DNA from: Promethearchaeota archaeon Loki_b32
Lineage (GTDB): Archaea; Asgardarchaeota; Lokiarchaeia; Sigyniarchaeales; SOKP01
Assembly: GCA_005223125.1 (NCBI GenBank)
Contig: NJBH01000020.1
Coordinates: 1 to 64,000, forward strand
Length of the DNA stretch: 64,000 nucleotides
Direction of reading: 5' to 3'
Positions 1 to 64,000 of this stretch are shown piece after piece. Each line of letters opens with the position of its first letter. Position 1 is the stretch's first letter. The position numbers were made by a program, and so were the translations under genes. The notes under the pieces were generated by a model. That model saw only the letters and a program-made list of their open reading frames with translations. It was not told the DNA's origin and made no database searches.

Positions 1-89
1 CAAGTTAACAATTTTTATATCTTTAAATAAAAGGGTATATAATTAAGCTTAATGGACAGAAATTTTGCTCATTTCCATACTTCAATTTA

Positions 90-226
90 TGGTTCCTGCC
101 ATCAACCCTGGATTTTTGTCTTTTGGTCATGTAGTGGTCTACACTATGTTTTCGCCCTCCTCCCCCTATTTGAGTTTGGACCTTGGATTAAAGACCTGCT
201 GGTAGGAGTCACTCTTCCTATTTTTT
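90..226 (+). other. GC-rich structured non-coding element (ncRNA or degenerate MITE-like element)
   Basis: 90-104 pairs with 197-211 (14/15 pairs, three G-U); internal hairpin at 128-149; alternative hairpin 203-220 followed by T6. Confidence 0.35.
173..217 (+). repeat. Left copy of an imperfect ~40 bp inverted repeat (partner at 10045-10090)
   Basis: GGACCTTG-N12-GCTGRTAGGAGTC shared, with identical spacing, with the reverse complement of 10052-10084. Confidence 0.55.
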
Positions 227-509
227 AATTAATACTACGAAGAAAATAGAAATTATGAAGAGAAAATTTGTAATTACGAAAAAATTTCCTTCTTTAATCA
301 AATCTGATTTTAATAAGTTATTTAAAATATTAATGGGAAATAGTGCATAGACATGGTACAAAACATTACGGTTTTGGTAAACCAATTGATTACAGATCAG
401 CCGGATTTATTATAAAAGAGGTTTAATATTTTTTAACATTTATTTATTTTCTTTCGAAGTTGAGTTATAAACAAAAAATTGAAATAATTCTACTTTTTAA
501 ATAAGTTTT

Positions 510-1157
510 TTAGATTTCACTTATCTTATTTTTAAGCATTTCTAAAACAGGAGTAATCTCTTCTTTTTTTAGAACAATTTTATTATTATATTTCAATTCA
601 GTATACATTACGCTTCCATATTCATGTTGTTTTAATAAAACTTGTAATTCTTTTCCGATAAAAACATAAATATTTATATTTGTTCCTTTGCTTTCTTTCC
701 ATCCACTACTCAAGATTATATCCATTTCTATTGCTTCTTTTCTGTGTATTGTTAATATTTCGACTTGAGAAATTACACCTAATCTATCAATACCTTGTAT
801 GTTTGCCTTTGGGAGATTAGTATTTGGATCAATACATTTTATACAGAAATTACATATTTCATCTATAGCATTATAACATTTTTTTCGTATTGACATTCTT
901 TTTTCTAATGTTTTATTTTCTTCAACACTTTTTATTATAAATGGCAATAATAAAGCTATAACCCCACTACTTAAAGCTGTCAAGATACTTATCAAATTTA
1001 CATAATTATCCCAAATACTCTCAGGAGCATAAATATCGAGAATAGTACAGGTAATTACAAGTGCTATACCCACTATTATTACAATGAATAAATTTCTAGT
1101 TACTCGGAATTTGAAAAGGCTTCGAAAAACGCCTTTAATTTTTGTCATAGTATTCAC
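510..1157 (-). CDS. Hypothetical membrane protein (two N-terminal TM helices)
   Basis: 215-aa ORF, two hydrophobic segments followed by a soluble domain. Confidence 0.7.
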   Translation of the reverse strand: MNTMTKIKGVFRSLFKFRVTRNLFIVIIVGIALVITCTILDIYAPESIWDNYVNLISILTALSSGVIALLLPFIIKSVEENKTLEKRMSIRKKCYNAIDEICNFCIKCIDPNTNLPKANIQGIDRLGVISQVEILTIHRKEAIEMDIILSSGWKESKGTNINIYVFIGKELQVLLKQHEYGSVMYTELKYNNKIVLKKEEITPVLEMLKNKISEI

Positions 1158-1215
1158 TTTCTTTTATTAATTAAATTTCTATTTAGTAATTTCTTCAAAT
1201 CTTTTATAAAATTTA

Positions 1216-1344
1216 TTATATTTTATCTACTCCTAAAGTTTCAATTTTTAATGCGAATAAAAGATTAATCCTACAAAAATCTTCAAATGTAAGTCGCTGA
1301 TTGCAATTTGCACATTCTTTCTCTTTTATTTCATGCAATGGCAT
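1216..1344 (-). pseudogene. Truncated small CxxC zinc-finger-like protein
   Basis: Read manually: MPLHEIKEKECANCNQRLTFEDFCRINLLFALKIETLGVDKI*; has one CxxC pair, no second pair. Confidence 0.35.
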
Positions 1345-1576
1345 TTATAATGATTACATGGTCGATATTTAAAAATTATAGGTTTTTTATCAGACAGCTT
1401 TCTCACTATCTTTTTAATCGTATCTATATATGTTAAATTTCCCAGATAAATCTAGTTCTTTAAGAAAATGCATTGATTCTAATACTTTACGGTTAAAGAC
1501 TTAAATAAAAGGTAATACAATGATAAAATTATCTTATATATTTCGTTAGAAATGAATTTTTATATTCTTTTTAAGA

Positions 1577-3664
1577 TTATAATAACCTTTTATTAAATGA
1601 TAATTGCACTTTTTTGAGGAGATCTTCATTTTTATGAAAACTAGCCCTGTCAAATGCTTCTATGTCTATTGATTTATTACAATTTGGACAAACGCCTTTA
1701 GCACTAAATCGTGCTGGTTTATATGCATATCCTGTAGGGACCAAAGGATATATCATACATTCTGGACAAAACCCAAAGATTCCATTTTTAGAAGCAATAT
1801 GAAGAAAACGTTGACCATAAATAGAAGTATGAAAAGCAAGTGCTTCATCCCAAGTATAAAAATCATTATAATTTTGTCTATAATATGGAGGTAAAAAAAT
1901 AAAATCTATTATCTTTTTCTCAGTTTTATTATAAATACACAGGATATTAAGACTTTCCCATTTTGATGAATCATTTATTTCAAAGTCATAATCATTAGTT
2001 AACTCATCAATTTTAGTAGGCCGTAAAAATAAATTAGAATGAAGTAATAGATGGTCTAAGTTAATATTGAGATTATCAGAGTAAATATAGTTTTCCCAAC
2101 CTATACGTGCTATTATTGGATATTTATCAAAGAATCCCATACCGTCCCATTCAAATAATCCATTTCTTCTAGTCAAGACTTCAAATAGGTGAATTTCAGA
2201 AAGATAAATATCAATATCACTAGGGGGAGGAGTGACACAAATTTGACATATCATTGATGGGGTTATATGTTTTATCTCATATCCTCTTGATTCAAAAAAA
2301 TTCTTGAGAGGGTTAATTTTATTTCTCATTTTTCTAAAATATTCTTCTTGTCTAACTAGATTAAGGGCAACATCACTCTTGCATTCAATAAATTCAAGCT
2401 TACCTTTATTATGGAACACCACATCCACCTCGAATTCTCCTTCTGGACATTTAACTTTAAGGTTTCTCATTACTCTCTTAGAATTAAAGATAAGATCTAC
2501 ATCTAAATGAAATCCTAATTTCCAGATGCTTTTTTCCAGATTTTTTATACCACGATAAACACGAATTTCTCTCTTCTTATTCTTTTTAAAAATCTGATAT
2601 TGACTTTCTAATATTTTTGAGAAAAAATTTAATCTGCTTGAGGTAGTAATATAACAATCTTTAAGAGAATAAAATATCCTTCTAAAATTAAATTGAGTTG
2701 AAAAATAGTAAAATGTCTCTTTGAAACGATCTTGAAAATTATCTTCTGAAGAACTTATTCCTCTCAAAAAAAATCCAAATGATACAAATTTTCTTAAATA
2801 ATCTAAGAAATTATCATGATCATCGTAATATATAATAATAATAGGAAAAGAAGGAGATATTAAATTCATTATATGGTCTGTAGCGTGAGTCCTTAAAATT
2901 TGTGCAGATATTTCGGGGTTTTTTAGATGATTTATATTGATAGGATAAATCGAGGTATATTTGGCAATATCGGTAAAGATCTTTGCAGATAATGACCATT
3001 CCTGCATTGTTGAGTCAATATTAATAAGAATGTTCGGGGAATATCCTTTGCAATCCATAATATATTCATCATAATAAAATGGATTTTTCCGAATAATAAT
3101 TTCATAAATGTCTTTTGGAGTCGCAAAAAAAAATTTTTCTTTAGTAAGATATAATTCTATTCTTGATCCATCATCAAGATGAGCTATTTTATCATTTTGA
3201 AGATCTTTAAAGTATCTATCATAACTATATGCTTTCTCAGCTAAAAAAAATAATTTTTCTCTCTTAGGAGCAAAATTTTCCTTATAATCTTGATCATATT
3301 TTAAATCTTTAAAACGATGATTTGATAATTTATCTGTAAAAATTATCTCAAGCAAGTATTGAGAATATACCCATCTTTTAATATGTTCTACTGAATAAAA
3401 TCCTAAATTGAATAATTCTTCAGAAATTTGATCTTGATAACTCAGCAAATGGAAGAAAAAAGGAACTGTATTTTGTATTTCCTCAATTGCTTTAAGAAGC
3501 TTTAATTTATCCCCTTTTTCTCCTATTGAGAATAGCCCTTCAAATGGACCTAAATCTTTTTTAATCCTCAAAAATTCACAATTTCGACAAAAAACTTTGC
3601 TATCCTTTATTCTTAGTACGGGATCATAAATCTTTCCACATTTTAAACATTTTAAGTCTTTCAT
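1577..3664 (-). CDS. PD-(D/E)XK (NERD/restriction-like) nuclease-domain protein with N- and C-terminal zinc ribbons
   Basis: EVDVV...EFIECKS motif; CLKC..CRNC at the N-terminus, CPEC..CPNC at the C-terminus. Confidence 0.65.
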   Translation of the reverse strand: MKDLKCLKCGKIYDPVLRIKDSKVFCRNCEFLRIKKDLGPFEGLFSIGEKGDKLKLLKAIEEIQNTVPFFFHLLSYQDQISEELFNLGFYSVEHIKRWVYSQYLLEIIFTDKLSNHRFKDLKYDQDYKENFAPKREKLFFLAEKAYSYDRYFKDLQNDKIAHLDDGSRIELYLTKEKFFFATPKDIYEIIIRKNPFYYDEYIMDCKGYSPNILINIDSTMQEWSLSAKIFTDIAKYTSIYPININHLKNPEISAQILRTHATDHIMNLISPSFPIIIIYYDDHDNFLDYLRKFVSFGFFLRGISSSEDNFQDRFKETFYYFSTQFNFRRIFYSLKDCYITTSSRLNFFSKILESQYQIFKKNKKREIRVYRGIKNLEKSIWKLGFHLDVDLIFNSKRVMRNLKVKCPEGEFEVDVVFHNKGKLEFIECKSDVALNLVRQEEYFRKMRNKINPLKNFFESRGYEIKHITPSMICQICVTPPPSDIDIYLSEIHLFEVLTRRNGLFEWDGMGFFDKYPIIARIGWENYIYSDNLNINLDHLLLHSNLFLRPTKIDELTNDYDFEINDSSKWESLNILCIYNKTEKKIIDFIFLPPYYRQNYNDFYTWDEALAFHTSIYGQRFLHIASKNGIFGFCPECMIYPLVPTGYAYKPARFSAKGVCPNCNKSIDIEAFDRASFHKNEDLLKKVQLSFNKRLL

Positions 3665-3879
3665 TTTTATTTAACTAGTCCAACTTGAGTTATATTATGA
3701 AATTATCTAGATCTAATTACAGTAAAATCACCTAATTCCTTATATTCGTCAAGTTTAACCATGATCATCTAATGCATCCCTTAAAAAGAGGTTATGCACA
3801 TTAATTTTCATATTTTTAGGTGTATTTTTTTGTGGTATTAACATTCATTTTTGTCAATAATCTATTTTGATTTTCTAAT

Positions 3880-4986
3880 TTACAGGTTACTACTTATCGC
3901 TTTTTCTATGTAATTAGTGAGATTTTCTTTATAATCTTCAGTAAGGTTATATTTAGCAGCCTCATTTAGAATTAGAAATCCAATTTCTTCTAGTTTTGAT
4001 AATGCATTGCCTAACTTTCTATTTGAATAAGGTAATAAACCCTCTTTCTTGATATTCCTAAGTTGATTATGTAAATATCCATACTTATGTTCCACTTTCT
4101 CTTCACTTTTGATATCAATATAGGCTTTGATAATAATATTAAAAATTTTTGTCCAATCCTCTTTTTCAATTACATCTTTAAGAACAGGGCTAAGCTCTGA
4201 TTCTACTTGTGGATCTTCATCAAGTAAAAATATTTCATTAAAACCTTCAACAATTTCTGTTTTGATTTTACCATTTTCTTCTGCTGCTGTAATAAACTTT
4301 GTAAAAGAATTAAATGTTTTTGCTTTATCATCAGGTCTTTGAACCATTGTTGCCCCCTTATAATCAAAATTTGGAGAACTTCGCATTAGATTATCAACCA
4401 CTCCAAATCGAGTGGTTTTACCTTTCTCCCTAGCAAGTTTTACTGACTCAATCAACCAATTTATTGCAGTATCAAAAAGAATTGCTTTTTCTTTCTTTTT
4501 TGGCTTGGTTTCCTTTGAAAAATCTCGAGCTTTATACATTTTGGAAAGTTCTTCAAGAGAAAGAAAATCATTAGCACTTAATAATAAGTGTTCACTTACA
4601 TTATGTGAATCTCCTATTATGATAACTTTTTTGCGTTCTGCTCTGAGTTCATTCACTAGAGATATGAAATCTTTATCACCAGTAAGAATTATAAAACAAT
4701 TAATATCTGGATATAATTGCGCAGTTACAAGACAATCAACAACAATTTTAACATCAACACTATTAGGTTTTCCCATGGATACTTGAATTGTATCAAATCC
4801 TAAACTATAAAGTGCTTGAATAATCTCTTTATTAATTCCTACCCAATTAGAATATACTTTTTTTATACGAGGATGACCTAGCGATTCAGAATATTTTATT
4901 AAAGCCTCTGCTAAGGGTACATTAATGCCTTTTGCTACAACTCTGACATTTTCATAATCCCAAAATATAGCGACTTCATCCATCAT
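3880..4986 (-). CDS. NYN-domain (LabA/DUF88, PIN-fold) RNase with C-terminal LOTUS/wHTH-like domains
   Basis: FWDYEN, NSVDVKI, TGDKDF motifs; GAGG SD upstream. Confidence 0.9.
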   Translation of the reverse strand: MMDEVAIFWDYENVRVVAKGINVPLAEALIKYSESLGHPRIKKVYSNWVGINKEIIQALYSLGFDTIQVSMGKPNSVDVKIVVDCLVTAQLYPDINCFIILTGDKDFISLVNELRAERKKVIIIGDSHNVSEHLLLSANDFLSLEELSKMYKARDFSKETKPKKKEKAILFDTAINWLIESVKLAREKGKTTRFGVVDNLMRSSPNFDYKGATMVQRPDDKAKTFNSFTKFITAAEENGKIKTEIVEGFNEIFLLDEDPQVESELSPVLKDVIEKEDWTKIFNIIIKAYIDIKSEEKVEHKYGYLHNQLRNIKKEGLLPYSNRKLGNALSKLEEIGFLILNEAAKYNLTEDYKENLTNYIEKAISSNL

Positions 4987-5136
4987 TTAAACCTCCTCCA
5001 AAAATTATAATTGAATATTTTTATCTTATTAAAATAGAGATTGATTGGATTTTTATATTTAATTCAAATTTTAATAGTTATTTAGGATGAATTATTCATC
5101 CTTCTTTTTTTTCGAATTATTTTTGTTTTTGTCTCT

Positions 5137-5376
5137 TTATTGAAATCGTCGATTAATGGATCTTTTTGGAAAAATGAATACTGTTGCTATTGAAATATAA
5201 GCAACTGAAATCAAATTTATTTCCAAAATTTGAATTGTAAAAATATAATATACCAATAAACCGCTACAAAAAGTTACTATAATAATCCTTACAAAATATA
5301 CTAATAATCTAATTTTTGGATTGAAATGAGAATTGAAATTCTCCTTATGAAATCTAGTGATAAATAATTTAAGCAT
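5137..5376 (-). CDS. Small hydrophobic hypothetical protein or fragment
   Basis: 79-aa ORF with two hydrophobic stretches. Confidence 0.3.
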   Translation of the reverse strand: MLKLFITRFHKENFNSHFNPKIRLLVYFVRIIIVTFCSGLLVYYIFTIQILEINLISVAYISIATVFIFPKRSINRRFQ

Positions 5377-5491
5377 TTGTGTTAAAATAGAAAAAACTAT
5401 AATAGCTAATAATTAAAATAAATTCCATTAAATAACTAATTCGTTTAGCAAAAAGGTAGTAAAAAGGTAAAATGGATTATTCTAAATCTCT

Positions 5492-6721
5492 TTAAAGAGA
5501 GTTAAATTGACCATTTTTATTTAAGATCTTCAAAAAATTAAAATTAGTATTATCAATGATTCTCTTCTTTCTTGATAATCTTGAAAAAGTTTCTCTATTA
5601 AGCCCTGTCTCTACTCTAACCGGATATGAATATAAATCTTTAAATTTCATTACTCCAACAGGGTCCTTTGTTTGAGCAATCATTATGGCAATACAACGTC
5701 TTTTTATATCTTCAGAATCTTTTAAAATGATTTCCATTATTTCAAAATAATTTTCTTGATAATCTATCCATTTGTCTAAAATTGTACTAATCGACTGAAT
5801 TTTATCTTCTAAATTATTAATACCAATAATTCTTCTAGGAAATTTATCTGTTATCCCTATAATAATAAGTCCTCCCTTCTTATTAGCAAATGCTGCTACT
5901 TTCTCACAAAAATCAATCTGTCTTTTCTTCTTTAAAGATTTTGGAGATTGCCATATATCAAGTGTCTCCTTAAAATCCCAATATTTACATTCTGTTTTAT
6001 CTATAATACTGCTAATAAGATCTCTCCAAAATGAATCATGATAAACATTTTCTAACATTTCATCAAAACGGATGACACCCGTAATATTATCTAATGATTC
6101 TAATTCTGTATTCTCAATAAAGATATATTCTTCCAAAATTTCTTGAGTATGATTATTTTTTTTTATAGGAAATCTCAGATCTCCACTTTCGCTAATAAAA
6201 TTATTTTGGATGAGGATTGTCCATACATCTTCTTTTTCATCATTATCAAAATCACCTGGTTTCCACCGATCGATAGCTTTAAAAAAATCTTTTTTCATTC
6301 GAAAATCTTTCGACAATATTAAGTAAATAAATGACATTGCTAATTCTATTCGCATAGATGTCTGAAGATCATTCTCAAAGACATCAACAATTTTATATTC
6401 CAATATTTTATTTTTCTCAAATAACTTAAAAAAATCTCTATATTTATGAAAAAACGAATTATTAATCAAATTATCATTAACTCGAATTCTTCCATAAGGT
6501 TCTTCAATGAGAAGCCCCACTTCACAAAGTTGATTTAAATCTTGCTCTAATTCCTCGCTAAAAGGTCCAAATGACCCACTTCTAAAAATATAATGTAAAT
6601 TCATTATTTTAGCCACCTGAAAGGCATAAATGATTTTCTGTATGTTGATCTTTCCATTAAATCCATCATAGTCTCTGAAGACTTTTAACAGTAAAGCCTG
6701 CCTAATTGTAAGTCTTATCAT
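5492..6721 (-). CDS. Fusion of a SocA/YwgA(DUF4065)-like wHTH domain and a Schlafen/AlbA_2 domain
   Basis: N-terminal IQKIIY...FGPFSEELEQDL; C-terminal ECKYWDFKE...AAFANKKGGLIIIGITD. Confidence 0.8.
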   Translation of the reverse strand: MIRLTIRQALLLKVFRDYDGFNGKINIQKIIYAFQVAKIMNLHYIFRSGSFGPFSEELEQDLNQLCEVGLLIEEPYGRIRVNDNLINNSFFHKYRDFFKLFEKNKILEYKIVDVFENDLQTSMRIELAMSFIYLILSKDFRMKKDFFKAIDRWKPGDFDNDEKEDVWTILIQNNFISESGDLRFPIKKNNHTQEILEEYIFIENTELESLDNITGVIRFDEMLENVYHDSFWRDLISSIIDKTECKYWDFKETLDIWQSPKSLKKKRQIDFCEKVAAFANKKGGLIIIGITDKFPRRIIGINNLEDKIQSISTILDKWIDYQENYFEIMEIILKDSEDIKRRCIAIMIAQTKDPVGVMKFKDLYSYPVRVETGLNRETFSRLSRKKRIIDNTNFNFLKILNKNGQFNSL

Positions 6722-6785
6722 TTGATACCTTCTTATTTACATTGTTGTCTACTAAAATATTTTTGAATATAAATATTAAAACACG

Positions 6786-6811
6786 TCACTTAATTTGTGA
6801 ATTTTAAGTGA
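6786..6811. promoter_or_regulatory. Perfect 8-bp inverted repeat upstream of the SocA-Schlafen gene (candidate operator)
   Basis: TCACTTAA-N10-TTAAGTGA. Confidence 0.4.
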
Positions 6812-6973
6812 TCAGTAGGAGAAATAAGCTTTTTTCAGATTGATTCTACGGTAGCACTAGTTAGAGTTTGATCCTGTTGGAGTTACCTTCTCTAACCATT
6901 TATGACATTTTGGAATAAAAAATATGTAAATCGAGGTAAAGAATATTTTGAAATAATTATCTTTTTAGAAGCT

Positions 6974-7225
6974 TTATTTATTATGTTTAATTAAAAAAGC
7001 TTTCACTTTCTCCAACAACTTCTCATTACATTCAGGATTGTGCCAATCCTCGCCATTCAGAAGCCCTTCTTCTTTAGCGATCAACTGAAGCCCTAAATGC
7101 GCAATTACACAGAAAGTATTACTGCGAAAATCACTATAATTTGGAACATTGCAAACTTTATCGAACGTTTGTTGGATTAAAGACCATCTAGCCTGTTTAA
7201 CCTCATCACTTTTAGCTGTCATCAA
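6974..7225 (-). CDS. Small hypothetical protein
   Basis: 83-aa ORF with globular composition. Confidence 0.65.
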   Translation of the reverse strand: MMTAKSDEVKQARWSLIQQTFDKVCNVPNYSDFRSNTFCVIAHLGLQLIAKEEGLLNGEDWHNPECNEKLLEKVKAFLIKHNK

Positions 7226-7310
7226 GTGAAATATATAAGATTTGGCAAATAAAAAGGAAATGAGAGTTCAAAATTATAATCTATCTAATAATATTGTTTT
7301 AGTACATATC

Positions 7311-7508
7311 TTAGGATATATATTTTAAGACAAGATATTCCGATAATTTAACCTTTTTAGAATTTTCTTCTGTTTCTTCAATTAATTCTTCAAGTCCATC
7401 CTTAATTAACTTACTTAGATTGTTAAGAGCGACATTTTGTAATTTCTTATATTGAACTGTGAGTTCTTGAAATGAATTCACAATTTCTACTTCTTCCTTA
7501 TCTTTCAT
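7311..7508 (-). CDS. Small acidic helical hypothetical protein (possibly truncated)
   Basis: 65 aa, GAGGT SD upstream of ATG. Confidence 0.5.
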   Translation of the reverse strand: MKDKEEVEIVNSFQELTVQYKKLQNVALNNLSKLIKDGLEELIEETEENSKKVKLSEYLVLKYIS

Positions 7509-7722
7509 TATGCTCTACCTCTATCTATATATTCTTCTGAGAGACCATATCAATATTGTCTTATCTTGCTTAATATTGATTGAACAATATAATTTTCTAA
7601 GTTAATTGCAGATAAATAATAATATATATAAGTAAATGTACTTAAACACATTTATAGGTTTTTAAAGTTAAATTTTTTTTACCTTAATAAAGTTAAATTA
7701 TTATTATGCGAGAGAGATAAAA

Positions 7723-8550
7723 ATGCCCAATATCAAATTTCTTGAAGAACACCCTCTTTATACTCAATTCCCATTTGAGGTTCCGGAGTACATTCATCAA
7801 TTAGAAAAAGTTAACATAAACATGCATTGCTCTAAATGTGATAATATCAGAACTTTTAATATGACAAATGATTATCGGGATAGTGAAGAACATGTACATC
7901 CTGATGTAGGTAATTCTTATGCGACTAAGAAAAATAAATATATTACTCTCGATTATCTATGTGCGGCTTGCAAAGTTTTTATGAGATTCTTTATCATAAA
8001 AATTGGGGAGGATCTAACATATATTCAAAAAATTGGGCAATATCCTCCTTTGGATATATCTATTCCCAAAGAACTTAAAAAAATTATTGATGAAGAATAT
8101 AAAGATTATTATAAAAAAGGTAAAAACTCAGAAAATTTCGGACATGGAATTGGGGCATATGTTTATTATAGGCGAATTATAGAAGGAATTATTAATGAGT
8201 TTATTGAAAAAATCCCATATTTTATGACTAATGAAGAGAAAGAAAAATATAAAGAACCACTAGATAGAGCTAAAAAAGAAAAAAATACAACAACTAAAAT
8301 TGAAATTATTAAAGATTTAGTACCTCCAATACTAATTCAGGGTAGATTTAATCCATTAAAAGCGCTACATGAAGCATTAAGTATAGGAATACATGTAGAA
8401 TCTGATTTATCATGCTTGGAAAATGCAAAGATTATTAGAAATAGTTTAGAGTTTATTGTAGAAATAATTTTCCGAGATGTTGAGAAAAGCAAGGAATATA
8501 TAGAAAGTATGGATAAAATAAAAAAAAGACTGAAAGAAAAATATAAATGA
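7723..8550 (+). CDS. Zinc-ribbon + DUF4145-like (HEPN-fold) protein
   Basis: CSKC..CAAC, GQYPP, GAYVYYRRIIE, LSIGIH. Confidence 0.65.
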   Translation: MPNIKFLEEHPLYTQFPFEVPEYIHQLEKVNINMHCSKCDNIRTFNMTNDYRDSEEHVHPDVGNSYATKKNKYITLDYLCAACKVFMRFFIIKIGEDLTYIQKIGQYPPLDISIPKELKKIIDEEYKDYYKKGKNSENFGHGIGAYVYYRRIIEGIINEFIEKIPYFMTNEEKEKYKEPLDRAKKEKNTTTKIEIIKDLVPPILIQGRFNPLKALHEALSIGIHVESDLSCLENAKIIRNSLEFIVEIIFRDVEKSKEYIESMDKIKKRLKEKYK

Positions 8551-8674
8551 AATAATATTAACTATCTAATTCCATTATTTGTTATAATTATTATATTTGG
8601 ATTTTGAATGTTTCTAACATCGAATATTTTTGCCTTATATCTAAATAAATTAATGAAAAAGCCTAATCAAAAAT

Positions 8675-8821
8675 TTAGGAGTAGAAGAAATTCAGATTCA
8701 TGTCATTCCAGAACTTAGACCGAAAAATGATGAGGAATTAATTGAATTTTTTAAAAAAAGTATTGAGGAGCAAATAAGACTAATAAATTATTTAGATGAA
8801 TTAAAAGATGGATTAAAATGA
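8675..8821 (+). pseudogene. Orphan 3' gene fragment
   Basis: Frame without a start codon reads LGVEEIQIHVIPELRPKNDEELIEFFKKSIEEQIRLINYLDELKDGLK*. Confidence 0.3.
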
Positions 8822-8916
8822 GTATTCAAGCACTATTAACTAGTTTAAAAGAACCCAGTATCCACGATTCTTAATATTTTTGTCTTATAATTGTATAGAA
8901 TACTCAAAATAATAAA

Positions 8917-9942
8917 TTATAATAATTCGTCTAAATCACTCCATCTTTCTTTGAACAATTTACTCTGAGTAGGATGTTTTATCAAGCCAAACATTCTATT
9001 CTTCTCATACTCTAAGATTGAAAAGATTTTCCGAACAAATAATGATTTTATATAATCTAACATAAACTTAATATAAAAACCTAAATTTTTCTCATCAGTT
9101 TGAGTTAGTTTTTGCCAAGTAAAGATTTTATACCTACTTAAATGGCTAAATAGAAAACTAAGTATATAGAAAACCAATAAATTTATATCTTCAAGATCTT
9201 TCACTTTTATCTCTTTTTGTGTTGGAAAATCATCTAAAAAATTCCCAATAGTCTTATTTGATAATCCAATATGTAATTTTGTAAAAAAAATCCGAATCAA
9301 ATCCAATAATGAATATTCAATTTTTTTAAAAAAATAATCTTGTACAGGAAATCCTAGCACAAAAAAGAATCTCTGTGTTGCACCTTCTACTAGTAGTTCA
9401 ATGTTATAATTTAAAAGATCTTCAATATTAGAAGAACTATCTATATTGTTAAATTCCTTGGGATTAATACCATGGTGTCTGAATTTTCCTCGGATAGATT
9501 CAATTTTTTTGTTTTCAGCAGAAAAGTTGAAATGTATATATGAAAAATAAGTTGCTAATTGTTCAATACCGTAAAATAATAAAACTGGTTGATTCAAAAA
9601 AATAACATTGTTGACACTTTTAATATAATTATAACCTGATTTTCCAATATATGATATTATACGGCTTACAAGATCTAATTTTGATGTGTTGTCATATTTT
9701 ATATTTTGATAGTCAAATTCTGGTTTAATATTTGAAAAAAAATTCTTCACAAACTTTTCTGATAATGGAAAATATTCACAATATTCTAATGATTGTAATT
9801 TTTGAATATTTTCTAAATATCTTTTAATTGTTGAGGGTAAAAACATTATTTCAATATCATATTCAGAAAATATCTTAAATTCATCATTATGAAAAGTGTC
9901 ACCTGTTCCGAAAGTAGTCCCTCTAAATCTTCTCAACTGCAT
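8917..9942 (-). CDS. YaaC-family (HEPN-like) protein
   Basis: QPVLLFYG, HHGI, LSHLSRY...W motifs. Confidence 0.75.
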   Translation of the reverse strand: MQLRRFRGTTFGTGDTFHNDEFKIFSEYDIEIMFLPSTIKRYLENIQKLQSLEYCEYFPLSEKFVKNFFSNIKPEFDYQNIKYDNTSKLDLVSRIISYIGKSGYNYIKSVNNVIFLNQPVLLFYGIEQLATYFSYIHFNFSAENKKIESIRGKFRHHGINPKEFNNIDSSSNIEDLLNYNIELLVEGATQRFFFVLGFPVQDYFFKKIEYSLLDLIRIFFTKLHIGLSNKTIGNFLDDFPTQKEIKVKDLEDINLLVFYILSFLFSHLSRYKIFTWQKLTQTDEKNLGFYIKFMLDYIKSLFVRKIFSILEYEKNRMFGLIKHPTQSKLFKERWSDLDELL

Positions 9943-10044
9943 TCATTTCACTTTATTAATCTTTAATAACTATTTTTTTGTCTAATATCTAAATTAAGTT
10001 TGTTCTTATTTAAATGAAATTCTCAAACTGCTATAATTTAATGA

Positions 10045-10090
10045 AAGAGGAGACTCCTATCAGCTCGACCTAATAACAAGGTCCTAAACT
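10045..10090 (-). repeat. Right copy of the imperfect inverted repeat (partner at 173-217); overlaps the PIN gene 3' end
   Basis: Reverse complement agtttaGGACCTTGttattaggtcgaGCTGATAGGAGTCtcctctt. Confidence 0.55.
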
Positions 10091-10840
10091 ATTAATCAAA
10101 TCAGCAACAGTTAACCCTTTTTCTTCTGCTTCTTTAATTGTCATTTTTTCAGATATCATGGATTTTTCATTATTTTCTAAAAGTATTGTCTCTTTTTCTT
10201 CCTCTTTCATTAAGTCTGGGAACTCTGGAAACTCTTCAGCAATAAATTCATCTAAACTAAGATCATTCTCAATGGATAATTTATACTTGTTATCTTTATT
10301 TTTAAAAATTAGTTTTAAATCAGTTAATTTATTTTTTCTTGTTGGTTGAGTTTTACTTGGGTTGAAAATTGTTTTATATTCCTCATCTAGCCAATAAATA
10401 GTATTAATTCCTAAAACATCAGCTTGAAAGTAAGGCGTGTTATCTCCTGTAACAAAATATACCTCATCATCAGGATTGTCTTCTTTAAAGACGAGGATTT
10501 CAGCTATAATCTTGCAATCAGATTCATTTTTATCTAATTTTTCTGCCCATTCAGGTTTTAAAGAACTCCATTTTGTTGGAAAAAATGAAATATTTAAAGA
10601 AATACCTTCTTTAAATTCGACATCCTTTAATTCTTTTAATTTATTCTGTATGTTTCTGGCTTTTTTTTCGTATCTTTTTAAATTGTCCAACTCCTTATTA
10701 ACCATATATGGTACTACAATTACAATTTCATCATCATTCTGAGTTTCCTCAAATAAAATTCTCCAATCTATTTCTGTAAAGTTTCTACAGTGTAAAAAAA
10801 CATTTGTATCAAGAAAAATGTATTTAGTCATAACCATCAC
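10070..10840 (-). CDS. PIN-domain protein (PIN_4/Swt1-like), probably C-terminally truncated
   Basis: FLDTNVFLH, ELDNLK, SDCKII, VTGD; ORF ends inside the repeat. Confidence 0.85.
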   Translation of the reverse strand: MMVMTKYIFLDTNVFLHCRNFTEIDWRILFEETQNDDEIVIVVPYMVNKELDNLKRYEKKARNIQNKLKELKDVEFKEGISLNISFFPTKWSSLKPEWAEKLDKNESDCKIIAEILVFKEDNPDDEVYFVTGDNTPYFQADVLGINTIYWLDEEYKTIFNPSKTQPTRKNKLTDLKLIFKNKDNKYKLSIENDLSLDEFIAEEFPEFPDLMKEEEKETILLENNEKSMISEKMTIKEAEEKGLTVADLINSLGPCY

Positions 10841-11222
10841 TCTTTACTTAATTGTATATAGATATATAATTATTGTTATAATTCCCTTAATAGTGAAAAG
10901 TCCTTGAACCTAAATCTTAGTATTAAATTACTACTTTTGTCTTAACCTATAATAAATGCAACAGAAATATATTTTTTCCCTTTTCTCCCCGATAATTGCT
11001 GTCTCCCTCCCCGTGGTACCCTCCTAAGGTTACTAAGGAAATTATTAGGTTTTTTTAAAAACCTTAAAGATTCAATTGTTAATTGATAATCTACTAAATA
11101 TTTGTTTCGGAAATGATGATGATTAACAAATTTATTCCGATAAATATATATATCGAAAATATCCTTAAAATTTTGAAAGAAACTACCAAAATATTAATGC
11201 ACTCAATAAAACTGATATATTT

Positions 11223-11522
11223 ATGGACCCTGATAAGAAGAATGAAAAAAAATTTGATCCTTTAAATAAAAATGTAAAAGAATATATAAAGTTCTTATCA
11301 GAAGAAGAGGGATTAGATTATGAGGATTTTCTAAATAAATATCAAGAAGCCCCGTTTTTTATTGAATTTAATCAATTAATTAAGCAATATAATAATTCTG
11401 AGAATAAGGCTGAATTTGAAAACAAGATTAGAGCTTTTGAATATAGAATGAAATATAAATATCCAGAAATGTTGAAGACACTACAAGATGCATGTAAGCC
11501 TAATAGTAAACAAATACTCTAA
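11223..11522 (+). CDS. Small hypothetical protein
   Basis: 99-aa ORF; palindrome CGATA-N8-TATCG at 11138-11155 upstream. Confidence 0.65.
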   Translation: MDPDKKNEKKFDPLNKNVKEYIKFLSEEEGLDYEDFLNKYQEAPFFIEFNQLIKQYNNSENKAEFENKIRAFEYRMKYKYPEMLKTLQDACKPNSKQIL

Positions 11523-11622
11523 GGTCTTCAATTATAACATTTATGAATAAAGATTTTTATAAAAATTTTATAAATTTAAAGACTGTTTTTATATCCTCGT
11601 TTGAGATTAATTCAATAAAATA

Positions 11623-11674
11623 TTTATATATATTAAGTTTATTAATAATATAAAGGTTTACTAAATATATAAAC
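11623..11674 (+). promoter_or_regulatory. TATA box plus two tandem palindromic operator candidates
   Basis: TTTATATA at 11623-11630, then GTTTA-N9-TAAAG (11637-11655) and GTTTA-N9-TAAAC (11656-11674). Confidence 0.55.
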
Positions 11675-11688
11675 TTGTTTTAAAAAAT

Positions 11689-12357
11689 ATGAATGAATTA
11701 ATTTGCCATATTGCTCCCTTAGGAAAAAAGACGGATTGGATAAAAGAAGGACTTTTGTATTTTGATTGGAATTATTTAATCATTTTAATAAAGTCTCAAA
11801 AAGAATATATTGATTTAGCTAATAAGCTAAAAGAAGAACTTAATCCAAGTTTTAAAATCGAAGATGATAGAAAATTAGATCTTAGAATTAAAAAGGAAAT
11901 TGAGATTATTGCTATTAAAAATCGAGATATCATAAATTTTATCAAAATCTTTAAAGAAAAAGCAAAAGAATTCAAAAAATTAGGATATAAAATTTACTTT
12001 AACGCAACTTCAGGATTAGAACTTTGGAAATTTGCAGCTTATTTCATAGGAACAACTGAAAATTTAATTGATAATATTTATTATATCCCAAAGGATTCGA
12101 ATTTAAGCGAGCCTATTAAACCATTAGAAATTTATATGCCTGTTGTTTTATCAAACCCTCTAAAAAATCTTTTCTCTACCTTGAACGAGCAAATAATTTC
12201 GCAAAAAAGGTTAGTGGAGGAAACTGGATTTAGCAAAGGATTAATTTCAAGGTATCTCAATAATCTTCGAGAAATGGGATTAATTGAAATCTCAAAAAAG
12301 AAAAAAGGAAAGGAGAGGTTTTTTGAAATTACAGAGAAAGGAAAATGGTATTTGTAA
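11689..12357 (+). CDS. CARF-like + winged-helix regulator (Csa3/DUF6293-like)
   Basis: CHIAPLG and IYFNATSG CARF-type motifs; C-terminal wHTH SQKRLVEETGFSKGLISRYLNNL. Confidence 0.8.
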   Translation: MNELICHIAPLGKKTDWIKEGLLYFDWNYLIILIKSQKEYIDLANKLKEELNPSFKIEDDRKLDLRIKKEIEIIAIKNRDIINFIKIFKEKAKEFKKLGYKIYFNATSGLELWKFAAYFIGTTENLIDNIYYIPKDSNLSEPIKPLEIYMPVVLSNPLKNLFSTLNEQIISQKRLVEETGFSKGLISRYLNNLREMGLIEISKKKKGKERFFEITEKGKWYL

Positions 12358-12383
12358 TATAAAATTATTGAGGTGAAAGAATA

Positions 12384-13532
12384 TTGGAATCTATTGTAAA
12401 ATTCTTTTCAAGATATTATAATTTCGTTAAAACCTTTAAGAAGTACTATAAAAACTTTGAAAAAGTTGAAATTTTTGATAAAATACTTGAAAAATATAAA
12501 GATCAAATTCAAACTTTCCTAAAGAAATATAATCTTGAAGAAAGATTCATACAAGCAATAGATAATGATGCTCCAGCAGATATTATTTTCATTTTTGTAG
12601 AACTAATTATAAATGCGCTAAGAGATTTTGATTTAAGAAAATTCTTGCTTGAGATGTGGATTACAAGTGTTAGGCATTTTGAAGAATTGATACCGAATAT
12701 AGTACTCCCCATCTTAGATCTTGATGTTTATTACGAAATCAAATCGTTAATTGAAGAAGCTGCTTCTGTTGATGCTGAAAGTGTAATCAAGGTTTTATGG
12801 TCTTATTTCAGAATAATCTCTGAGAAGCCGACTATATTAGAAATAAATAGTTCATTACTCGTGAATAAAGAAAAAAAATGGAAAAACATTGAAATCGTCC
12901 GCTCTTTAGGAATTGATAAATCCATTGATAAAATAATAACCATTGATAAGTTAATTGAAGAGGCGGGTGAACAAGAATTTAAAATATACTTCTTTGATTG
13001 GACATTAAAATTTGGATACCTAATTGAAGCACATATCAAAAATATACTATTATTTATTTTAAATTTATATTATATTAAAAATGGAGTCCCCTTTGAACCT
13101 GATTATAATGATGATTGTAGCATTGGCGAAGTACTATACGCTTTTAAAAATGAAAACATCAATCTAAATAGAATATTAAAACACTACCGCAATGCAATTT
13201 TTCATTCAAATTTTTTCTTAAATTACGATCTCGATATAGAAAAGAGAGAAATTTGTATAAGAGTGTTTATATCTTCAGAATCAAAAAATAGAAAAGTTCC
13301 TAAAATCTATAAATCCAAAATATCTGAATTTATGTCTTATTATCATAGAATGATAATGTTGTCTAATACATTTGATATAGTATTAGCTACTGTTTTCGCA
13401 AAAGATTTTTTAGTTGAAAAAATTGAAAATGCTTTCGATGATATTGATGAAATTTTAGACGAAATACCAAAGCTTTCTGCTGAGGAAATGAAGAAATTAT
13501 TTGATGAATATCGTAATAAAGCTCTAAATTAA
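12384..13532 (+). CDS. HEPN-domain protein (putative RNase)
   Basis: YLIEAHIK and RNAIFH (Rx4H); GAGGTGA SD before a TTG start. Confidence 0.65.
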   Translation: MESIVKFFSRYYNFVKTFKKYYKNFEKVEIFDKILEKYKDQIQTFLKKYNLEERFIQAIDNDAPADIIFIFVELIINALRDFDLRKFLLEMWITSVRHFEELIPNIVLPILDLDVYYEIKSLIEEAASVDAESVIKVLWSYFRIISEKPTILEINSSLLVNKEKKWKNIEIVRSLGIDKSIDKIITIDKLIEEAGEQEFKIYFFDWTLKFGYLIEAHIKNILLFILNLYYIKNGVPFEPDYNDDCSIGEVLYAFKNENINLNRILKHYRNAIFHSNFFLNYDLDIEKREICIRVFISSESKNRKVPKIYKSKISEFMSYYHRMIMLSNTFDIVLATVFAKDFLVEKIENAFDDIDEILDEIPKLSAEEMKKLFDEYRNKALN

Positions 13533-13895
13533 GAAGTGAAAGATATTTCTTCCTACGATTTATAATGAATGGGATATTCCTGAAATATTGAGATATATGG
13601 ATCTGGCTCTCTGGGATGAATCTGCCAAAGAGCGTTTTTTGAGTTTAGATAAGCAATAAAAGGATATTTTAGAAAAAAAGTTGTTGAGTTTATCCAAATT
13701 TTTTTCTCTATTTTCTCCCTCCCATTAAAAAGAGAATGAAAATAGACTCAAAATAGTATCATAATCTATAAAAAACATATTTCCCTCAATTAAAAGATTC
13801 TTTTGAGAAAGTATATTTCTGACGTGAAAATTGATTTTACCATTTGTAGCAACAAAAAAACGTATTAATTTTTCATTTCCATAATTTTTCACCAA

Positions 13896-16800
13896 ATGAT
13901 TCATACTTTTACCACTAATTTAGACGGAATTGAGAAAAAGACAGTTAAAAATATGGTTAATGATTTTGCTTCTTCACAATTTTCGACCCTTATGTTTGAA
14001 ATTTCAGAGGGTCTGGCTAGCGGAAATTTACGTCTGAACGATATTGGGAAATTCATTGGCACTCTAGCATCATTTTCCTCAGATCCGGAGTGGGTAATTA
14101 AAATATTTCTTAAAGAGATTTTTAGTAAACGTGATAGGCTGAATCAATTCAGAGATGGAGCTAGTGGTGAATATTTGAAGATGCCGTCGAAATATACATT
14201 TCTATTTTCTGTATCAGATTGGGTTACTCAAAATGCTAAGTTACAGAATTATAATTATAAAGGAACCGCTATAGATTCTGTGGTTAATTATCTGAATTCT
14301 TTAACCGATGCAGAATTTTCAAGCGAAATAAAATCTCTTGCGAACAGATATTATCGTAGTAAATATCTCTTAAATCCAAATTTCTTTAAGAGTCTCAAAG
14401 CTTTGTTTACAGATAGGGACTTTCTTAGATATATAGTTAGAGAAAGTGAGGTTGGTACTGGTTATCAACTTCTATGGCGTGATTCTGTTGGTGCAATGAT
14501 CGAGGCAATGAATAATGGTGAGTCAATCAAATTGTCAAGAAGCATGATTCCTACAACTGTCAGAGGCAATCCAGTATATATTATAGAGGGAGGTATATGG
14601 AAGAGGCTATCAGACTTAAGCAATAGTTATGACTTTGGAGCAGCCCATCTTTATGTATATAGGAAGCTGTCAGACGGATCGAGACAAATAGGAATTGCTA
14701 GAATCGATAATATTGAGAATGATTTGTCGAATATTGTAGATACAAACGGAGAGATTGTTGAATTATATGAAGGGTTCCCCGTATCAGATTCAAGAGTCAT
14801 TAAAGGGGTGTGGTTAAGCAATTCTATGGGAAATCTTTTGATCAGTGAAGTAGCCCTTGACGATTTCTCAATTCGTTCTGATCAAAATAGTAATTGGTTT
14901 GAAGAGTTTATTGAGATTGAGAATGGTGAGTTAAAGAGTAAATTATTCATGAGTTATATAATTGCATCTGGCTCAAAATTGACTTGTTTTTTACAAGATA
15001 CTTCTCTTAAATTCGAAGATTATGAGCCATATAAAAAAATATTTCCAGATTTACCTTTCTCCCAGGAGAGGGGAGTTAAGTTTATAAGAGAAGGCAGGAT
15101 TGTTGTAGATTTAAGTAGAAACACAGAAATTACAGAGCCAAAGGTTAATGCTCTTTATAATATCTTTTTCCAAATAACAGAGACTAGTGTTGGCCGTACA
15201 CATGTAGGAGTTCCTCGCATAATTTTCTCAGAATCGGCTCTAAATTTACATTCATCAGATAAGCGGTATACATTCAAACTTTATGAGAATATCTTGAAGA
15301 ACATTAGACTAAAGGCATCAGGTGCTTTATTTGATTCATCTAGCCCCATTTACAATTCTCAGAATAAACCCCACTATGATTCTGCGGACTCTAATTATTG
15401 GCTTAATATGATAACACGATTCTCTATTTCTGGGGATTCAATATCCTTAACCAAGGTTTCCAAGAAGGAATTCTTTAATGCGTGGTTGCTCCTAATCCAA
15501 AATGAGTTATTAGTAAAGAATGGGCCAAATTGGGAGATAGATCCTAACAGTGCCTTCTATGATCTTAAATATCTGGTCTTCACTAATGGAGATCCGAATC
15601 TCCCTGAGAAGTTTACCGACAACGCAGATTTTCAGGGTGATGAGACAGTTCAAGGATTTCCTAATGATTTTGAAATTGTTGAGAAATTAGAAATAATATT
15701 ACATGATATGTTTGGCTTTACTGGATATGCTTCTTTGTTATTCGGGCTTATGACTTTTTCCCAGACAGAATTTGGAGGGTTTAGAAGTGATTTTGTACTT
15801 CTAAGTAGAGGAGATCAACAAAAATTAAGGCGAGATTTTAATATCTGGACACATGATACCCAATACCTTGTTTCAAAAAAAGAGCGAGGATTATATTATA
15901 TGTCTATTTTCCTTAATGGATTTGAGCATAACTTAGGAGGTACTAAGATTACTTCTAGAGGACCAATCACTGATGTGCTTGCAAACTTAAACCCTGAGCG
16001 CGAAGCGTTTCTATATGAATATTTTGAGGAGTATCATCCAATAGATTCCCTTGATTTCGAAGATGCTACAAATTTCTTTATGGAAGGTTATCAATCTCCG
16101 TCCCAGAATAAGATTGATAGCATGAATTTAATGGGTAGAAAAAAACTTTACAATTACCTCGTTGAGAAATTTGAATTTATAGTTAATTTAATTTTTAGCC
16201 CATCTCATTTGGATGGTGGTGCATTTACTAAATATATTCAAAATCCAGATAATCCAGACAACTGGAAATATAGGACACTGAAACAAGGAAGAAGTTATAT
16301 AAGAATGTCGATTGATAATCCCATAAGCGAGAATAACATTGTTGATGATCTAAGGAAAATTTTGATGTCGGGCAGAAATGGATATATCAGTTTGAATCCT
16401 CCTGAGAGTGGAACCACTACTGCAGTTTCATCTAACACGTTATTACAGCATATGCTTGTACCAATTTCTTATAATGAATTGGTCAAGTATCTTTCCTATG
16501 ACAATTTAGGCACCTCAGCTAATGATGTTATATATACCTTGTTTATGACTTTTGACACCAACTCCCATACCATGCCCTCTGGGTATAACGTTAATCCTAA
16601 AGTGTTTTGGCAGTCGCGAGAGGGTGATGCAATAATAGAGCATGCTGTTGACGTTTACAATGAAATTATAAGTATGTTTAGTGAGGAAGTTCTTGGATCC
16701 TCATACTATGAAAGACAATTCTCAATAAAATTATATTCAGATAAAGGAAGAGGTATATATATGGATTCTATATCTGATAGATTGAAATCATACGGCATGA

Positions 16801-17219
16801 CTGACTCCACTATAGATTTCCATCCGAATGATCAGACCGAGTTAAGGAACGCAATTGCTAGTATGGTATTCTATCTTTATTTTCTCCCAGACGCCTTTGC
16901 CGTTATAAAGGTGCATAATAATAATTTTCTTTTTGCGGACGCTTTTTCCCTTAAGACACCAGAATATGTATCTGATACTGACTATTCTGTGCCTATTGGG
17001 GGAGAATTTATCTGGGATTCGAATCTGGGTGATTTAACGAGAGAAAATTATAATGCCCATATTAATAATTTCAATGGATTTAGCCATCAAGATATCCGAT
17101 CTTTCTTCCAGAGAAGAGATCTTGAGAGTAATTTTGAAGTTCTTTTAGATTTATTTAATAAGTTGTTTAGAACTGAGATTAACCGTGGGATTAATATAAT
17201 GAATTTTTTTGAATTTTAA
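13896..17219 (+). CDS. Large hypothetical protein, probably the C-terminal part of a larger protein
   Basis: 1107-aa ORF, visibly higher GC than its flanks, no SD or signal peptide, no recognisable domain. Confidence 0.75.
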   Translation: MIHTFTTNLDGIEKKTVKNMVNDFASSQFSTLMFEISEGLASGNLRLNDIGKFIGTLASFSSDPEWVIKIFLKEIFSKRDRLNQFRDGASGEYLKMPSKYTFLFSVSDWVTQNAKLQNYNYKGTAIDSVVNYLNSLTDAEFSSEIKSLANRYYRSKYLLNPNFFKSLKALFTDRDFLRYIVRESEVGTGYQLLWRDSVGAMIEAMNNGESIKLSRSMIPTTVRGNPVYIIEGGIWKRLSDLSNSYDFGAAHLYVYRKLSDGSRQIGIARIDNIENDLSNIVDTNGEIVELYEGFPVSDSRVIKGVWLSNSMGNLLISEVALDDFSIRSDQNSNWFEEFIEIENGELKSKLFMSYIIASGSKLTCFLQDTSLKFEDYEPYKKIFPDLPFSQERGVKFIREGRIVVDLSRNTEITEPKVNALYNIFFQITETSVGRTHVGVPRIIFSESALNLHSSDKRYTFKLYENILKNIRLKASGALFDSSSPIYNSQNKPHYDSADSNYWLNMITRFSISGDSISLTKVSKKEFFNAWLLLIQNELLVKNGPNWEIDPNSAFYDLKYLVFTNGDPNLPEKFTDNADFQGDETVQGFPNDFEIVEKLEIILHDMFGFTGYASLLFGLMTFSQTEFGGFRSDFVLLSRGDQQKLRRDFNIWTHDTQYLVSKKERGLYYMSIFLNGFEHNLGGTKITSRGPITDVLANLNPEREAFLYEYFEEYHPIDSLDFEDATNFFMEGYQSPSQNKIDSMNLMGRKKLYNYLVEKFEFIVNLIFSPSHLDGGAFTKYIQNPDNPDNWKYRTLKQGRSYIRMSIDNPISENNIVDDLRKILMSGRNGYISLNPPESGTTTAVSSNTLLQHMLVPISYNELVKYLSYDNLGTSANDVIYTLFMTFDTNSHTMPSGYNVNPKVFWQSREGDAIIEHAVDVYNEIISMFSEEVLGSSYYERQFSIKLYSDKGRGIYMDSISDRLKSYGMTDSTIDFHPNDQTELRNAIASMVFYLYFLPDAFAVIKVHNNNFLFADAFSLKTPEYVSDTDYSVPIGGEFIWDSNLGDLTRENYNAHINNFNGFSHQDIRSFFQRRDLESNFEVLLDLFNKLFRTEINRGINIMNFFEF

Positions 17220-18403
17220 TTTTTTTTATTTTTTGTAATTCTTTTTAGGAACACATCAGTTCCTTTTCTTCGAAGTGTTTTGATTAAGTAATTATCTTTT
17301 ATCATTGAATCCATTAGATATAAGGCATTAAGGTTTTTTAGATATTTAATCGAATTGGGAAGGGTTTCAATAAGAGTCTCACTTAAATCCAAGCTTTCTA
17401 GTGAAGTCATGTATCCAATAGAGTCTGGAATAGATTTAATGGAATTTGCTCCAGATATAAAATCTTTTAAAGCCTTAAGCTCTCCAATAGAGTTTGGTAA
17501 GAGCTTTATTTTATTATCGGCAATTACGAGCCGTTCTAAGCGCGTGAGGTTACCAATAGAATTAGGCAATTCTTCTATTTGATTGTAGCCAACATTAAGA
17601 TGTTTTAACTTCTTTAAATTCTCAATTGATTTAGGTATCTCTCGTAATAGATTTCTGGACAGATCAAGATACTCTAGTTCTTTAAAATCCCAAAACCAAT
17701 CGGGAAGTGTCTCCATCAGATTTCCACTTAATGATAATCCAATTAATGACTTAATATTTTTAATTAATACAGGAATTTCTTTAAGCTTGACATTTTTTAA
17801 TATTAGCCAACTAATTTTATTATTTTTTAATACATAGCCTCTACCAATAATATTATCCTTTGTCCTAATTTCCATTTCTTTCTGGATAATCCGTTCCAAC
17901 TCAAGAATAAGGTCCGATTCGGGTATTAAGCTGAGGATCATTTCTTTTGACAAATATTTTAAATACCCTTCTTTAATAAGAAATCTTTGCGTGTTCTCGT
18001 TTCCAGCTTGAAATCTCTTTCCAATCTCTTCTTTAAACACTTTTTTAGCAAATGCATCTCCGACCTCTGACAATTTTTTTAAGAGAGGGAACGCTAAATT
18101 GGAATGAAGTAATCTAGTATCGTAGTTGTTTTCCGCCCAAACCTGTATATTTGAACAATGTGCCCAGAACTCTACTTCAGGAGGAATCTGGAAATGGGAA
18201 CTGTTATCTCTCTCTAATGATTTATCTAGTTTTTCAGCTGCTTCATCAATCGATTCTAGTTCCTTATATGCGTCAATTTGCTCGATTGGAATAGTTATTA
18301 ACAAGAATTTGCATTGACGGAACATTTGATTCTTGACAAATATCTCTGTCTTGTTATCCACTAATTTCAATGTAATGAATTCATTTACCTTAAATTCTTT
18401 CAT
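17216..18403 (-). CDS. Leucine-rich repeat protein with conserved MKEFKVN...EFWAHCSN N-terminal domain
   Basis: About eight LxxLxLxxNxL/IxxLP repeats; stop codon overlaps that of the convergent ORF (TTAA). Confidence 0.92.
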   Translation of the reverse strand: MKEFKVNEFITLKLVDNKTEIFVKNQMFRQCKFLLITIPIEQIDAYKELESIDEAAEKLDKSLERDNSSHFQIPPEVEFWAHCSNIQVWAENNYDTRLLHSNLAFPLLKKLSEVGDAFAKKVFKEEIGKRFQAGNENTQRFLIKEGYLKYLSKEMILSLIPESDLILELERIIQKEMEIRTKDNIIGRGYVLKNNKISWLILKNVKLKEIPVLIKNIKSLIGLSLSGNLMETLPDWFWDFKELEYLDLSRNLLREIPKSIENLKKLKHLNVGYNQIEELPNSIGNLTRLERLVIADNKIKLLPNSIGELKALKDFISGANSIKSIPDSIGYMTSLESLDLSETLIETLPNSIKYLKNLNALYLMDSMIKDNYLIKTLRRKGTDVFLKRITKNKKN

Positions 18404-18580
18404 TTTTTCTGCGTTTAGTGTTGTTTTTGTCTACTATTATATATGAATAGCTCGATATTTAAATTTAAAGGGTGAATTAGTATTTACTTATGGGTAAAAT
18501 TAATAAGGATGATTTAGATTTTAGCAATCATATATAGTTTTTTGACAATCGCCCCAAATGATAAGAGTAATAAGCTAAGT

Positions 18581-19165
18581 TTAAAAGAAACTAGAGATCT
18601 TAGCAATCGTATATAGTTTTTTAACAAGAATTTTAAAGGCTTCCGTGACTCCATGGCCTGTCAATGCACTCGTTTTATAATACCCAACGAATCTATTTTC
18701 TTTTGCTAATTGCTCCACATTAGCGTCAGCAGTCGGTAAGCCTGGATTAGACACTAAAGTTGCCTCATCAACTAAATCCACTTTATTTCCAAATAAAACT
18801 AGTGGTATATTTCCACAATGTTTTTTAAGATCATCAAGCCATCTGGGAACATGCTCATAGGATTGTGGTTGTTCGGGATCGTGAGAGAAAACGATAATTG
18901 CTCCACTGCTTCCTATATAAAACCTTTGTCGTAATGCTTGAAATTGATCTTGCCCTGCAATATCCCAAAGAAACAGTTCAACTTTCTCTCCATCAATTTC
19001 TTCTTCATACTTAGAAAATTGAGTTCCTAGGGTTGATATATACTCCTTTTGAAAGGATCCTTGTGTATATTTTTTAATTAGGGATGTTTTTCCTACTGCG
19101 CCATCACCGATCACAGTGATCTTAAACCCGTATCCTTTTTCATCATCACTCATTTTGGTTATCAA
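18581..19165 (-). CDS. Small Ras-superfamily (Rab-like) GTPase
   Basis: GDGAVGKT, WDIAGQ, NKVD, SAL; likely start ATG at 19153. Confidence 0.95.
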   Translation of the reverse strand: MITKMSDDEKGYGFKITVIGDGAVGKTSLIKKYTQGSFQKEYISTLGTQFSKYEEEIDGEKVELFLWDIAGQDQFQALRQRFYIGSSGAIIVFSHDPEQPQSYEHVPRWLDDLKKHCGNIPLVLFGNKVDLVDEATLVSNPGLPTADANVEQLAKENRFVGYYKTSALTGHGVTEAFKILVKKLYTIAKISSFF

Positions 19166-19346
19166 TCCATCTAAGTCTAATTTCCTTTTTTATATAATAA
19201 AAATCAGATGTTTTAAATTTTTACAAAAGAATATCTCATTAAAAGTCTATAAATCAAATCGAATATCTAAAATTAAAAGAGTTATATTATCTCAATATTT
19301 TAAAAAAAATTAAAAAAGTCCTTTGAATCGGGATAAAGAACGAGAC

Positions 19347-19901
19347 TCATATAGTGGCTCGTTGATATAGCTTATCAACAAGTTTTTTAAAAGCAATAGA
19401 GACACCTTGACCTGTTAAAGCACTTGTTTTAAAATACTCCATAATATTATGATCTTGAGCGAATTTCTTAACATGAACATCTGAAGTTTCATAATTTGGA
19501 CTAGTAGCTATTGCATTTTGATCAACTAAATCAGCTTTATTTCCAAATAATATTACGGGAATATTCCCACAAACTTCTTTTATATTTGATCGCCATATAT
19601 CGATATGACGATATGTTTCAATTTCTTCAGGAGCAAGAGAAAAAACTATAATAGCACCGCTACTTCCCTTATAAAATCTATCACGTAGGGTACTGAATGA
19701 TTCTTGGCCAGCTAAATCCCATAAGAATAATTCAACCAACTCTCCATTTAAATCTTCTTCATATTTCGAAAATTGCATGCCTAAAGTAGAAATATAATCC
19801 TTTTCAAATGAATTGGTTGTATATCTTTTAATTAGCGATGTTTTTCCGACCGCGGCATCACCAACTACCGTTATTTTAAAGCCGTAAGCCTTTTCACTCA
19901 T
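19347..19901 (-). CDS. Small Ras-superfamily (Rab-like) GTPase, tandem paralog
   Basis: GDAAVGKT, WDLAGQ, NKAD, SAL. Confidence 0.95.
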   Translation of the reverse strand: MSEKAYGFKITVVGDAAVGKTSLIKRYTTNSFEKDYISTLGMQFSKYEEDLNGELVELFLWDLAGQESFSTLRDRFYKGSSGAIIVFSLAPEEIETYRHIDIWRSNIKEVCGNIPVILFGNKADLVDQNAIATSPNYETSDVHVKKFAQDHNIMEYFKTSALTGQGVSIAFKKLVDKLYQRATI

Positions 19902-20091
19902 CGTTTAGATTTTAAATTACTTTTTTATTTGTTTTCCTAATAGTATAAATAAGGTTTTTTAAGCATTTTTAAAACATTAATAATAATGTAAATTGATAGG
20001 ACAGCTAAATATTAAAAATTAACATAATAGTTGTAATTTTAGTAAATCATATCATACATCAAAATTAAAAAGTATATAATATCACTATTTA

Positions 20092-20802
20092 TTAAAAGTC
20101 AAATACTTTAATCAATTCATCGGTGTTATCAACCAAAATATCAGGATGATGCTCGCGTAAAGTTTCCTTCTGGGCAAGACCACTTGCCACACAAATCATT
20201 TTAACATTTGCTGCTTTACCAGCCTCGATATCGGTCGTCATATCCCCAATAAAAATTGCTTCTGAAGGTTTCAGATCCCATTTATTAAGAATCTTTAAAA
20301 TTCCTTCTGGATTGGGTTTAACTTCAGTAACATCGTTAAAACCGATTATAGTACTAAAATAATTTGAAAGATTAAATTTTTTTAGAACTTCTTCGGCATA
20401 TTGACTTTTATTATTTGTTAAAATTGCTAGTTTCACATTTTTAGCCAATTTTGAAATTAAATCATCAATACCTTTAAATATCGTTGATTCGTCATCTTTA
20501 TATTTATTAAATTGGTTAAACATAAAGATTGCGATTCGTAGCTTCTTAAAGAAACTAATTCCTTCTAAAAATTTCACTTTTAACAAATCGTACGAATTTA
20601 GCAGAATTTTAGGTATGGGATAATTTTGGATTTCTTCAATCAAATGGGCTATTTCTTCCATCACTTCATCTGGGTTGACGTTCATATCATACTTTTCTAC
20701 TGAATCATCAACAGCTTTCTTAATTGCTTCAGAAATATCATAAATCACACCATCCATATCGAAGATAATTCCTTTATATTTTTCTAAGTTAATTTTTTCC
20801 AT
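20092..20802 (-). CDS. HAD-superfamily hydrolase (phosphoglycolate phosphatase-like)
   Basis: FDMDG, LTN, KP.P, GDMTTD. Confidence 0.9.
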   Translation of the reverse strand: MEKINLEKYKGIIFDMDGVIYDISEAIKKAVDDSVEKYDMNVNPDEVMEEIAHLIEEIQNYPIPKILLNSYDLLKVKFLEGISFFKKLRIAIFMFNQFNKYKDDESTIFKGIDDLISKLAKNVKLAILTNNKSQYAEEVLKKFNLSNYFSTIIGFNDVTEVKPNPEGILKILNKWDLKPSEAIFIGDMTTDIEAGKAANVKMICVASGLAQKETLREHHPDILVDNTDELIKVFDF

Positions 20803-20905
20803 ACTAAAGTCTATTAATATTTAGAACAATTTTAATTATACGAATATCAATACTTTAATTATATAATTATCAAAAATTGTAATCAAAAACCTTTTATAAA
20901 TTAAA

Positions 20906-21796
20906 ATGAACGAAAATCAAGAAAAAGAAATTGAAAAGCAAGATACTGAAGAAATTGAAGACGAAGATGATGATTTAAAAACTTATCTTAGAGATATGAA
21001 AGCGCTTGAAACTGACTTTTCTGATTTAGACGATTTAGACATGGAAGAGCTTCAAGAAATACAGGATGCAATTGAGAAAGTCAAAGAAGGTGAAGAATTA
21101 ACTGAAGTTGAGATAATTAATGAAGGCATATCTGAAGAAGAAGTAATAATTGATGAAATTAAAGAAGAGCAAGAATTTAAAGAAGCTATGATTTCGGATT
21201 TTTCCGATATGGACGAAATTGATTTTGATGAATTAAGAGAAATGCAAGAAGCTATTGAAACAGTAAAGCACGAAGAAGTTGAGGTAGTATCTGGAGAAAT
21301 AGGTAAAATTGAATCTACTCAAAGTATTCCAAAGGATTTGGAGGAAAGAATTAAACAAGAACTCTTAAAAAGAAAAGAGCTTGAGGTAAAGGAAATCATC
21401 ACACCAGAGAAGTTTTTAGATTATGTTAAGAATAGACGCGATAAGATTTGGTATCACGCACTCCATTATTTGGTTTTTAATATTGAGGATCATATTGCGT
21501 CAAAAGCGTTATTATTTGATGTATTAAAAGAAGTTACAAGTAAATCTCCTATTGATCCAATTCCAGAACATAAATTTTATTTCGGCTTAGGTTATATCTT
21601 AAGGTTGAATTTGAATGATAAACAAATAGTTCGGTTTTTCAGAAATGGAAAATTTAAAATCAATACAAAAGTCGAAATCCTAAAAGAAATTTTAGAGGAA
21701 GCTGGGGAACCTATAAGCACAAGACCAATTATAAAAGAAGAAGAGAAAAAAAAAATGTTCAAAGATTTTCTTGGTGAGGATTTTCTTGATATCTAA
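20906..21796 (+). CDS. Hypothetical protein: acidic N-half with a duplicated motif, globular C-half
   Basis: 296 aa; DFSDLDDLDMEELQEIQDAIEKVK / DFSDMDEIDFDELREMQEAIETVK. Confidence 0.8.
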   Translation: MNENQEKEIEKQDTEEIEDEDDDLKTYLRDMKALETDFSDLDDLDMEELQEIQDAIEKVKEGEELTEVEIINEGISEEEVIIDEIKEEQEFKEAMISDFSDMDEIDFDELREMQEAIETVKHEEVEVVSGEIGKIESTQSIPKDLEERIKQELLKRKELEVKEIITPEKFLDYVKNRRDKIWYHALHYLVFNIEDHIASKALLFDVLKEVTSKSPIDPIPEHKFYFGLGYILRLNLNDKQIVRFFRNGKFKINTKVEILKEILEEAGEPISTRPIIKEEEKKKMFKDFLGEDFLDI

Positions 21797-21808
21797 GATT
21801 TAATTTTA

Positions 21809-22447
21809 TTGAGAAGTAAAATGAAGCAAAAACCTTCACTATTAATCATTGGAAATTCTAATGTAGGAAAAAGCTCAATAACTAGATTGCTGATGCCAAA
21901 TCCTAGAAAGTTTAAGGGCAAAATTGGAAAAACTCCAGGTAGCACGTTACTGATAAAACCAATTACTCAAGATAAATTACCTTATAAAATAGTTGATCTT
22001 CCCGGATTTGGATATATCAGTCAATCCAGTCGGAGAAGAGGAGAACATAATAAAAAACAAATTGTTGTTCATATCGAAAAGCACTATGAAGACTATTTTT
22101 TAGGGTTAATAGTAATCAATATTTTAAGAATAGAGGATGAAATTCAAAAATTTTTTATTCAAAATAGAAGGACGATTCCTTTAAGTTTTGAATTAATTCA
22201 ATTTCTAAGCGAATTTGAAATCCCCCTTCTTATTATCTTTAATAAAATTGATAAATTTTCTAATCTAGATAAAAAAAAAATAATAAACTTATTTATTGAA
22301 TCCGCAAAAGAACATGGTTTGAAATTAGTTCATTTAATTGATAGAAAAATTGAAAAGAAGTCAGAAATACCATATTTAGAATTTTCGGCATTAAAAAAAA
22401 CAAACCTTACTAAACTAAAACAAATAATTCAAGAATATTTACCATAA
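21809..22447 (+). CDS. engB: EngB/YihA-family GTP-binding protein
   Basis: GNSNVGKS, KTPGST, DLPGFG, NKID, FSA. Confidence 0.85.
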   Translation: MRSKMKQKPSLLIIGNSNVGKSSITRLLMPNPRKFKGKIGKTPGSTLLIKPITQDKLPYKIVDLPGFGYISQSSRRRGEHNKKQIVVHIEKHYEDYFLGLIVINILRIEDEIQKFFIQNRRTIPLSFELIQFLSEFEIPLLIIFNKIDKFSNLDKKKIINLFIESAKEHGLKLVHLIDRKIEKKSEIPYLEFSALKKTNLTKLKQIIQEYLP

Positions 22448-22491
22448 TATTTTCAATTATACAGAGAGGAAAATCCAAAAAATATTATATT

Positions 22492-23784
22492 TTACACACT
22501 TTTTATTGTAGGATCCTTTTCTTTATCCCAATTTATTGCAAATAAAAAATCTCTACTTGTTTTATTTTTGTATATTAATGGAAATCCGCTTATTTTCTCA
22601 AATTTTGAAGCAAATTTTGCTAGATAATCAAATTCTGGAAAATAATCTTGGACTCCTTTATCACTTTTCAATCTTTCGTTTATTAACAGTGCCTTTGCTT
22701 GTAATGTAAATCCTTTAATTTCAAAAAAGTTTGGGTTAGAGTTCTCAATTATTTTAACATATTCAGCTATAAACTTGTCATCTAAATTCAAGTTTTTAAC
22801 TGCCGTTAACCTGACTAAAGTTCTGCCAGATAATGATTGTACTAAATCTAAACTCTCCATTATCTTACCCCAACCATTTTTAATCATAGGTCGACAGATT
22901 TTCTTATAGATGTTCTCATTAGGGGCAGGTAATGTGATGTATAACTGCGAGGGTAATGGATCTAACTTTTGAATTCTTTCTGGCAATGTACCATTAGTAA
23001 CTATAAATGTTGTCATATTACGATTTTTAAATTCTTGAACAAATTCAGAAATTCTAGGATATAGCATTGGTTCCCCATCGAGAGAAATAGCTGCATGATT
23101 TGGTATCATTGCTTCGCTATGTGCTTGCATTATCTCATCAGGTGTCGTTAATATTCTATTAATTAATACTTCAAGTTCTTCTCTAGAATCAATACAACAT
23201 ATAATGTCTTCCTCTAATCTAAAATTCTTTAATGAATCATCTATTGTTTTGATATAATTTTGAGTTTTAAGTAGAGTAATAGCTCGTTCAATTTTATTCT
23301 TTGAAACATGAATATTATTACTGAGCGAATTTATATTATGATTTTGATGATTATTAAGAAGCATGAAGTAGAGAATATCAATCATGATTTCATAATTATC
23401 GAGGTACCTCCTTAAAGGCAGATGATTCTTAATTATATCCTCATGGTGGCGTAGCATTTCATCAATAAGAAATTTAGGATTATCTGGTTCAACAATGAAT
23501 TTACTTCCAAGTGAACCTGACTCAATATCCCTCCAGCAAAAAACGCACTGGTGATTACAAAATGGTAATGAAGGGGTATTTTGTAAACATCTATGACTTT
23601 GTATTCCAAAAACTCCTTTGTAGCAATTCCGATTATCCCTTCCTGTCTCTAATCGCTGTTCAAGCCAGTGACATGGTTTTATTGATGAATGCTTATTTTC
23701 TCCAACGATTCTATATGTTGTTTTTGTATATGTCTCAACAAACTCATTTGTGATTTTGTTATCAATGTTATATCTATTTTTCAT
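22492..23784 (-). CDS. taw1: Radical SAM 4-demethylwyosine synthase (Taw1/TYW1)
   Basis: HSSIKPCHW, CYK, SHRCLQ, CNHQCVFCWR, HAAISLDGEP. Confidence 0.92.
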   Translation of the reverse strand: MKNRYNIDNKITNEFVETYTKTTYRIVGENKHSSIKPCHWLEQRLETGRDNRNCYKGVFGIQSHRCLQNTPSLPFCNHQCVFCWRDIESGSLGSKFIVEPDNPKFLIDEMLRHHEDIIKNHLPLRRYLDNYEIMIDILYFMLLNNHQNHNINSLSNNIHVSKNKIERAITLLKTQNYIKTIDDSLKNFRLEEDIICCIDSREELEVLINRILTTPDEIMQAHSEAMIPNHAAISLDGEPMLYPRISEFVQEFKNRNMTTFIVTNGTLPERIQKLDPLPSQLYITLPAPNENIYKKICRPMIKNGWGKIMESLDLVQSLSGRTLVRLTAVKNLNLDDKFIAEYVKIIENSNPNFFEIKGFTLQAKALLINERLKSDKGVQDYFPEFDYLAKFASKFEKISGFPLIYKNKTSRDFLFAINWDKEKDPTIKSV

Positions 23785-23961
23785 TAAAGTACCACTTTGA
23801 AATCAAAATTTTCACTAGTTTATATAAATAAATGTATTTTATTAAGATATTAAATTATATTCTTTAAATTTATAAGTATATAAGTAATTAGTAGACTACT
23901 TTTAGATTATAACTAAAATTACGATTTTAGTTAATTAGGATAAATAATAAGATGGTTTAGA

Positions 23962-24840
23962 ATGTTAAACAGAATAAAAAGCGAATTGTTAAATTTTGGA
24001 TTGAAATTCATTGATGTTGATGAAAAAATCGTGAGGATGATTTTAGAGACAAAACCTGCAAATGTAAATGAAATTGTAATCCTACCAGCTATAAAAATTG
24101 TAATGAAAAAATTATTACAGAAGTTACAAAACAAACGGAATTATGGAAGAGTATATAATGGAGAATTAAACAATATTAAAATTAGCATTGTTCGTTCTTT
24201 AGTTGGAGCGCCCAATTGTGCAATGGCTGTAGAAGCATTAAGAAGATGCAAAACAAAAATTATTATTAGAATTGATGTTTGTGGAGGAATAGAAAATGAA
24301 ATCATTCCAATTAATATTGGAGATATTTTAATCCCAAAATTCGCTTTTTGTGATGATGGAACCAGTCCTCAATATTTCAGAGAAAATCCTTCTTTAGTCA
24401 ATGAGTTACAGTCAATTCCAAATCCAATGGGTAAATTTCAAAATATGTTCACAGGAAATCAAACTATTTTCGCATCTAAACCTAATGAAATGCTAAGAGA
24501 ACTGTTTTTTGGTAAAGGAACTGCACTCTTTCCAAATAAAGTCAAAGAAACTAATCTATGGACCACTGATGCTCTATTTTGTGAAAGCTTAGAATTCATA
24601 AGAGCATTAAACTCAATAAACGTTCAATCTGTCGATATGGAATCATCTATATTATTTTTACTTGGTAAAATATACAATTTAAAAACTGTTTCTCTTCTCT
24701 CTGTTTCGGATTTACCAGGCCATCCTAAATATGATTTACTTAATTCAAATGAGATTCATCCTGAAATGGAGAACGGAATTGATCATGCAATAAAATTATT
24801 AATAACGGCATTACCTCGAGTAAACTCTTTAATTAAGTAA
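23962..24840 (+). CDS. Nucleoside phosphorylase (PNP/UDP family)
   Basis: GAP...EAL, RIDVCGG, DDGTS, WTTDA, VDMES, VSD. Confidence 0.85.
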   Translation: MLNRIKSELLNFGLKFIDVDEKIVRMILETKPANVNEIVILPAIKIVMKKLLQKLQNKRNYGRVYNGELNNIKISIVRSLVGAPNCAMAVEALRRCKTKIIIRIDVCGGIENEIIPINIGDILIPKFAFCDDGTSPQYFRENPSLVNELQSIPNPMGKFQNMFTGNQTIFASKPNEMLRELFFGKGTALFPNKVKETNLWTTDALFCESLEFIRALNSINVQSVDMESSILFLLGKIYNLKTVSLLSVSDLPGHPKYDLLNSNEIHPEMENGIDHAIKLLITALPRVNSLIK

Positions 24841-24881
24841 TAGGAATCAATTTTATAAAGAATTTTTAACTCAATAATTTT

Positions 24882-25775
24882 TTAAAGTCCTTTAAGCAAC
24901 TGACTAAAATCTGGTTCATCAAAAAACTCATTATATGTTTTTAATAACTCAATATTTACTAAAAATATTTTATTACCAGATTTATTTTTAGCCGTTTTTA
25001 GAAGATTAAGATCTTTTAATTTTTTAATATGGTATAAAATTGTTCCTGAGTATATTTCTAAATTTTCTCCCATTTTTGAGACTTTTATTTCTTCATCCTT
25101 AAATATCTCTTCCAAAAGTTTAGGGATCAAGGGATTTAGAAAAATAACTTTAAATTTATCATAATCTTCAGGTACCTCGCTTAAAAAGTAATGAAGAGTT
25201 TTTCCAATTTTCTTTGATCGAATAAGATCAAATCTTTCAAGAGTCATAACATGTTTTAAAAATGGAGTTCTGGTTATCCCTACATGAGTTTCAATTTTTT
25301 CATCTCTTGCATGAACTCCAGGATTTTCTTTTATAAATTCAAGGATACTTACAAGTTTTTTATTAGTCAGAATTTCTAATTTGGTACGTCTTTCATTCGT
25401 GACAATCCAATTTTTCTCTTCCAAACCGCGAATACTTAAAAAAATTTCCTCTTTACTATATCCTTTCCTATATGAGAGTTTAGCAATGCATTTGGCATAT
25501 AATTTCTCAATTATTGGATATTTTTGTATTTGACTCTCTGATATAATTTCAAATTCAGTATCGTATCTTTTTAATTTTAAAATTTCTTTAGCAATGTCTA
25601 AAACATCTTTTTCTATCTCACTTAATTCTTCAACAATTTCCTCTGTTTTTAAATCTTCTTTCTCGACTTCAATTGTTTCTTGCAATGGTTTAAAATCAAG
25701 ACGTCTAAATGAACTATCTCGTAGGGTTTCTCTCTCTTTATTTCCTCTCGGTTCCCTTCTTTTTTCCATCGACAT
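24882..25775 (-). CDS. Tandem winged-helix transcriptional regulator
   Basis: ILEFIKENPG...HVMTLE and SGTILYHIKKL HTH motifs; 2 bp after the upstream gene. Confidence 0.8.
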   Translation of the reverse strand: MSMEKRREPRGNKERETLRDSSFRRLDFKPLQETIEVEKEDLKTEEIVEELSEIEKDVLDIAKEILKLKRYDTEFEIISESQIQKYPIIEKLYAKCIAKLSYRKGYSKEEIFLSIRGLEEKNWIVTNERRTKLEILTNKKLVSILEFIKENPGVHARDEKIETHVGITRTPFLKHVMTLERFDLIRSKKIGKTLHYFLSEVPEDYDKFKVIFLNPLIPKLLEEIFKDEEIKVSKMGENLEIYSGTILYHIKKLKDLNLLKTAKNKSGNKIFLVNIELLKTYNEFFDEPDFSQLLKGL

Positions 25776-25777
25776 CT

Positions 25778-27337
25778 TTAGGCGTTTTCCTCTAAGAATC
25801 GGACAAATTTTATTTGTTCTTCATAATCCATATATTTTAATTGTTCTAAAATTCTGTTATAATGTTTTGGTCGAACATTGGAAAGTTTGCGAATTCGGGC
25901 AATTAATCTTTTGGGTATTTCTTTGTATAAATTAACTATAGCTTCGATGTATTTTACTTGTTCTTCTTTTGTTAAGAACGCAAGTTCTTCCAATAATTCT
26001 TTCTTTTCCTTTTTAGAGATTTTTAAATCGATTATTTGTTTCCTTAAATCCTTTGAAAGGACAGCAAAAATTTTTGAGAAATATTCCTTTACTAATTTCT
26101 TATCTTTTTCATCTTTAACAGGTAAGAGAGAATCATGTAACTTTAATTTAAATTCTTCTTCCCTCTTTTCCTTTTCTTCTTTATCTATCTTGATTGGGAT
26201 CTTTTCAAGTTCTTTAGCAGTAATTTCATCTAATCTTTCTGGTTCTGCTTTAACTGGTTTTTCTTCTACATCTTTTAATTCAATTGCTCGTTCTTCAGAT
26301 ACCTCTTTTTCTGGAACTTCCATTTTCCTATAAGGTGGTGTTGGGGGTGCTGGAGCAAAATATACAGATTTTTCTGTTACAGGTATTTTTTGGATCGTTT
26401 CAGGTGGGGTACCAAAAATTAAGAAAAATATTAAGACTCCTTTTAAGAGTATAAAGATGCCCGCGGCAAAAAATATAGTTCCTAAAATCCCTAAAATAAG
26501 ATACTTAAGAGCATCTCCAATCTTAAATTTTGTTTGTTCATTGGTTTCCTTTTTTAAGCTCCCATCAGTAAGTAATATTGCAAATGCAATAAGGAAAAAA
26601 CCAAGATAAATCAATAGCCTAGCAGGAATTACTAAATCAAAAGGAAAATCTAAATTTATTAAACCCCGTTTAGGAAGATAAATTCCATCTGAATATATTC
26701 TATAAATACCAAATAGTAGGATTAAAAAACCTGCTTTAGCAGAGAAACTATTCAATGAATTTTTTGCTAGTAAACCATAATCATATGTTTTAAAGTCCTC
26801 ATTTTTAGAATCTGTAATTACATAGATTATAATAAGAACACCTTTAATGAGTATAATAACTCCAAGGCCATATAATATACAACCTAATACTCCCCAAGAG
26901 AATGCATCAAGGAAAATATCATTGTATTTTTTCTCCTTTACTTTTCGTGCTATACGTGTTCTATCATAAACTATAATAAATAATCCAAGAAAACCATGCA
27001 TAATTCGATCAAATAAAAGTCCTATATCCCAATAAATAGCAATTTCAGCTATTAATCCAAAAGAAATACATGTAAAAATAAATAAAGGGATAAAAGAAAT
27101 TTTGTTTAATAATTGAATGCTTTTTTCTAAACTAGATGATTTACTTTCAGATAATTTATGAAATGGTTTTTTTTCCCTTCGATATGGTGTTGTAGCGGGT
27201 TTAAATTTAATTCCTTCCATAATGAAAGGAGAGCCACATCTTTCACAATAAACTTGAATGTTACTTTCTATTAAGTGAGAAAGTTCGTTTGGGTATGCAT
27301 GCTGACATTCACGGCAAATATAAACTTTTTTAACCAT
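25778..27337 (-). CDS. Zinc-ribbon multi-TM membrane protein with Pro-rich linker and helical C-terminal domain
   Basis: CREC..CERC, duplicated TM block (LGCILYGLGVIILIKG / LGTIFFAAGIFILLKG). Confidence 0.8.
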   Translation of the reverse strand: MVKKVYICRECQHAYPNELSHLIESNIQVYCERCGSPFIMEGIKFKPATTPYRREKKPFHKLSESKSSSLEKSIQLLNKISFIPLFIFTCISFGLIAEIAIYWDIGLLFDRIMHGFLGLFIIVYDRTRIARKVKEKKYNDIFLDAFSWGVLGCILYGLGVIILIKGVLIIIYVITDSKNEDFKTYDYGLLAKNSLNSFSAKAGFLILLFGIYRIYSDGIYLPKRGLINLDFPFDLVIPARLLIYLGFFLIAFAILLTDGSLKKETNEQTKFKIGDALKYLILGILGTIFFAAGIFILLKGVLIFFLIFGTPPETIQKIPVTEKSVYFAPAPPTPPYRKMEVPEKEVSEERAIELKDVEEKPVKAEPERLDEITAKELEKIPIKIDKEEKEKREEEFKLKLHDSLLPVKDEKDKKLVKEYFSKIFAVLSKDLRKQIIDLKISKKEKKELLEELAFLTKEEQVKYIEAIVNLYKEIPKRLIARIRKLSNVRPKHYNRILEQLKYMDYEEQIKFVRFLEENA

Positions 27338-27460
27338 ACTTCACTCACTGACATATAATTTATAATCTTATATTATTTTTTTTTATTTTTAGAGAATCTT
27401 GAATCGGAGATTAAACAAAAATAATGTTACTTAAATGAAAAATAAATTCTTCTGTATTAA

Positions 27461-27481
27461 AAAAATTGGAGTCCGATTTTT
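27461..27481. promoter_or_regulatory. Palindromic operator candidate, copy 1
   Basis: AAAAATTGGA-G-TCCGATTTTT; near-identical copy at 30858-30878. Confidence 0.6.
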
Positions 27482-27730
27482 AAATTATTCGAAAATGAAT
27501 TCTTAAATTTAATTGAGGTTTCTGAAAAGTTTTGATTTTCTCTTGTTGCAATAAATCCCCTAAAAATTCTTTTAATTTATTATAATATCTTCTTATCTTG
27601 CAATTTATTATCAGATTTTTGTTATACATGATTTGTACCTCATTTTTTTTAAGACTCTATTATTATGGTATCTGTTACTGAAATCCATTTTTCTAAATAG
27701 GTATAATCACATCTATCACACATAACCACA

Positions 27731-28057
27731 TCAAAAGATTAGATATACAGTAACATAAAAAGGTACAGGAGTAGAAAAAAGGTCAATTTCTATTTCAGCT
27801 TTAATCCAGTTGCTTGGTTTGTCTGTGAAATCAAAGTGAAAATATGCTTCAGTTTCAGAAACATAATCAGAAGTCATAACATAAAGAAATTGAGCATATC
27901 CATAATTAGATGTTGGGTTGTCTTCATTTATATATGAATCTGCATCAGCCGTTATATATTTTTCTTGTTCAGCATATGCAGGAGGAACGCTTAAGATTAA
28001 AGAAACAAAAAAAAGACCTAATATCAATATACTTATATTTTTTTTTCTCATTCGCAT
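27731..28057 (-). pseudogene. Truncated secreted DNRLRE/CBM96-domain protein
   Basis: Signal peptide (PAYA), ADADSYINEDNPTSNYG, YFHFDF; stops mid-domain. Confidence 0.65.
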
Positions 28058-28386
28058 TTCCTATTCTTATTAAATTCTCATATTATGATATTAACTATTC
28101 ATAACGAAATAAATAATTTAGAAAAACTGGATCGTTTTAATTTCTATTGATGGTAATTTAAACCTTCTTATAAATTTTAAGTTAATTTATCAATAATAAT
28201 TAGATTCTTAACCGACAAATAATCGACATTATTTAACCATTCAAAATTCAATACTAAATCTTCACTGTCCTCTTAATTATTAAGGCGATACTTCATTTGT
28301 TCTTTAAATTAAGACTTTAAAAACAGGGCAATGGAGTCAAAAGAAGTATTAATCGCATATAATGTTGAGTTGAGAAGAATTTTTAA

Positions 28387-28923
28387 GGTTCGTTATGGAA
28401 TTCCAAAAAACCTTTTTATGACCTTAGAAATGAAGTAGAGTTCAAGAAAGTTTCTGATAAGGTCTTATATCAACATCATATAAGATATATTAAGGAATTA
28501 ACTGATTCTCTAGAATTAATATTATTAGGAAAGATGCATCCTGTATTAGGATGGCTGGAGCCATTAAAGCCACCAGAATATTCCCAAGTGATGAGGGATT
28601 TCAGAGATGACTTTGAATCAATTAAACCGTTTAGGGATTGGAACTCTCACTTAAAAGAAACTTATAATCAGCGGATTAGAGAGATTGTTAAGAGTTGGAG
28701 AGCTAATAAAGAGATTCCTTCGTTAGGAATTACGCAAAAATGGATCAAAGATGAAGAGAGTAAATCAAAGACCTATGAAGTAGCGCTTTTAGATGGTCGA
28801 ATTATTGGAGAGGTGAATGTTCTATCCCGCGAGCAGTATCGAGGAGTTGAATTCAGAAATTTATCCATTCGTGAATTTATCGATTACATTATTAACCATA
28901 TAGCAGATAAATTAGGGATATAG
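28387..28923 (+). CDS. Hypothetical protein fragment (frame open from 28387; ATG at 28534)
   Basis: Frame extends 49 codons upstream of the ATG; a one-base frameshift would join it to the ATG at 28331. Confidence 0.55.
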   Translation, partial: GSLWNSKKPFYDLRNEVEFKKVSDKVLYQHHIRYIKELTDSLELILLGKMHPVLGWLEPLKPPEYSQVMRDFRDDFESIKPFRDWNSHLKETYNQRIREIVKSWRANKEIPSLGITQKWIKDEESKSKTYEVALLDGRIIGEVNVLSREQYRGVEFRNLSIREFIDYIINHIADKLGI

Positions 28924-28964
28924 TTTACAAATAATAATCTATGATTTTTTTCAAATTTATATTT

Positions 28965-30310
28965 TTATTTTAATATTGTTACTTTTTCCGAAAATGTTGG
29001 TATTTTTTCTATCGGATTCCCTACTATCTTCAGCATTTTTAAATATTTAAGCTGTGTCAGATGCTCCGGTATCTCGTTTAACTGGTTATTATCCAAGTTC
29101 AACCATTCTAGATATTTTAAATTAACTATTTCTTTAGGTATTTCAGATATTGAATTACCACTTAAATTAAGTTCTTTTAATTTATTTAAATTAAAGATAC
29201 AAGAAGGAATTTCAATTAGTTTATTATTATCAAAGTATAACTCCTCTAATTTTTCTAAGTTATTTATATTATTTGGAATATTAGATATGTAATTATTCTC
29301 AAACATAATACATTTTAGATTTTTTAAGGATGAAATTATTGAAGGAAATTCAGGAAATTCATTATCCGATAATATGATACATTCTAAATTTTCCAATTTA
29401 CTAATAGATCCAGGCAGTGAGGTTAAAAGATTCCCATCAAGACCTAAGAATAATAAATTTTCTATCTCTCCTATTGAGTCTGGAATTGTTTTTAGTTTAT
29501 TATTACTTAGCCTTAAGTTAACCAGGTTTTTTACTTTGCTGACACAAACCGGTATATAAGTAAGTCCTATGTTATCGAGTGCCAATTTCCAAATTTCATT
29601 ATCACCTTCTTCTGAATGGAAAAAAGGTCCCTTATGACTCGTATCTTCACTATACGGTAAGAATCTCCCTAAATGATGCTCTAATTCTTTGATTACTTCT
29701 AGGTCGTGCGGGTCATGTGAGTATTTTACTTCTAACCTCTCGTAGTTACCTAAATACCCCCCCCTCCCGAACTTTCCGCCTCAAGTTCAATAATTCGCCT
29801 AAGTTGATTCTCAGTTAATTTTTCCTTCATTGCCACAAATGTTATCTCATAATCATACGGCGTGAAATAGAAATAGGGATAGTTTGCATTGACTAAACTC
29901 CAAATAGTAGGGAAAAACCCAGAGTTCATTTTTCTAATTATTTCTTTTTTAAGTACTTTTTTTGCTATAGGATCTCCTACGTCTACAAGCTTCTTCAATA
30001 GAGAAAAAGCAAGAGCACTATCCAGTAAGTTCGTATTATAATCATTCTCTGCCCATACTTCCAAGCTCGAACAATGCCCCCAAAATTCTTCTTCGGGAGT
30101 TAAGCTGTTAGAGGGCTCGACATCTAAAGTACTCATCTTTTCGATTATTTCATCAATAGATTTCATATTTTCTAAGGCGGTAATAATGTTTATCGGGATT
30201 TCGATTGATAACGCCTTACAGTGCCTAAACTTTTCTCCAACGACATATATTATCGTCTCGCCGTCTTCTAGTTTCAATGTTATAAATTTATTGATTTTAA
30301 ATTCCTTTAT
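28965..30310 (-). pseudogene. LRR protein paralog split by a frameshift in a G8 tract
   Basis: ORFs 29750-30277 (EFWGHCS domain) and 28965-29585 (LRRs) join without stops if C8 at 29757-29764 becomes C9; aligned start is ATA at 30310 with GGGGG upstream. Confidence 0.85.
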
Positions 30311-30409
30311 TTTTATTCCCCCTATTCTTAGCTGTTATATTTATTATATTTCTATTAGAAATTTAAATCTTATTACTAACATAGTGTAGTGATTTATATT
30401 TAATAATAT

Positions 30410-30793
30410 TTAAAAAGAAATTTTTCTCCCACATTCACTACAATATTCTAAAATATAATTGTATTGGTTTATAGTAGTATTCTGAACATTTGTATGTGAA
30501 CCTTCCTGTTTCGAGGGCTTTGATTTCCCTGAAACCAAGAAGTAAAAACCTTCAGTTAACTTATAAAAACCATAACCGATATATTTAAGAAGATAATATA
30601 CTCCTTTGAAAGTATAATAGACTAAATATGCAATCCCTTTAATGACATAAAATAACAGAGTTATTGCTAACGCTAATAAGGTAATTAGACCAATCAATGC
30701 GAATACTTGCCCATATATTGGTGCAGATATATACCATTCTATAAATACATTATACCAGAAACCAATATTACTAAAAAAATTCTCCCATTCCAA
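30410..30793 (-). CDS. Membrane protein with a C-terminal half zinc ribbon, probably truncated
   Basis: TM helix, then ends at CSECGRKISF*. Confidence 0.7.
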   Translation of the reverse strand: MEWENFFSNIGFWYNVFIEWYISAPIYGQVFALIGLITLLALAITLLFYVIKGIAYLVYYTFKGVYYLLKYIGYGFYKLTEGFYFLVSGKSKPSKQEGSHTNVQNTTINQYNYILEYCSECGRKISF

Positions 30794-30857
30794 TTTTAAT
30801 CCACCATTTTTTTATATTTTTTTTTCTTATTAAAAAGGAGATTTAAATCAAATTAAA

Positions 30858-30878
30858 AAAATTTGGAGTCCAATTTTT
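30858..30878. promoter_or_regulatory. Palindromic operator candidate, copy 2
   Basis: AAAATTTGGA-G-TCCAATTTTT. Confidence 0.6.
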
Positions 30879-30910
30879 AATTTAATGGAAAATAAAATCT
30901 CATTAAATTT

Positions 30911-31414
30911 TTAATTTTTAATTATTTTTTTCCAATCTAAAGCTTGAACTGTTTTTTGAAGGGAATGATCATCATCTACAGTATTATATATGAGAGTTTT
31001 AAAAACTTTTTCAGCAAGAGCTCGAGATCGCTTAATTGAAACAACTTCATCGAGTGTGCCATGAAAAATGATGACAGGAATATCTACAGGAGAATACTTT
31101 TTAGGATCAAGTGTTGGAGTTGACAAATATGGTGCAAGAAGAATTAATTTAGACACATTCGAAGGATATTTCAAAGTGAAAAGTGCGCCCATTAGGCCCC
31201 CAAAACTAGAACCAATAATGATCCAGTGTGTTTTATTCTTTAAAATTGAAATTAATTGCTCCATACGTTCCTTTAATAAATTTTTAAGTGGAATTTTTGG
31301 ATTATATGGTGTAAAATTAGGAGTTAAACAACCAGGTAATTCTTTCCTTAATAATTGTCCTTTAAACCCATCACCAGAGCTTTCAAGGCCATGGATAAAA
31401 ATAACATTCTGCAT
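30911..31414 (-). CDS. Alpha/beta hydrolase (YqiA-like esterase)
   Basis: IHGLES, GSSFGG, HGTLDEVV, DDHSL. Confidence 0.9.
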   Translation of the reverse strand: MQNVIFIHGLESSGDGFKGQLLRKELPGCLTPNFTPYNPKIPLKNLLKERMEQLISILKNKTHWIIIGSSFGGLMGALFTLKYPSNVSKLILLAPYLSTPTLDPKKYSPVDIPVIIFHGTLDEVVSIKRSRALAEKVFKTLIYNTVDDDHSLQKTVQALDWKKIIKN

Positions 31415-31433
31415 TTTTTATATTTCTGTTTTA

Positions 31434-32489
31434 TTATTCAATTTCAGGAGGAAAATTCTCATTTTCTTCTCTCCATAATCTAATTTCGCGACGCGATCCG
31501 AAAAATACAAGAAGCCCGAATATGGTTAAATAAAATGTTAGTAGTAGTAATGTATAGAAATAATACTTATATGTATAACTCATAAAATAGAGTGCCAAGC
31601 CGATAATAAATCCTGTGAATAATCTTGATTCTGTAGTACTCTTTCTTAATAATAGCCTTTGGGTACCCCAATCTATAAGGCCTGGTATTGGCAAGATTAT
31701 ACACATAAGTAATGCAATTTCTGCACTAAATTCAACTTGGAAAATTTTAGCTGTTAAATATGTTGCAAACATTGCAGACAGCCCACCTAATATGACCCCT
31801 GAACATCTTGTACAAAAATAGATTTTTGTTCTACCAAATTGAAGATAAAAAGTATGATCACTAGCCGAAAGAGGATGGTGTGTTAATATCATATTGTACA
31901 AATGTTTTTCTTCTTTCGCAAGAACTTTATCATATACTAATAACAATAAAGGAATAAGAAATATTATTGAAATGAGTGCTTGGAGAAAGAATTTAAAGCC
32001 ATAATTAATTATAATAATCTCGGCCGTATTTTGACCTCTATAAAAGAGAAATTGAATAGAAATAATGAGACCAGAAATAATAAAAGAAACAATGAGTAAA
32101 GCTATGAATGTATAATATACGTTTATCCTATTATGATATTTTAACGGGTGATATTTATAAACTCCAGATAAAAATCCTAATATAGCTACAATAAAGCACC
32201 ATCCGAGATTAAGAGTATCATAAAAAGCTAATTGATAGAGGATTTCTCCTAAAAATCCTGCGATTAAGCCTTGAATTGGACCAGCTAATACAGAAAAAAA
32301 TGTAATGATTAGAAGTGTTATTCCAAATTGAATTGAAAATTCTTGATTATTTATGAAAATTGTAGAAATTGAACCAAAGGGTTCAGAAATATAAACATAA
32401 GAGATCGTAATAAACACTAGAATTAATAAATTTAAAAAAATAGTCCGTAGAATATTGCTTCGCTCTTTTATTTGAGCAGATTCAGTCAA
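31434..32489 (-). CDS. ECF S-component-like + DUF2085 membrane protein
   Basis: GPIQGLIAGFLG; THHP...FCTRCSG, IDWGTQ, RLFTG. Confidence 0.7.
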   Translation of the reverse strand: MTESAQIKERSNILRTIFLNLLILVFITISYVYISEPFGSISTIFINNQEFSIQFGITLLIITFFSVLAGPIQGLIAGFLGEILYQLAFYDTLNLGWCFIVAILGFLSGVYKYHPLKYHNRINVYYTFIALLIVSFIISGLIISIQFLFYRGQNTAEIIIINYGFKFFLQALISIIFLIPLLLLVYDKVLAKEEKHLYNMILTHHPLSASDHTFYLQFGRTKIYFCTRCSGVILGGLSAMFATYLTAKIFQVEFSAEIALLMCIILPIPGLIDWGTQRLLLRKSTTESRLFTGFIIGLALYFMSYTYKYYFYTLLLLTFYLTIFGLLVFFGSRREIRLWREENENFPPEIE

Positions 32490-32527
32490 GATATCTTCAT
32501 ATTTTTTTATTAATTAGATTAGAAATA

Positions 32528-33187
32528 TTAATTAAAAATCTCATCCAGTTCTTCAATTAAACTCTTTTTTGTGAGTTCAAATCCTGCTCTGAGAACTTTT
32601 AAAATTATGTTTTTCCCGAGGGGAACTTTTAAGATAGAATCGTCTTGTTCTACAATAGCAATTCCTTCTTCATTATAATCTAGTTGACGTTTTAAGGCTT
32701 GAAACGCTCTTTCTTTTGATTTAAATGCAGCTCTAGACAACTCGTAATAATCTTTAACATCCTCTTTTATATTTAAAAATAGGATACTCTCTTCTACTTG
32801 TGTTACAAAACATTTTTTTGTAACTTCTATTAATTTTTTGTGGTTCTGATGGTTTTTTCGGCATTGAATATCAGTTTGGTCATTCTCTAAATAGATGGGA
32901 AAATTCTTATTTATAACCATTTCAATCTGTTCTTTAGAAGAAACACCGTTTTTCACTAACTCTTTAGCAGAATCAAGAGTAACCTTAATTTGTTCTAATG
33001 TACCTTTCAGTGCATCATTATCTGACCAATATTTATAAAAAGATTTGACAATAGGCTTTATGACAAAATTAAGAGCACCGACATCTAACTCCGAATCAAT
33101 TAATTCTTTTCCATAGTTAAGCGATGTTTCCGTTTGCTCGATCATCCTTCTTTCTAAAATTCGATAGTTTCTCTCGATAAAGTCCAT
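32528..33187 (-). CDS. Helical hypothetical protein (tandem paralog 1)
   Basis: Colinear similarity to 33308-33970. Confidence 0.85.
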   Translation of the reverse strand: MDFIERNYRILERRMIEQTETSLNYGKELIDSELDVGALNFVIKPIVKSFYKYWSDNDALKGTLEQIKVTLDSAKELVKNGVSSKEQIEMVINKNFPIYLENDQTDIQCRKNHQNHKKLIEVTKKCFVTQVEESILFLNIKEDVKDYYELSRAAFKSKERAFQALKRQLDYNEEGIAIVEQDDSILKVPLGKNIILKVLRAGFELTKKSLIEELDEIFN

Positions 33188-33307
33188 AATGTTTTCAACT
33201 CCAATCTCGATAGTACAATAGAAATTCTTAAGTTTGATTATTTAAATAAAGTAAATTTCTCCAAAACTAGATCTGTAAACAATTTTTAGAATTATTCATA
33301 AGTTTAA

Positions 33308-33970
33308 TTATTTTTGGTTGTATGTATCATTAAGTCCTTCAATGAATTCTTTTTTAGTTAACTCATAACCCCGTCTTAGTGCTTTGACAATAATTTTCCG
33401 ACCTACGGGGACTTTAATAATGTAAGGGTCTTCTTCTACAATTTTTATACCCTTTTCTGTAAATTCTAATTGCCTCATTAAGTTCTCTTCCGCTACTTCC
33501 TTTGAGTTAAATGCGACTCGACATAAATCTCCATAATCTCCTACATCTTCTTCTACTTCTAATAGTTTTACTACTTCTTCTAAATAACTTGTGAATGTTT
33601 CTTTAGCATTCTGTTTAAATCTATCAAAATTTTTATGCCTATTGTTGCCCATCCGAAAAGTTTGGTCATTTTTAAAATATCTAGGAAAATTTTCTTCAAT
33701 TATTTTCTCAAAACTCTGCTCTGTCTTGCCATTAAGTACCAGATGCTTACCAGAATCTAACGTAATTTGAATTTGTTTTAAAGTTCCGTACTTGGCATCA
33801 TTTTTTGCCCAATGATCGTAGAAGCTTTTCACGATCGGATTAATTATGAAATTTAAAAAACCAGTATCTAACACCGTATCAATTAGTTTTCGCCCTAATA
33901 CTATGGAATTTTCCATCTGTTGAATCATTCTTTCTTTTATAAGTTGATAGTTTCTTTCTAAGTAATCCAA
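33308..33970 (-). CDS. Helical hypothetical protein (tandem paralog 2)
   Basis: Shared ERNY, PIVKSFY, GTL, NDQT, RQL, KVP motifs. Confidence 0.85.
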   Translation of the reverse strand: MDYLERNYQLIKERMIQQMENSIVLGRKLIDTVLDTGFLNFIINPIVKSFYDHWAKNDAKYGTLKQIQITLDSGKHLVLNGKTEQSFEKIIEENFPRYFKNDQTFRMGNNRHKNFDRFKQNAKETFTSYLEEVVKLLEVEEDVGDYGDLCRVAFNSKEVAEENLMRQLEFTEKGIKIVEEDPYIIKVPVGRKIIVKALRRGYELTKKEFIEGLNDTYNQK

Positions 33971-34165
33971 TGTCTAATCTCCTAATAGTTCAAAACAAAA
34001 ATATAAATTCTCAAACTCAATTATTTATTATTAAAAGAATTCTATTCTTTTAAAATAATTTCATAAGTTTTATACTATTATTTTTATGTGTTAAAAAATC
34101 TTTATAACAAAGTTAGAATTAATCAATCAATATAAATTGAAAAATATAATTGATTTATCGAAAAA

Positions 34166-37100
34166 ATGTCAACATTTTACTTCAGGACTTTAATTCTTGG
34201 AGCAGACCCAAATACAATTCATTTTTATATCTCAAGAGCTTTTGGCGAAGCGGGGGAAGATCATGAAACATATTTTAAATGGTATAAAGAAACCAAAGTC
34301 TTAGATGATATTTGTGATTTAGAAATTGATGCAATTACAAGTATTTCTGCTGATTTGGATGAAATAATCCCAATGGTGGATGGAATTATTTATTTTTTAA
34401 ATCCTACAATCCAAGAAGAATCTGAATTGTTTGAGATGATACTTCCAGACATTTTTTCAGTAAAACGTGATATTCCTACAATTATTATATTTTATGATCA
34501 AAATGGAATCCTTCCCCTCTCCATAAATGACTTATTAACACACATATGGGTAAATTTTCCTAGTTTAGAGGCTTTTGCTAATCTCCCTCCTAAGGATTTT
34601 CATCAAGCACTCCAATCTTTATGTTTAGCAATGATTAATGGCGATACACCATTAAATATTGAAAATGCATGGATGAGATTTCCAATATTTATCCAAATGG
34701 CAAATATCTATTTTAATAATAAAAATTATTATTATGCTGCCCAAGCGATTAGAAAAACCGCCTTGATTGCAGATATTTATAATAAAGAAGAATTTTTCAT
34801 AATCAGTGAACAAGCAGCATACCTTTATTCTAAAATTAATTTGTATTTAGAAGCGAGTAAAATTTTAGAGAAGGTAGATAGAAAGAAATCAATCAATTTT
34901 AAAAAATTGTATGCAGATGCAATAATAAGAGAGGGTAACCTGTTTTTTAACAAGAATGAATATGAACGAGCAGCGAGAAACTATGAAAGAGTAGCTCAAT
35001 GGTCAAGTATAGAATTATTAGAAAGAACGTTTATTCATGAAGCATTTCGTTTAGCAATAAATTCGTGGATTTCTGCCTGTAGAGTAGAAGACGCTTTTAG
35101 AATTCTTCAAAGTCTACATCATAAAGGAGTAATAGTGCTATTGAAGGAATTTTCAGATAAAATTGGAGCAGCTGCAGATTATTTAGTAAGTATTAATAGT
35201 TTTGAATTAGCCAAAGAACAATTATATAGAGCAGTGAATAGATATCAAAGAGAAGATCTCTTTGAAGAATTAAAAGACTTAACCAGTAAATTGGTTGATG
35301 TTCTAATTATACTTTTTAAACAACAAATAAATGACCAAAAAAACCATGCTGCAAAAAATACTTTTGACGAAATTGAAAATTTATGGGATTCTTATAAAGT
35401 AAAAAAAATAAACTTGGATTCAACTCTAGAAGAACTTATTGACCACTTTTTTGAAGCTAATAATTTTAGAATGGCAACCATTTTAATAGACAAATTGAAC
35501 TCACGAAAATTAAAACAACAAATTTCTAAAATTAGAGATGAACTTGAAGACAAATATAATGCCTTGAAAAAGAAAGAAGTAGAAGATTATATTAATAAGG
35601 GAATTGACATTTTAAGAGATTTTTTCGTTGCCGAAATCGATATCATTGCTGAGATAAATACTCAAGAAATCAACAAAGCGAATGAGTTAGCAAAACAGAA
35701 TAAATATCTAAAAGCAGCAAAACTCTTAAAAAATCAAGCAGATTACCTTAAAAGGATTGGAAAAGAAGATATAAAAGACCAAATTCTTACAAAGTCTTTA
35801 GATATATTATTAAATGGCTTGGAATTTGAAAATTTCTTTTTATTTTTCAATGAACTCTCGTTTGATATGAAAACTAAATACTTAACGAGAATTTTTCCAA
35901 AATATTTTCAGAATTTACAAGAATTAAGAAAATCAGAGGATTTTAAAAGAAATGAAAAGATATTTGAAAGTTCAAACAGAATTTATCGGAATCAAATGCT
36001 TTATGATCAATCCAAAGAAATTACACTGATTTTCATAAAAGTGATTAAACAGGAAGCGTTAAGAATTTTAGAAATTGAAGAAAATCTTTCGGGGATATCT
36101 AAGGCAACAATATTAGAAAAAAATGCGTTAAATATAAAATCAGCATATTTGGATAAGGAAGAAAATATTAAAATTAAATATAATAAAATTTATAAAAAAA
36201 TCGCTGAAATTTATATTGAGTTGGATGATTTACATTTAGCACATATTTATAATGATAAAATTGAAAAAGCTGGTTATAAAATTGAAATACATAAGAAAAT
36301 AGAGAAACTCGAAGCTGAAAAAAGTAAAATAAGATCAGAAAAAGCTAAAGAAACACGAGATGGAGAGGTCTTAAGAGAACAGCGCTCTATAATGGAAAAT
36401 AAAGCAAGAGAAGCAAAACTAGATAGAAAAAATGAATTAAGAGAAAGAAAAGGATTAAGAAGAGCATACTTTGAAAATGGTTTAATTCATTTGAAAAACC
36501 AAGAGTTTGACCAAGCGCTTAAATTATATAAGGAAACAACCAACCGATTAAACAGAATAAAAAAATACAATATTGCCGGTGTGTCTTTAGCAGTGGCAAG
36601 TTTAATATTAATGAAAGAGGAAAAATTTAAAGAAATTAAACAGTTATTATTAGAAACAAAAAAACCGTTATCAGGTATGGCAAAATTATTCTCAGAAACA
36701 TTTGCTGTTACTTTATTAGAATATATTATTGGTTTAAAAAATATTCAAGATGATCTAAATTTCAGACTGGCATTACCCTTTTTCGAAGTACTCCCCCTAT
36801 TTGAAGAAGAATTAATATTGTTATATGAAATTAAAGGCGAAGAATATCAAAAGGAAGAAAAGCCTGAAAAAACTTTAGAGATGTACGCAAAACAAAGAGA
36901 TGTTGAGAGACACATTAAGAAATTGGCGGAATCTATTGAAAAAGAACTGCACCATGTAAAAAAGAGAGAAGCAATTCAAAATCAATATTGGAGGCTTATA
37001 TTGGATGATATATCTAAGGGAAAAATGACAAACGCATCAATAAGTTATCTTGAAACAGTTCCTAAGCTCATTAAAGAAGGTTATACTAGACTTGCAGCAG

Positions 37101-37903
37101 TTAGCCTTATTTTAGGTTCAATAATTCTCTTAAATGAAAAAGATCTCAAAATTGCTAAAGAAACATTTGAGAAACATGTAGAAGAAAATAAATCTGATTT
37201 AGAATCTCTTCCAGAAATTCAAATTATGAAATATTTTTTCCCTGCAGTTAGAAAGGATGAAAAATCAGTAGTTAAATTAATAATCAATTCACTTGTAGAA
37301 AAGTTAGTATTATTTGAACCAGAAATTAAGTCGTTAAAAATAATCTTAGGGGAAGAAGTCTCAGAAGAAGAAGAAATTAGAGAAATGCTATCTCGAGAAG
37401 AATATGGAAAATTATCTAAATTAAGAGTAGAATATGATCAAATATATGGTAAACTCCAAGCTAAAGTAGTAGATGCTAAAAGAGATAAAGAACGTATTTT
37501 AAAAAGAAGGACTCCCATGAAAAGAAGATACTATTTGCCCATATTAGAATTGTTAGAAATCAAAAATTTTAAAAATGCAGGAGAAAAATATTTAGAATTA
37601 GCATTTACTCTTACTAGAAGGAACGATCTTGAAACTAGCTCTTTAATGATGCTCTTACATGGTTTAACTTTTTTAAAGTCAGGAGAACCTTTAAAATCAA
37701 TTAAGAATAATCTAAATAATTATTTAAATAGTTTAGGAGTTAATAAAAAATTAGTTGAGGAAACATTTTATATTATGTTAATCTTGTTTCTGATTGAAGT
37801 AAAAATATATAATTTTGATAAATATTTACACAAAATTAAGGAAATGCTAGAAATACTTCCACTATTTGAAGAAGAGAGAGTACTAATCGAAATTGAAGAA
37901 TAA
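34166..37903 (+). CDS. Large alpha-solenoid (TPR/SNAP-like) protein with an N-terminal degenerate GTPase-like domain
   Basis: 1245 aa; YFRTLILGAD, VDGIIYF, DIPTIIIF; three C-terminal repeats ending LPLFEEE/LVLFEPE. Confidence 0.7.
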   Translation: MSTFYFRTLILGADPNTIHFYISRAFGEAGEDHETYFKWYKETKVLDDICDLEIDAITSISADLDEIIPMVDGIIYFLNPTIQEESELFEMILPDIFSVKRDIPTIIIFYDQNGILPLSINDLLTHIWVNFPSLEAFANLPPKDFHQALQSLCLAMINGDTPLNIENAWMRFPIFIQMANIYFNNKNYYYAAQAIRKTALIADIYNKEEFFIISEQAAYLYSKINLYLEASKILEKVDRKKSINFKKLYADAIIREGNLFFNKNEYERAARNYERVAQWSSIELLERTFIHEAFRLAINSWISACRVEDAFRILQSLHHKGVIVLLKEFSDKIGAAADYLVSINSFELAKEQLYRAVNRYQREDLFEELKDLTSKLVDVLIILFKQQINDQKNHAAKNTFDEIENLWDSYKVKKINLDSTLEELIDHFFEANNFRMATILIDKLNSRKLKQQISKIRDELEDKYNALKKKEVEDYINKGIDILRDFFVAEIDIIAEINTQEINKANELAKQNKYLKAAKLLKNQADYLKRIGKEDIKDQILTKSLDILLNGLEFENFFLFFNELSFDMKTKYLTRIFPKYFQNLQELRKSEDFKRNEKIFESSNRIYRNQMLYDQSKEITLIFIKVIKQEALRILEIEENLSGISKATILEKNALNIKSAYLDKEENIKIKYNKIYKKIAEIYIELDDLHLAHIYNDKIEKAGYKIEIHKKIEKLEAEKSKIRSEKAKETRDGEVLREQRSIMENKAREAKLDRKNELRERKGLRRAYFENGLIHLKNQEFDQALKLYKETTNRLNRIKKYNIAGVSLAVASLILMKEEKFKEIKQLLLETKKPLSGMAKLFSETFAVTLLEYIIGLKNIQDDLNFRLALPFFEVLPLFEEELILLYEIKGEEYQKEEKPEKTLEMYAKQRDVERHIKKLAESIEKELHHVKKREAIQNQYWRLILDDISKGKMTNASISYLETVPKLIKEGYTRLAAVSLILGSIILLNEKDLKIAKETFEKHVEENKSDLESLPEIQIMKYFFPAVRKDEKSVVKLIINSLVEKLVLFEPEIKSLKIILGEEVSEEEEIREMLSREEYGKLSKLRVEYDQIYGKLQAKVVDAKRDKERILKRRTPMKRRYYLPILELLEIKNFKNAGEKYLELAFTLTRRNDLETSSLMMLLHGLTFLKSGEPLKSIKNNLNNYLNSLGVNKKLVEETFYIMLILFLIEVKIYNFDKYLHKIKEMLEILPLFEEERVLIEIEE

Positions 37904-37923
37904 AAAGCTTTTTTTATTTTTTG

Positions 37924-38835
37924 TTAATCAACCATATTCGCATATCTTTGTAAATCTTTGACACGCATTCTCAATGTAACTTCGGTAACACGGGCTAATT
38001 TACTTATTTCTTTTTGAGTCCGGTTTTCATTGCAGATCTTTGAACCAATATAAATAGCTGCTGCTGCTATTCCTTTAGGATCTTTTCCAGCAGAATTGAA
38101 CCCACTTTCTCTCGCTTTTTTTATAATTTTAACAGCTATATTGCGGCATTTCATGGAAAGTTTTAGTTCTTCGTTAAATTTGTCCACATAGCGCTCACTA
38201 GTGAAGTGTTGTACTCTCATGTTTAATTTGGGTAAAATTTCCATTAAAATAAGTCTATAAGCTTTTATAACTTTTTTCTTAGGAATTTGTGCAACCTTAG
38301 TGATTTCTTCAGCAGTTCTAGGTATACCATGAACTCTTAAAGCAGCAAAGATCGAAGCGGATAATAACGTATCGATACTACGACCCATAGTTAGCTTTTT
38401 TTTTACAGTTTGAGTGTAAATTCGAAGTGCATCTTCTGCTACAGGATCTGGAATTCCTAATCTCTTTTGTAAACGCTGTAAATTAGGTAATGCAATCCAT
38501 AAATTTCTTTCATAACTAGTTGTTAAAGATCTATGAATTTTTGCTAATCGGTTGAATTTTGATTTATATTTTGGACTTAACAGTGTACCCCTCGCATCTC
38601 GAGATCCTCTAATAATTGTTCTAGGCCCAATAGGACTATATACTCTCTCGTTACTCTTCCTTTTTTGAATTTCTTCTTGAGTAAAAGCTCTACGAGGACT
38701 ATCGTCAAGAATACGTGAATATACAAATCCACAATTCAGGCAAACATAAAAACCATCTTCTTGAGATACCTTTGGCGAGTCACAGCACGAAGCTTCGTCT
38801 TCTATCTCATCAAAAAATTCATTTTCATCAGGCAT
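37924..38835 (-). CDS. tfb: Transcription initiation factor B
   Basis: Zinc ribbon CC...CLNCG, ERNL, GRSID, GKDPKGIAAAAIY, VTEVTLR. Confidence 0.95.
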   Translation of the reverse strand: MPDENEFFDEIEDEASCCDSPKVSQEDGFYVCLNCGFVYSRILDDSPRRAFTQEEIQKRKSNERVYSPIGPRTIIRGSRDARGTLLSPKYKSKFNRLAKIHRSLTTSYERNLWIALPNLQRLQKRLGIPDPVAEDALRIYTQTVKKKLTMGRSIDTLLSASIFAALRVHGIPRTAEEITKVAQIPKKKVIKAYRLILMEILPKLNMRVQHFTSERYVDKFNEELKLSMKCRNIAVKIIKKARESGFNSAGKDPKGIAAAAIYIGSKICNENRTQKEISKLARVTEVTLRMRVKDLQRYANMVD

Positions 38836-38854
38836 GATTTCCTAATCTTTATCC

Positions 38855-38926
38855 TTAATCACAACAAGAGGGTCCTTCCTCAGCACTATCATCAAAAAAA
38901 TCATCATCTTCATAGTGAGCTGGCAT
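38855..38926 (-). CDS. 23-aa upstream mini-ORF resembling the TFB N-terminus
   Basis: MPAHYEDDDFFDDSAEEGPSCCD* vs TFB MPDENEFFDEIEDEASCCD. Confidence 0.5.
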   Translation of the reverse strand: MPAHYEDDDFFDDSAEEGPSCCD

Positions 38927-39140
38927 GGTTTTTAAACTGCTAAATGATACTAATTGAATTTTGAAATTTTTTCCTTTGAATTACATAAATTAATAAATAT
39001 ATAAGTTTGATTAATTTTCAATTAACTTGTGAAAATTTAAATCTTAATCTTTTTAACTAGTATCTTAAAAGTTTCATAATTAATAATAAAAATTAAATCA
39101 ACAATCAACCTATTAATAATAAAGAACAATCGATGATTCT

Positions 39141-40376
39141 ATGTCTTCAGATACTTCTAGTTTTATTAAAGTCTTTACAAAATTTTTGGATCCAGATTCT
39201 ACAAAAATAGATAAATTACATAAAATAGATGATGTTTTAAAATTACCTGTTCACTCATATAAATTTATTGACAAAGAAGAAGCAACAATAATGAAGCAAC
39301 TTTTAGAAGTTTCAAATATTCGAGATGCTTCCAAGTTAAATAAAGAAAATCCTTTTGAAACTCTAACTGAAATTGAAGAAACTGATGAATCTATCGAATT
39401 AGCAGTAAAACTACAAAAAAAACTTGAGGAACTCAAAGCAAAATACCCAAATTTAGAAAAGAAACTAAAGAAAACGATTACAATTAGCTCACTTATAGCG
39501 AGTGTAAAAGAAGAAAAAGAGGGTTTTGAAGCAGAAGCGCAGAAGGTTTTGGTAGCGGGCCTTGATTATGCAGGAAAAACGGCAATACTATCGAAATTTG
39601 GGGGACGGTTGGGAATAAGCGATATGATTTCGACACATCCAACTAAAGGTGTTGTTCGAATGAAATTTGGCAGTAAGAAATTAAGCTTATTTATTTGGGA
39701 TTTAGGTGGTCAGAAAGAATATAGGCAAAGATACTTAAATAACCCAGAACAATATTTCATTCAACTTGATTTGCTAATTTATGTAATTGATGTACAAGAT
39801 CCAGAAAGATTTGATGAATCTCTCGATTACTTTGAGAAAATTGTCGATTCATTAATTTTTTTAGAAGAGTCGCCCTTTATATTAATTTTTATTCACAAAT
39901 ATGATCCTGACTTGAAAAATGACCCTAAAATTCTCTTAAATATTGAGCTTTTAAAGGATAGTTTTAATGAACTATTAAAAAGTAAGAATTATGATTTTAA
40001 AATTGAAACTTATCTAACATCAATATACTCATTGATTTCACGAGAGCCACAATTCGCAAAATATATAAAGAATCTCATGAATACCAGTTATTCTCTTTCT
40101 GATCCAACCGTAAGAAAAGTTGAAGGACTCGGCAAAACATTAGAAGAAACTCTTAATGCTGTTATTCGTTTATCTGAAAGTCTTTCTACACAACTCAACG
40201 AAATTGATAATCGTCTTAGGGCTATAGAGTCAGGAGCATTCCAAGTAGCCCAAAGTGGAATTCCCATTGAAATTGCAAATCCAAATCAACCTGGTGCTAG
40301 ACCTGAGAATGCAAGATTAAATGTCCTCAATGAGTTAAAAGATTTATTCAGTAAGAAGAGAAGATTAGATCTTTAA
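39141..40376 (+). CDS. Arf-like small GTPase with N-terminal extension and C-terminal coiled coil
   Basis: GLDYAGKT, PTKG, WDLGGQ, HKYD, TSI. Confidence 0.9.
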   Translation: MSSDTSSFIKVFTKFLDPDSTKIDKLHKIDDVLKLPVHSYKFIDKEEATIMKQLLEVSNIRDASKLNKENPFETLTEIEETDESIELAVKLQKKLEELKAKYPNLEKKLKKTITISSLIASVKEEKEGFEAEAQKVLVAGLDYAGKTAILSKFGGRLGISDMISTHPTKGVVRMKFGSKKLSLFIWDLGGQKEYRQRYLNNPEQYFIQLDLLIYVIDVQDPERFDESLDYFEKIVDSLIFLEESPFILIFIHKYDPDLKNDPKILLNIELLKDSFNELLKSKNYDFKIETYLTSIYSLISREPQFAKYIKNLMNTSYSLSDPTVRKVEGLGKTLEETLNAVIRLSESLSTQLNEIDNRLRAIESGAFQVAQSGIPIEIANPNQPGARPENARLNVLNELKDLFSKKRRLDL

Positions 40377-40387
40377 ATTTATTTCTA

Positions 40388-41107
40388 CTATTCTTTTTTA
40401 ACAAAATCTTTAATTGTTTTAATAAGTGCGAGTAAAAAAATTATAAAAAATATAGATAAGGTGAGTAATAAATACCCTATACTATTGACTAGCATTGAAT
40501 TTAGTTGTCGATATTGAATTTGATATATTGAAACTTGTTCTAAGTAAGATAACAAATTAAACATAAGTGGGCCAATAAGATAAAGAGTAAGTAGGAATCC
40601 TACTCCTCCAAATATGCCCCCAAATATGACATCTGTAGGGTAATGCACACCAAGCTGAATCCTTGAAAATGAAACTATGATCGCACCTATTAAAAATAAG
40701 ATTGTTATAATTGGTGAGTTTAAAAAAAATAATCCAATCAATAACCCATTAGACACAACATTATAGCTATGCCAAGAAGGAAAACTTCTTGAAGTTGGTT
40801 TTCGTCCAAAAACAATAATTTTAATCATTTCATGTCTTTCGAATGGTCTATCTCTTTTTACAGCTTGTTTTATTGCCAAAATAAGCATTACTCCAGTAAG
40901 AAATGTAGCAGAGAAAAAAGAGAGTAAAAATGGATCATACCAAATTAATAAATAAAAAGCCATTAAACAAAGCCATAAAGTTTCTCTTCCAAAAAAAGAA
41001 AATACTTTTAATATAAATGTTGTGAATTTACCTCCTAATCCATTGTATTTTAAAATAATTTTCTGGTCCCACTGATCAACCAAATTTGAAAATTCTTTAA
41101 ATTCCAT
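40388..41107 (-). CDS. PAP2-family membrane phosphatase
   Basis: KxxxxRDRP, SFPSWH, SRIQLGVHYPTD. Confidence 0.92.
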   Translation of the reverse strand: MEFKEFSNLVDQWDQKIILKYNGLGGKFTTFILKVFSFFGRETLWLCLMAFYLLIWYDPFLLSFFSATFLTGVMLILAIKQAVKRDRPFERHEMIKIIVFGRKPTSRSFPSWHSYNVVSNGLLIGLFFLNSPIITILFLIGAIIVSFSRIQLGVHYPTDVIFGGIFGGVGFLLTLYLIGPLMFNLLSYLEQVSIYQIQYRQLNSMLVNSIGYLLLTLSIFFIIFLLALIKTIKDFVKKE

Positions 41108-41129
41108 AATAAATAAGGTATAATCTATT

Positions 41130-41924
41130 TTAAATAGTATTTAAGAATAAATAAGTCTCTATTACTTTCGAGATTTGATTTTCAAAATAATCTAAAGAAT
41201 GTGAATCAGATCCTACGAAAAAGCTTGCTCCTTCACTCTTTAATTGTTTGACAACATTCTTGGAAGGAAAGGTTCTTTTTATAGGAAATTTTAATCCCGA
41301 TAAGTTTATTTCTATTTTTAACTTATTTTTTATACATAAACGACCTAAATCTATAACGCGATCATCTGATACGTCGCTATCCTCTGTAGGCTCAAATTCA
41401 TTATTATTAATATAACGAAAGATAGTATCAATATGACAGATATTTTTGAAAATTTGTGAGTTAATCATTTTTGTACTTACTTTAAAATAATCATCTATTA
41501 TTTGTTTCATTGGTATTTTTTCTAAAAATCTTGATAAACCATTTTTTGTTGTAATAGGATATCCAATAATCCACTCATGAATAGATCCTCCAATAAAATC
41601 TAATTCCTTCTTATAATCATCCATAAATTCCATTAATTGAATCTCTTTATCCTCATAGTATTCAACTTCTAATCCACTCAGAATGAAATCGTATGTTTCC
41701 TTAAATGTATCAATTTCCTCAAGATAATCATCAATTCCGCTATTATAAAATGGATTAGTTTTATCATTTTCTACATAATAGAGTTCATAGTGATCAAGGA
41801 AACAGATGTTAATTTGTTGTTCTTCAGCGATTAGGATATAATCTTCAAAAGAAGGTCCATCTTCTGCCACATCAGAACTCCAGCCTCTCGTATGTAAATG
41901 GAAATCAGTCAGACTAAACTTCAT
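41130..41924 (-). CDS. PHP-domain histidinol-phosphatase (HisJ-like)
   Basis: DFHLHT, LDH, GSIH, CHID, GSDSH. Confidence 0.85.
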   Translation of the reverse strand: MKFSLTDFHLHTRGWSSDVAEDGPSFEDYILIAEEQQINICFLDHYELYYVENDKTNPFYNSGIDDYLEEIDTFKETYDFILSGLEVEYYEDKEIQLMEFMDDYKKELDFIGGSIHEWIIGYPITTKNGLSRFLEKIPMKQIIDDYFKVSTKMINSQIFKNICHIDTIFRYINNNEFEPTEDSDVSDDRVIDLGRLCIKNKLKIEINLSGLKFPIKRTFPSKNVVKQLKSEGASFFVGSDSHSLDYFENQISKVIETYLFLNTI

Positions 41925-42017
41925 AGAATAACAAGATAAATAATTAAAGAAGTAAAATAAAAATATGGAAAAATCAACTATTTGAATCTTCTTTATTAAA
42001 AAATACCCGATTAATTA

Positions 42018-43928
42018 TTAACGAGAGGCATCTTCTCGGTCGAAGAACACTCTATAAAATAACTCTTTTCCGTTAATATCTTCTGGAGGTGTTATTTTTG
42101 TATAACCACCTTTATGGATAACACGAATTGTGCCCTTGTTTTGAATATGAATATTACCATAAAATCCTTTTATGCCTTTTTCTTTAGCGATAATAATTAT
42201 ATGTTGGTAAAGAAAAGTCCCAATTCCTTTACCCCTATAATCTTCCCTAACTAAGAAACTATATTCCGCCATATTCATTTTAGGGTTTAAATAATATGTT
42301 GCACTTCCGACCATTTCTTCTTTACTGATTTCCCCAATAAATGCCCCTAGTGAGAAAACGTTATCATAATCAATATTTACTTCACTTTGGGTTTTTGAGT
42401 GTGTGAATTCTTTTCTAAGCTCAAAAAATCGTAAATACCTATCCCTTTCATTTAATGAATAATATAATTCTTTAAGTGCTTGTTCGTCTGTTGTTTTAAC
42501 AGGGCGAATATTAATTTTTTCTTTATCTATTGTTGTGTAAATTGTTTCATATTCTGAAGGGTATAAACAAATTCGACCATTCTCATCACAAGGAAGCATC
42601 TGATCAGAAAATACATAATTTAATTTTTTAGCTTCATCTAATAATGATTGTCGGAATTTTGGGTGTGCTATACAAATCAATTCAAGTACTCTTTCACGAA
42701 TAGTTTTACCATGAAGGTAAGCTACCCCCCATTCAGTCACAACATAGTGAACATCACCGCGAGATAACAATATTCCCGCTCCTTCATCTAAATGAGGGAC
42801 TATACGTGATTTTTCACCATCTCTTGATGTAGAAGGTATTATTATAATTGGTTTTCCTCCTTTAGAAAACGCAGCACCTCTCATAAAATCAATGGTCTCT
42901 CCTAATCCCGAATAAAAACTATAACCCTCAGTTGCGGCATTTACCTGTCCGGTTAAATCAATTTGCCTGGCAGAATTAATAGACACCATTTTTTTATTCA
43001 TTCCAATATTTATTGGGTTACAAACATAATCAGATGGATGAAATTCTATAAATGGATTATTATCAACAAATTTATATAATTTATTGGTTCCTAACGCAAA
43101 GCTTGTAAGAATTTTTTCAGGACGGTAATTTTTTTTTCTACAAGTTAGAATACCCCCCTCAATAAGGGGGATTATATTATCTGTAATATAATGAGAATGC
43201 ATTCCAAGATCTTTTTTATCCTCAAGAAATTTTAATACAACGTTTGGTAAATCACCAAAACCTACATGAATTGTAGATTTATTTTCTATCAAGTTCACTA
43301 AATTTCTTCCAATTCTTTCAGCAATTTCGTCAGGTTCATCGAATATAAATTCTAATAACGGTGTATCATTATAGACGAAAAAATCAATTTCTTTCATATG
43401 TATAAAACTGTTTCCTAAAGTTCTTGGCATTTGAGGATTAATTTCAGCAATAGTAATATAAGATGATTGAGCAATTGGTTTTGCAATATCTATATTAATC
43501 CCTAAAGAACAAAATCCATAAGGATCAGGTGGAGTAACTTGAATAAGTGCAACGTCAATATGTTTTCTACCAGATAAAAATAATGATGGAATTTCACTAG
43601 TGAATATTGGAGTGTAATCCGCTTGACCTTTGTTGATTTCCTCTCGAAGTGTTCTTCCAATAAAAAATGCATTATGTCTGAATAGATCCTCAGCTTTATC
43701 TTCGAAATATTTTTCCGGCCCTATTGTTAAGAAGTGAAGAATTTCTGTATCAATTAATTTTTCAGATTGTTTTGTTAGCTCAGAAGTTAATAATTGCGGT
43801 TCAGAGCACCCAGAATCTATAAATACTCTATTACCTGGTATTATCTTATTTATCGCAGCTTGTACCGTAATTTCTTTATCTTTCCACTTTTCTCTCCATC
43901 CTTCACTCATAAATTCAGAGTTCACCAA
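42018..43928 (-). CDS. Acetyl-CoA hydrolase/4-hydroxybutyrate CoA-transferase-like domain fused to a GNAT acetyltransferase
   Basis: PPDPYGFCSLG, IDLTGQV, VVTEWG, IAHPKFR; C-terminal AEYSFLVREDYRGKGIG. Confidence 0.9.
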   Translation of the reverse strand: MVNSEFMSEGWREKWKDKEITVQAAINKIIPGNRVFIDSGCSEPQLLTSELTKQSEKLIDTEILHFLTIGPEKYFEDKAEDLFRHNAFFIGRTLREEINKGQADYTPIFTSEIPSLFLSGRKHIDVALIQVTPPDPYGFCSLGINIDIAKPIAQSSYITIAEINPQMPRTLGNSFIHMKEIDFFVYNDTPLLEFIFDEPDEIAERIGRNLVNLIENKSTIHVGFGDLPNVVLKFLEDKKDLGMHSHYITDNIIPLIEGGILTCRKKNYRPEKILTSFALGTNKLYKFVDNNPFIEFHPSDYVCNPINIGMNKKMVSINSARQIDLTGQVNAATEGYSFYSGLGETIDFMRGAAFSKGGKPIIIIPSTSRDGEKSRIVPHLDEGAGILLSRGDVHYVVTEWGVAYLHGKTIRERVLELICIAHPKFRQSLLDEAKKLNYVFSDQMLPCDENGRICLYPSEYETIYTTIDKEKINIRPVKTTDEQALKELYYSLNERDRYLRFFELRKEFTHSKTQSEVNIDYDNVFSLGAFIGEISKEEMVGSATYYLNPKMNMAEYSFLVREDYRGKGIGTFLYQHIIIIAKEKGIKGFYGNIHIQNKGTIRVIHKGGYTKITPPEDINGKELFYRVFFDREDASR

Positions 43929-44137
43929 TCCTTTTCTCTAAATTATTATTTTTTTTAAATATAAATATAATCTCTGGTCTTTTTATTAATTGTATTCTCA
44001 TCAATATAATGTTTTTGAAATTATAAATAAAATGTTTAAATTTTATATCCCTTTTTTTTGAATTAGAATATTAAAAAAAACCAAAAATATAGTTTTATAA
44101 AAATCTAATTTTAAGAAATTCAAAACTGTGAAACAAA

Positions 44138-46117
44138 ATGTCAAAAGAAGAAAGAATGAAAAGTATTCTAACTGAAACCCGTATATTTAATCCTGTTGAT
44201 CTTAATCCTGATTATGCAAAAACTGGAATGTCTATGGAAGAATATCAAAAACTTTACAAACAGTCAATAGAAGACATGGAAGGTTTTTGGGGAGAACAAG
44301 CAAAATCAATTGATTGGTTTAAACCATACGATAAAGTTTGGGAAAAAACTGATTTATTTCCCGGTAAATGGTTTGTTGGCGGAAAACTTAATGTGAGCTA
44401 CAACGCTATAGATAGACATGTTAAGGCAGGAAAAGGAGATAAAATAGCGTTAATCTGGGAAGCAGATGAACCAGGACAAGTCCGAAAGTTCACTTACAAT
44501 GAACTATTGAAAGAAGTAAGTAAAGTAGCTAATGGAATGAAGAATCTAGGATTGAAAAAAGGTGATCGCGCCACGATTTGGTTACCTATGGTTCCTGAAC
44601 TAGCTATCATTATGTTGGCTTGTGCTCGAATAGGTGTGATTCATTCAATTGTATTTGGGGGATTTTCAAAAGAAGCGGTAAAAGATAGAATTGAAGATTC
44701 AGATTCGCGTCTTTTATTCACAAGTGATGAGACATTAAGAGCTGGAAAGTTTTATCCAAAAATGGCTGATGTTGTTCAAATCATTGATGCCGTTCCTACA
44801 ATAGAACATGTAATTGTTGTTAAACGTTCTGGTAGAGATGTACCCCATACAGATAAAGATATCTGGTATCATGATTTCATTAATGGCATGAGTGAGGAAT
44901 GTGAACCTGAAATAATGGATTCTGAAGATACCTTATTCATTTTATACACAAGTGGAACAACAGGAAAACCAAAAGGCGTAAATCATACTACAGCAGGATA
45001 TATACTGTATACCTCATTCACTCATAGAGTTGTATTTAATTACCAGGAAAGAGATATCTGGTATTGTACTGCTGATATTGGCTGGATTACAGGACACTCT
45101 TATATTGTCTATGGACCATTAACAAATGGAGCGACTTCCTTGATGTTCGAGGGTGTCCCTACTTATCCAGATGTTGATCGTTTCTGGGATATTGTTGAAC
45201 ACCATAAGGTGACTCATTTTTATACCGCTCCAACAGCAATTCGTGCTTTAATGCGATATGGTGATGAACCAGTTAAAAAACATGACTTAAGTTCTTTGAA
45301 AGTACTTGGAACAGTTGGTGAACCAATTAATCCTGAAGCTTGGACTTGGTATCATAGAATCATTGGTAAAGAACGATGTCCAATTGTTGATACTTACTGG
45401 CAAACTGAAACTGGTGGATTTATAATGACTCCAATAGCAACAGCAACACCCACAAAACCTGGGTCTTGTTGTATGCCCTTTTTAGGAATTAAACCAATCA
45501 TTTTTGATTTGGAAGGAGATGAGATTACAGAACCTAATGAGGGCGGGTATTTTGCAATTCAAGCACCATGGCCGGGAATGTTAAGAGATGTTTGGGGCGA
45601 TACAGAGAGATTTAAATCAACTTATCTTGAAAAGTATCCAGGGTATTATTACACTGATGATGGAGCACGACGAGATGAAGATGGTTATTATTGGATTCTT
45701 GGACGATTAGATGATGTTATAAAAGTGTCAGGACACCGTATAGGAACAATGGAAATAGAATCTGCTCTTGTAACCCATCCAAGTGTTGCGGAAGCTGCTG
45801 TTGCTCCTTTTCCACATAAAATTAAAGGTCAGGCAATATGGGCATTTGTTACGTTAATGCAAGGAGTTGAAAAATCTGCTAAATTATCCAAAGAAATTAG
45901 AATGCATGTTAGACAAGAAATTGGACCAGTATTTCAACCAGACGTTATTCAATTTGCTGATGCCTTGCCTAAGACGAGAAGCGGTAAGATAATGCGTAGA
46001 ATTTTAAAAGCAATTGCCGCTGGAACTGATATTGGAAATGTTACAACGTTAGCTGATCCTTCTGTAGTAGATGCTTTACTAGAAGAACGAAAAAAGATGG
46101 ATATAGAAGTAGGGTAA
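44138..46117 (+). CDS. acs: AMP-forming acetyl-CoA synthetase
   Basis: YTSGTTGKPKG, WITGHSY, WQTETGG, PKTRSGKIMRR. Confidence 0.97.
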   Translation: MSKEERMKSILTETRIFNPVDLNPDYAKTGMSMEEYQKLYKQSIEDMEGFWGEQAKSIDWFKPYDKVWEKTDLFPGKWFVGGKLNVSYNAIDRHVKAGKGDKIALIWEADEPGQVRKFTYNELLKEVSKVANGMKNLGLKKGDRATIWLPMVPELAIIMLACARIGVIHSIVFGGFSKEAVKDRIEDSDSRLLFTSDETLRAGKFYPKMADVVQIIDAVPTIEHVIVVKRSGRDVPHTDKDIWYHDFINGMSEECEPEIMDSEDTLFILYTSGTTGKPKGVNHTTAGYILYTSFTHRVVFNYQERDIWYCTADIGWITGHSYIVYGPLTNGATSLMFEGVPTYPDVDRFWDIVEHHKVTHFYTAPTAIRALMRYGDEPVKKHDLSSLKVLGTVGEPINPEAWTWYHRIIGKERCPIVDTYWQTETGGFIMTPIATATPTKPGSCCMPFLGIKPIIFDLEGDEITEPNEGGYFAIQAPWPGMLRDVWGDTERFKSTYLEKYPGYYYTDDGARRDEDGYYWILGRLDDVIKVSGHRIGTMEIESALVTHPSVAEAAVAPFPHKIKGQAIWAFVTLMQGVEKSAKLSKEIRMHVRQEIGPVFQPDVIQFADALPKTRSGKIMRRILKAIAAGTDIGNVTTLADPSVVDALLEERKKMDIEVG

Positions 46118-46205
46118 ATAAATTCTTTATTTTTTATTTTTTAATGGTTTTGCCAAAAGTTTATCGACTTTTTAATATATTTTATTAAGTTCAACAATAT
46201 TTTCG

Positions 46206-47048
46206 TCAACCTTTTGCAAAAGTACCTATTGCATATAATAAATCTAATTTCTCATTGATTTCATTCCCTAATATCATCTTTACACTGGCTCTATTTTCTA
46301 GTTCAGTTAAATTGAACAATTCAAAAATCCTTTTTGGTAAGTATTTATGTCTAGCAATAATCATATGATCAGCTCCTAATGTAATACTCTTATTAATTAT
46401 TTGTAATGCTGCCTCTAAATTCGTGGCAATTAATGGTCCTAACCGTTTATTCGCTAATAATCCATATCCTTCATTTTCAATAGTTAAAATCCTAGCACCC
46501 AATTTAATTCTCATTTTTAAGTAATTATATCGATCAAATCCCATTGTTTTCTTATCTAAAACTAACACCCAATCTGGAACTGTATTTAAAATCTTTATCT
46601 CTTTATCTGCAAATCCTAATTCTGGTGGCTGTATTGGTAATTGATACATCACGCCATAAAATCTTCGATTAAAACCAAATTTTTTATAAATCGGCTCTCC
46701 TAATTGAGAAGCGTAAAGAATCATTGTCTCACTATTCATTTTATTTGCAATTTCTAGTAAATTCCTAAAGATTTCTGTACCTACGCCCCTTCCTCTGCAT
46801 TCTTGCAATACGGCCATATATCCAAAACTACTAACTTTTTCAAATGTAAAAACTCCACCAATACCAAAAATTTTTCCTTTGTCTTCAGAAAGAAGGAATT
46901 TTCCAATTTCACATTTTATTAAAGCCTTCCAATTTTTTTCTTCTTCTTTAATATCCTCTGGAGGAGCTCTACCAAAAGCAGAATAGAGTACATTTATACA
47001 TCTGGAAATTTCTCCATCTGCGGGTTCTCTGATAGTATATTTAAGCAT
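46206..47048 (-). CDS. GNAT acetyltransferase (YitH-like)
   Basis: RGRGVGT, GEPIYKKFGF, GFDR, LGPLIA. Confidence 0.85.
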   Translation of the reverse strand: MLKYTIREPADGEISRCINVLYSAFGRAPPEDIKEEEKNWKALIKCEIGKFLLSEDKGKIFGIGGVFTFEKVSSFGYMAVLQECRGRGVGTEIFRNLLEIANKMNSETMILYASQLGEPIYKKFGFNRRFYGVMYQLPIQPPELGFADKEIKILNTVPDWVLVLDKKTMGFDRYNYLKMRIKLGARILTIENEGYGLLANKRLGPLIATNLEAALQIINKSITLGADHMIIARHKYLPKRIFELFNLTELENRASVKMILGNEINEKLDLLYAIGTFAKG

Positions 47049-47174
47049 AAAATTTGTTTCAAACCGTTTTTCTTAAAAGAATAAAAATAAATAAATCAAT
47101 TTACTTTTAATATTTCAAAGATTTTTTTATTTTCTAAACTTTGTATTTACTCCATGTATTTTGAGGTTTTATAA

Positions 47175-48845
47175 TTGAGTTTTAACAGTGATCAGTTAGC
47201 TGAAAAGATAAAAACGATGGATCAAAAAGAAGCTGTTGAGATGCTTCTTTCAATATTATCAACATCTGATAATATGGAAAGTAAAATAAAAGCAGCTGAA
47301 CTCTTAATTCAATTCGATGAAAGTAAAAATAAGTACTTTCAATATATAAAAAATACCTTTTTAAATGATCGGCATCCACAATTGAGGCTTCAGTTAATAA
47401 ATTTAATAGGGACATATTATAAAGATGAGGGAATTAACTTCTTAAAAGAACAATATAAAACCTGCAGTGATGGAACGGTTAGGAAAAATCTTATTGATAT
47501 TGTTGGAAAAGTTGACTTAAATACCTCAATACCATTTCTTATAGAAGCATTAAATGATGCAAATATTGAAGCTAAAGAAATCGCTATAACTTACTTAGGA
47601 AAAATTAGCGCTAGCGAAGCGTTAATGTCTTTAATCGACCTGCTCCATTTAAAAAATGCTGAGATTTATGATTCTCTAATTTACGCTATTGTAAAAATTG
47701 GAAAAAAAGGAAATTTAGAAATTATTAATGATTATATTAATACAGAAGACCCTCACATCAAGAGAGAAATTCCCATAATTCTTGGGAAGATAGGAAGTAA
47801 AGAGAGTGAAACTATTTTAATTGATTTTTTAAAAGATGATAATCCAATTATACGGAAGAATTCAGTGAAAGCATTGGAAAAGATAATTGAATTAAAGAAT
47901 ATAAAGAACGTGTTAGAAGTTCTAGAGGACAAAGATATTGAAGTAAGGAAAGAAACTATTCGAGTGTTAGGGAATATTGGAAGTAAGAGAGCAGTTGCAC
48001 CCTTATTGGAGTTATTAAAAGAAGATGATGTAAAAATTAGAAATTTTGCTAAAAATGCTCTAAATAAAATTCTCAGTAAAAGTAAATCGTATGAACTTCT
48101 TTATGATATTGTAAAAGGAAGAAATATTAACGCCAGAAAAGAAGCAATAAAACTCTTAGGAATGTTGAAAGATGTTAATGCTATTGATCTTCTGATGACA
48201 ACTTTCAATAGCAAGGTAACAAGTCTTAGAGGAGCAGCATATCGTTCCCTCTTAAAAATTTTAAATGATAAAATTGACGATAAGATTATAAACGCACTAG
48301 CAGATAAATCTTGGCAGATAAGGATGTTTTGTATCAAAATTCTCGGTGAAATCAGAGATCCAAGCACTATCGATAATATATTCAATTTTATTGAAGATGA
48401 TAACGGAAGTGTAAGGAAAGCAGCTGTGGATGCATTAATCAAATTTGAGGATGAAAAAGTAATAGAATTAGCAAGGGAGTCATTGGAGAGTTCAAATTGG
48501 AAAACTCGAAGGGCTGTAGTCAAATTATTAATACTAGCTGGAAATAAGGAATCATTTGACTCATTAATGTCTTGTTTAAATGATGAAGATGTATACATTA
48601 AAAGTTGGGCTGCAATGGCTTTAGGTAAATTGAAAGATATTGAATCTATTGAACCTTTTATTCAACTATTAAAAGAAAATGATGATAAAATAAGAATATC
48701 CGCTATTAAAGCCCTAGGTGAAATTGGGAATAAAGATGCCATTAAACCATTAATACAGGCGTTAGGAGACGATAATTGGGACGTAAGAAAAGAAATTGAG
48801 AACGCTCTGAATCATATTGATCCAGACTGGATGAACTACTTGTAG
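47175..48845 (+). CDS. HEAT/PBS-lyase repeat protein
   Basis: Many L-x-D-x-x-x-x-V/IR...ALGxIG repeats. Confidence 0.92.
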   Translation: MSFNSDQLAEKIKTMDQKEAVEMLLSILSTSDNMESKIKAAELLIQFDESKNKYFQYIKNTFLNDRHPQLRLQLINLIGTYYKDEGINFLKEQYKTCSDGTVRKNLIDIVGKVDLNTSIPFLIEALNDANIEAKEIAITYLGKISASEALMSLIDLLHLKNAEIYDSLIYAIVKIGKKGNLEIINDYINTEDPHIKREIPIILGKIGSKESETILIDFLKDDNPIIRKNSVKALEKIIELKNIKNVLEVLEDKDIEVRKETIRVLGNIGSKRAVAPLLELLKEDDVKIRNFAKNALNKILSKSKSYELLYDIVKGRNINARKEAIKLLGMLKDVNAIDLLMTTFNSKVTSLRGAAYRSLLKILNDKIDDKIINALADKSWQIRMFCIKILGEIRDPSTIDNIFNFIEDDNGSVRKAAVDALIKFEDEKVIELARESLESSNWKTRRAVVKLLILAGNKESFDSLMSCLNDEDVYIKSWAAMALGKLKDIESIEPFIQLLKENDDKIRISAIKALGEIGNKDAIKPLIQALGDDNWDVRKEIENALNHIDPDWMNYL

Positions 48846-48896
48846 AAATTTATTTTGCTAAAAATAACGAATTTCTTAAAGAGCTTTAGTTAGTAC

Positions 48897-49283
48897 TTAA
48901 TACAATTTAGCTAAGCTTTGAATATATTCCTGTAATTTACTGAAGATTAGGTTTATATTAGATTCCTTTTTCACAATCATTATTAAAAATGTTTTATTGT
49001 CACATTCAAAAATAAATATGGTTTTTTCTGCTAATTCAGTAATAATTTTATTAATCTTTCTATTACCCATTGTTTCACCAATACCTACAGCACTTTCTAA
49101 CACAGAAGCACACATAGATGTAAAATTTTTACTATTAAATTCATCCCCTATAATTTTTATTATTACACCCCCATCTCTATAGGCAAAAATGATACCGTCT
49201 AGATTTGCTTTCTGATTTAATTCATGAAGGAGCTGGTTTGCCTCTTTAATCTTTCCCAAATTAGAATTATTCATATAATTCAT
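48897..49283 (-). CDS. Roadblock/LC7 domain protein
   Basis: GIIFAYRDG, FTSMCASVLESA. Confidence 0.8.
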   Translation of the reverse strand: MNYMNNSNLGKIKEANQLLHELNQKANLDGIIFAYRDGGVIIKIIGDEFNSKNFTSMCASVLESAVGIGETMGNRKINKIITELAEKTIFIFECDNKTFLIMIVKKESNINLIFSKLQEYIQSLAKLY

Positions 49284-49351
49284 TAAATAATATATTTCCG
49301 TTTCTATGAGTATGGATAATTAAATAAAACTATTGAATTATTATATCATAT

Positions 49352-50752
49352 ATGGAAAAAGCGAATTCTGTTAAAAAAATAACTGAATTAATAAGAAATT
49401 CGAATGATGAATTTATTGAAAACGAGTTGCGCCCATTTTTACGAATCCCTAGTAATACTCTTAATAGCGAAGGTATATTTAAAGCTAAAGATTTTCTATT
49501 ATCTTACGTTTCAGATTTTTGCGAAGAAATTAAAGAGTTTAATGGTGAAATTAACCCTCTAATTTTGGCGAAGGTTGATGGAGTAATAGAGAAATCTTTA
49601 TTAATATATATGATGTATGATACTCAACCTATAAATAATGAAAAAGAATGGATAAGTAATCCATTTGCAGCAGAAGTTCATATACTCCCTCCTCCATTAG
49701 ACGTTCTAGGGGATTGTATTATTGCAAGAGGTGCATATAATTCGAAAACACCTTTATTATGCTTCTTAAATGTAGTAAAAGAACTTAAAAAAAAAGATGA
49801 GTTGCCTATATCTCTCTTATTACTATTTGACGGAGAGGAGGAAATTGGTTCTCTTGGTCTATTGAGATTTCTTGAAGAAAATAAGAATATATTTAAAGAT
49901 TGCGTAGATGTCTATTATCCTGCTGCAAAACAAGATCTTAATGGAAATTCGGTTTTAAAGTTGGGTTATAAAGGAATTTTATCTTTTACTATAAAAATAA
50001 CTTCACAAAATAAAGAACCGCATTCAGCATTCAGTGGGATGGTTCCCAATCCCGCAGCTGATTTAGTTTCTTTAATCAATACTATATTTTCTAACAATGA
50101 GTATCAAATTGAATGTTTAAATAAAGCTTATGAGATTTCTGAAGATGATCAGCTATTGATTGATATGTTAATGAGAACAATTGATTTCGAAAAAATCAAA
50201 GAAAAGGCAGGCATCTTAAAAACTCGTGAAAGAGTTCCAAAAAAGGCTTTTATAAATTACTTATTTAGTCCAACATTTAATATTTCTACTCTAAAATCGG
50301 GTTTTTTAGAAGAAGGATCAAAAAATTATATACCTAATGAAGCAATGTGTAATGTTGATGTTAGATTTGCTCACGATATTTCTGTGAATGCTTTATTTCA
50401 AGAAATTAAAGAAAAAATTGATACATTTTCTAAAGGAACACAATCCGAGATTGAGTTAATTAGAAATATTGGTTATGAGAGTTCTAGGGTCAATAAAGAA
50501 TCCATTTTGGTAAAAACAATTATAGAAAGTACCAAAATATTAGGTGTACAAACTGTAATTTGGCCAATAAGTGCTGCTGCTGCTCCTTTAAGTATGATTC
50601 AAAGGAAACTCGGATTAAATTTCATAGTTGGAGGGTTGGGTATTGGAGGTTATGCTCATGCTCCTAATGAATTCATTCAATACGACTCAATTATTAATAC
50701 AAGATTAGCAAATTATCATTTTATAAGAATTTATTCAAAATCTAACATATGA
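49352..50752 (+). CDS. M20/M25/M40 metallohydrolase
   Basis: FLRIPS, YDTQP, ARGA, EEEIGS, AHAPNE. Confidence 0.85.
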   Translation: MEKANSVKKITELIRNSNDEFIENELRPFLRIPSNTLNSEGIFKAKDFLLSYVSDFCEEIKEFNGEINPLILAKVDGVIEKSLLIYMMYDTQPINNEKEWISNPFAAEVHILPPPLDVLGDCIIARGAYNSKTPLLCFLNVVKELKKKDELPISLLLLFDGEEEIGSLGLLRFLEENKNIFKDCVDVYYPAAKQDLNGNSVLKLGYKGILSFTIKITSQNKEPHSAFSGMVPNPAADLVSLINTIFSNNEYQIECLNKAYEISEDDQLLIDMLMRTIDFEKIKEKAGILKTRERVPKKAFINYLFSPTFNISTLKSGFLEEGSKNYIPNEAMCNVDVRFAHDISVNALFQEIKEKIDTFSKGTQSEIELIRNIGYESSRVNKESILVKTIIESTKILGVQTVIWPISAAAAPLSMIQRKLGLNFIVGGLGIGGYAHAPNEFIQYDSIINTRLANYHFIRIYSKSNI

Positions 50753-50796
50753 AGCTTGTAGAGAAATTTTTTAAATTGATAAAAAATTAATCTAAT

Positions 50797-51951
50797 CTAA
50801 TCAAATAATCCAATTATTCCCCTACTTTTTGATTTTATTGCATTTTCAGGGCACAATTCGGAACAACATAAACAAGAAATGCATTTTTTCCTTGAAAAAA
50901 TTGGGTAATTGCCTTCTATAAATTCGATTGCTTCTGCAGGACATATTTCTGCACACTGACCACACTGGGCACACTTTTCTTTTATTAAATTAGGCATTTT
51001 CTTTATTATTTTATATGCTAAATGCCCAGACATATAACTAATAAATCTTGTCATAGTACTTCCAGGAACATTAAATTTCGGGGTTTGTTTTTTAGCCTCT
51101 TCAAGAGACATTCCTACGATTTCAATATTTTCTATATTTCCAACTCCTAAGTTTCGCTCTATTGCATTTTTAATATGAGGTACATTTTTCGTTTTAACTT
51201 TACCAATTTCCAGTGCTACAACATCTAAAGCTAATTCATCTGTTCCAGCAAGAATAAGATCCCATTTATTCATAGATCCTCCTCCAGGACCACTCCTTCC
51301 TTCCATGATCTCCTGTAAATCGTAAACAATTAATCTACTTGGTTTATTTTTTACAATCCATGAAAAATTATCTGTAAGAACTTCTCCAAATTGCTCCGCA
51401 GTTTTTCCTAATAAATGATATTTAGCTTTTAGACCTCCCTGTATAATTCCCCAATAATTTTTCATTGCCCCCGTCATCGTTGCCTCTATGTGAGATTTTA
51501 AGCGAGGTAAATTTATCAATGTATCACATTCTTTAACAACCTTGGCAACACGAATTTCTTTTAATCTTAAAGCTCCTTCGATTGTTTCAATTATTGGAAC
51601 ATCGCTTTCAAAATCAACAAGTTTTATGCCATGTTCCTCACAAATTTCAAGTAATCCAATTTTTTCTGCCACGTCAGAAGCAGTCTTTCCCTGTTGTCCT
51701 GGAGAATCTCCAACAGATACATTTTTCATAGAAACTCCTTTTTCTTTTAGATAAGAAATTACACCTTCTATAAAACTTGGTTGAGTACATGCTTCTTTTT
51801 TTGACGTAAGTAAATTTGGTTTCAAAAGAATTTGTCTAGAATTTAAAAAATCAAATGAGAAGTTATCTTCAATTAACTTAATAGCCCCAACTACTGCTTT
51901 GGGAATAGATTCATACTCATTTACATTTATGATACTAATTTTTGTAGACAT
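50797..51951 (-). CDS. DUF362 protein with C-terminal 2x[4Fe-4S] ferredoxin domain
   Basis: LKPNL, GDSPG, LKSH, MKN; two CxxCxxCxxxCP motifs. Confidence 0.9.
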   Translation of the reverse strand: MSTKISIINVNEYESIPKAVVGAIKLIEDNFSFDFLNSRQILLKPNLLTSKKEACTQPSFIEGVISYLKEKGVSMKNVSVGDSPGQQGKTASDVAEKIGLLEICEEHGIKLVDFESDVPIIETIEGALRLKEIRVAKVVKECDTLINLPRLKSHIEATMTGAMKNYWGIIQGGLKAKYHLLGKTAEQFGEVLTDNFSWIVKNKPSRLIVYDLQEIMEGRSGPGGGSMNKWDLILAGTDELALDVVALEIGKVKTKNVPHIKNAIERNLGVGNIENIEIVGMSLEEAKKQTPKFNVPGSTMTRFISYMSGHLAYKIIKKMPNLIKEKCAQCGQCAEICPAEAIEFIEGNYPIFSRKKCISCLCCSELCPENAIKSKSRGIIGLFD

Positions 51952-52182
51952 TGCTTAAATTGACGAGAATTTTTTCTTTCTTGAAATATTTCTTTTTATA
52001 AATTGTAAAAAATATTTTAAATTTGAGATTATTAGGTATCTAAAACCATTTATTTTTAATAATCTAATCTATTATATTTATAAAAAAATTTAATATCTAT
52101 TAAGTAAGGTCAAGAAAAAAAAAATTCAACTCGTATATTAAATTATAAACTGTTTTAAATTGATTTACTAGGGGTATAACAT

Positions 52183-52716
52183 ATGGCTGACGCGATGTTT
52201 AAGATTGTGTTTTTCGGGGATGGAGGTGTCGGTAAAACAACTTTAATAACCCGGTTTCTGACTGGTGTCTTTAAGAGCGATTCAGTTATAACAATCGGGG
52301 TAGACTTTCATGTAAAAAAAGTTGATATTGATGGGAAACGAGTTAGTTTACAAATCTGGGATTTTGCTGGTGAGGATAGGTTTAGATTTCTTATGCCTAG
52401 TTATGTAGTTGGAGCCTCTGGAGGAATCTTTATGTTTGATATAACAAGATATACAAGTCTTAAAAATTTTAATGATTGGATTGAAATTTTTAAAACAGGT
52501 TATAAAACTGTTAACCACCAAATGCCTGTTCTTATGGTAGGGAGCAAACTAGACCTTGAGTATAAAAGAGCCGTTTCTAGAGAAGATGCGCTTGAATTGG
52601 CTAAAAAAAATAATCTTTTCGGGTACATCGAATGTTCTGCTAAAGATGGGCAAAATGTAGAAGAAATTTTTGAAGAAATTGCCCGATTAATGATGATGAA
52701 AGCAGGATTACTGTAA
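52183..52716 (+). CDS. Rab-like small GTPase
   Basis: GDGGVGKT, TIGVDF, LQIWDFAGEDRFR, SKLD, CSAK. Confidence 0.95.
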   Translation: MADAMFKIVFFGDGGVGKTTLITRFLTGVFKSDSVITIGVDFHVKKVDIDGKRVSLQIWDFAGEDRFRFLMPSYVVGASGGIFMFDITRYTSLKNFNDWIEIFKTGYKTVNHQMPVLMVGSKLDLEYKRAVSREDALELAKKNNLFGYIECSAKDGQNVEEIFEEIARLMMMKAGLL

Positions 52717-52739
52717 TAAAGATCAGAGTTAAGATTATA

Positions 52740-53585
52740 CTAATTTTTAAAAATCTCATCTAAATTATTAATTACAATATCTGGGATTAGGTTTTTATCA
52801 AAATCTTCAGAAATATTCGCTTTATCTTTTAAATCTTTAATCATTTCTAAAGTAGTAACTCCAGTTAATACAGCCACCGTTATTATCCCCGCACGGTTGC
52901 CTGCTAAAATATCAGTATTCAGTCTATCCCCAAAAATACAAGTATTTTCAGCTGATATTTGAGTTTCATTCAATATCATTTCAATTCCAAAAGGTTCTGG
53001 TTTTCCGAATATTCTAACAGGATTTTTACCTGTACATGTAATTAGAGCATTTACCATTGTACCCGCTCCCGGTTTAAGCCCTCGAGCAACAGGCAATGTA
53101 GAATCTGCGTTTGTTGCATAAAATTTAGCATTACCCTCTAAAACACATTTTTGTGCAATTGCTATATCATTATAATTAAAATTTCTATCAAGTCCAACGA
53201 TTACAAAATCAATCTCATTGAAATTTACAGGTTCAGTAATTATTTTATGCCCTAATGATTGTAACTCTTCTCTTAAGCCTATTTCTCCAATTACAAAAAT
53301 ATTAGCGTTTTCCTTTTTTTTTGTAATTTCGGCAGAGGAGATTGAAGCACTTGTATAAAAATCAGATATTGTACTATCTAAATTGAATTTTTTTAACCTC
53401 TCTACATAGGTTTTTCGTGTTGCAGTAGAATTATTTGAATTATACACTACCTTAATAGAACGTTTTTTAAGTTCTTTTATTATTCTATCTGCTTGTGGAA
53501 TTAAAGTATCTCCACGATAAATCACACCATCTAAGTCAAAAATTGCTAACTTAATATCATTTAAATTATCTATTAATTCTCGCAT
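52740..53585 (-). CDS. HAD-IIA hydrolase (NagD-like)
   Basis: FDLDG, NNS, GKPEP, GDRLNTDI; ATG at 53585 avoids overlap with the upstream gene. Confidence 0.92.
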   Translation of the reverse strand: MRELIDNLNDIKLAIFDLDGVIYRGDTLIPQADRIIKELKKRSIKVVYNSNNSTATRKTYVERLKKFNLDSTISDFYTSASISSAEITKKKENANIFVIGEIGLREELQSLGHKIITEPVNFNEIDFVIVGLDRNFNYNDIAIAQKCVLEGNAKFYATNADSTLPVARGLKPGAGTMVNALITCTGKNPVRIFGKPEPFGIEMILNETQISAENTCIFGDRLNTDILAGNRAGIITVAVLTGVTTLEMIKDLKDKANISEDFDKNLIPDIVINNLDEIFKN

Positions 53586-53593
53586 ATTAAAAA

Positions 53594-54739
53594 TTAAAAC
53601 CATCCCACTGGTAATCCTAATAAGTTTATAAAAAGCTGTATACCTAGAGGAATAAAAATCGGGTTTAAAATATTATCAGCGGTATATATTGGAAAATAAT
53701 CAGTAAGAAAGAAAATTAATGCTCCAATTAATGCATATATAGGTCCTACAAGAATTAATCCAATTATATATGCTAAAACAATTCCAGCTAGAAAACCTTC
53801 TACCGATTTAGTATCTTTACTTCTCACTATGACCTTATGTTTTCCATATCTTCTTCCAATTAAAGCAGCTGCTGCATCCGAAAGACATGCGATAAGAATT
53901 CCTGAGAAAACAGCTAAAATATGAAGTATTCCTACCATATAAAGCATATACGAAAAAATAAATCCTGTTATAATGTAAATTTGAGGACCAGTAGCATTTA
54001 TCTCTTTATTTCTTAACATTGATTTTGTAAGAAAATTAAAGATAGAATATTCTGGACCCCAAATAATTCTAATTAAATCAGAAATTATTGCAAACATTAA
54101 CGCTCCAATCAAAGCCATCATAGTAAGAAAAATAACAGCTCGAAAATCTCCAAAAACAAATGGGAATTTGTCAATTGGACCCCAAATTAATTCATAAGCA
54201 GGTTGAATTTGATTAATTAATACAATTACACTGTCACTAATTATTAGTGTAACTGGATAAAGAGCGAAAAAACCAAAATATGCCATAAGAAGAAGTAATC
54301 CCATCAAATGAAAACTTTTTCTTATCAACTCCATTCTAAAGGTTATATCTTCTATATATGGGTTTTCTTTAGTCATTCTCTCGATATATCTTTTTAAAAT
54401 TGGTTTTTTTTCACCTTTTAAGTTAACATCTTCGGTTTCTGACTCCATTTTCCGTACTTCTCTTTTAATTATGGCAAAAAAAGAAAAACTGACTAGTAGT
54501 ATAATACCAATCCACCACACCATAAATCCATTATATGGATAAGGAAAAAATCTTACAATAGAATTATAATATCCAAAAATTAAAAAACATATACCACAAA
54601 TTATAGTAGAAATTCCCCCATACCTATTATTTACTTTAATTCCCTTTCGACCAATATGAATCATCAAAATCATTAAAATAAAAAAGGAAAGTGTTAGCGT
54701 CAGATTGTAAATATTATCAATAGCAGTCCAGTAATCCAT
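53594..54739 (-). CDS. Polyprenol/diacylglycerol kinase family (CTP-dependent) membrane protein
   Basis: RKSFH, SDAAAALIG, KSVEG, DN motifs. Confidence 0.85.
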   Translation of the reverse strand: MDYWTAIDNIYNLTLTLSFFILMILMIHIGRKGIKVNNRYGGISTIICGICFLIFGYYNSIVRFFPYPYNGFMVWWIGIILLVSFSFFAIIKREVRKMESETEDVNLKGEKKPILKRYIERMTKENPYIEDITFRMELIRKSFHLMGLLLLMAYFGFFALYPVTLIISDSVIVLINQIQPAYELIWGPIDKFPFVFGDFRAVIFLTMMALIGALMFAIISDLIRIIWGPEYSIFNFLTKSMLRNKEINATGPQIYIITGFIFSYMLYMVGILHILAVFSGILIACLSDAAAALIGRRYGKHKVIVRSKDTKSVEGFLAGIVLAYIIGLILVGPIYALIGALIFFLTDYFPIYTADNILNPIFIPLGIQLFINLLGLPVGWF

Positions 54740-54810
54740 AATTATTCAGATAAAGAATTTTTTTAATTATTGAAATAATTAATAATCTAATAATTAATTT
54801 TGTTTTAATA

Positions 54811-55863
54811 ATGTATTCACATAGAAGTGAATTCCTAAAAGCTTTATCAAAAGAACCGACAGCACGAGTTCCATTGTATTGTACAGGATACCCCGAATTA
54901 GAGTTTATTGATAATTACCTTAAGCGATATAAACTTAAAACTAATAATACAAGCTTAATTTTAAATGATAAAAACTACAACATCATTGAACAGATGGATT
55001 TTGATGCCATTTCTCTATGGGATTTCAGACGAGGAGAAGGTGGTTATGATTTAGATGATCAAAGAAGAGTAGATGGATGGGGACGTATATATAAAGATGA
55101 ATGGTATTTATGGGACGGTATTTTTAAAAATGAAAAAATTCTGCTAGAGTGGAAATATCTTAAACTCCCTATTAAAGAAAAATTAATGAAATTAAAAGAA
55201 TTTTTAAGGAAAGAACATAAAAAATTAGATTATGTTGTCTCTTTACCTGGTTTGTTTGAGAAAACTTGGCAATCAATGGGATTCTATTATTTTGCTAAAT
55301 CTCTAAAAAAAAATATTGAATTTGTGGAAACGGTGGTCTCATTTTTCTCAAACTATATAAAAAAGTTAATTAAAGCACTCCAAAATACTGGAACAAAAAT
55401 ATTTCTAGTAGCAGATGATTATGGATATAAAAACAGGACATTTATTCCAAAAGAAATGTGGAACCACCTTTTCTTTGACCACTATAAAGAAATAATTAAT
55501 ATTATCCATGAAAAAAAAAATAATATAATACTACATTCTGATGGCTATATCTCTGAAATGATCAAAACTTTTATTGATCTGGGGTTTGATGCTGTTCAGA
55601 GTTTGGAACCCAACGCAGGTGTAAATATATTTGATCTTTTTAAGAAATATCAGAACCATATCTGTTTCATTGGTAATTTAGATATATCACTTCTAGCGTT
55701 TGGAACTATAAAACAAGTAAAAGACTATATTATTAGTTTAATTGGAAAAGCAAATAAATATAATTGTTCTTTAGTAGTATCACCTACACAACAAATTAAT
55801 TCAAAATGTAAACCAGAAAATATTAATGCAATGATAATAGAAACGACTAAAATATTTAAATAA
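54811..55863 (+). CDS. Uroporphyrinogen decarboxylase/MtaA-like TIM-barrel protein
   Basis: DGWG, ADDYG, LHSDG, SLEP, IGNLD. Confidence 0.85.
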   Translation: MYSHRSEFLKALSKEPTARVPLYCTGYPELEFIDNYLKRYKLKTNNTSLILNDKNYNIIEQMDFDAISLWDFRRGEGGYDLDDQRRVDGWGRIYKDEWYLWDGIFKNEKILLEWKYLKLPIKEKLMKLKEFLRKEHKKLDYVVSLPGLFEKTWQSMGFYYFAKSLKKNIEFVETVVSFFSNYIKKLIKALQNTGTKIFLVADDYGYKNRTFIPKEMWNHLFFDHYKEIINIIHEKKNNIILHSDGYISEMIKTFIDLGFDAVQSLEPNAGVNIFDLFKKYQNHICFIGNLDISLLAFGTIKQVKDYIISLIGKANKYNCSLVVSPTQQINSKCKPENINAMIIETTKIFK

Positions 55864-56081
55864 TAATTTTGATAATTACTACAAGTAAAGACTTTATAAA
55901 AATAATAACAGTGCTTAAGGTAGCCTTACAAAAATTTCTAAAGTTAATTAATAAAGAAGTAATAATATAATTTATTAGAAAATAAGAAATAAAAAAAAAT
56001 AAATAGAATTAAAATAAGTAAATTATATCTATTATAATAAGATTATATTACAAATTAGATCCTCAAAATTACCAAAAAAAA

Positions 56082-56459
56082 ATGATAAACTTGGAACCAA
56101 CTACAGACTCGCTCGATGACATCCTAAAAAAGTTGTTGTCAGCAATTCCAGAAGTAAAAGCTGCGGCAATTGTTTCTGCAGAAGGGTTACCTATTGCTTC
56201 AGCTCTTCCACAAGGGGTGGATGAAACGAGAATTGCCGCTATGACTGCAGCGTTACTCTCCTTAGCTGAAAGGTCTGTTATCGAGATGGAAAAGGGGGAA
56301 TTTGAACAGCTCTACGTTAAGGGAAGCGATGGCTACCTCTTAGTCTTACAAGCGGGCCCCAATGCCGTATTGACTGTTTCTACAACTAAAGATGTAAGAT
56401 TGGGATTAATATTTTTAGATTGTAGACGAACATGCGAAAAAATCGCGAAATTAATCTAA
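56082..56459 (+). CDS. Roadblock/LC7 (MglB/LAMTOR-like) protein
   Basis: VSAEGLPIASALP, RIAAMTAALLSLAER, LGLIFLD. Confidence 0.95.
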   Translation: MINLEPTTDSLDDILKKLLSAIPEVKAAAIVSAEGLPIASALPQGVDETRIAAMTAALLSLAERSVIEMEKGEFEQLYVKGSDGYLLVLQAGPNAVLTVSTTKDVRLGLIFLDCRRTCEKIAKLI

Positions 56460-57175
56460 ACTTCTTCTAATATTGTTTCATTTATTACATCGTAATAAAG
56501 ATAGATATAAGAATGTTTCAATATTTCACATTTTTTAAGTTCTAGAGCTTTGATATTAAATAAATCATCATCAGTCTGAGGAGCTAATCCATCTATTGAT
56601 GTAGGTGTATTCTTTCCACCAATTAAACAGGGGGCGATTATAAGAGAAATATGATCGATAATTTTATGTTTAAGAAATAAAGCGTTTAATGTTCCTCCTG
56701 ATTGAATCGAGATCTTTTCAATTTTATGATCTTGCTTCAGTTTTTCGAACAAATCTTCCAAATTAATAATAGTTGGATAAAAAATAATAATTAAATCTTT
56801 TTCTTTTGTAAATTCGAAAGCTGGATGGTTTTGGTTGTTTGTAACAATATATATTGATTTAAATGATTTTAGTAGATAATTAACACCACTATTTGTAAGA
56901 TGTGGTTGACGATCAATAATAATAAGGTTGACATCCTTATGATTATCCGCTTTTTCTCGTGAATTAACACCTATTTTAGCTAATATGTTTCCACTGATTA
57001 TCGCATGTCTATCAGTCTTAAATAAGAAATCATAATATTGGTAATAACCTTCTTTAATTCCTTTAATTTTAGGAAAATCAATCTCTTGATCCCGATCATC
57101 GATATCTCCTGTAGAAATTTTCCCATCTGCTGACTGAAGCATAAAAAGAGTTGTTTCAGGGCGATTCTTATTCAT
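56456..57175 (-). CDS. RibD C-terminal/dihydrofolate reductase-family protein
   Basis: SADGKI, QSGGTLN, APCLIGG. Confidence 0.85.
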   Translation of the reverse strand: MNKNRPETTLFMLQSADGKISTGDIDDRDQEIDFPKIKGIKEGYYQYYDFLFKTDRHAIISGNILAKIGVNSREKADNHKDVNLIIIDRQPHLTNSGVNYLLKSFKSIYIVTNNQNHPAFEFTKEKDLIIIFYPTIINLEDLFEKLKQDHKIEKISIQSGGTLNALFLKHKIIDHISLIIAPCLIGGKNTPTSIDGLAPQTDDDLFNIKALELKKCEILKHSYIYLYYDVINETILEEV

Positions 57176-57370
57176 TAATTTTTCACTTTTGATAGTTTTT
57201 TAATAATTATGTTGAAGGGCTTTTGAGAGGCCATAAATAACAATTTAATTTTTGAAATTAATGTAGAAATTTAATTCTTTTTTATATTAAAGATTTATAA
57301 TAAGAATTAACGAAATTTATAATAATCATTTCTTTTCTTAGAAATAAAAAAATCAATTAAATAACATATT

Positions 57371-58636
57371 TTGATTCAAATGACTGATACGAACCTCAAT
57401 AATTATATGTATGATTTTATAGTAAAAATTTGTAACGAAATTGGACCAAGAGAATCAGGTACTGAGCAAGAACTACTCGCAGGTAACGTTATTGAAGAGG
57501 AATTGACAAAATTTTGCGATGAAGCTCATCAAGAAGAATATATAAGTAGTCCTCATGCATTTCTTGGAGGGATAAGGTATGCTACCTTTCTAGTTCTCGT
57601 ATCAATAATTTTATATTGGCTTTCATTGTTGATAGACCTTAGAATATGGCAAATTGATAACCTATATAATTTAATCTTTATGGTTATAGCAGTTATTCTT
57701 ATAATAATAAGTGTGAGTTATTTTATCTTAGAAGTGATGAAATATCATGAAACATATGACTTCCTTTTCCCCAAAAGAAAATCGAATAATATTATTGGAA
57801 CAATAAATCCATCAAGTGATATAAAGCATACAATAATATTTTCAGCTCACCATGATTCCGCTTTCGAATTTAACACTTTTTATTACTTGAAAAGGTTTGG
57901 GCAAATTATAATTAATGTTGGATATCTTGGAGTGGGTATAATATTCATTGTAATTATCTTGAAAATCATTTTACAAATTTTTACAATTGAACTAACAATT
58001 CTATTTTTATCATTTGGTTACTTCTTCCTTATTTTTATCCCAATAATTCTTGTTTACATGTTTTTTCATACTTATCATCCAGTTTTAGGCGCATTTGATA
58101 ATTTATCCGGAGTGGCAGTTGTTTTAGGAATAGGAAAGTTTTTATCAGAAAATAAAGATAATCCAGAAATTTTTCCAAAAAATACTAAAATTTATCTTAT
58201 TTCATTTGCGGGAGAAGAGGCAGGTTTAAGAGGTGCAAAGAGGTATATTAATACTCACATTGATGAATTAAAAATTGAAAAAACTATTGTTGTAAATATG
58301 GACAGCATTGGTAAAAAGGATATCGTTATTATTCATGACAGAGAACCGGGAATAGGAGCAAAGCATGATCCAAAAATATACCAACCATTATTCGAGATAG
58401 CTAAAAAAATCAATCCTATCGCCAAAATATCTCCTTTACCATTTGGAGCAACTGATGGTGGGGCATTTAGTAAAAAAGGAATACCGTCAACCTCAATTGG
58501 TGGCCTTAACCTAAAAGATGAACTTCCGCCCTATTATCATACAAGACTAGATACTCCTGAAAATGTTGAAAAAGATGCACTAGGTCAATTTCTTAAGATT
58601 TGTGTGGAATATCTAAAATATGTAGATACTCAATGA
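57371..58636 (+). CDS. M28 peptidase with TM insertions
   Basis: SAHHDS, GAFDNLSG, GEEAGL, NMDS, YHTRLDT. Confidence 0.9.
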   Translation: MIQMTDTNLNNYMYDFIVKICNEIGPRESGTEQELLAGNVIEEELTKFCDEAHQEEYISSPHAFLGGIRYATFLVLVSIILYWLSLLIDLRIWQIDNLYNLIFMVIAVILIIISVSYFILEVMKYHETYDFLFPKRKSNNIIGTINPSSDIKHTIIFSAHHDSAFEFNTFYYLKRFGQIIINVGYLGVGIIFIVIILKIILQIFTIELTILFLSFGYFFLIFIPIILVYMFFHTYHPVLGAFDNLSGVAVVLGIGKFLSENKDNPEIFPKNTKIYLISFAGEEAGLRGAKRYINTHIDELKIEKTIVVNMDSIGKKDIVIIHDREPGIGAKHDPKIYQPLFEIAKKINPIAKISPLPFGATDGGAFSKKGIPSTSIGGLNLKDELPPYYHTRLDTPENVEKDALGQFLKICVEYLKYVDTQ

Positions 58637-58710
58637 TACATTTAATTGTTTTATATGATCTTTAATAGAATTTATCCATGACGATGATGAATTACAACCC
58701 TCAAGGAAAT

Positions 58711-59496
58711 TTAATTCGACTTATTTAATGCATTTTTAATTGCTTCTCTAAGTTTACTTTTCTCTACTTCTGGACCTACTTCAATCATTTCACCATTAAC
58801 ATAGATTCTTCGCTCAATACCATATTGCTGTAAAATTTTTTGATCAACTGCTGAAAACTCATTAAGAATAACATCATTTCCGTATTCTGAGACTACTTCT
58901 CGCACTCTTTGTGCTTCAACATCACTAGTTAAACAAAATCTATTCCAAAATAAATCTATGACAATCTTTCCTCTTATAGGTTTAAAATTGTAGTTTTCCC
59001 CTCGGAAATGAGGAGGTTCAGCATTTTGATCAAATTGTTTCCAAAGAATTGCTTCTTCACCACGTTTTTCTGCAACTTTAAATCCTAATTTTAAAAAATA
59101 TTCTGCGGGCATAAACCAAAAATCCCAAAAATACCCAATAGTTGCGATTCCTTTACGATCTTGGCGTTTAGTTTCTTCTTCAGCAGTTTTGACTAACTTT
59201 TTACCAATGCCATTTTGAGAAAATTTAGAATGCGAAACTAAGCAAGGAAATACCATCAACTCTCTACCTTGTATTTGCCAAGGATTTATTTCAATTGGCA
59301 TAATATATAAAAACCCTGCATGAATATTATCTACAAGAGCAACTTTAACTCTCAACCCATATTTTTCCATACTCCTGAGCCAAGATATACGGCGTGGAGC
59401 GGACTTTTCACGTTCAATGTTATTTTCATTTACATGAGTACAGGTACCAACATAATACTCATCAACTTTAGTCATATCTCGAATAATAATTCGCAT
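58711..59496 (-). CDS. GNAT acetyltransferase with thioredoxin-like (YoaP-like) C-terminus
   Basis: NGIGKKLV, FLKLGF, IYVNG. Confidence 0.8.
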   Translation of the reverse strand: MRIIIRDMTKVDEYYVGTCTHVNENNIEREKSAPRRISWLRSMEKYGLRVKVALVDNIHAGFLYIMPIEINPWQIQGRELMVFPCLVSHSKFSQNGIGKKLVKTAEEETKRQDRKGIATIGYFWDFWFMPAEYFLKLGFKVAEKRGEEAILWKQFDQNAEPPHFRGENYNFKPIRGKIVIDLFWNRFCLTSDVEAQRVREVVSEYGNDVILNEFSAVDQKILQQYGIERRIYVNGEMIEVGPEVEKSKLREAIKNALNKSN

Positions 59497-59518
59497 TTCG
59501 TATGATTCCTATAATTAC

Positions 59519-60505
59519 TTAAGTTAGTTTCTTAACATTTTCCTGAATTAATTTCGCGTTTGGAATGATTGCTTTTTCTAAATTTGGTGAATAGGGAATT
59601 GGGACATTTGGAGTATTCAGTCTAATAATTCTTTTCTTTAAAAAGTGAAAGCCCTCTTCAGCGACAATTGCGGCAATCTCTGCGCTCACTGAACACGTTT
59701 TACAACCTTCATCAACAATTAGCAATCTTCCTGTTTTTTCAACAGAATTTAGGATAGAATCTTTATCCAATGGAACTAGAGTTCTTGGATCTATTACTTC
59801 ACAATGAATATTCTCTGCTTCTAATTTTCTAGCGGCGTTAATACTTTCTAAAACCATAGCACCGGTAGCAACAATTGTCACATCATCACCCTCAGTGAAT
59901 TTCCTTGCTTGTCCAAATGGTATTGTAAAATTCTTATCCAATGGCACCTCTCCAGTTTGGTAATATGCCCTCTTATTTTCAAAAAAGATTACAGGATCAT
60001 TATCTCGTACAGCAGTCTTCATTAATCCTTTAAAATCACGGGCATTTGAGGGTAAAACAACTTTTAAACCCGGTACATGCATAAACCATGACTCAAAAGA
60101 CTGTGAATGTTGTGCAGCCCCCATTATACCTGTTCCAAATGGAACTCTAATAGTAACAGGAACAGAAATTTGACCTCCATACATATATCTTGCTTTTGCG
60201 GCTTGATTCACAATCATCTCCATACATACAGTTAAAAAGTCCGCAAACATAATCTCCGCAATAGGACGCATTCCAACCATAGCCGCTCCAACAGCACAGC
60301 CCAAAATCGCATTTTCACTAATTGGTGTATCACGAACTCTCTCAGAACCAAATTTATCTAATAAACCCTCAGTTACAAAAAAAGCGCCTCCAAATCTACC
60401 AATATCTTCTCCTATTAAAAATACAGAATCATCACGTTCCATTTCTTCTTCAATAGCTAATCTTATAGCCTCCAAACCTCTCATAGTTTTAGTTTCTTCA
60501 GTCAT
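59519..60505 (-). CDS. 2-oxoacid/acetoin dehydrogenase E1 beta subunit (AcoB/PdhB-like)
   Basis: GEDIG, DTPISE, EIMFADF, AAQHSQ, DPRTLVPLD. Confidence 0.93.
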   Translation of the reverse strand: MTEETKTMRGLEAIRLAIEEEMERDDSVFLIGEDIGRFGGAFFVTEGLLDKFGSERVRDTPISENAILGCAVGAAMVGMRPIAEIMFADFLTVCMEMIVNQAAKARYMYGGQISVPVTIRVPFGTGIMGAAQHSQSFESWFMHVPGLKVVLPSNARDFKGLMKTAVRDNDPVIFFENKRAYYQTGEVPLDKNFTIPFGQARKFTEGDDVTIVATGAMVLESINAARKLEAENIHCEVIDPRTLVPLDKDSILNSVEKTGRLLIVDEGCKTCSVSAEIAAIVAEEGFHFLKKRIIRLNTPNVPIPYSPNLEKAIIPNAKLIQENVKKLT

Positions 60506-60506
60506 T

Positions 60507-61508
60507 TTAATTGCCTCCTAAATTCATTGGATTTTTATATATGTCATCTAAGACTGTATTAATATCTGGTTTCGGACTTTTTTTAGTTATTTTAACACTT
60601 TGGTCTATTTGTTCTAAAGTATCTTCTCCAATTTTTTGAATAATTGCTCGATCGAAAACTTCATTCTTGATAAGTCTTATTTTAAACTTTTCAATAGGAC
60701 ATTTTCTCTTCCATTCTTCTTTTTCTTCGGTTAAGCGGTATTTATCAGCATCCATAGTTGTTTGACCTTGCCACCTATAAGTTTTGCATTCAATTAACGT
60801 GGGACCCCCTCCCTTTCTAGCAATATCCACCGCTTCTTTAATGGTCTTATATACTTCAATTACATCATTACCATCAATAGTAAAACCTTTCATCCCATAC
60901 CCTTGAGCACGAAGTGAAAGATCTTTAATAACAGTTGCATAATCAACAGGAGTGCTCCATCCATATTTGTTATTCTCTAAAACAAAAATTATAGGAAGTT
61001 TCCATATAGCAGCAAGATTCATTGATTCATGTAACATTCCTTGATTTGCAGCACCATCACCAAAAAAAGTAAGAACTACTTTACCTTCATTTCTCATCTT
61101 TGAAGCTAAGGCAACTCCAAGGGCTAGAGGAGGTCCTGCTCCAACAATTCCATTTGCACCAAGCATATTTTTAGAAAAGTCAGCAACATGCATCGAACCA
61201 CCACGACCCTTGCAAATTCCTCCTTCTTTCCCGTAAATTTCTGCCATAAGTGAATTAATGTCCCCACCTTTAGCAATAAAATGACCATGACCTCTATGTG
61301 TAGAAGTGATATAATCATCCTCATTAATAGCCGCACAAGCTCCAACAGCTATAGCTTCTTCACCTGTATATGCGTGGACTAAAGGTGATTTGATTTTTCC
61401 AGTATCTTTTGTAATTCTTTGTTCAAATTCACGAATCAATAACATTTTTTTATAAAGATTAATTAATTCATCAGAACTCAAATCCTTAGGTAATTCATCC
61501 TTCTTCAT
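60507..61508 (-). CDS. 2-oxoacid/acetoin dehydrogenase E1 alpha subunit (AcoA/PdhA-like)
   Basis: THRGHGH, GRGGSMH, GDGA...ENN TPP-binding motif. Confidence 0.93.
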   Translation of the reverse strand: MKKDELPKDLSSDELINLYKKMLLIREFEQRITKDTGKIKSPLVHAYTGEEAIAVGACAAINEDDYITSTHRGHGHFIAKGGDINSLMAEIYGKEGGICKGRGGSMHVADFSKNMLGANGIVGAGPPLALGVALASKMRNEGKVVLTFFGDGAANQGMLHESMNLAAIWKLPIIFVLENNKYGWSTPVDYATVIKDLSLRAQGYGMKGFTIDGNDVIEVYKTIKEAVDIARKGGGPTLIECKTYRWQGQTTMDADKYRLTEEKEEWKRKCPIEKFKIRLIKNEVFDRAIIQKIGEDTLEQIDQSVKITKKSPKPDINTVLDDIYKNPMNLGGN

Positions 61509-61626
61509 CTTTTCACACTCTTCTTTTTAAAAATTCAATCAAGAATATTTAATTCTTTCTTTTCATTGATTTAATATATTATAGTAGTAAAGATTTTTTA
61601 AAACACTTTAAAATTCAATATTTATA

Positions 61627-61935
61627 ATGACCGAAAATAATCATTATTATGTAATTATAAAGCCTTATCGTCAAGATTTTCTTACAAATCCGAAGGAAAA
61701 TGAAGATAAAATAATGGAAGATCATTTTTATTATTTAAAGTCATTACTAAAACAGAAAAAACTATTTTTAGCTGGTCCAACATTAATAACTGAGGATCCC
61801 TTCGGAGTTATTATCTTGGAAGTAAACACAGAGGAAGAAGCAAAAAAATTAATAGAAAATGATCCCTCAGTTAAAGCAGGAATACAGAAGGTTGTAGATT
61901 TTAGACCTATCCGCTTATCTCTCACAAAGAAATAG
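61627..61935 (+). CDS. YciI-family protein
   Basis: HFYYL, LAGP, NDPSV. Confidence 0.88.
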   Translation: MTENNHYYVIIKPYRQDFLTNPKENEDKIMEDHFYYLKSLLKQKKLFLAGPTLITEDPFGVIILEVNTEEEAKKLIENDPSVKAGIQKVVDFRPIRLSLTKK

Positions 61936-62083
61936 GGATCTCCAATTCAAATTTCAATATAAATTTATTCTCGCTTTTCTTCTATAATACAATAAGTGCA
62001 AAACCACAAACTATTAATTTTTTAATTCAATTATTCAATTACTAAACTTCATCAAATTTCATAAATTATACGGGTATATTCAG

Positions 62084-62686
62084 ATGTTTAAACTTTATAC
62101 CATTGAAGGAAAGATTGAGATACCACCCTTTCTTTTTGGCCAAGAAAAAGAAGTGAGTGCTAGAATAATTCTTTCAGAAGATTATGAAGGTATTATTACT
62201 AGGAATTACGGTTTTATAATCGCTGTTGTAGATGTTCTTAATGTGGGAAAAGGTATCATCATACCTGGCAACGCTAATACTTTTCATGAAGTAGAGTTCA
62301 CAATTCTTACATTCAGGCCAACGGTTTCAGAAGTAGTACAAGGAACAGTAGTTGAGATAGTAGATTTTGGAAGTTTTATACGTTTAGGTCCCTTAGACGG
62401 ATTAGTTCATGTATCGCAAATTTGCGATGATTATATTTCTTACGAACAAGTTGGAAATCGATTTATTGGAAAAGAAACGGGAAAAATCCTTGAGGTAAAT
62501 GATCAAGTTAGAGCAAAGATAATAGCAGTTTCTTTAGGTACAGGAAGAAGTGGAAAACTTGGATTAACAATGAGACAGAGATTTTTGGGAAAAGAAGAAT
62601 GGATTGAAACCGATATTGAAGATAGTATTGCTGAAAAGGAAGCAAAACTAGCTGGACCAAGTGAAGTTGAAGATAATTCAGAATAG
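62084..62686 (+). CDS. rpoE1: DNA-directed RNA polymerase subunit Rpo7 (E')
   Basis: IPP, FGSFIRLGPLDGLVHVSQI, GLTMRQ. Confidence 0.97.
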   Translation: MFKLYTIEGKIEIPPFLFGQEKEVSARIILSEDYEGIITRNYGFIIAVVDVLNVGKGIIIPGNANTFHEVEFTILTFRPTVSEVVQGTVVEIVDFGSFIRLGPLDGLVHVSQICDDYISYEQVGNRFIGKETGKILEVNDQVRAKIIAVSLGTGRSGKLGLTMRQRFLGKEEWIETDIEDSIAEKEAKLAGPSEVEDNSE

Positions 62687-62712
62687 TCAACTTAAAAGGA
62701 GAATGAGTAATT

Positions 62713-62901
62713 ATGAAAGAAAAAGCTTGTAAAAATTGTCATTTGATAACTAAGAATGAGACACTCTGTCCTAAATGTAAAACACACTCCTTAAGCGAAG
62801 ATTTTACTGGGGAGGTTATTATTATAAACCCTAAGGAATCGAAGTTCGCTTCCCATTTAAAGGTCGTCTACCCTGGGAAGTACGCTTTAAGAGTGCGCTA
62901 A
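62713..62901 (+). CDS. spt4: Transcription elongation factor Spt4 (RpoE'')
   Basis: ACKNC...CPKC, PGKYALRVR; follows rpoE1. Confidence 0.96.
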   Translation: MKEKACKNCHLITKNETLCPKCKTHSLSEDFTGEVIIINPKESKFASHLKVVYPGKYALRVR

Positions 62902-62992
62902 AACACGACGGTAAATAACTCGTTATATTTTTACTAATCATAATTCCTTAGTAAACGTTATATAAAACTCTTTCTTAATATTCTTGATTTAA

Positions 62993-63580
62993 ATGGATTA
63001 TAATTTACGAATTCCTCACGATAAAAGGCATTTATTTACAGAACCTCTTGATATTTTAATCGCAGGATCCCGAGAGGAAACAATTGTTCAAGTAGAAAAT
63101 ATATTTAGAGATTATCTGCAATCGGGCGTGAACTTAAATTTTTACATTGTAGGTGATATTGTAGCTCAAGACTTTTTATCTAATCAATTCTTAAAGAAAT
63201 TCATAAAAATCTGTATTGTAGATGAGAAGACTCAAAGAAGTCTTACTAAATTAGAATCTGAGGAATTTTTCGAACAAACTATAGAATTTCAAAATCCAGA
63301 AGGAACTATAAATAAGGATTGTTGGAAGATTTTTAGAGACGTTATTAATTCTGAGAAAAGAACTTTAATTAAAATAACGGATGGAGAAGAGGATTTACTA
63401 ATACTTCCACTTGTACTTGAAACTCCTATATTAAAGGGAGTAAAAAATTTCGCTTTTTATGGTCAACCACCTATAACAGATTCTAATTATGTAATTCCAG
63501 AAGGAATTGTTATTGTTGATGTAGATAAAAACATTCAAGAAAAGGTCAAAAAAGTTTTAGAAATAATGGATCAATTCTAA
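62993..63580 (+). CDS. GTP-dependent dephospho-CoA kinase (DUF359)
   Basis: VGDIV, VDEKTQR, NPEG, GEEDL, YGQP; conserved position after spt4. Confidence 0.92.
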   Translation: MDYNLRIPHDKRHLFTEPLDILIAGSREETIVQVENIFRDYLQSGVNLNFYIVGDIVAQDFLSNQFLKKFIKICIVDEKTQRSLTKLESEEFFEQTIEFQNPEGTINKDCWKIFRDVINSEKRTLIKITDGEEDLLILPLVLETPILKGVKNFAFYGQPPITDSNYVIPEGIVIVDVDKNIQEKVKKVLEIMDQF

Positions 63581-63702
63581 GTATTTAGTATTATTCTAAA
63601 AAGCAATATTTTTAAATTTAGATTTATTATTCGATATTGACAAAAATATTAAATGATTTACTAATTCCACTTAAATTTTAAAAAGTTAATGTGATTAGAT
63701 TG

Positions 63703-64000
63703 ATGAAAAATAAAGCAGTAAAGTCAAGTATAGCACTTATATTATTATCGTTGGTGTTGTTAAACATTTCAACCTTTATGCCCCCACTTCATGATCAAAA
63801 GCAAACACCCACCAGCGTTGAATTTTTTGTACGTATCGCACAAGACCCAGACGAGTTTCTCTCAGTCTGGGACACGATCAAGACAAGTTCGGGTTCCAGC
63901 GGTAGTAATCAAGTGCACTTACCACTGCAATCGAGCGGAACATATAATTTCATGGTGGATTGGGGTGACGAAAGCAATGAAATGATCACGATCTGGAATC
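63703..64000 (+). CDS. Secreted surface protein, DUF285/BspA-type N-terminus with PKD-like motif (runs off the window)
   Basis: Read manually: MKNKAVKSSIALILLSLVLLN...FLSVWDT...LPLQSSGTYNFMVDWGD. Confidence 0.75.
   Translation, partial: MKNKAVKSSIALILLSLVLLNISTFMPPLHDQKQTPTSVEFFVRIAQDPDEFLSVWDTIKTSSGSSGSNQVHLPLQSSGTYNFMVDWGDESNEMITIWN

Follow-up and report, generated by a model that had tools for sequence, protein, structure and literature searches.

Two convergent LRR gene pairs in a Loki-type archaeon as probable remnants of a giant, polymorphic-toxin-like protein family

How did two LRR genes come to stand tail to tail with open reading frames that appear to lack a beginning? The question arises from 64,000 nucleotides of the Promethearchaeota archaeon Loki_b32 genome (contig NJBH01000020.1, positions 1 to 64,000), here called the window. 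An initial annotation had read two such convergent pairs as candidate polymorphic effector-immunity cassettes. We confirmed the coordinates of both. In pair 1, the plus-strand ORF1 (13896..17219; 1,107 aa) and the intact minus-strand partner gene 1 (17216..18403; 395 aa), a candidate antidote gene, have overlapping stops in a TTAA at 17216-17219. In pair 2, the plus-strand frame ends at 28923 and the LRR frame at 28965, leaving a gap of 41 bp. The plus-strand members are indeed higher in GC (0.344 for ORF1 and 0.367 for copy 2, versus ~0.29 for the contig). Pfam LRR matches were strong in both LRR genes of the window, and the N-domain described as common to them was 51% identical between the two. 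This family-wide domain of ~155 aa occupies 17930-18403 in partner gene 1 and is followed by a linker and ~7 LRRs.

The plus-strand ORFs had been regarded as orphans. We found instead that a single family of giant proteins anchored in the membrane, from Promethearchaeota (Loki-type Asgard), is the source of both, each being a 5′-truncated tail. ORF1 is 42% identical to the C-terminal half of P0001 over 99% of its length and matches the ends of 9,240- and 14,473-aa frames. It represents the last ~1,100 aa of a multi-domain “long-tail” class, whose tails span 1,700-1,950 aa. ORF2 (28390..28923, plus strand), a 177-codon open frame, is 33-35% identical to the tips of a 13,858-aa giant (L055), L048, and L059, with three invariant His residues. 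The suggested comparison of the neighbors with the C termini of giant proteins was therefore positive for both. That the two are unrelated holds in so far as no common sequence was found between them, but they belong to the same giant family. Likewise, ORF1 does contain an in-frame ATG, but its homology begins at residue 6-16 and lies in the middle of much longer proteins, not in homologues of the same size.

Giants of this family measure 9,000-20,000 aa and have in common a conserved ~430-aa pre-tip region followed by an exchangeable tail of 600-1,950 aa. The anchor and stalk architecture is that of one full-length example, the 14,473-aa giant; both parts are absent in the window's remnants. 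The first 510 aa of this protein contain 13 hydrophobic segments that make up a multi-pass membrane anchor at the N terminus. Its acidic stalk exceeds 10,000 aa and includes a LamG domain, and two hydrophobic stretches rich in Gly/Ala are also present. The hallmark of tip swapping was a sharp drop in similarity: pairs 88-95% identical across the 430-aa pre-tip gave no BLAST match over their final 350 aa. One genome displays this hallmark in a 13,771-aa giant and an orphan bearing an ORF2-class tip (L046/L048), and family members such as these fit the description of orphan cassettes able to recombine onto a constant body. Unrelated tips in the family were HNH-, GIY-YIG-, LAGLIDADG-, and BECR-like, and Pfam searches of the tips returned LAGLIDADG_3 (E = 8e-7), PBECR1 (E = 0.004), and Peptidase_S24. 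A strict HNH-like motif was present in 16 of 73 tails, including ORF2, compared to 1.6% in shuffles. At the level of the family, the proposed variable C-terminal tips are thus borne out, with swapping as in polymorphic toxins and nuclease motifs in many tips. Reading the LAGLIDADG, GIY-YIG, and HNH tips as homing endonucleases fails to explain the RNase tips and the dedicated partners. A 6,006-aa protein on C23 was excluded from the family by BLAST and profile. Our literature search returned nothing on this giant family; the catalogue of Makarova et al. (2019) may overlap with it.

In congeners, the sites that the two window pairs occupy are empty. A shared unit of pair 1 (13944..18516) is 86% identical in DNA to metagenome contig L101, and the flanks differ on both sides. 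The 113 bp upstream of the LRR start in this unit are likely the partner's own promoter. At the edge of the unit, 36 bp (18513..18548, minus strand) duplicate, in diverged form, the 3′ end of the neighboring small-GTPase gene. This copy, likely an integration scar, is 91% identical to the window's own GTPase gene end and up to 97% identical to those of congeners. To the left of pair 1 lies an AT-rich accessory/defense island (510..13532) with DarG-like, NYN, PIN, YaaC-like, and CARF-wHTH genes. At the site filled by the island and pair 1, congeners show the GTPase gene immediately adjoining an EF-2-like gene. Measured against L101, dN/dS was 0.19 for partner gene 1 and 0.26 for ORF1. A sigma-70 promoter scan 5′ of ORF1, using a model unsuited to archaea, remained at chance level.

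Pair 2 is carried by an insert of ~3 kb (27340..30416, with a fuzzy left edge at about 27340-27400) that is missing from this site in 29 of 29 congener loci examined. The insert truncates a host membrane/zinc-ribbon gene (30410..30793, minus strand) just past its first CxxC, making it ~34 codons shorter than in congeners. It also includes a fragment of a secreted CBM96-domain protein (27731..28057, minus strand; Pfam CBM96, E = 2e-7, profile positions 3-60 of 164). A 99.8%-identical contig runs on for 626 bases beyond the copy-2 break, and these do not resemble the window sequence. Separately, 28134-28400 appears multicopy among metagenome contigs. ORF2 had no Pfam match and is assigned as HNH-like by its motif, H-H-I-x11-L-x6-H (about 28474-28539, plus strand). 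Its sole ATG, at 28534, falls inside the motif, one codon ahead of the last His, so an ATG-started product would be devoid of the motif. Partner gene 2 (28965..30310, minus strand) is split. A frameshift at a C8 run (29757-29764) separates its N-domain half (29750-30310, minus strand) from its LRR half (28965-29780, minus strand), and ATA stands where the paralogue has Met. Its best cross-genome LRR match was the partner of L048, which is of the same tip class. Pair 2 may represent a decaying or slippage-switched acquired antidote.

The assembly contains about eight such remnants, with further remnant-partner pairs on C2, C21, C71, C45, and C56, and no intact giant of the family was found in it. 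Close relatives carry the same unit at different sites. Their tails break at ragged points next to intact partners, with lengths from 119 to >2,000 aa, and remnants of 119-343 aa adjoin full-length N-domain-LRR genes. A fixed cassette boundary, suggested by several ORFs of ~2,200 aa, is ruled out for the whole tip class by these ragged frame lengths. No multicopy element that could be an IS or MITE was found at the breakpoints in this genome or the loci compared. The window copies are not recombination-ready cassettes: the conserved pre-tip arm is missing, and copy 2 is disabled on both sides.

The partners, in turn, follow the tails. An LRR or N-domain gene was located directly behind 43 of 69 family tails, compared to a background of 1.1% (39/3,497 ORFs), and at most two genes away at 27 of the 29 loci picked by ORF1's last domain. 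As anticipated, LRR partners co-varied with the tip: similarity followed tip class in 20 of 32 cases versus 2.0 expected, a count in which kin are not independent and a pattern that physical linkage alone could explain. Both window pairs conform, and the nearest C-terminal halves to that of partner gene 1 were mostly from same-tip-class partners in other genomes. Small non-LRR partner families were tied to RNase, HNH, and PD-(D/E)xK-like tips, and in L058 and L094 a tip-specific small partner domain is apparently fused to LRRs. Some tails do without an LRR partner, with none at P0001 and a different small gene at L173 and L175. An “orthologous locus” behind the tip-LRR association was rejected, as the flanks differ everywhere. 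Convergent orientation is seen at 23 of 27 long-tail loci as well as in the two window pairs, but most short-tail pairs are co-directional. Taken together, we favor, with a probability of about 0.55, a contact-dependent polymorphic-toxin-like giant, with the window pairs being acquired antidote genes and hitch-hiking tip fragments. On this analysis, both pairs are broken-off giant tails, each beside a co-travelling LRR partner that probably protects against it.

The distribution of the N-domain could also fit a reading in which linkage is everything. The N-domain-LRR protein would then be a generic, mobile, lineage-wide adaptor, functionally unrelated to the tip, that acquired its linkage to the long-tail giant on one or a few occasions, and the pairs would be neutral debris left by the decay of a 30-45 kb giant locus. 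The N-domain is no marker of the system: 127 of 134 family genomes have it, many of which contain no giant, and it mostly occurs without a tip. This genome has ~20 N-domain genes, 5 of which face a tip remnant while ~15 have no tip alongside. The domain is also fused to a Rab-like GTPase and other domains, an unlinked N-domain gene occupies site 1 in another congener (L126), and the N-domain tree does not cluster by tip class (7 changes, a value matched or undercut in 120 of 500 shuffles). Of the N-domain genes, ~75% indeed show random neighbors, the outcome that was to count against the pairing; in the direction from tip to LRR, this does not hold. We nevertheless consider pure linkage unlikely, given that tails sharing as little as 20-25% identity keep the association, which recurs in several genera, in either orientation, and at many different sites. 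LRR-only partners also stand behind unrelated short tails, the apparent L058 and L094 fusions join tip-specific domains to LRRs, and debris would not repeatedly lose the 5′ part of the tip yet spare the partner. The N-domain itself had no Pfam, NCBIfam, or PDB sequence match, and an ESM Atlas search by features matched unnamed Promethearchaeota clusters alone.

A second alternative concerns what the long tail does. The ORF1 structure model had a pLDDT of 79 overall and 91 for the last domain. ORF1 had no Pfam match, and hhalign found no internal repeats in it. The whole model gave no fold match against PDB (Foldseek), VIA wide, viral, or Atlas, nor did the last domain alone (best VIA Z, 4.4); for these two queries, the lack of a match is no proof of a new fold. 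An ESM Atlas search by features and a scan across the genome contigs both returned nothing for ORF1. Its tip domain was found within one Loki-type family, and outside it the last domain gave one weak, probably spurious match. No recognizable toxin domain and no invariant catalytic residue or motif were found in the long-tail class. With a confident fold yet no known fold and no catalytic signature, “effector” is an unproven label for ORF1. In G108, L102, and L103, the long tail is extended by an RNase tip that brings a small partner of its own, and the LRR gene is kept, which implies that the long tail might be a carrier rather than a poison. The tail could accordingly be a non-toxic identity tag or delivery module for kin recognition, with the N-domain-LRR protein an intracellular receptor that signals via its N-domain, like an innate immune receptor, and not an inhibitor. 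A conserved adaptor with a variable LRR sensor would suit this role, as N-domains are 50-60% identical while tails diverge to about 20%. We judge it unlikelier still, because LRR partners also accompany sister tails of the shared scaffold that bear nuclease motifs, and no effector or signaling domain was found on the 395-aa partner.

Very improbable is a selfish toxin-antitoxin unit with a truncated tail translated in the cytoplasm from a new ATG: ORF1 is open over 1,107 codons with an ATG and a dN/dS of 0.26, and the unit moves as a block, but that dN/dS may date from the intact giant, truncation lengths are ragged, copy 2 lacks a start codon ahead of its motif and its partner is frameshifted, and one related contig among the matches listed has single-base losses in the tip (weak evidence, at 88% identity).

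In the polymorphic-toxin-like reading, the giant would show its tail to a neighboring cell and deliver it, although we identified no delivery route across the target membrane. The LRR half of the partner would bind and neutralize the cognate tail, with the conserved N-domain as a generic adaptor; that it is F-box-like is one idea. Horizontal transfer, with illegitimate or homology-assisted recombination, would bring a fragment of the locus into a different chromosome. As it is oriented towards the giant, the partner would have its own promoter and stay functional after the move. Selection would then retain the antidote while the tail fragment hitch-hikes, eroding from its 5′ side, and pair 1 would be an acquired antidote with a still-open tail fragment.

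Bacterial polymorphic toxin systems include CdiA-CT/CdiI, Rhs, and MafB, with Tox-HNH, Tox-URI, and BECR tips and Imm-LRR (Zhang et al. 2012, PMC3482391). The Asgard family resembles them in its constant 5′ body and exchangeable C-terminal tip, in the tip-specific partner gene alongside, and in its orphan tip-partner pairs and nuclease tips (PMC3482391). The likeness to Imm-LRR is positional, an LRR gene beside a toxin tip. However, the Asgard scaffold, with its multi-pass anchor and 9,000-20,000-aa stalk, falls outside the trafficking types in PMC3482391, and the example scanned had no FilH or RHS repeats. The long-tail partner is convergent, whereas the bacterial toxin precedes its immunity gene in one operon (PMC3482391). 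Asgard tails are 600-1,950 aa, the orphans lie dispersed around the chromosome, with 5′ ends that are ragged and often without a recombination arm, and the long tail and N-domain match no family. Orphan or acquired immunity and polyimmunity loci likewise amass immunity-like genes without a matching active toxin, but polyimmunity loci are tandem co-oriented arrays without toxin cassettes (PMC3482391), while the Asgard remnants are dispersed single genes dragging tip fragments. Among archaea, VARTIG of Thermococcales (PMC8416519) shares a large surface protein, a variable C terminus, and matched downstream genes, but has Ig domains and no toxin domains. Archaeal polymorphic toxin systems were predicted by Makarova et al. 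(2019), as cited in PMC8416519. Aloposons of Heimdallarchaeum, with the giant Otus/Ephialtes proteins, likewise tie giant Asgard genes to mobile DNA and truncated fragments, according to the parts of PMC8813620 consulted. As described there, they are set apart by tandem giants of 3,000-6,000 aa at tRNA sites and by a ParA module, and those parts mention no toxin or LRR.

The finding explains the scattered, scarred LRR gene sites and points to small cognate pairs, a tail with an LRR protein of 300-450 aa, that are amenable to expression and assay. ORF1 also supplies a domain that folds confidently yet matched no structure. Asgard archaea are the closest prokaryotic relatives of eukaryotes, and to our knowledge cell-to-cell antagonism in them is essentially undescribed. 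One testable conflict system would unite their giant surface proteins with an expanded LRR family that has a private N-domain. In its boldest form, which we hold to be rather doubtful, Loki-type Asgard would fight kin with giants that rank among the largest proteins known, the ORF1-class tail being a ~1,400-aa effector of undescribed fold. It would be countered by lineage-wide modular receptors, an N-domain adaptor with a variable LRR sensor, gathered horizontally as a dispersed repertoire of up to about 20 genes, in parallel to the LRR immune receptors of eukaryotes.

The window lies at the beginning of contig C26 of the Loki_b32 genome (4.1 Mb, completeness 95.5%). The initial annotation had described a convergent ORF/LRR gene pair occurring twice, and this arrangement held up. 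In pair 1, ORF1 (13896-17219, + strand, 1,107 amino acids [aa], GC 0.344) and LRR gene 1 (17216-18403, − strand, 395 aa) share one TTAA at their stops; in pair 2, 41 bp separate the gene ends (28923/28965). The conserved N-terminal parts of the two LRR genes (N-domains) are 51% identical. A C8 run (29757-29764) splits LRR gene 2, and ATA stands at the position of its paralogues' Met; the homopolymer frameshift is possibly a slippage switch or plain decay. Within ORF2, the sole ATG falls where the HNH-like motif ends.

The + strand ORFs were first taken for orphans, but both matched the ends of giant open frames when compared with giant C termini, a check proposed at the time. ORF1 is 42% identical, across 99% of its length, to the C-terminal half of a 2,220-aa protein, and the ends of 9,240- and 14,473-aa open frames from two other genera match it. 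The ORF2 frame (177 codons) is 33-35% identical to the tip of a 13,858-aa giant and to two relatives, with an H-H-I...L...H motif invariant between ORF2 and its matching tips. ORF1 and ORF2 are thus tails of one family, but mutually unrelated in sequence, as noted before. A conserved pre-tip region (~430 aa) upstream of such tails is encoded by 54 of the 161 genomes in the taxonomic class and 52 of the 134 in the taxonomic family (alignments A1 and A2), and occurs in 230 protein clusters at 50% identity. The longest frame carrying it has 20,619 aa (L071, G084:C13), and a papain-like Cys-His-Asp motif was seen by eye at its end. In the 14,473-aa giant, the first 510 aa contain 13 hydrophobic segments. 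The protein also has a LamG domain, an acidic stalk, and two Gly/Ala-rich hydrophobic stretches around residue 12,000, followed by the pre-tip region and a charge-neutral tail. No intact giant of this family was found in the Loki_b32 assembly. One secreted PKD-like giant (L005, G000:C23:13181-31201; 6,006 aa) has a hydrophobic C terminus and is followed by several co-oriented membrane genes; it showed no relation to the family by BLAST or profile.

The tails, ~590 to 1,950 aa long, belong to many mutually unrelated classes. In pairs whose pre-tip regions were 88-95% identical, identity dropped abruptly and the tips were unrelated, so the proposed variability of the tips is borne out in the family. 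In one genome, a giant of 13,771 aa ends in a GIY-YIG-like tip, and an orphan matches it at 92% identity up to an ORF2-class tip. Nuclease motifs occur in sister tips: LAGLIDADG (Pfam E 8e-7), BECR (a weak match, PBECR1 E 0.004), GIY-YIG and PD-(D/E)xK-like motifs recognised by eye, and an HNH-like motif. Of 73 tails, 16 have the HNH-like motif, versus 1.6% in shuffles. An S24/S26-like peptidase domain ahead of some tips (L075 and L054:9895-13686) is a candidate self-cleavage module releasing the tip.

An LRR/N-domain gene directly follows 43 of 69 tails, compared to 39 of 3,497 ORFs in the Loki_b32 genome; the other tails are followed mostly by small genes in tip-specific families. At 29 ORF1-class loci selected independently, by ORF1's last domain, 27 had such a gene (23 convergent, 4 co-directional). 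The reported pairing of LRR partner and tip thus stands from the tip side and fails from the N-domain side, with 5 of ~20 N-domain copies in the genome facing a tip. The N-domain, initially treated as a marker of the system, is not specific to it: it occurs in 127 of 134 family genomes, nearly all its relatives carry the label Promethearchaeota, and clustering by tip class was not found in its tree. Elsewhere in the genome (C18:51485-52624; C71:16472-22300; C44:15570-19808; C37:181761-184448), large LRR proteins contain it, a 1,942-aa protein has two copies, and it is fused to a Rab-like GTPase; this domain, with invariant C, H, S, W, and Y, looks like a promiscuous adaptor.

When LRR partners were compared between genomes after trimming of the N-domain, 20 of 32 had their best match in the partner of a related tip versus 2.0 expected, a co-variation that linkage alone could yield and in which kin are non-independent. 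Both window pairs fit it. That the pairs are debris kept together by linkage only is, in our view, unlikely. At two loci (L058 and L094), LRRs are apparently fused to the small partner domain that usually goes with HNH-like tips, which suggests that a specific immunity domain can carry LRRs as an accessory.

The predicted ORF1 model was confident, with a pLDDT of 79 (last domain, pLDDT 91 and pTM 0.89). It had no clear match in any structure library searched, and no catalytic residue invariant across the ORF1 class was found. In three relatives, an RNase-like tip and its own small partner are appended after the ORF1-class last domain, and the convergent LRR gene is kept wherever the contig reaches that far. 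Because the LRR gene stays, the LRR protein goes with the long tail itself (1,700-1,950 aa in this class), which may be a poison of undescribed type, a carrier, or an identity tag. A role of the pairs in receptor function or kin recognition appears quite doubtful.

Both window copies lack the pre-tip arm, and the break points of relatives are ragged, with frames of 119 to >2,000 aa; the partner genes next to them are usually full-length. The giant family resembles polymorphic toxin systems in its working (Zhang et al. 2012, PMC3482391), for which HNH, URI, and BECR tips and Imm-LRR are already catalogued. Its scaffold and size set it apart, as do the convergent partner of the long-tail class, the dispersed, ragged orphans, and two domains that belong to no known family. 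Our literature search found no paper on the giant family; Makarova 2019 lay outside the comparison. Since same-strand order and the recombination arm, two defining features of those systems, both fail in the window copies, we do not class them as active cassettes, as initially proposed; they are remnants. Further remnants lie on C2, C21, and C71 (with convergent N-domain partners) and on C45, C56, C47, and C10.

The pairs are also mobile. A metagenome contig (L101) is 86% identical to window 13944-18516, a stretch that takes in 113 bp ahead of the LRR start; its flanks are unlike the window's, and its 5' part is longer. The tip had a dN/dS of 0.26 and the LRR gene one of 0.19. In both, synonymous divergence fell toward the shared 3' junction (tip, ~1.3 to 0.12; LRR gene, 0.58 to 0.015), as though this junction had been exchanged recently. 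At site 1, an EF-2-like gene lies next to or near a GTPase gene without the pair in 26 of 27 congeners; in the window, an island lies between, and the 3' end of the GTPase gene recurs as a diverged 36-bp copy that marks the edge. An AT-rich defence-like island (510-13532) holds DarG-like, NYN, PIN, YaaC-like, and CARF-wHTH genes and an unclassified 382-aa protein. In Loki_b32, the EF-2-like gene sits on contig C3 (G000:C3:75888-78350, 82456-82551; window 18557-18600). Behind it come a duplicate of its 3' end (84% identical) and then island to the contig end. The C3 end and C26 start may be the two parts of a single large island, located at a hot spot for insertions where gene ends are duplicated. 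In another congener, an independent N-domain gene is convergent to the same GTPase 3' end (L126, G067:C102). At site 2, a 3-kb insert absent from 29 of 29 congener loci truncates a host gene just past the first CxxC. A 99.8%-identical contig extends 626 bases beyond the break at 28411 with sequence differing from the window. The segment immediately left of this break (28134-28400) has many diverged copies in metagenome contigs and is single-copy in Loki_b32.

The pairs might be addiction modules, which we regard as very improbable. We favor, at a probability of roughly 0.55 for the whole, a model in which the giant would deliver its tail to neighbouring cells, the tail would be toxic, and the LRR half of the partner would neutralise it. 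Orphan partners would then be retained for immunity, aided by the convergent partner's own promoter.
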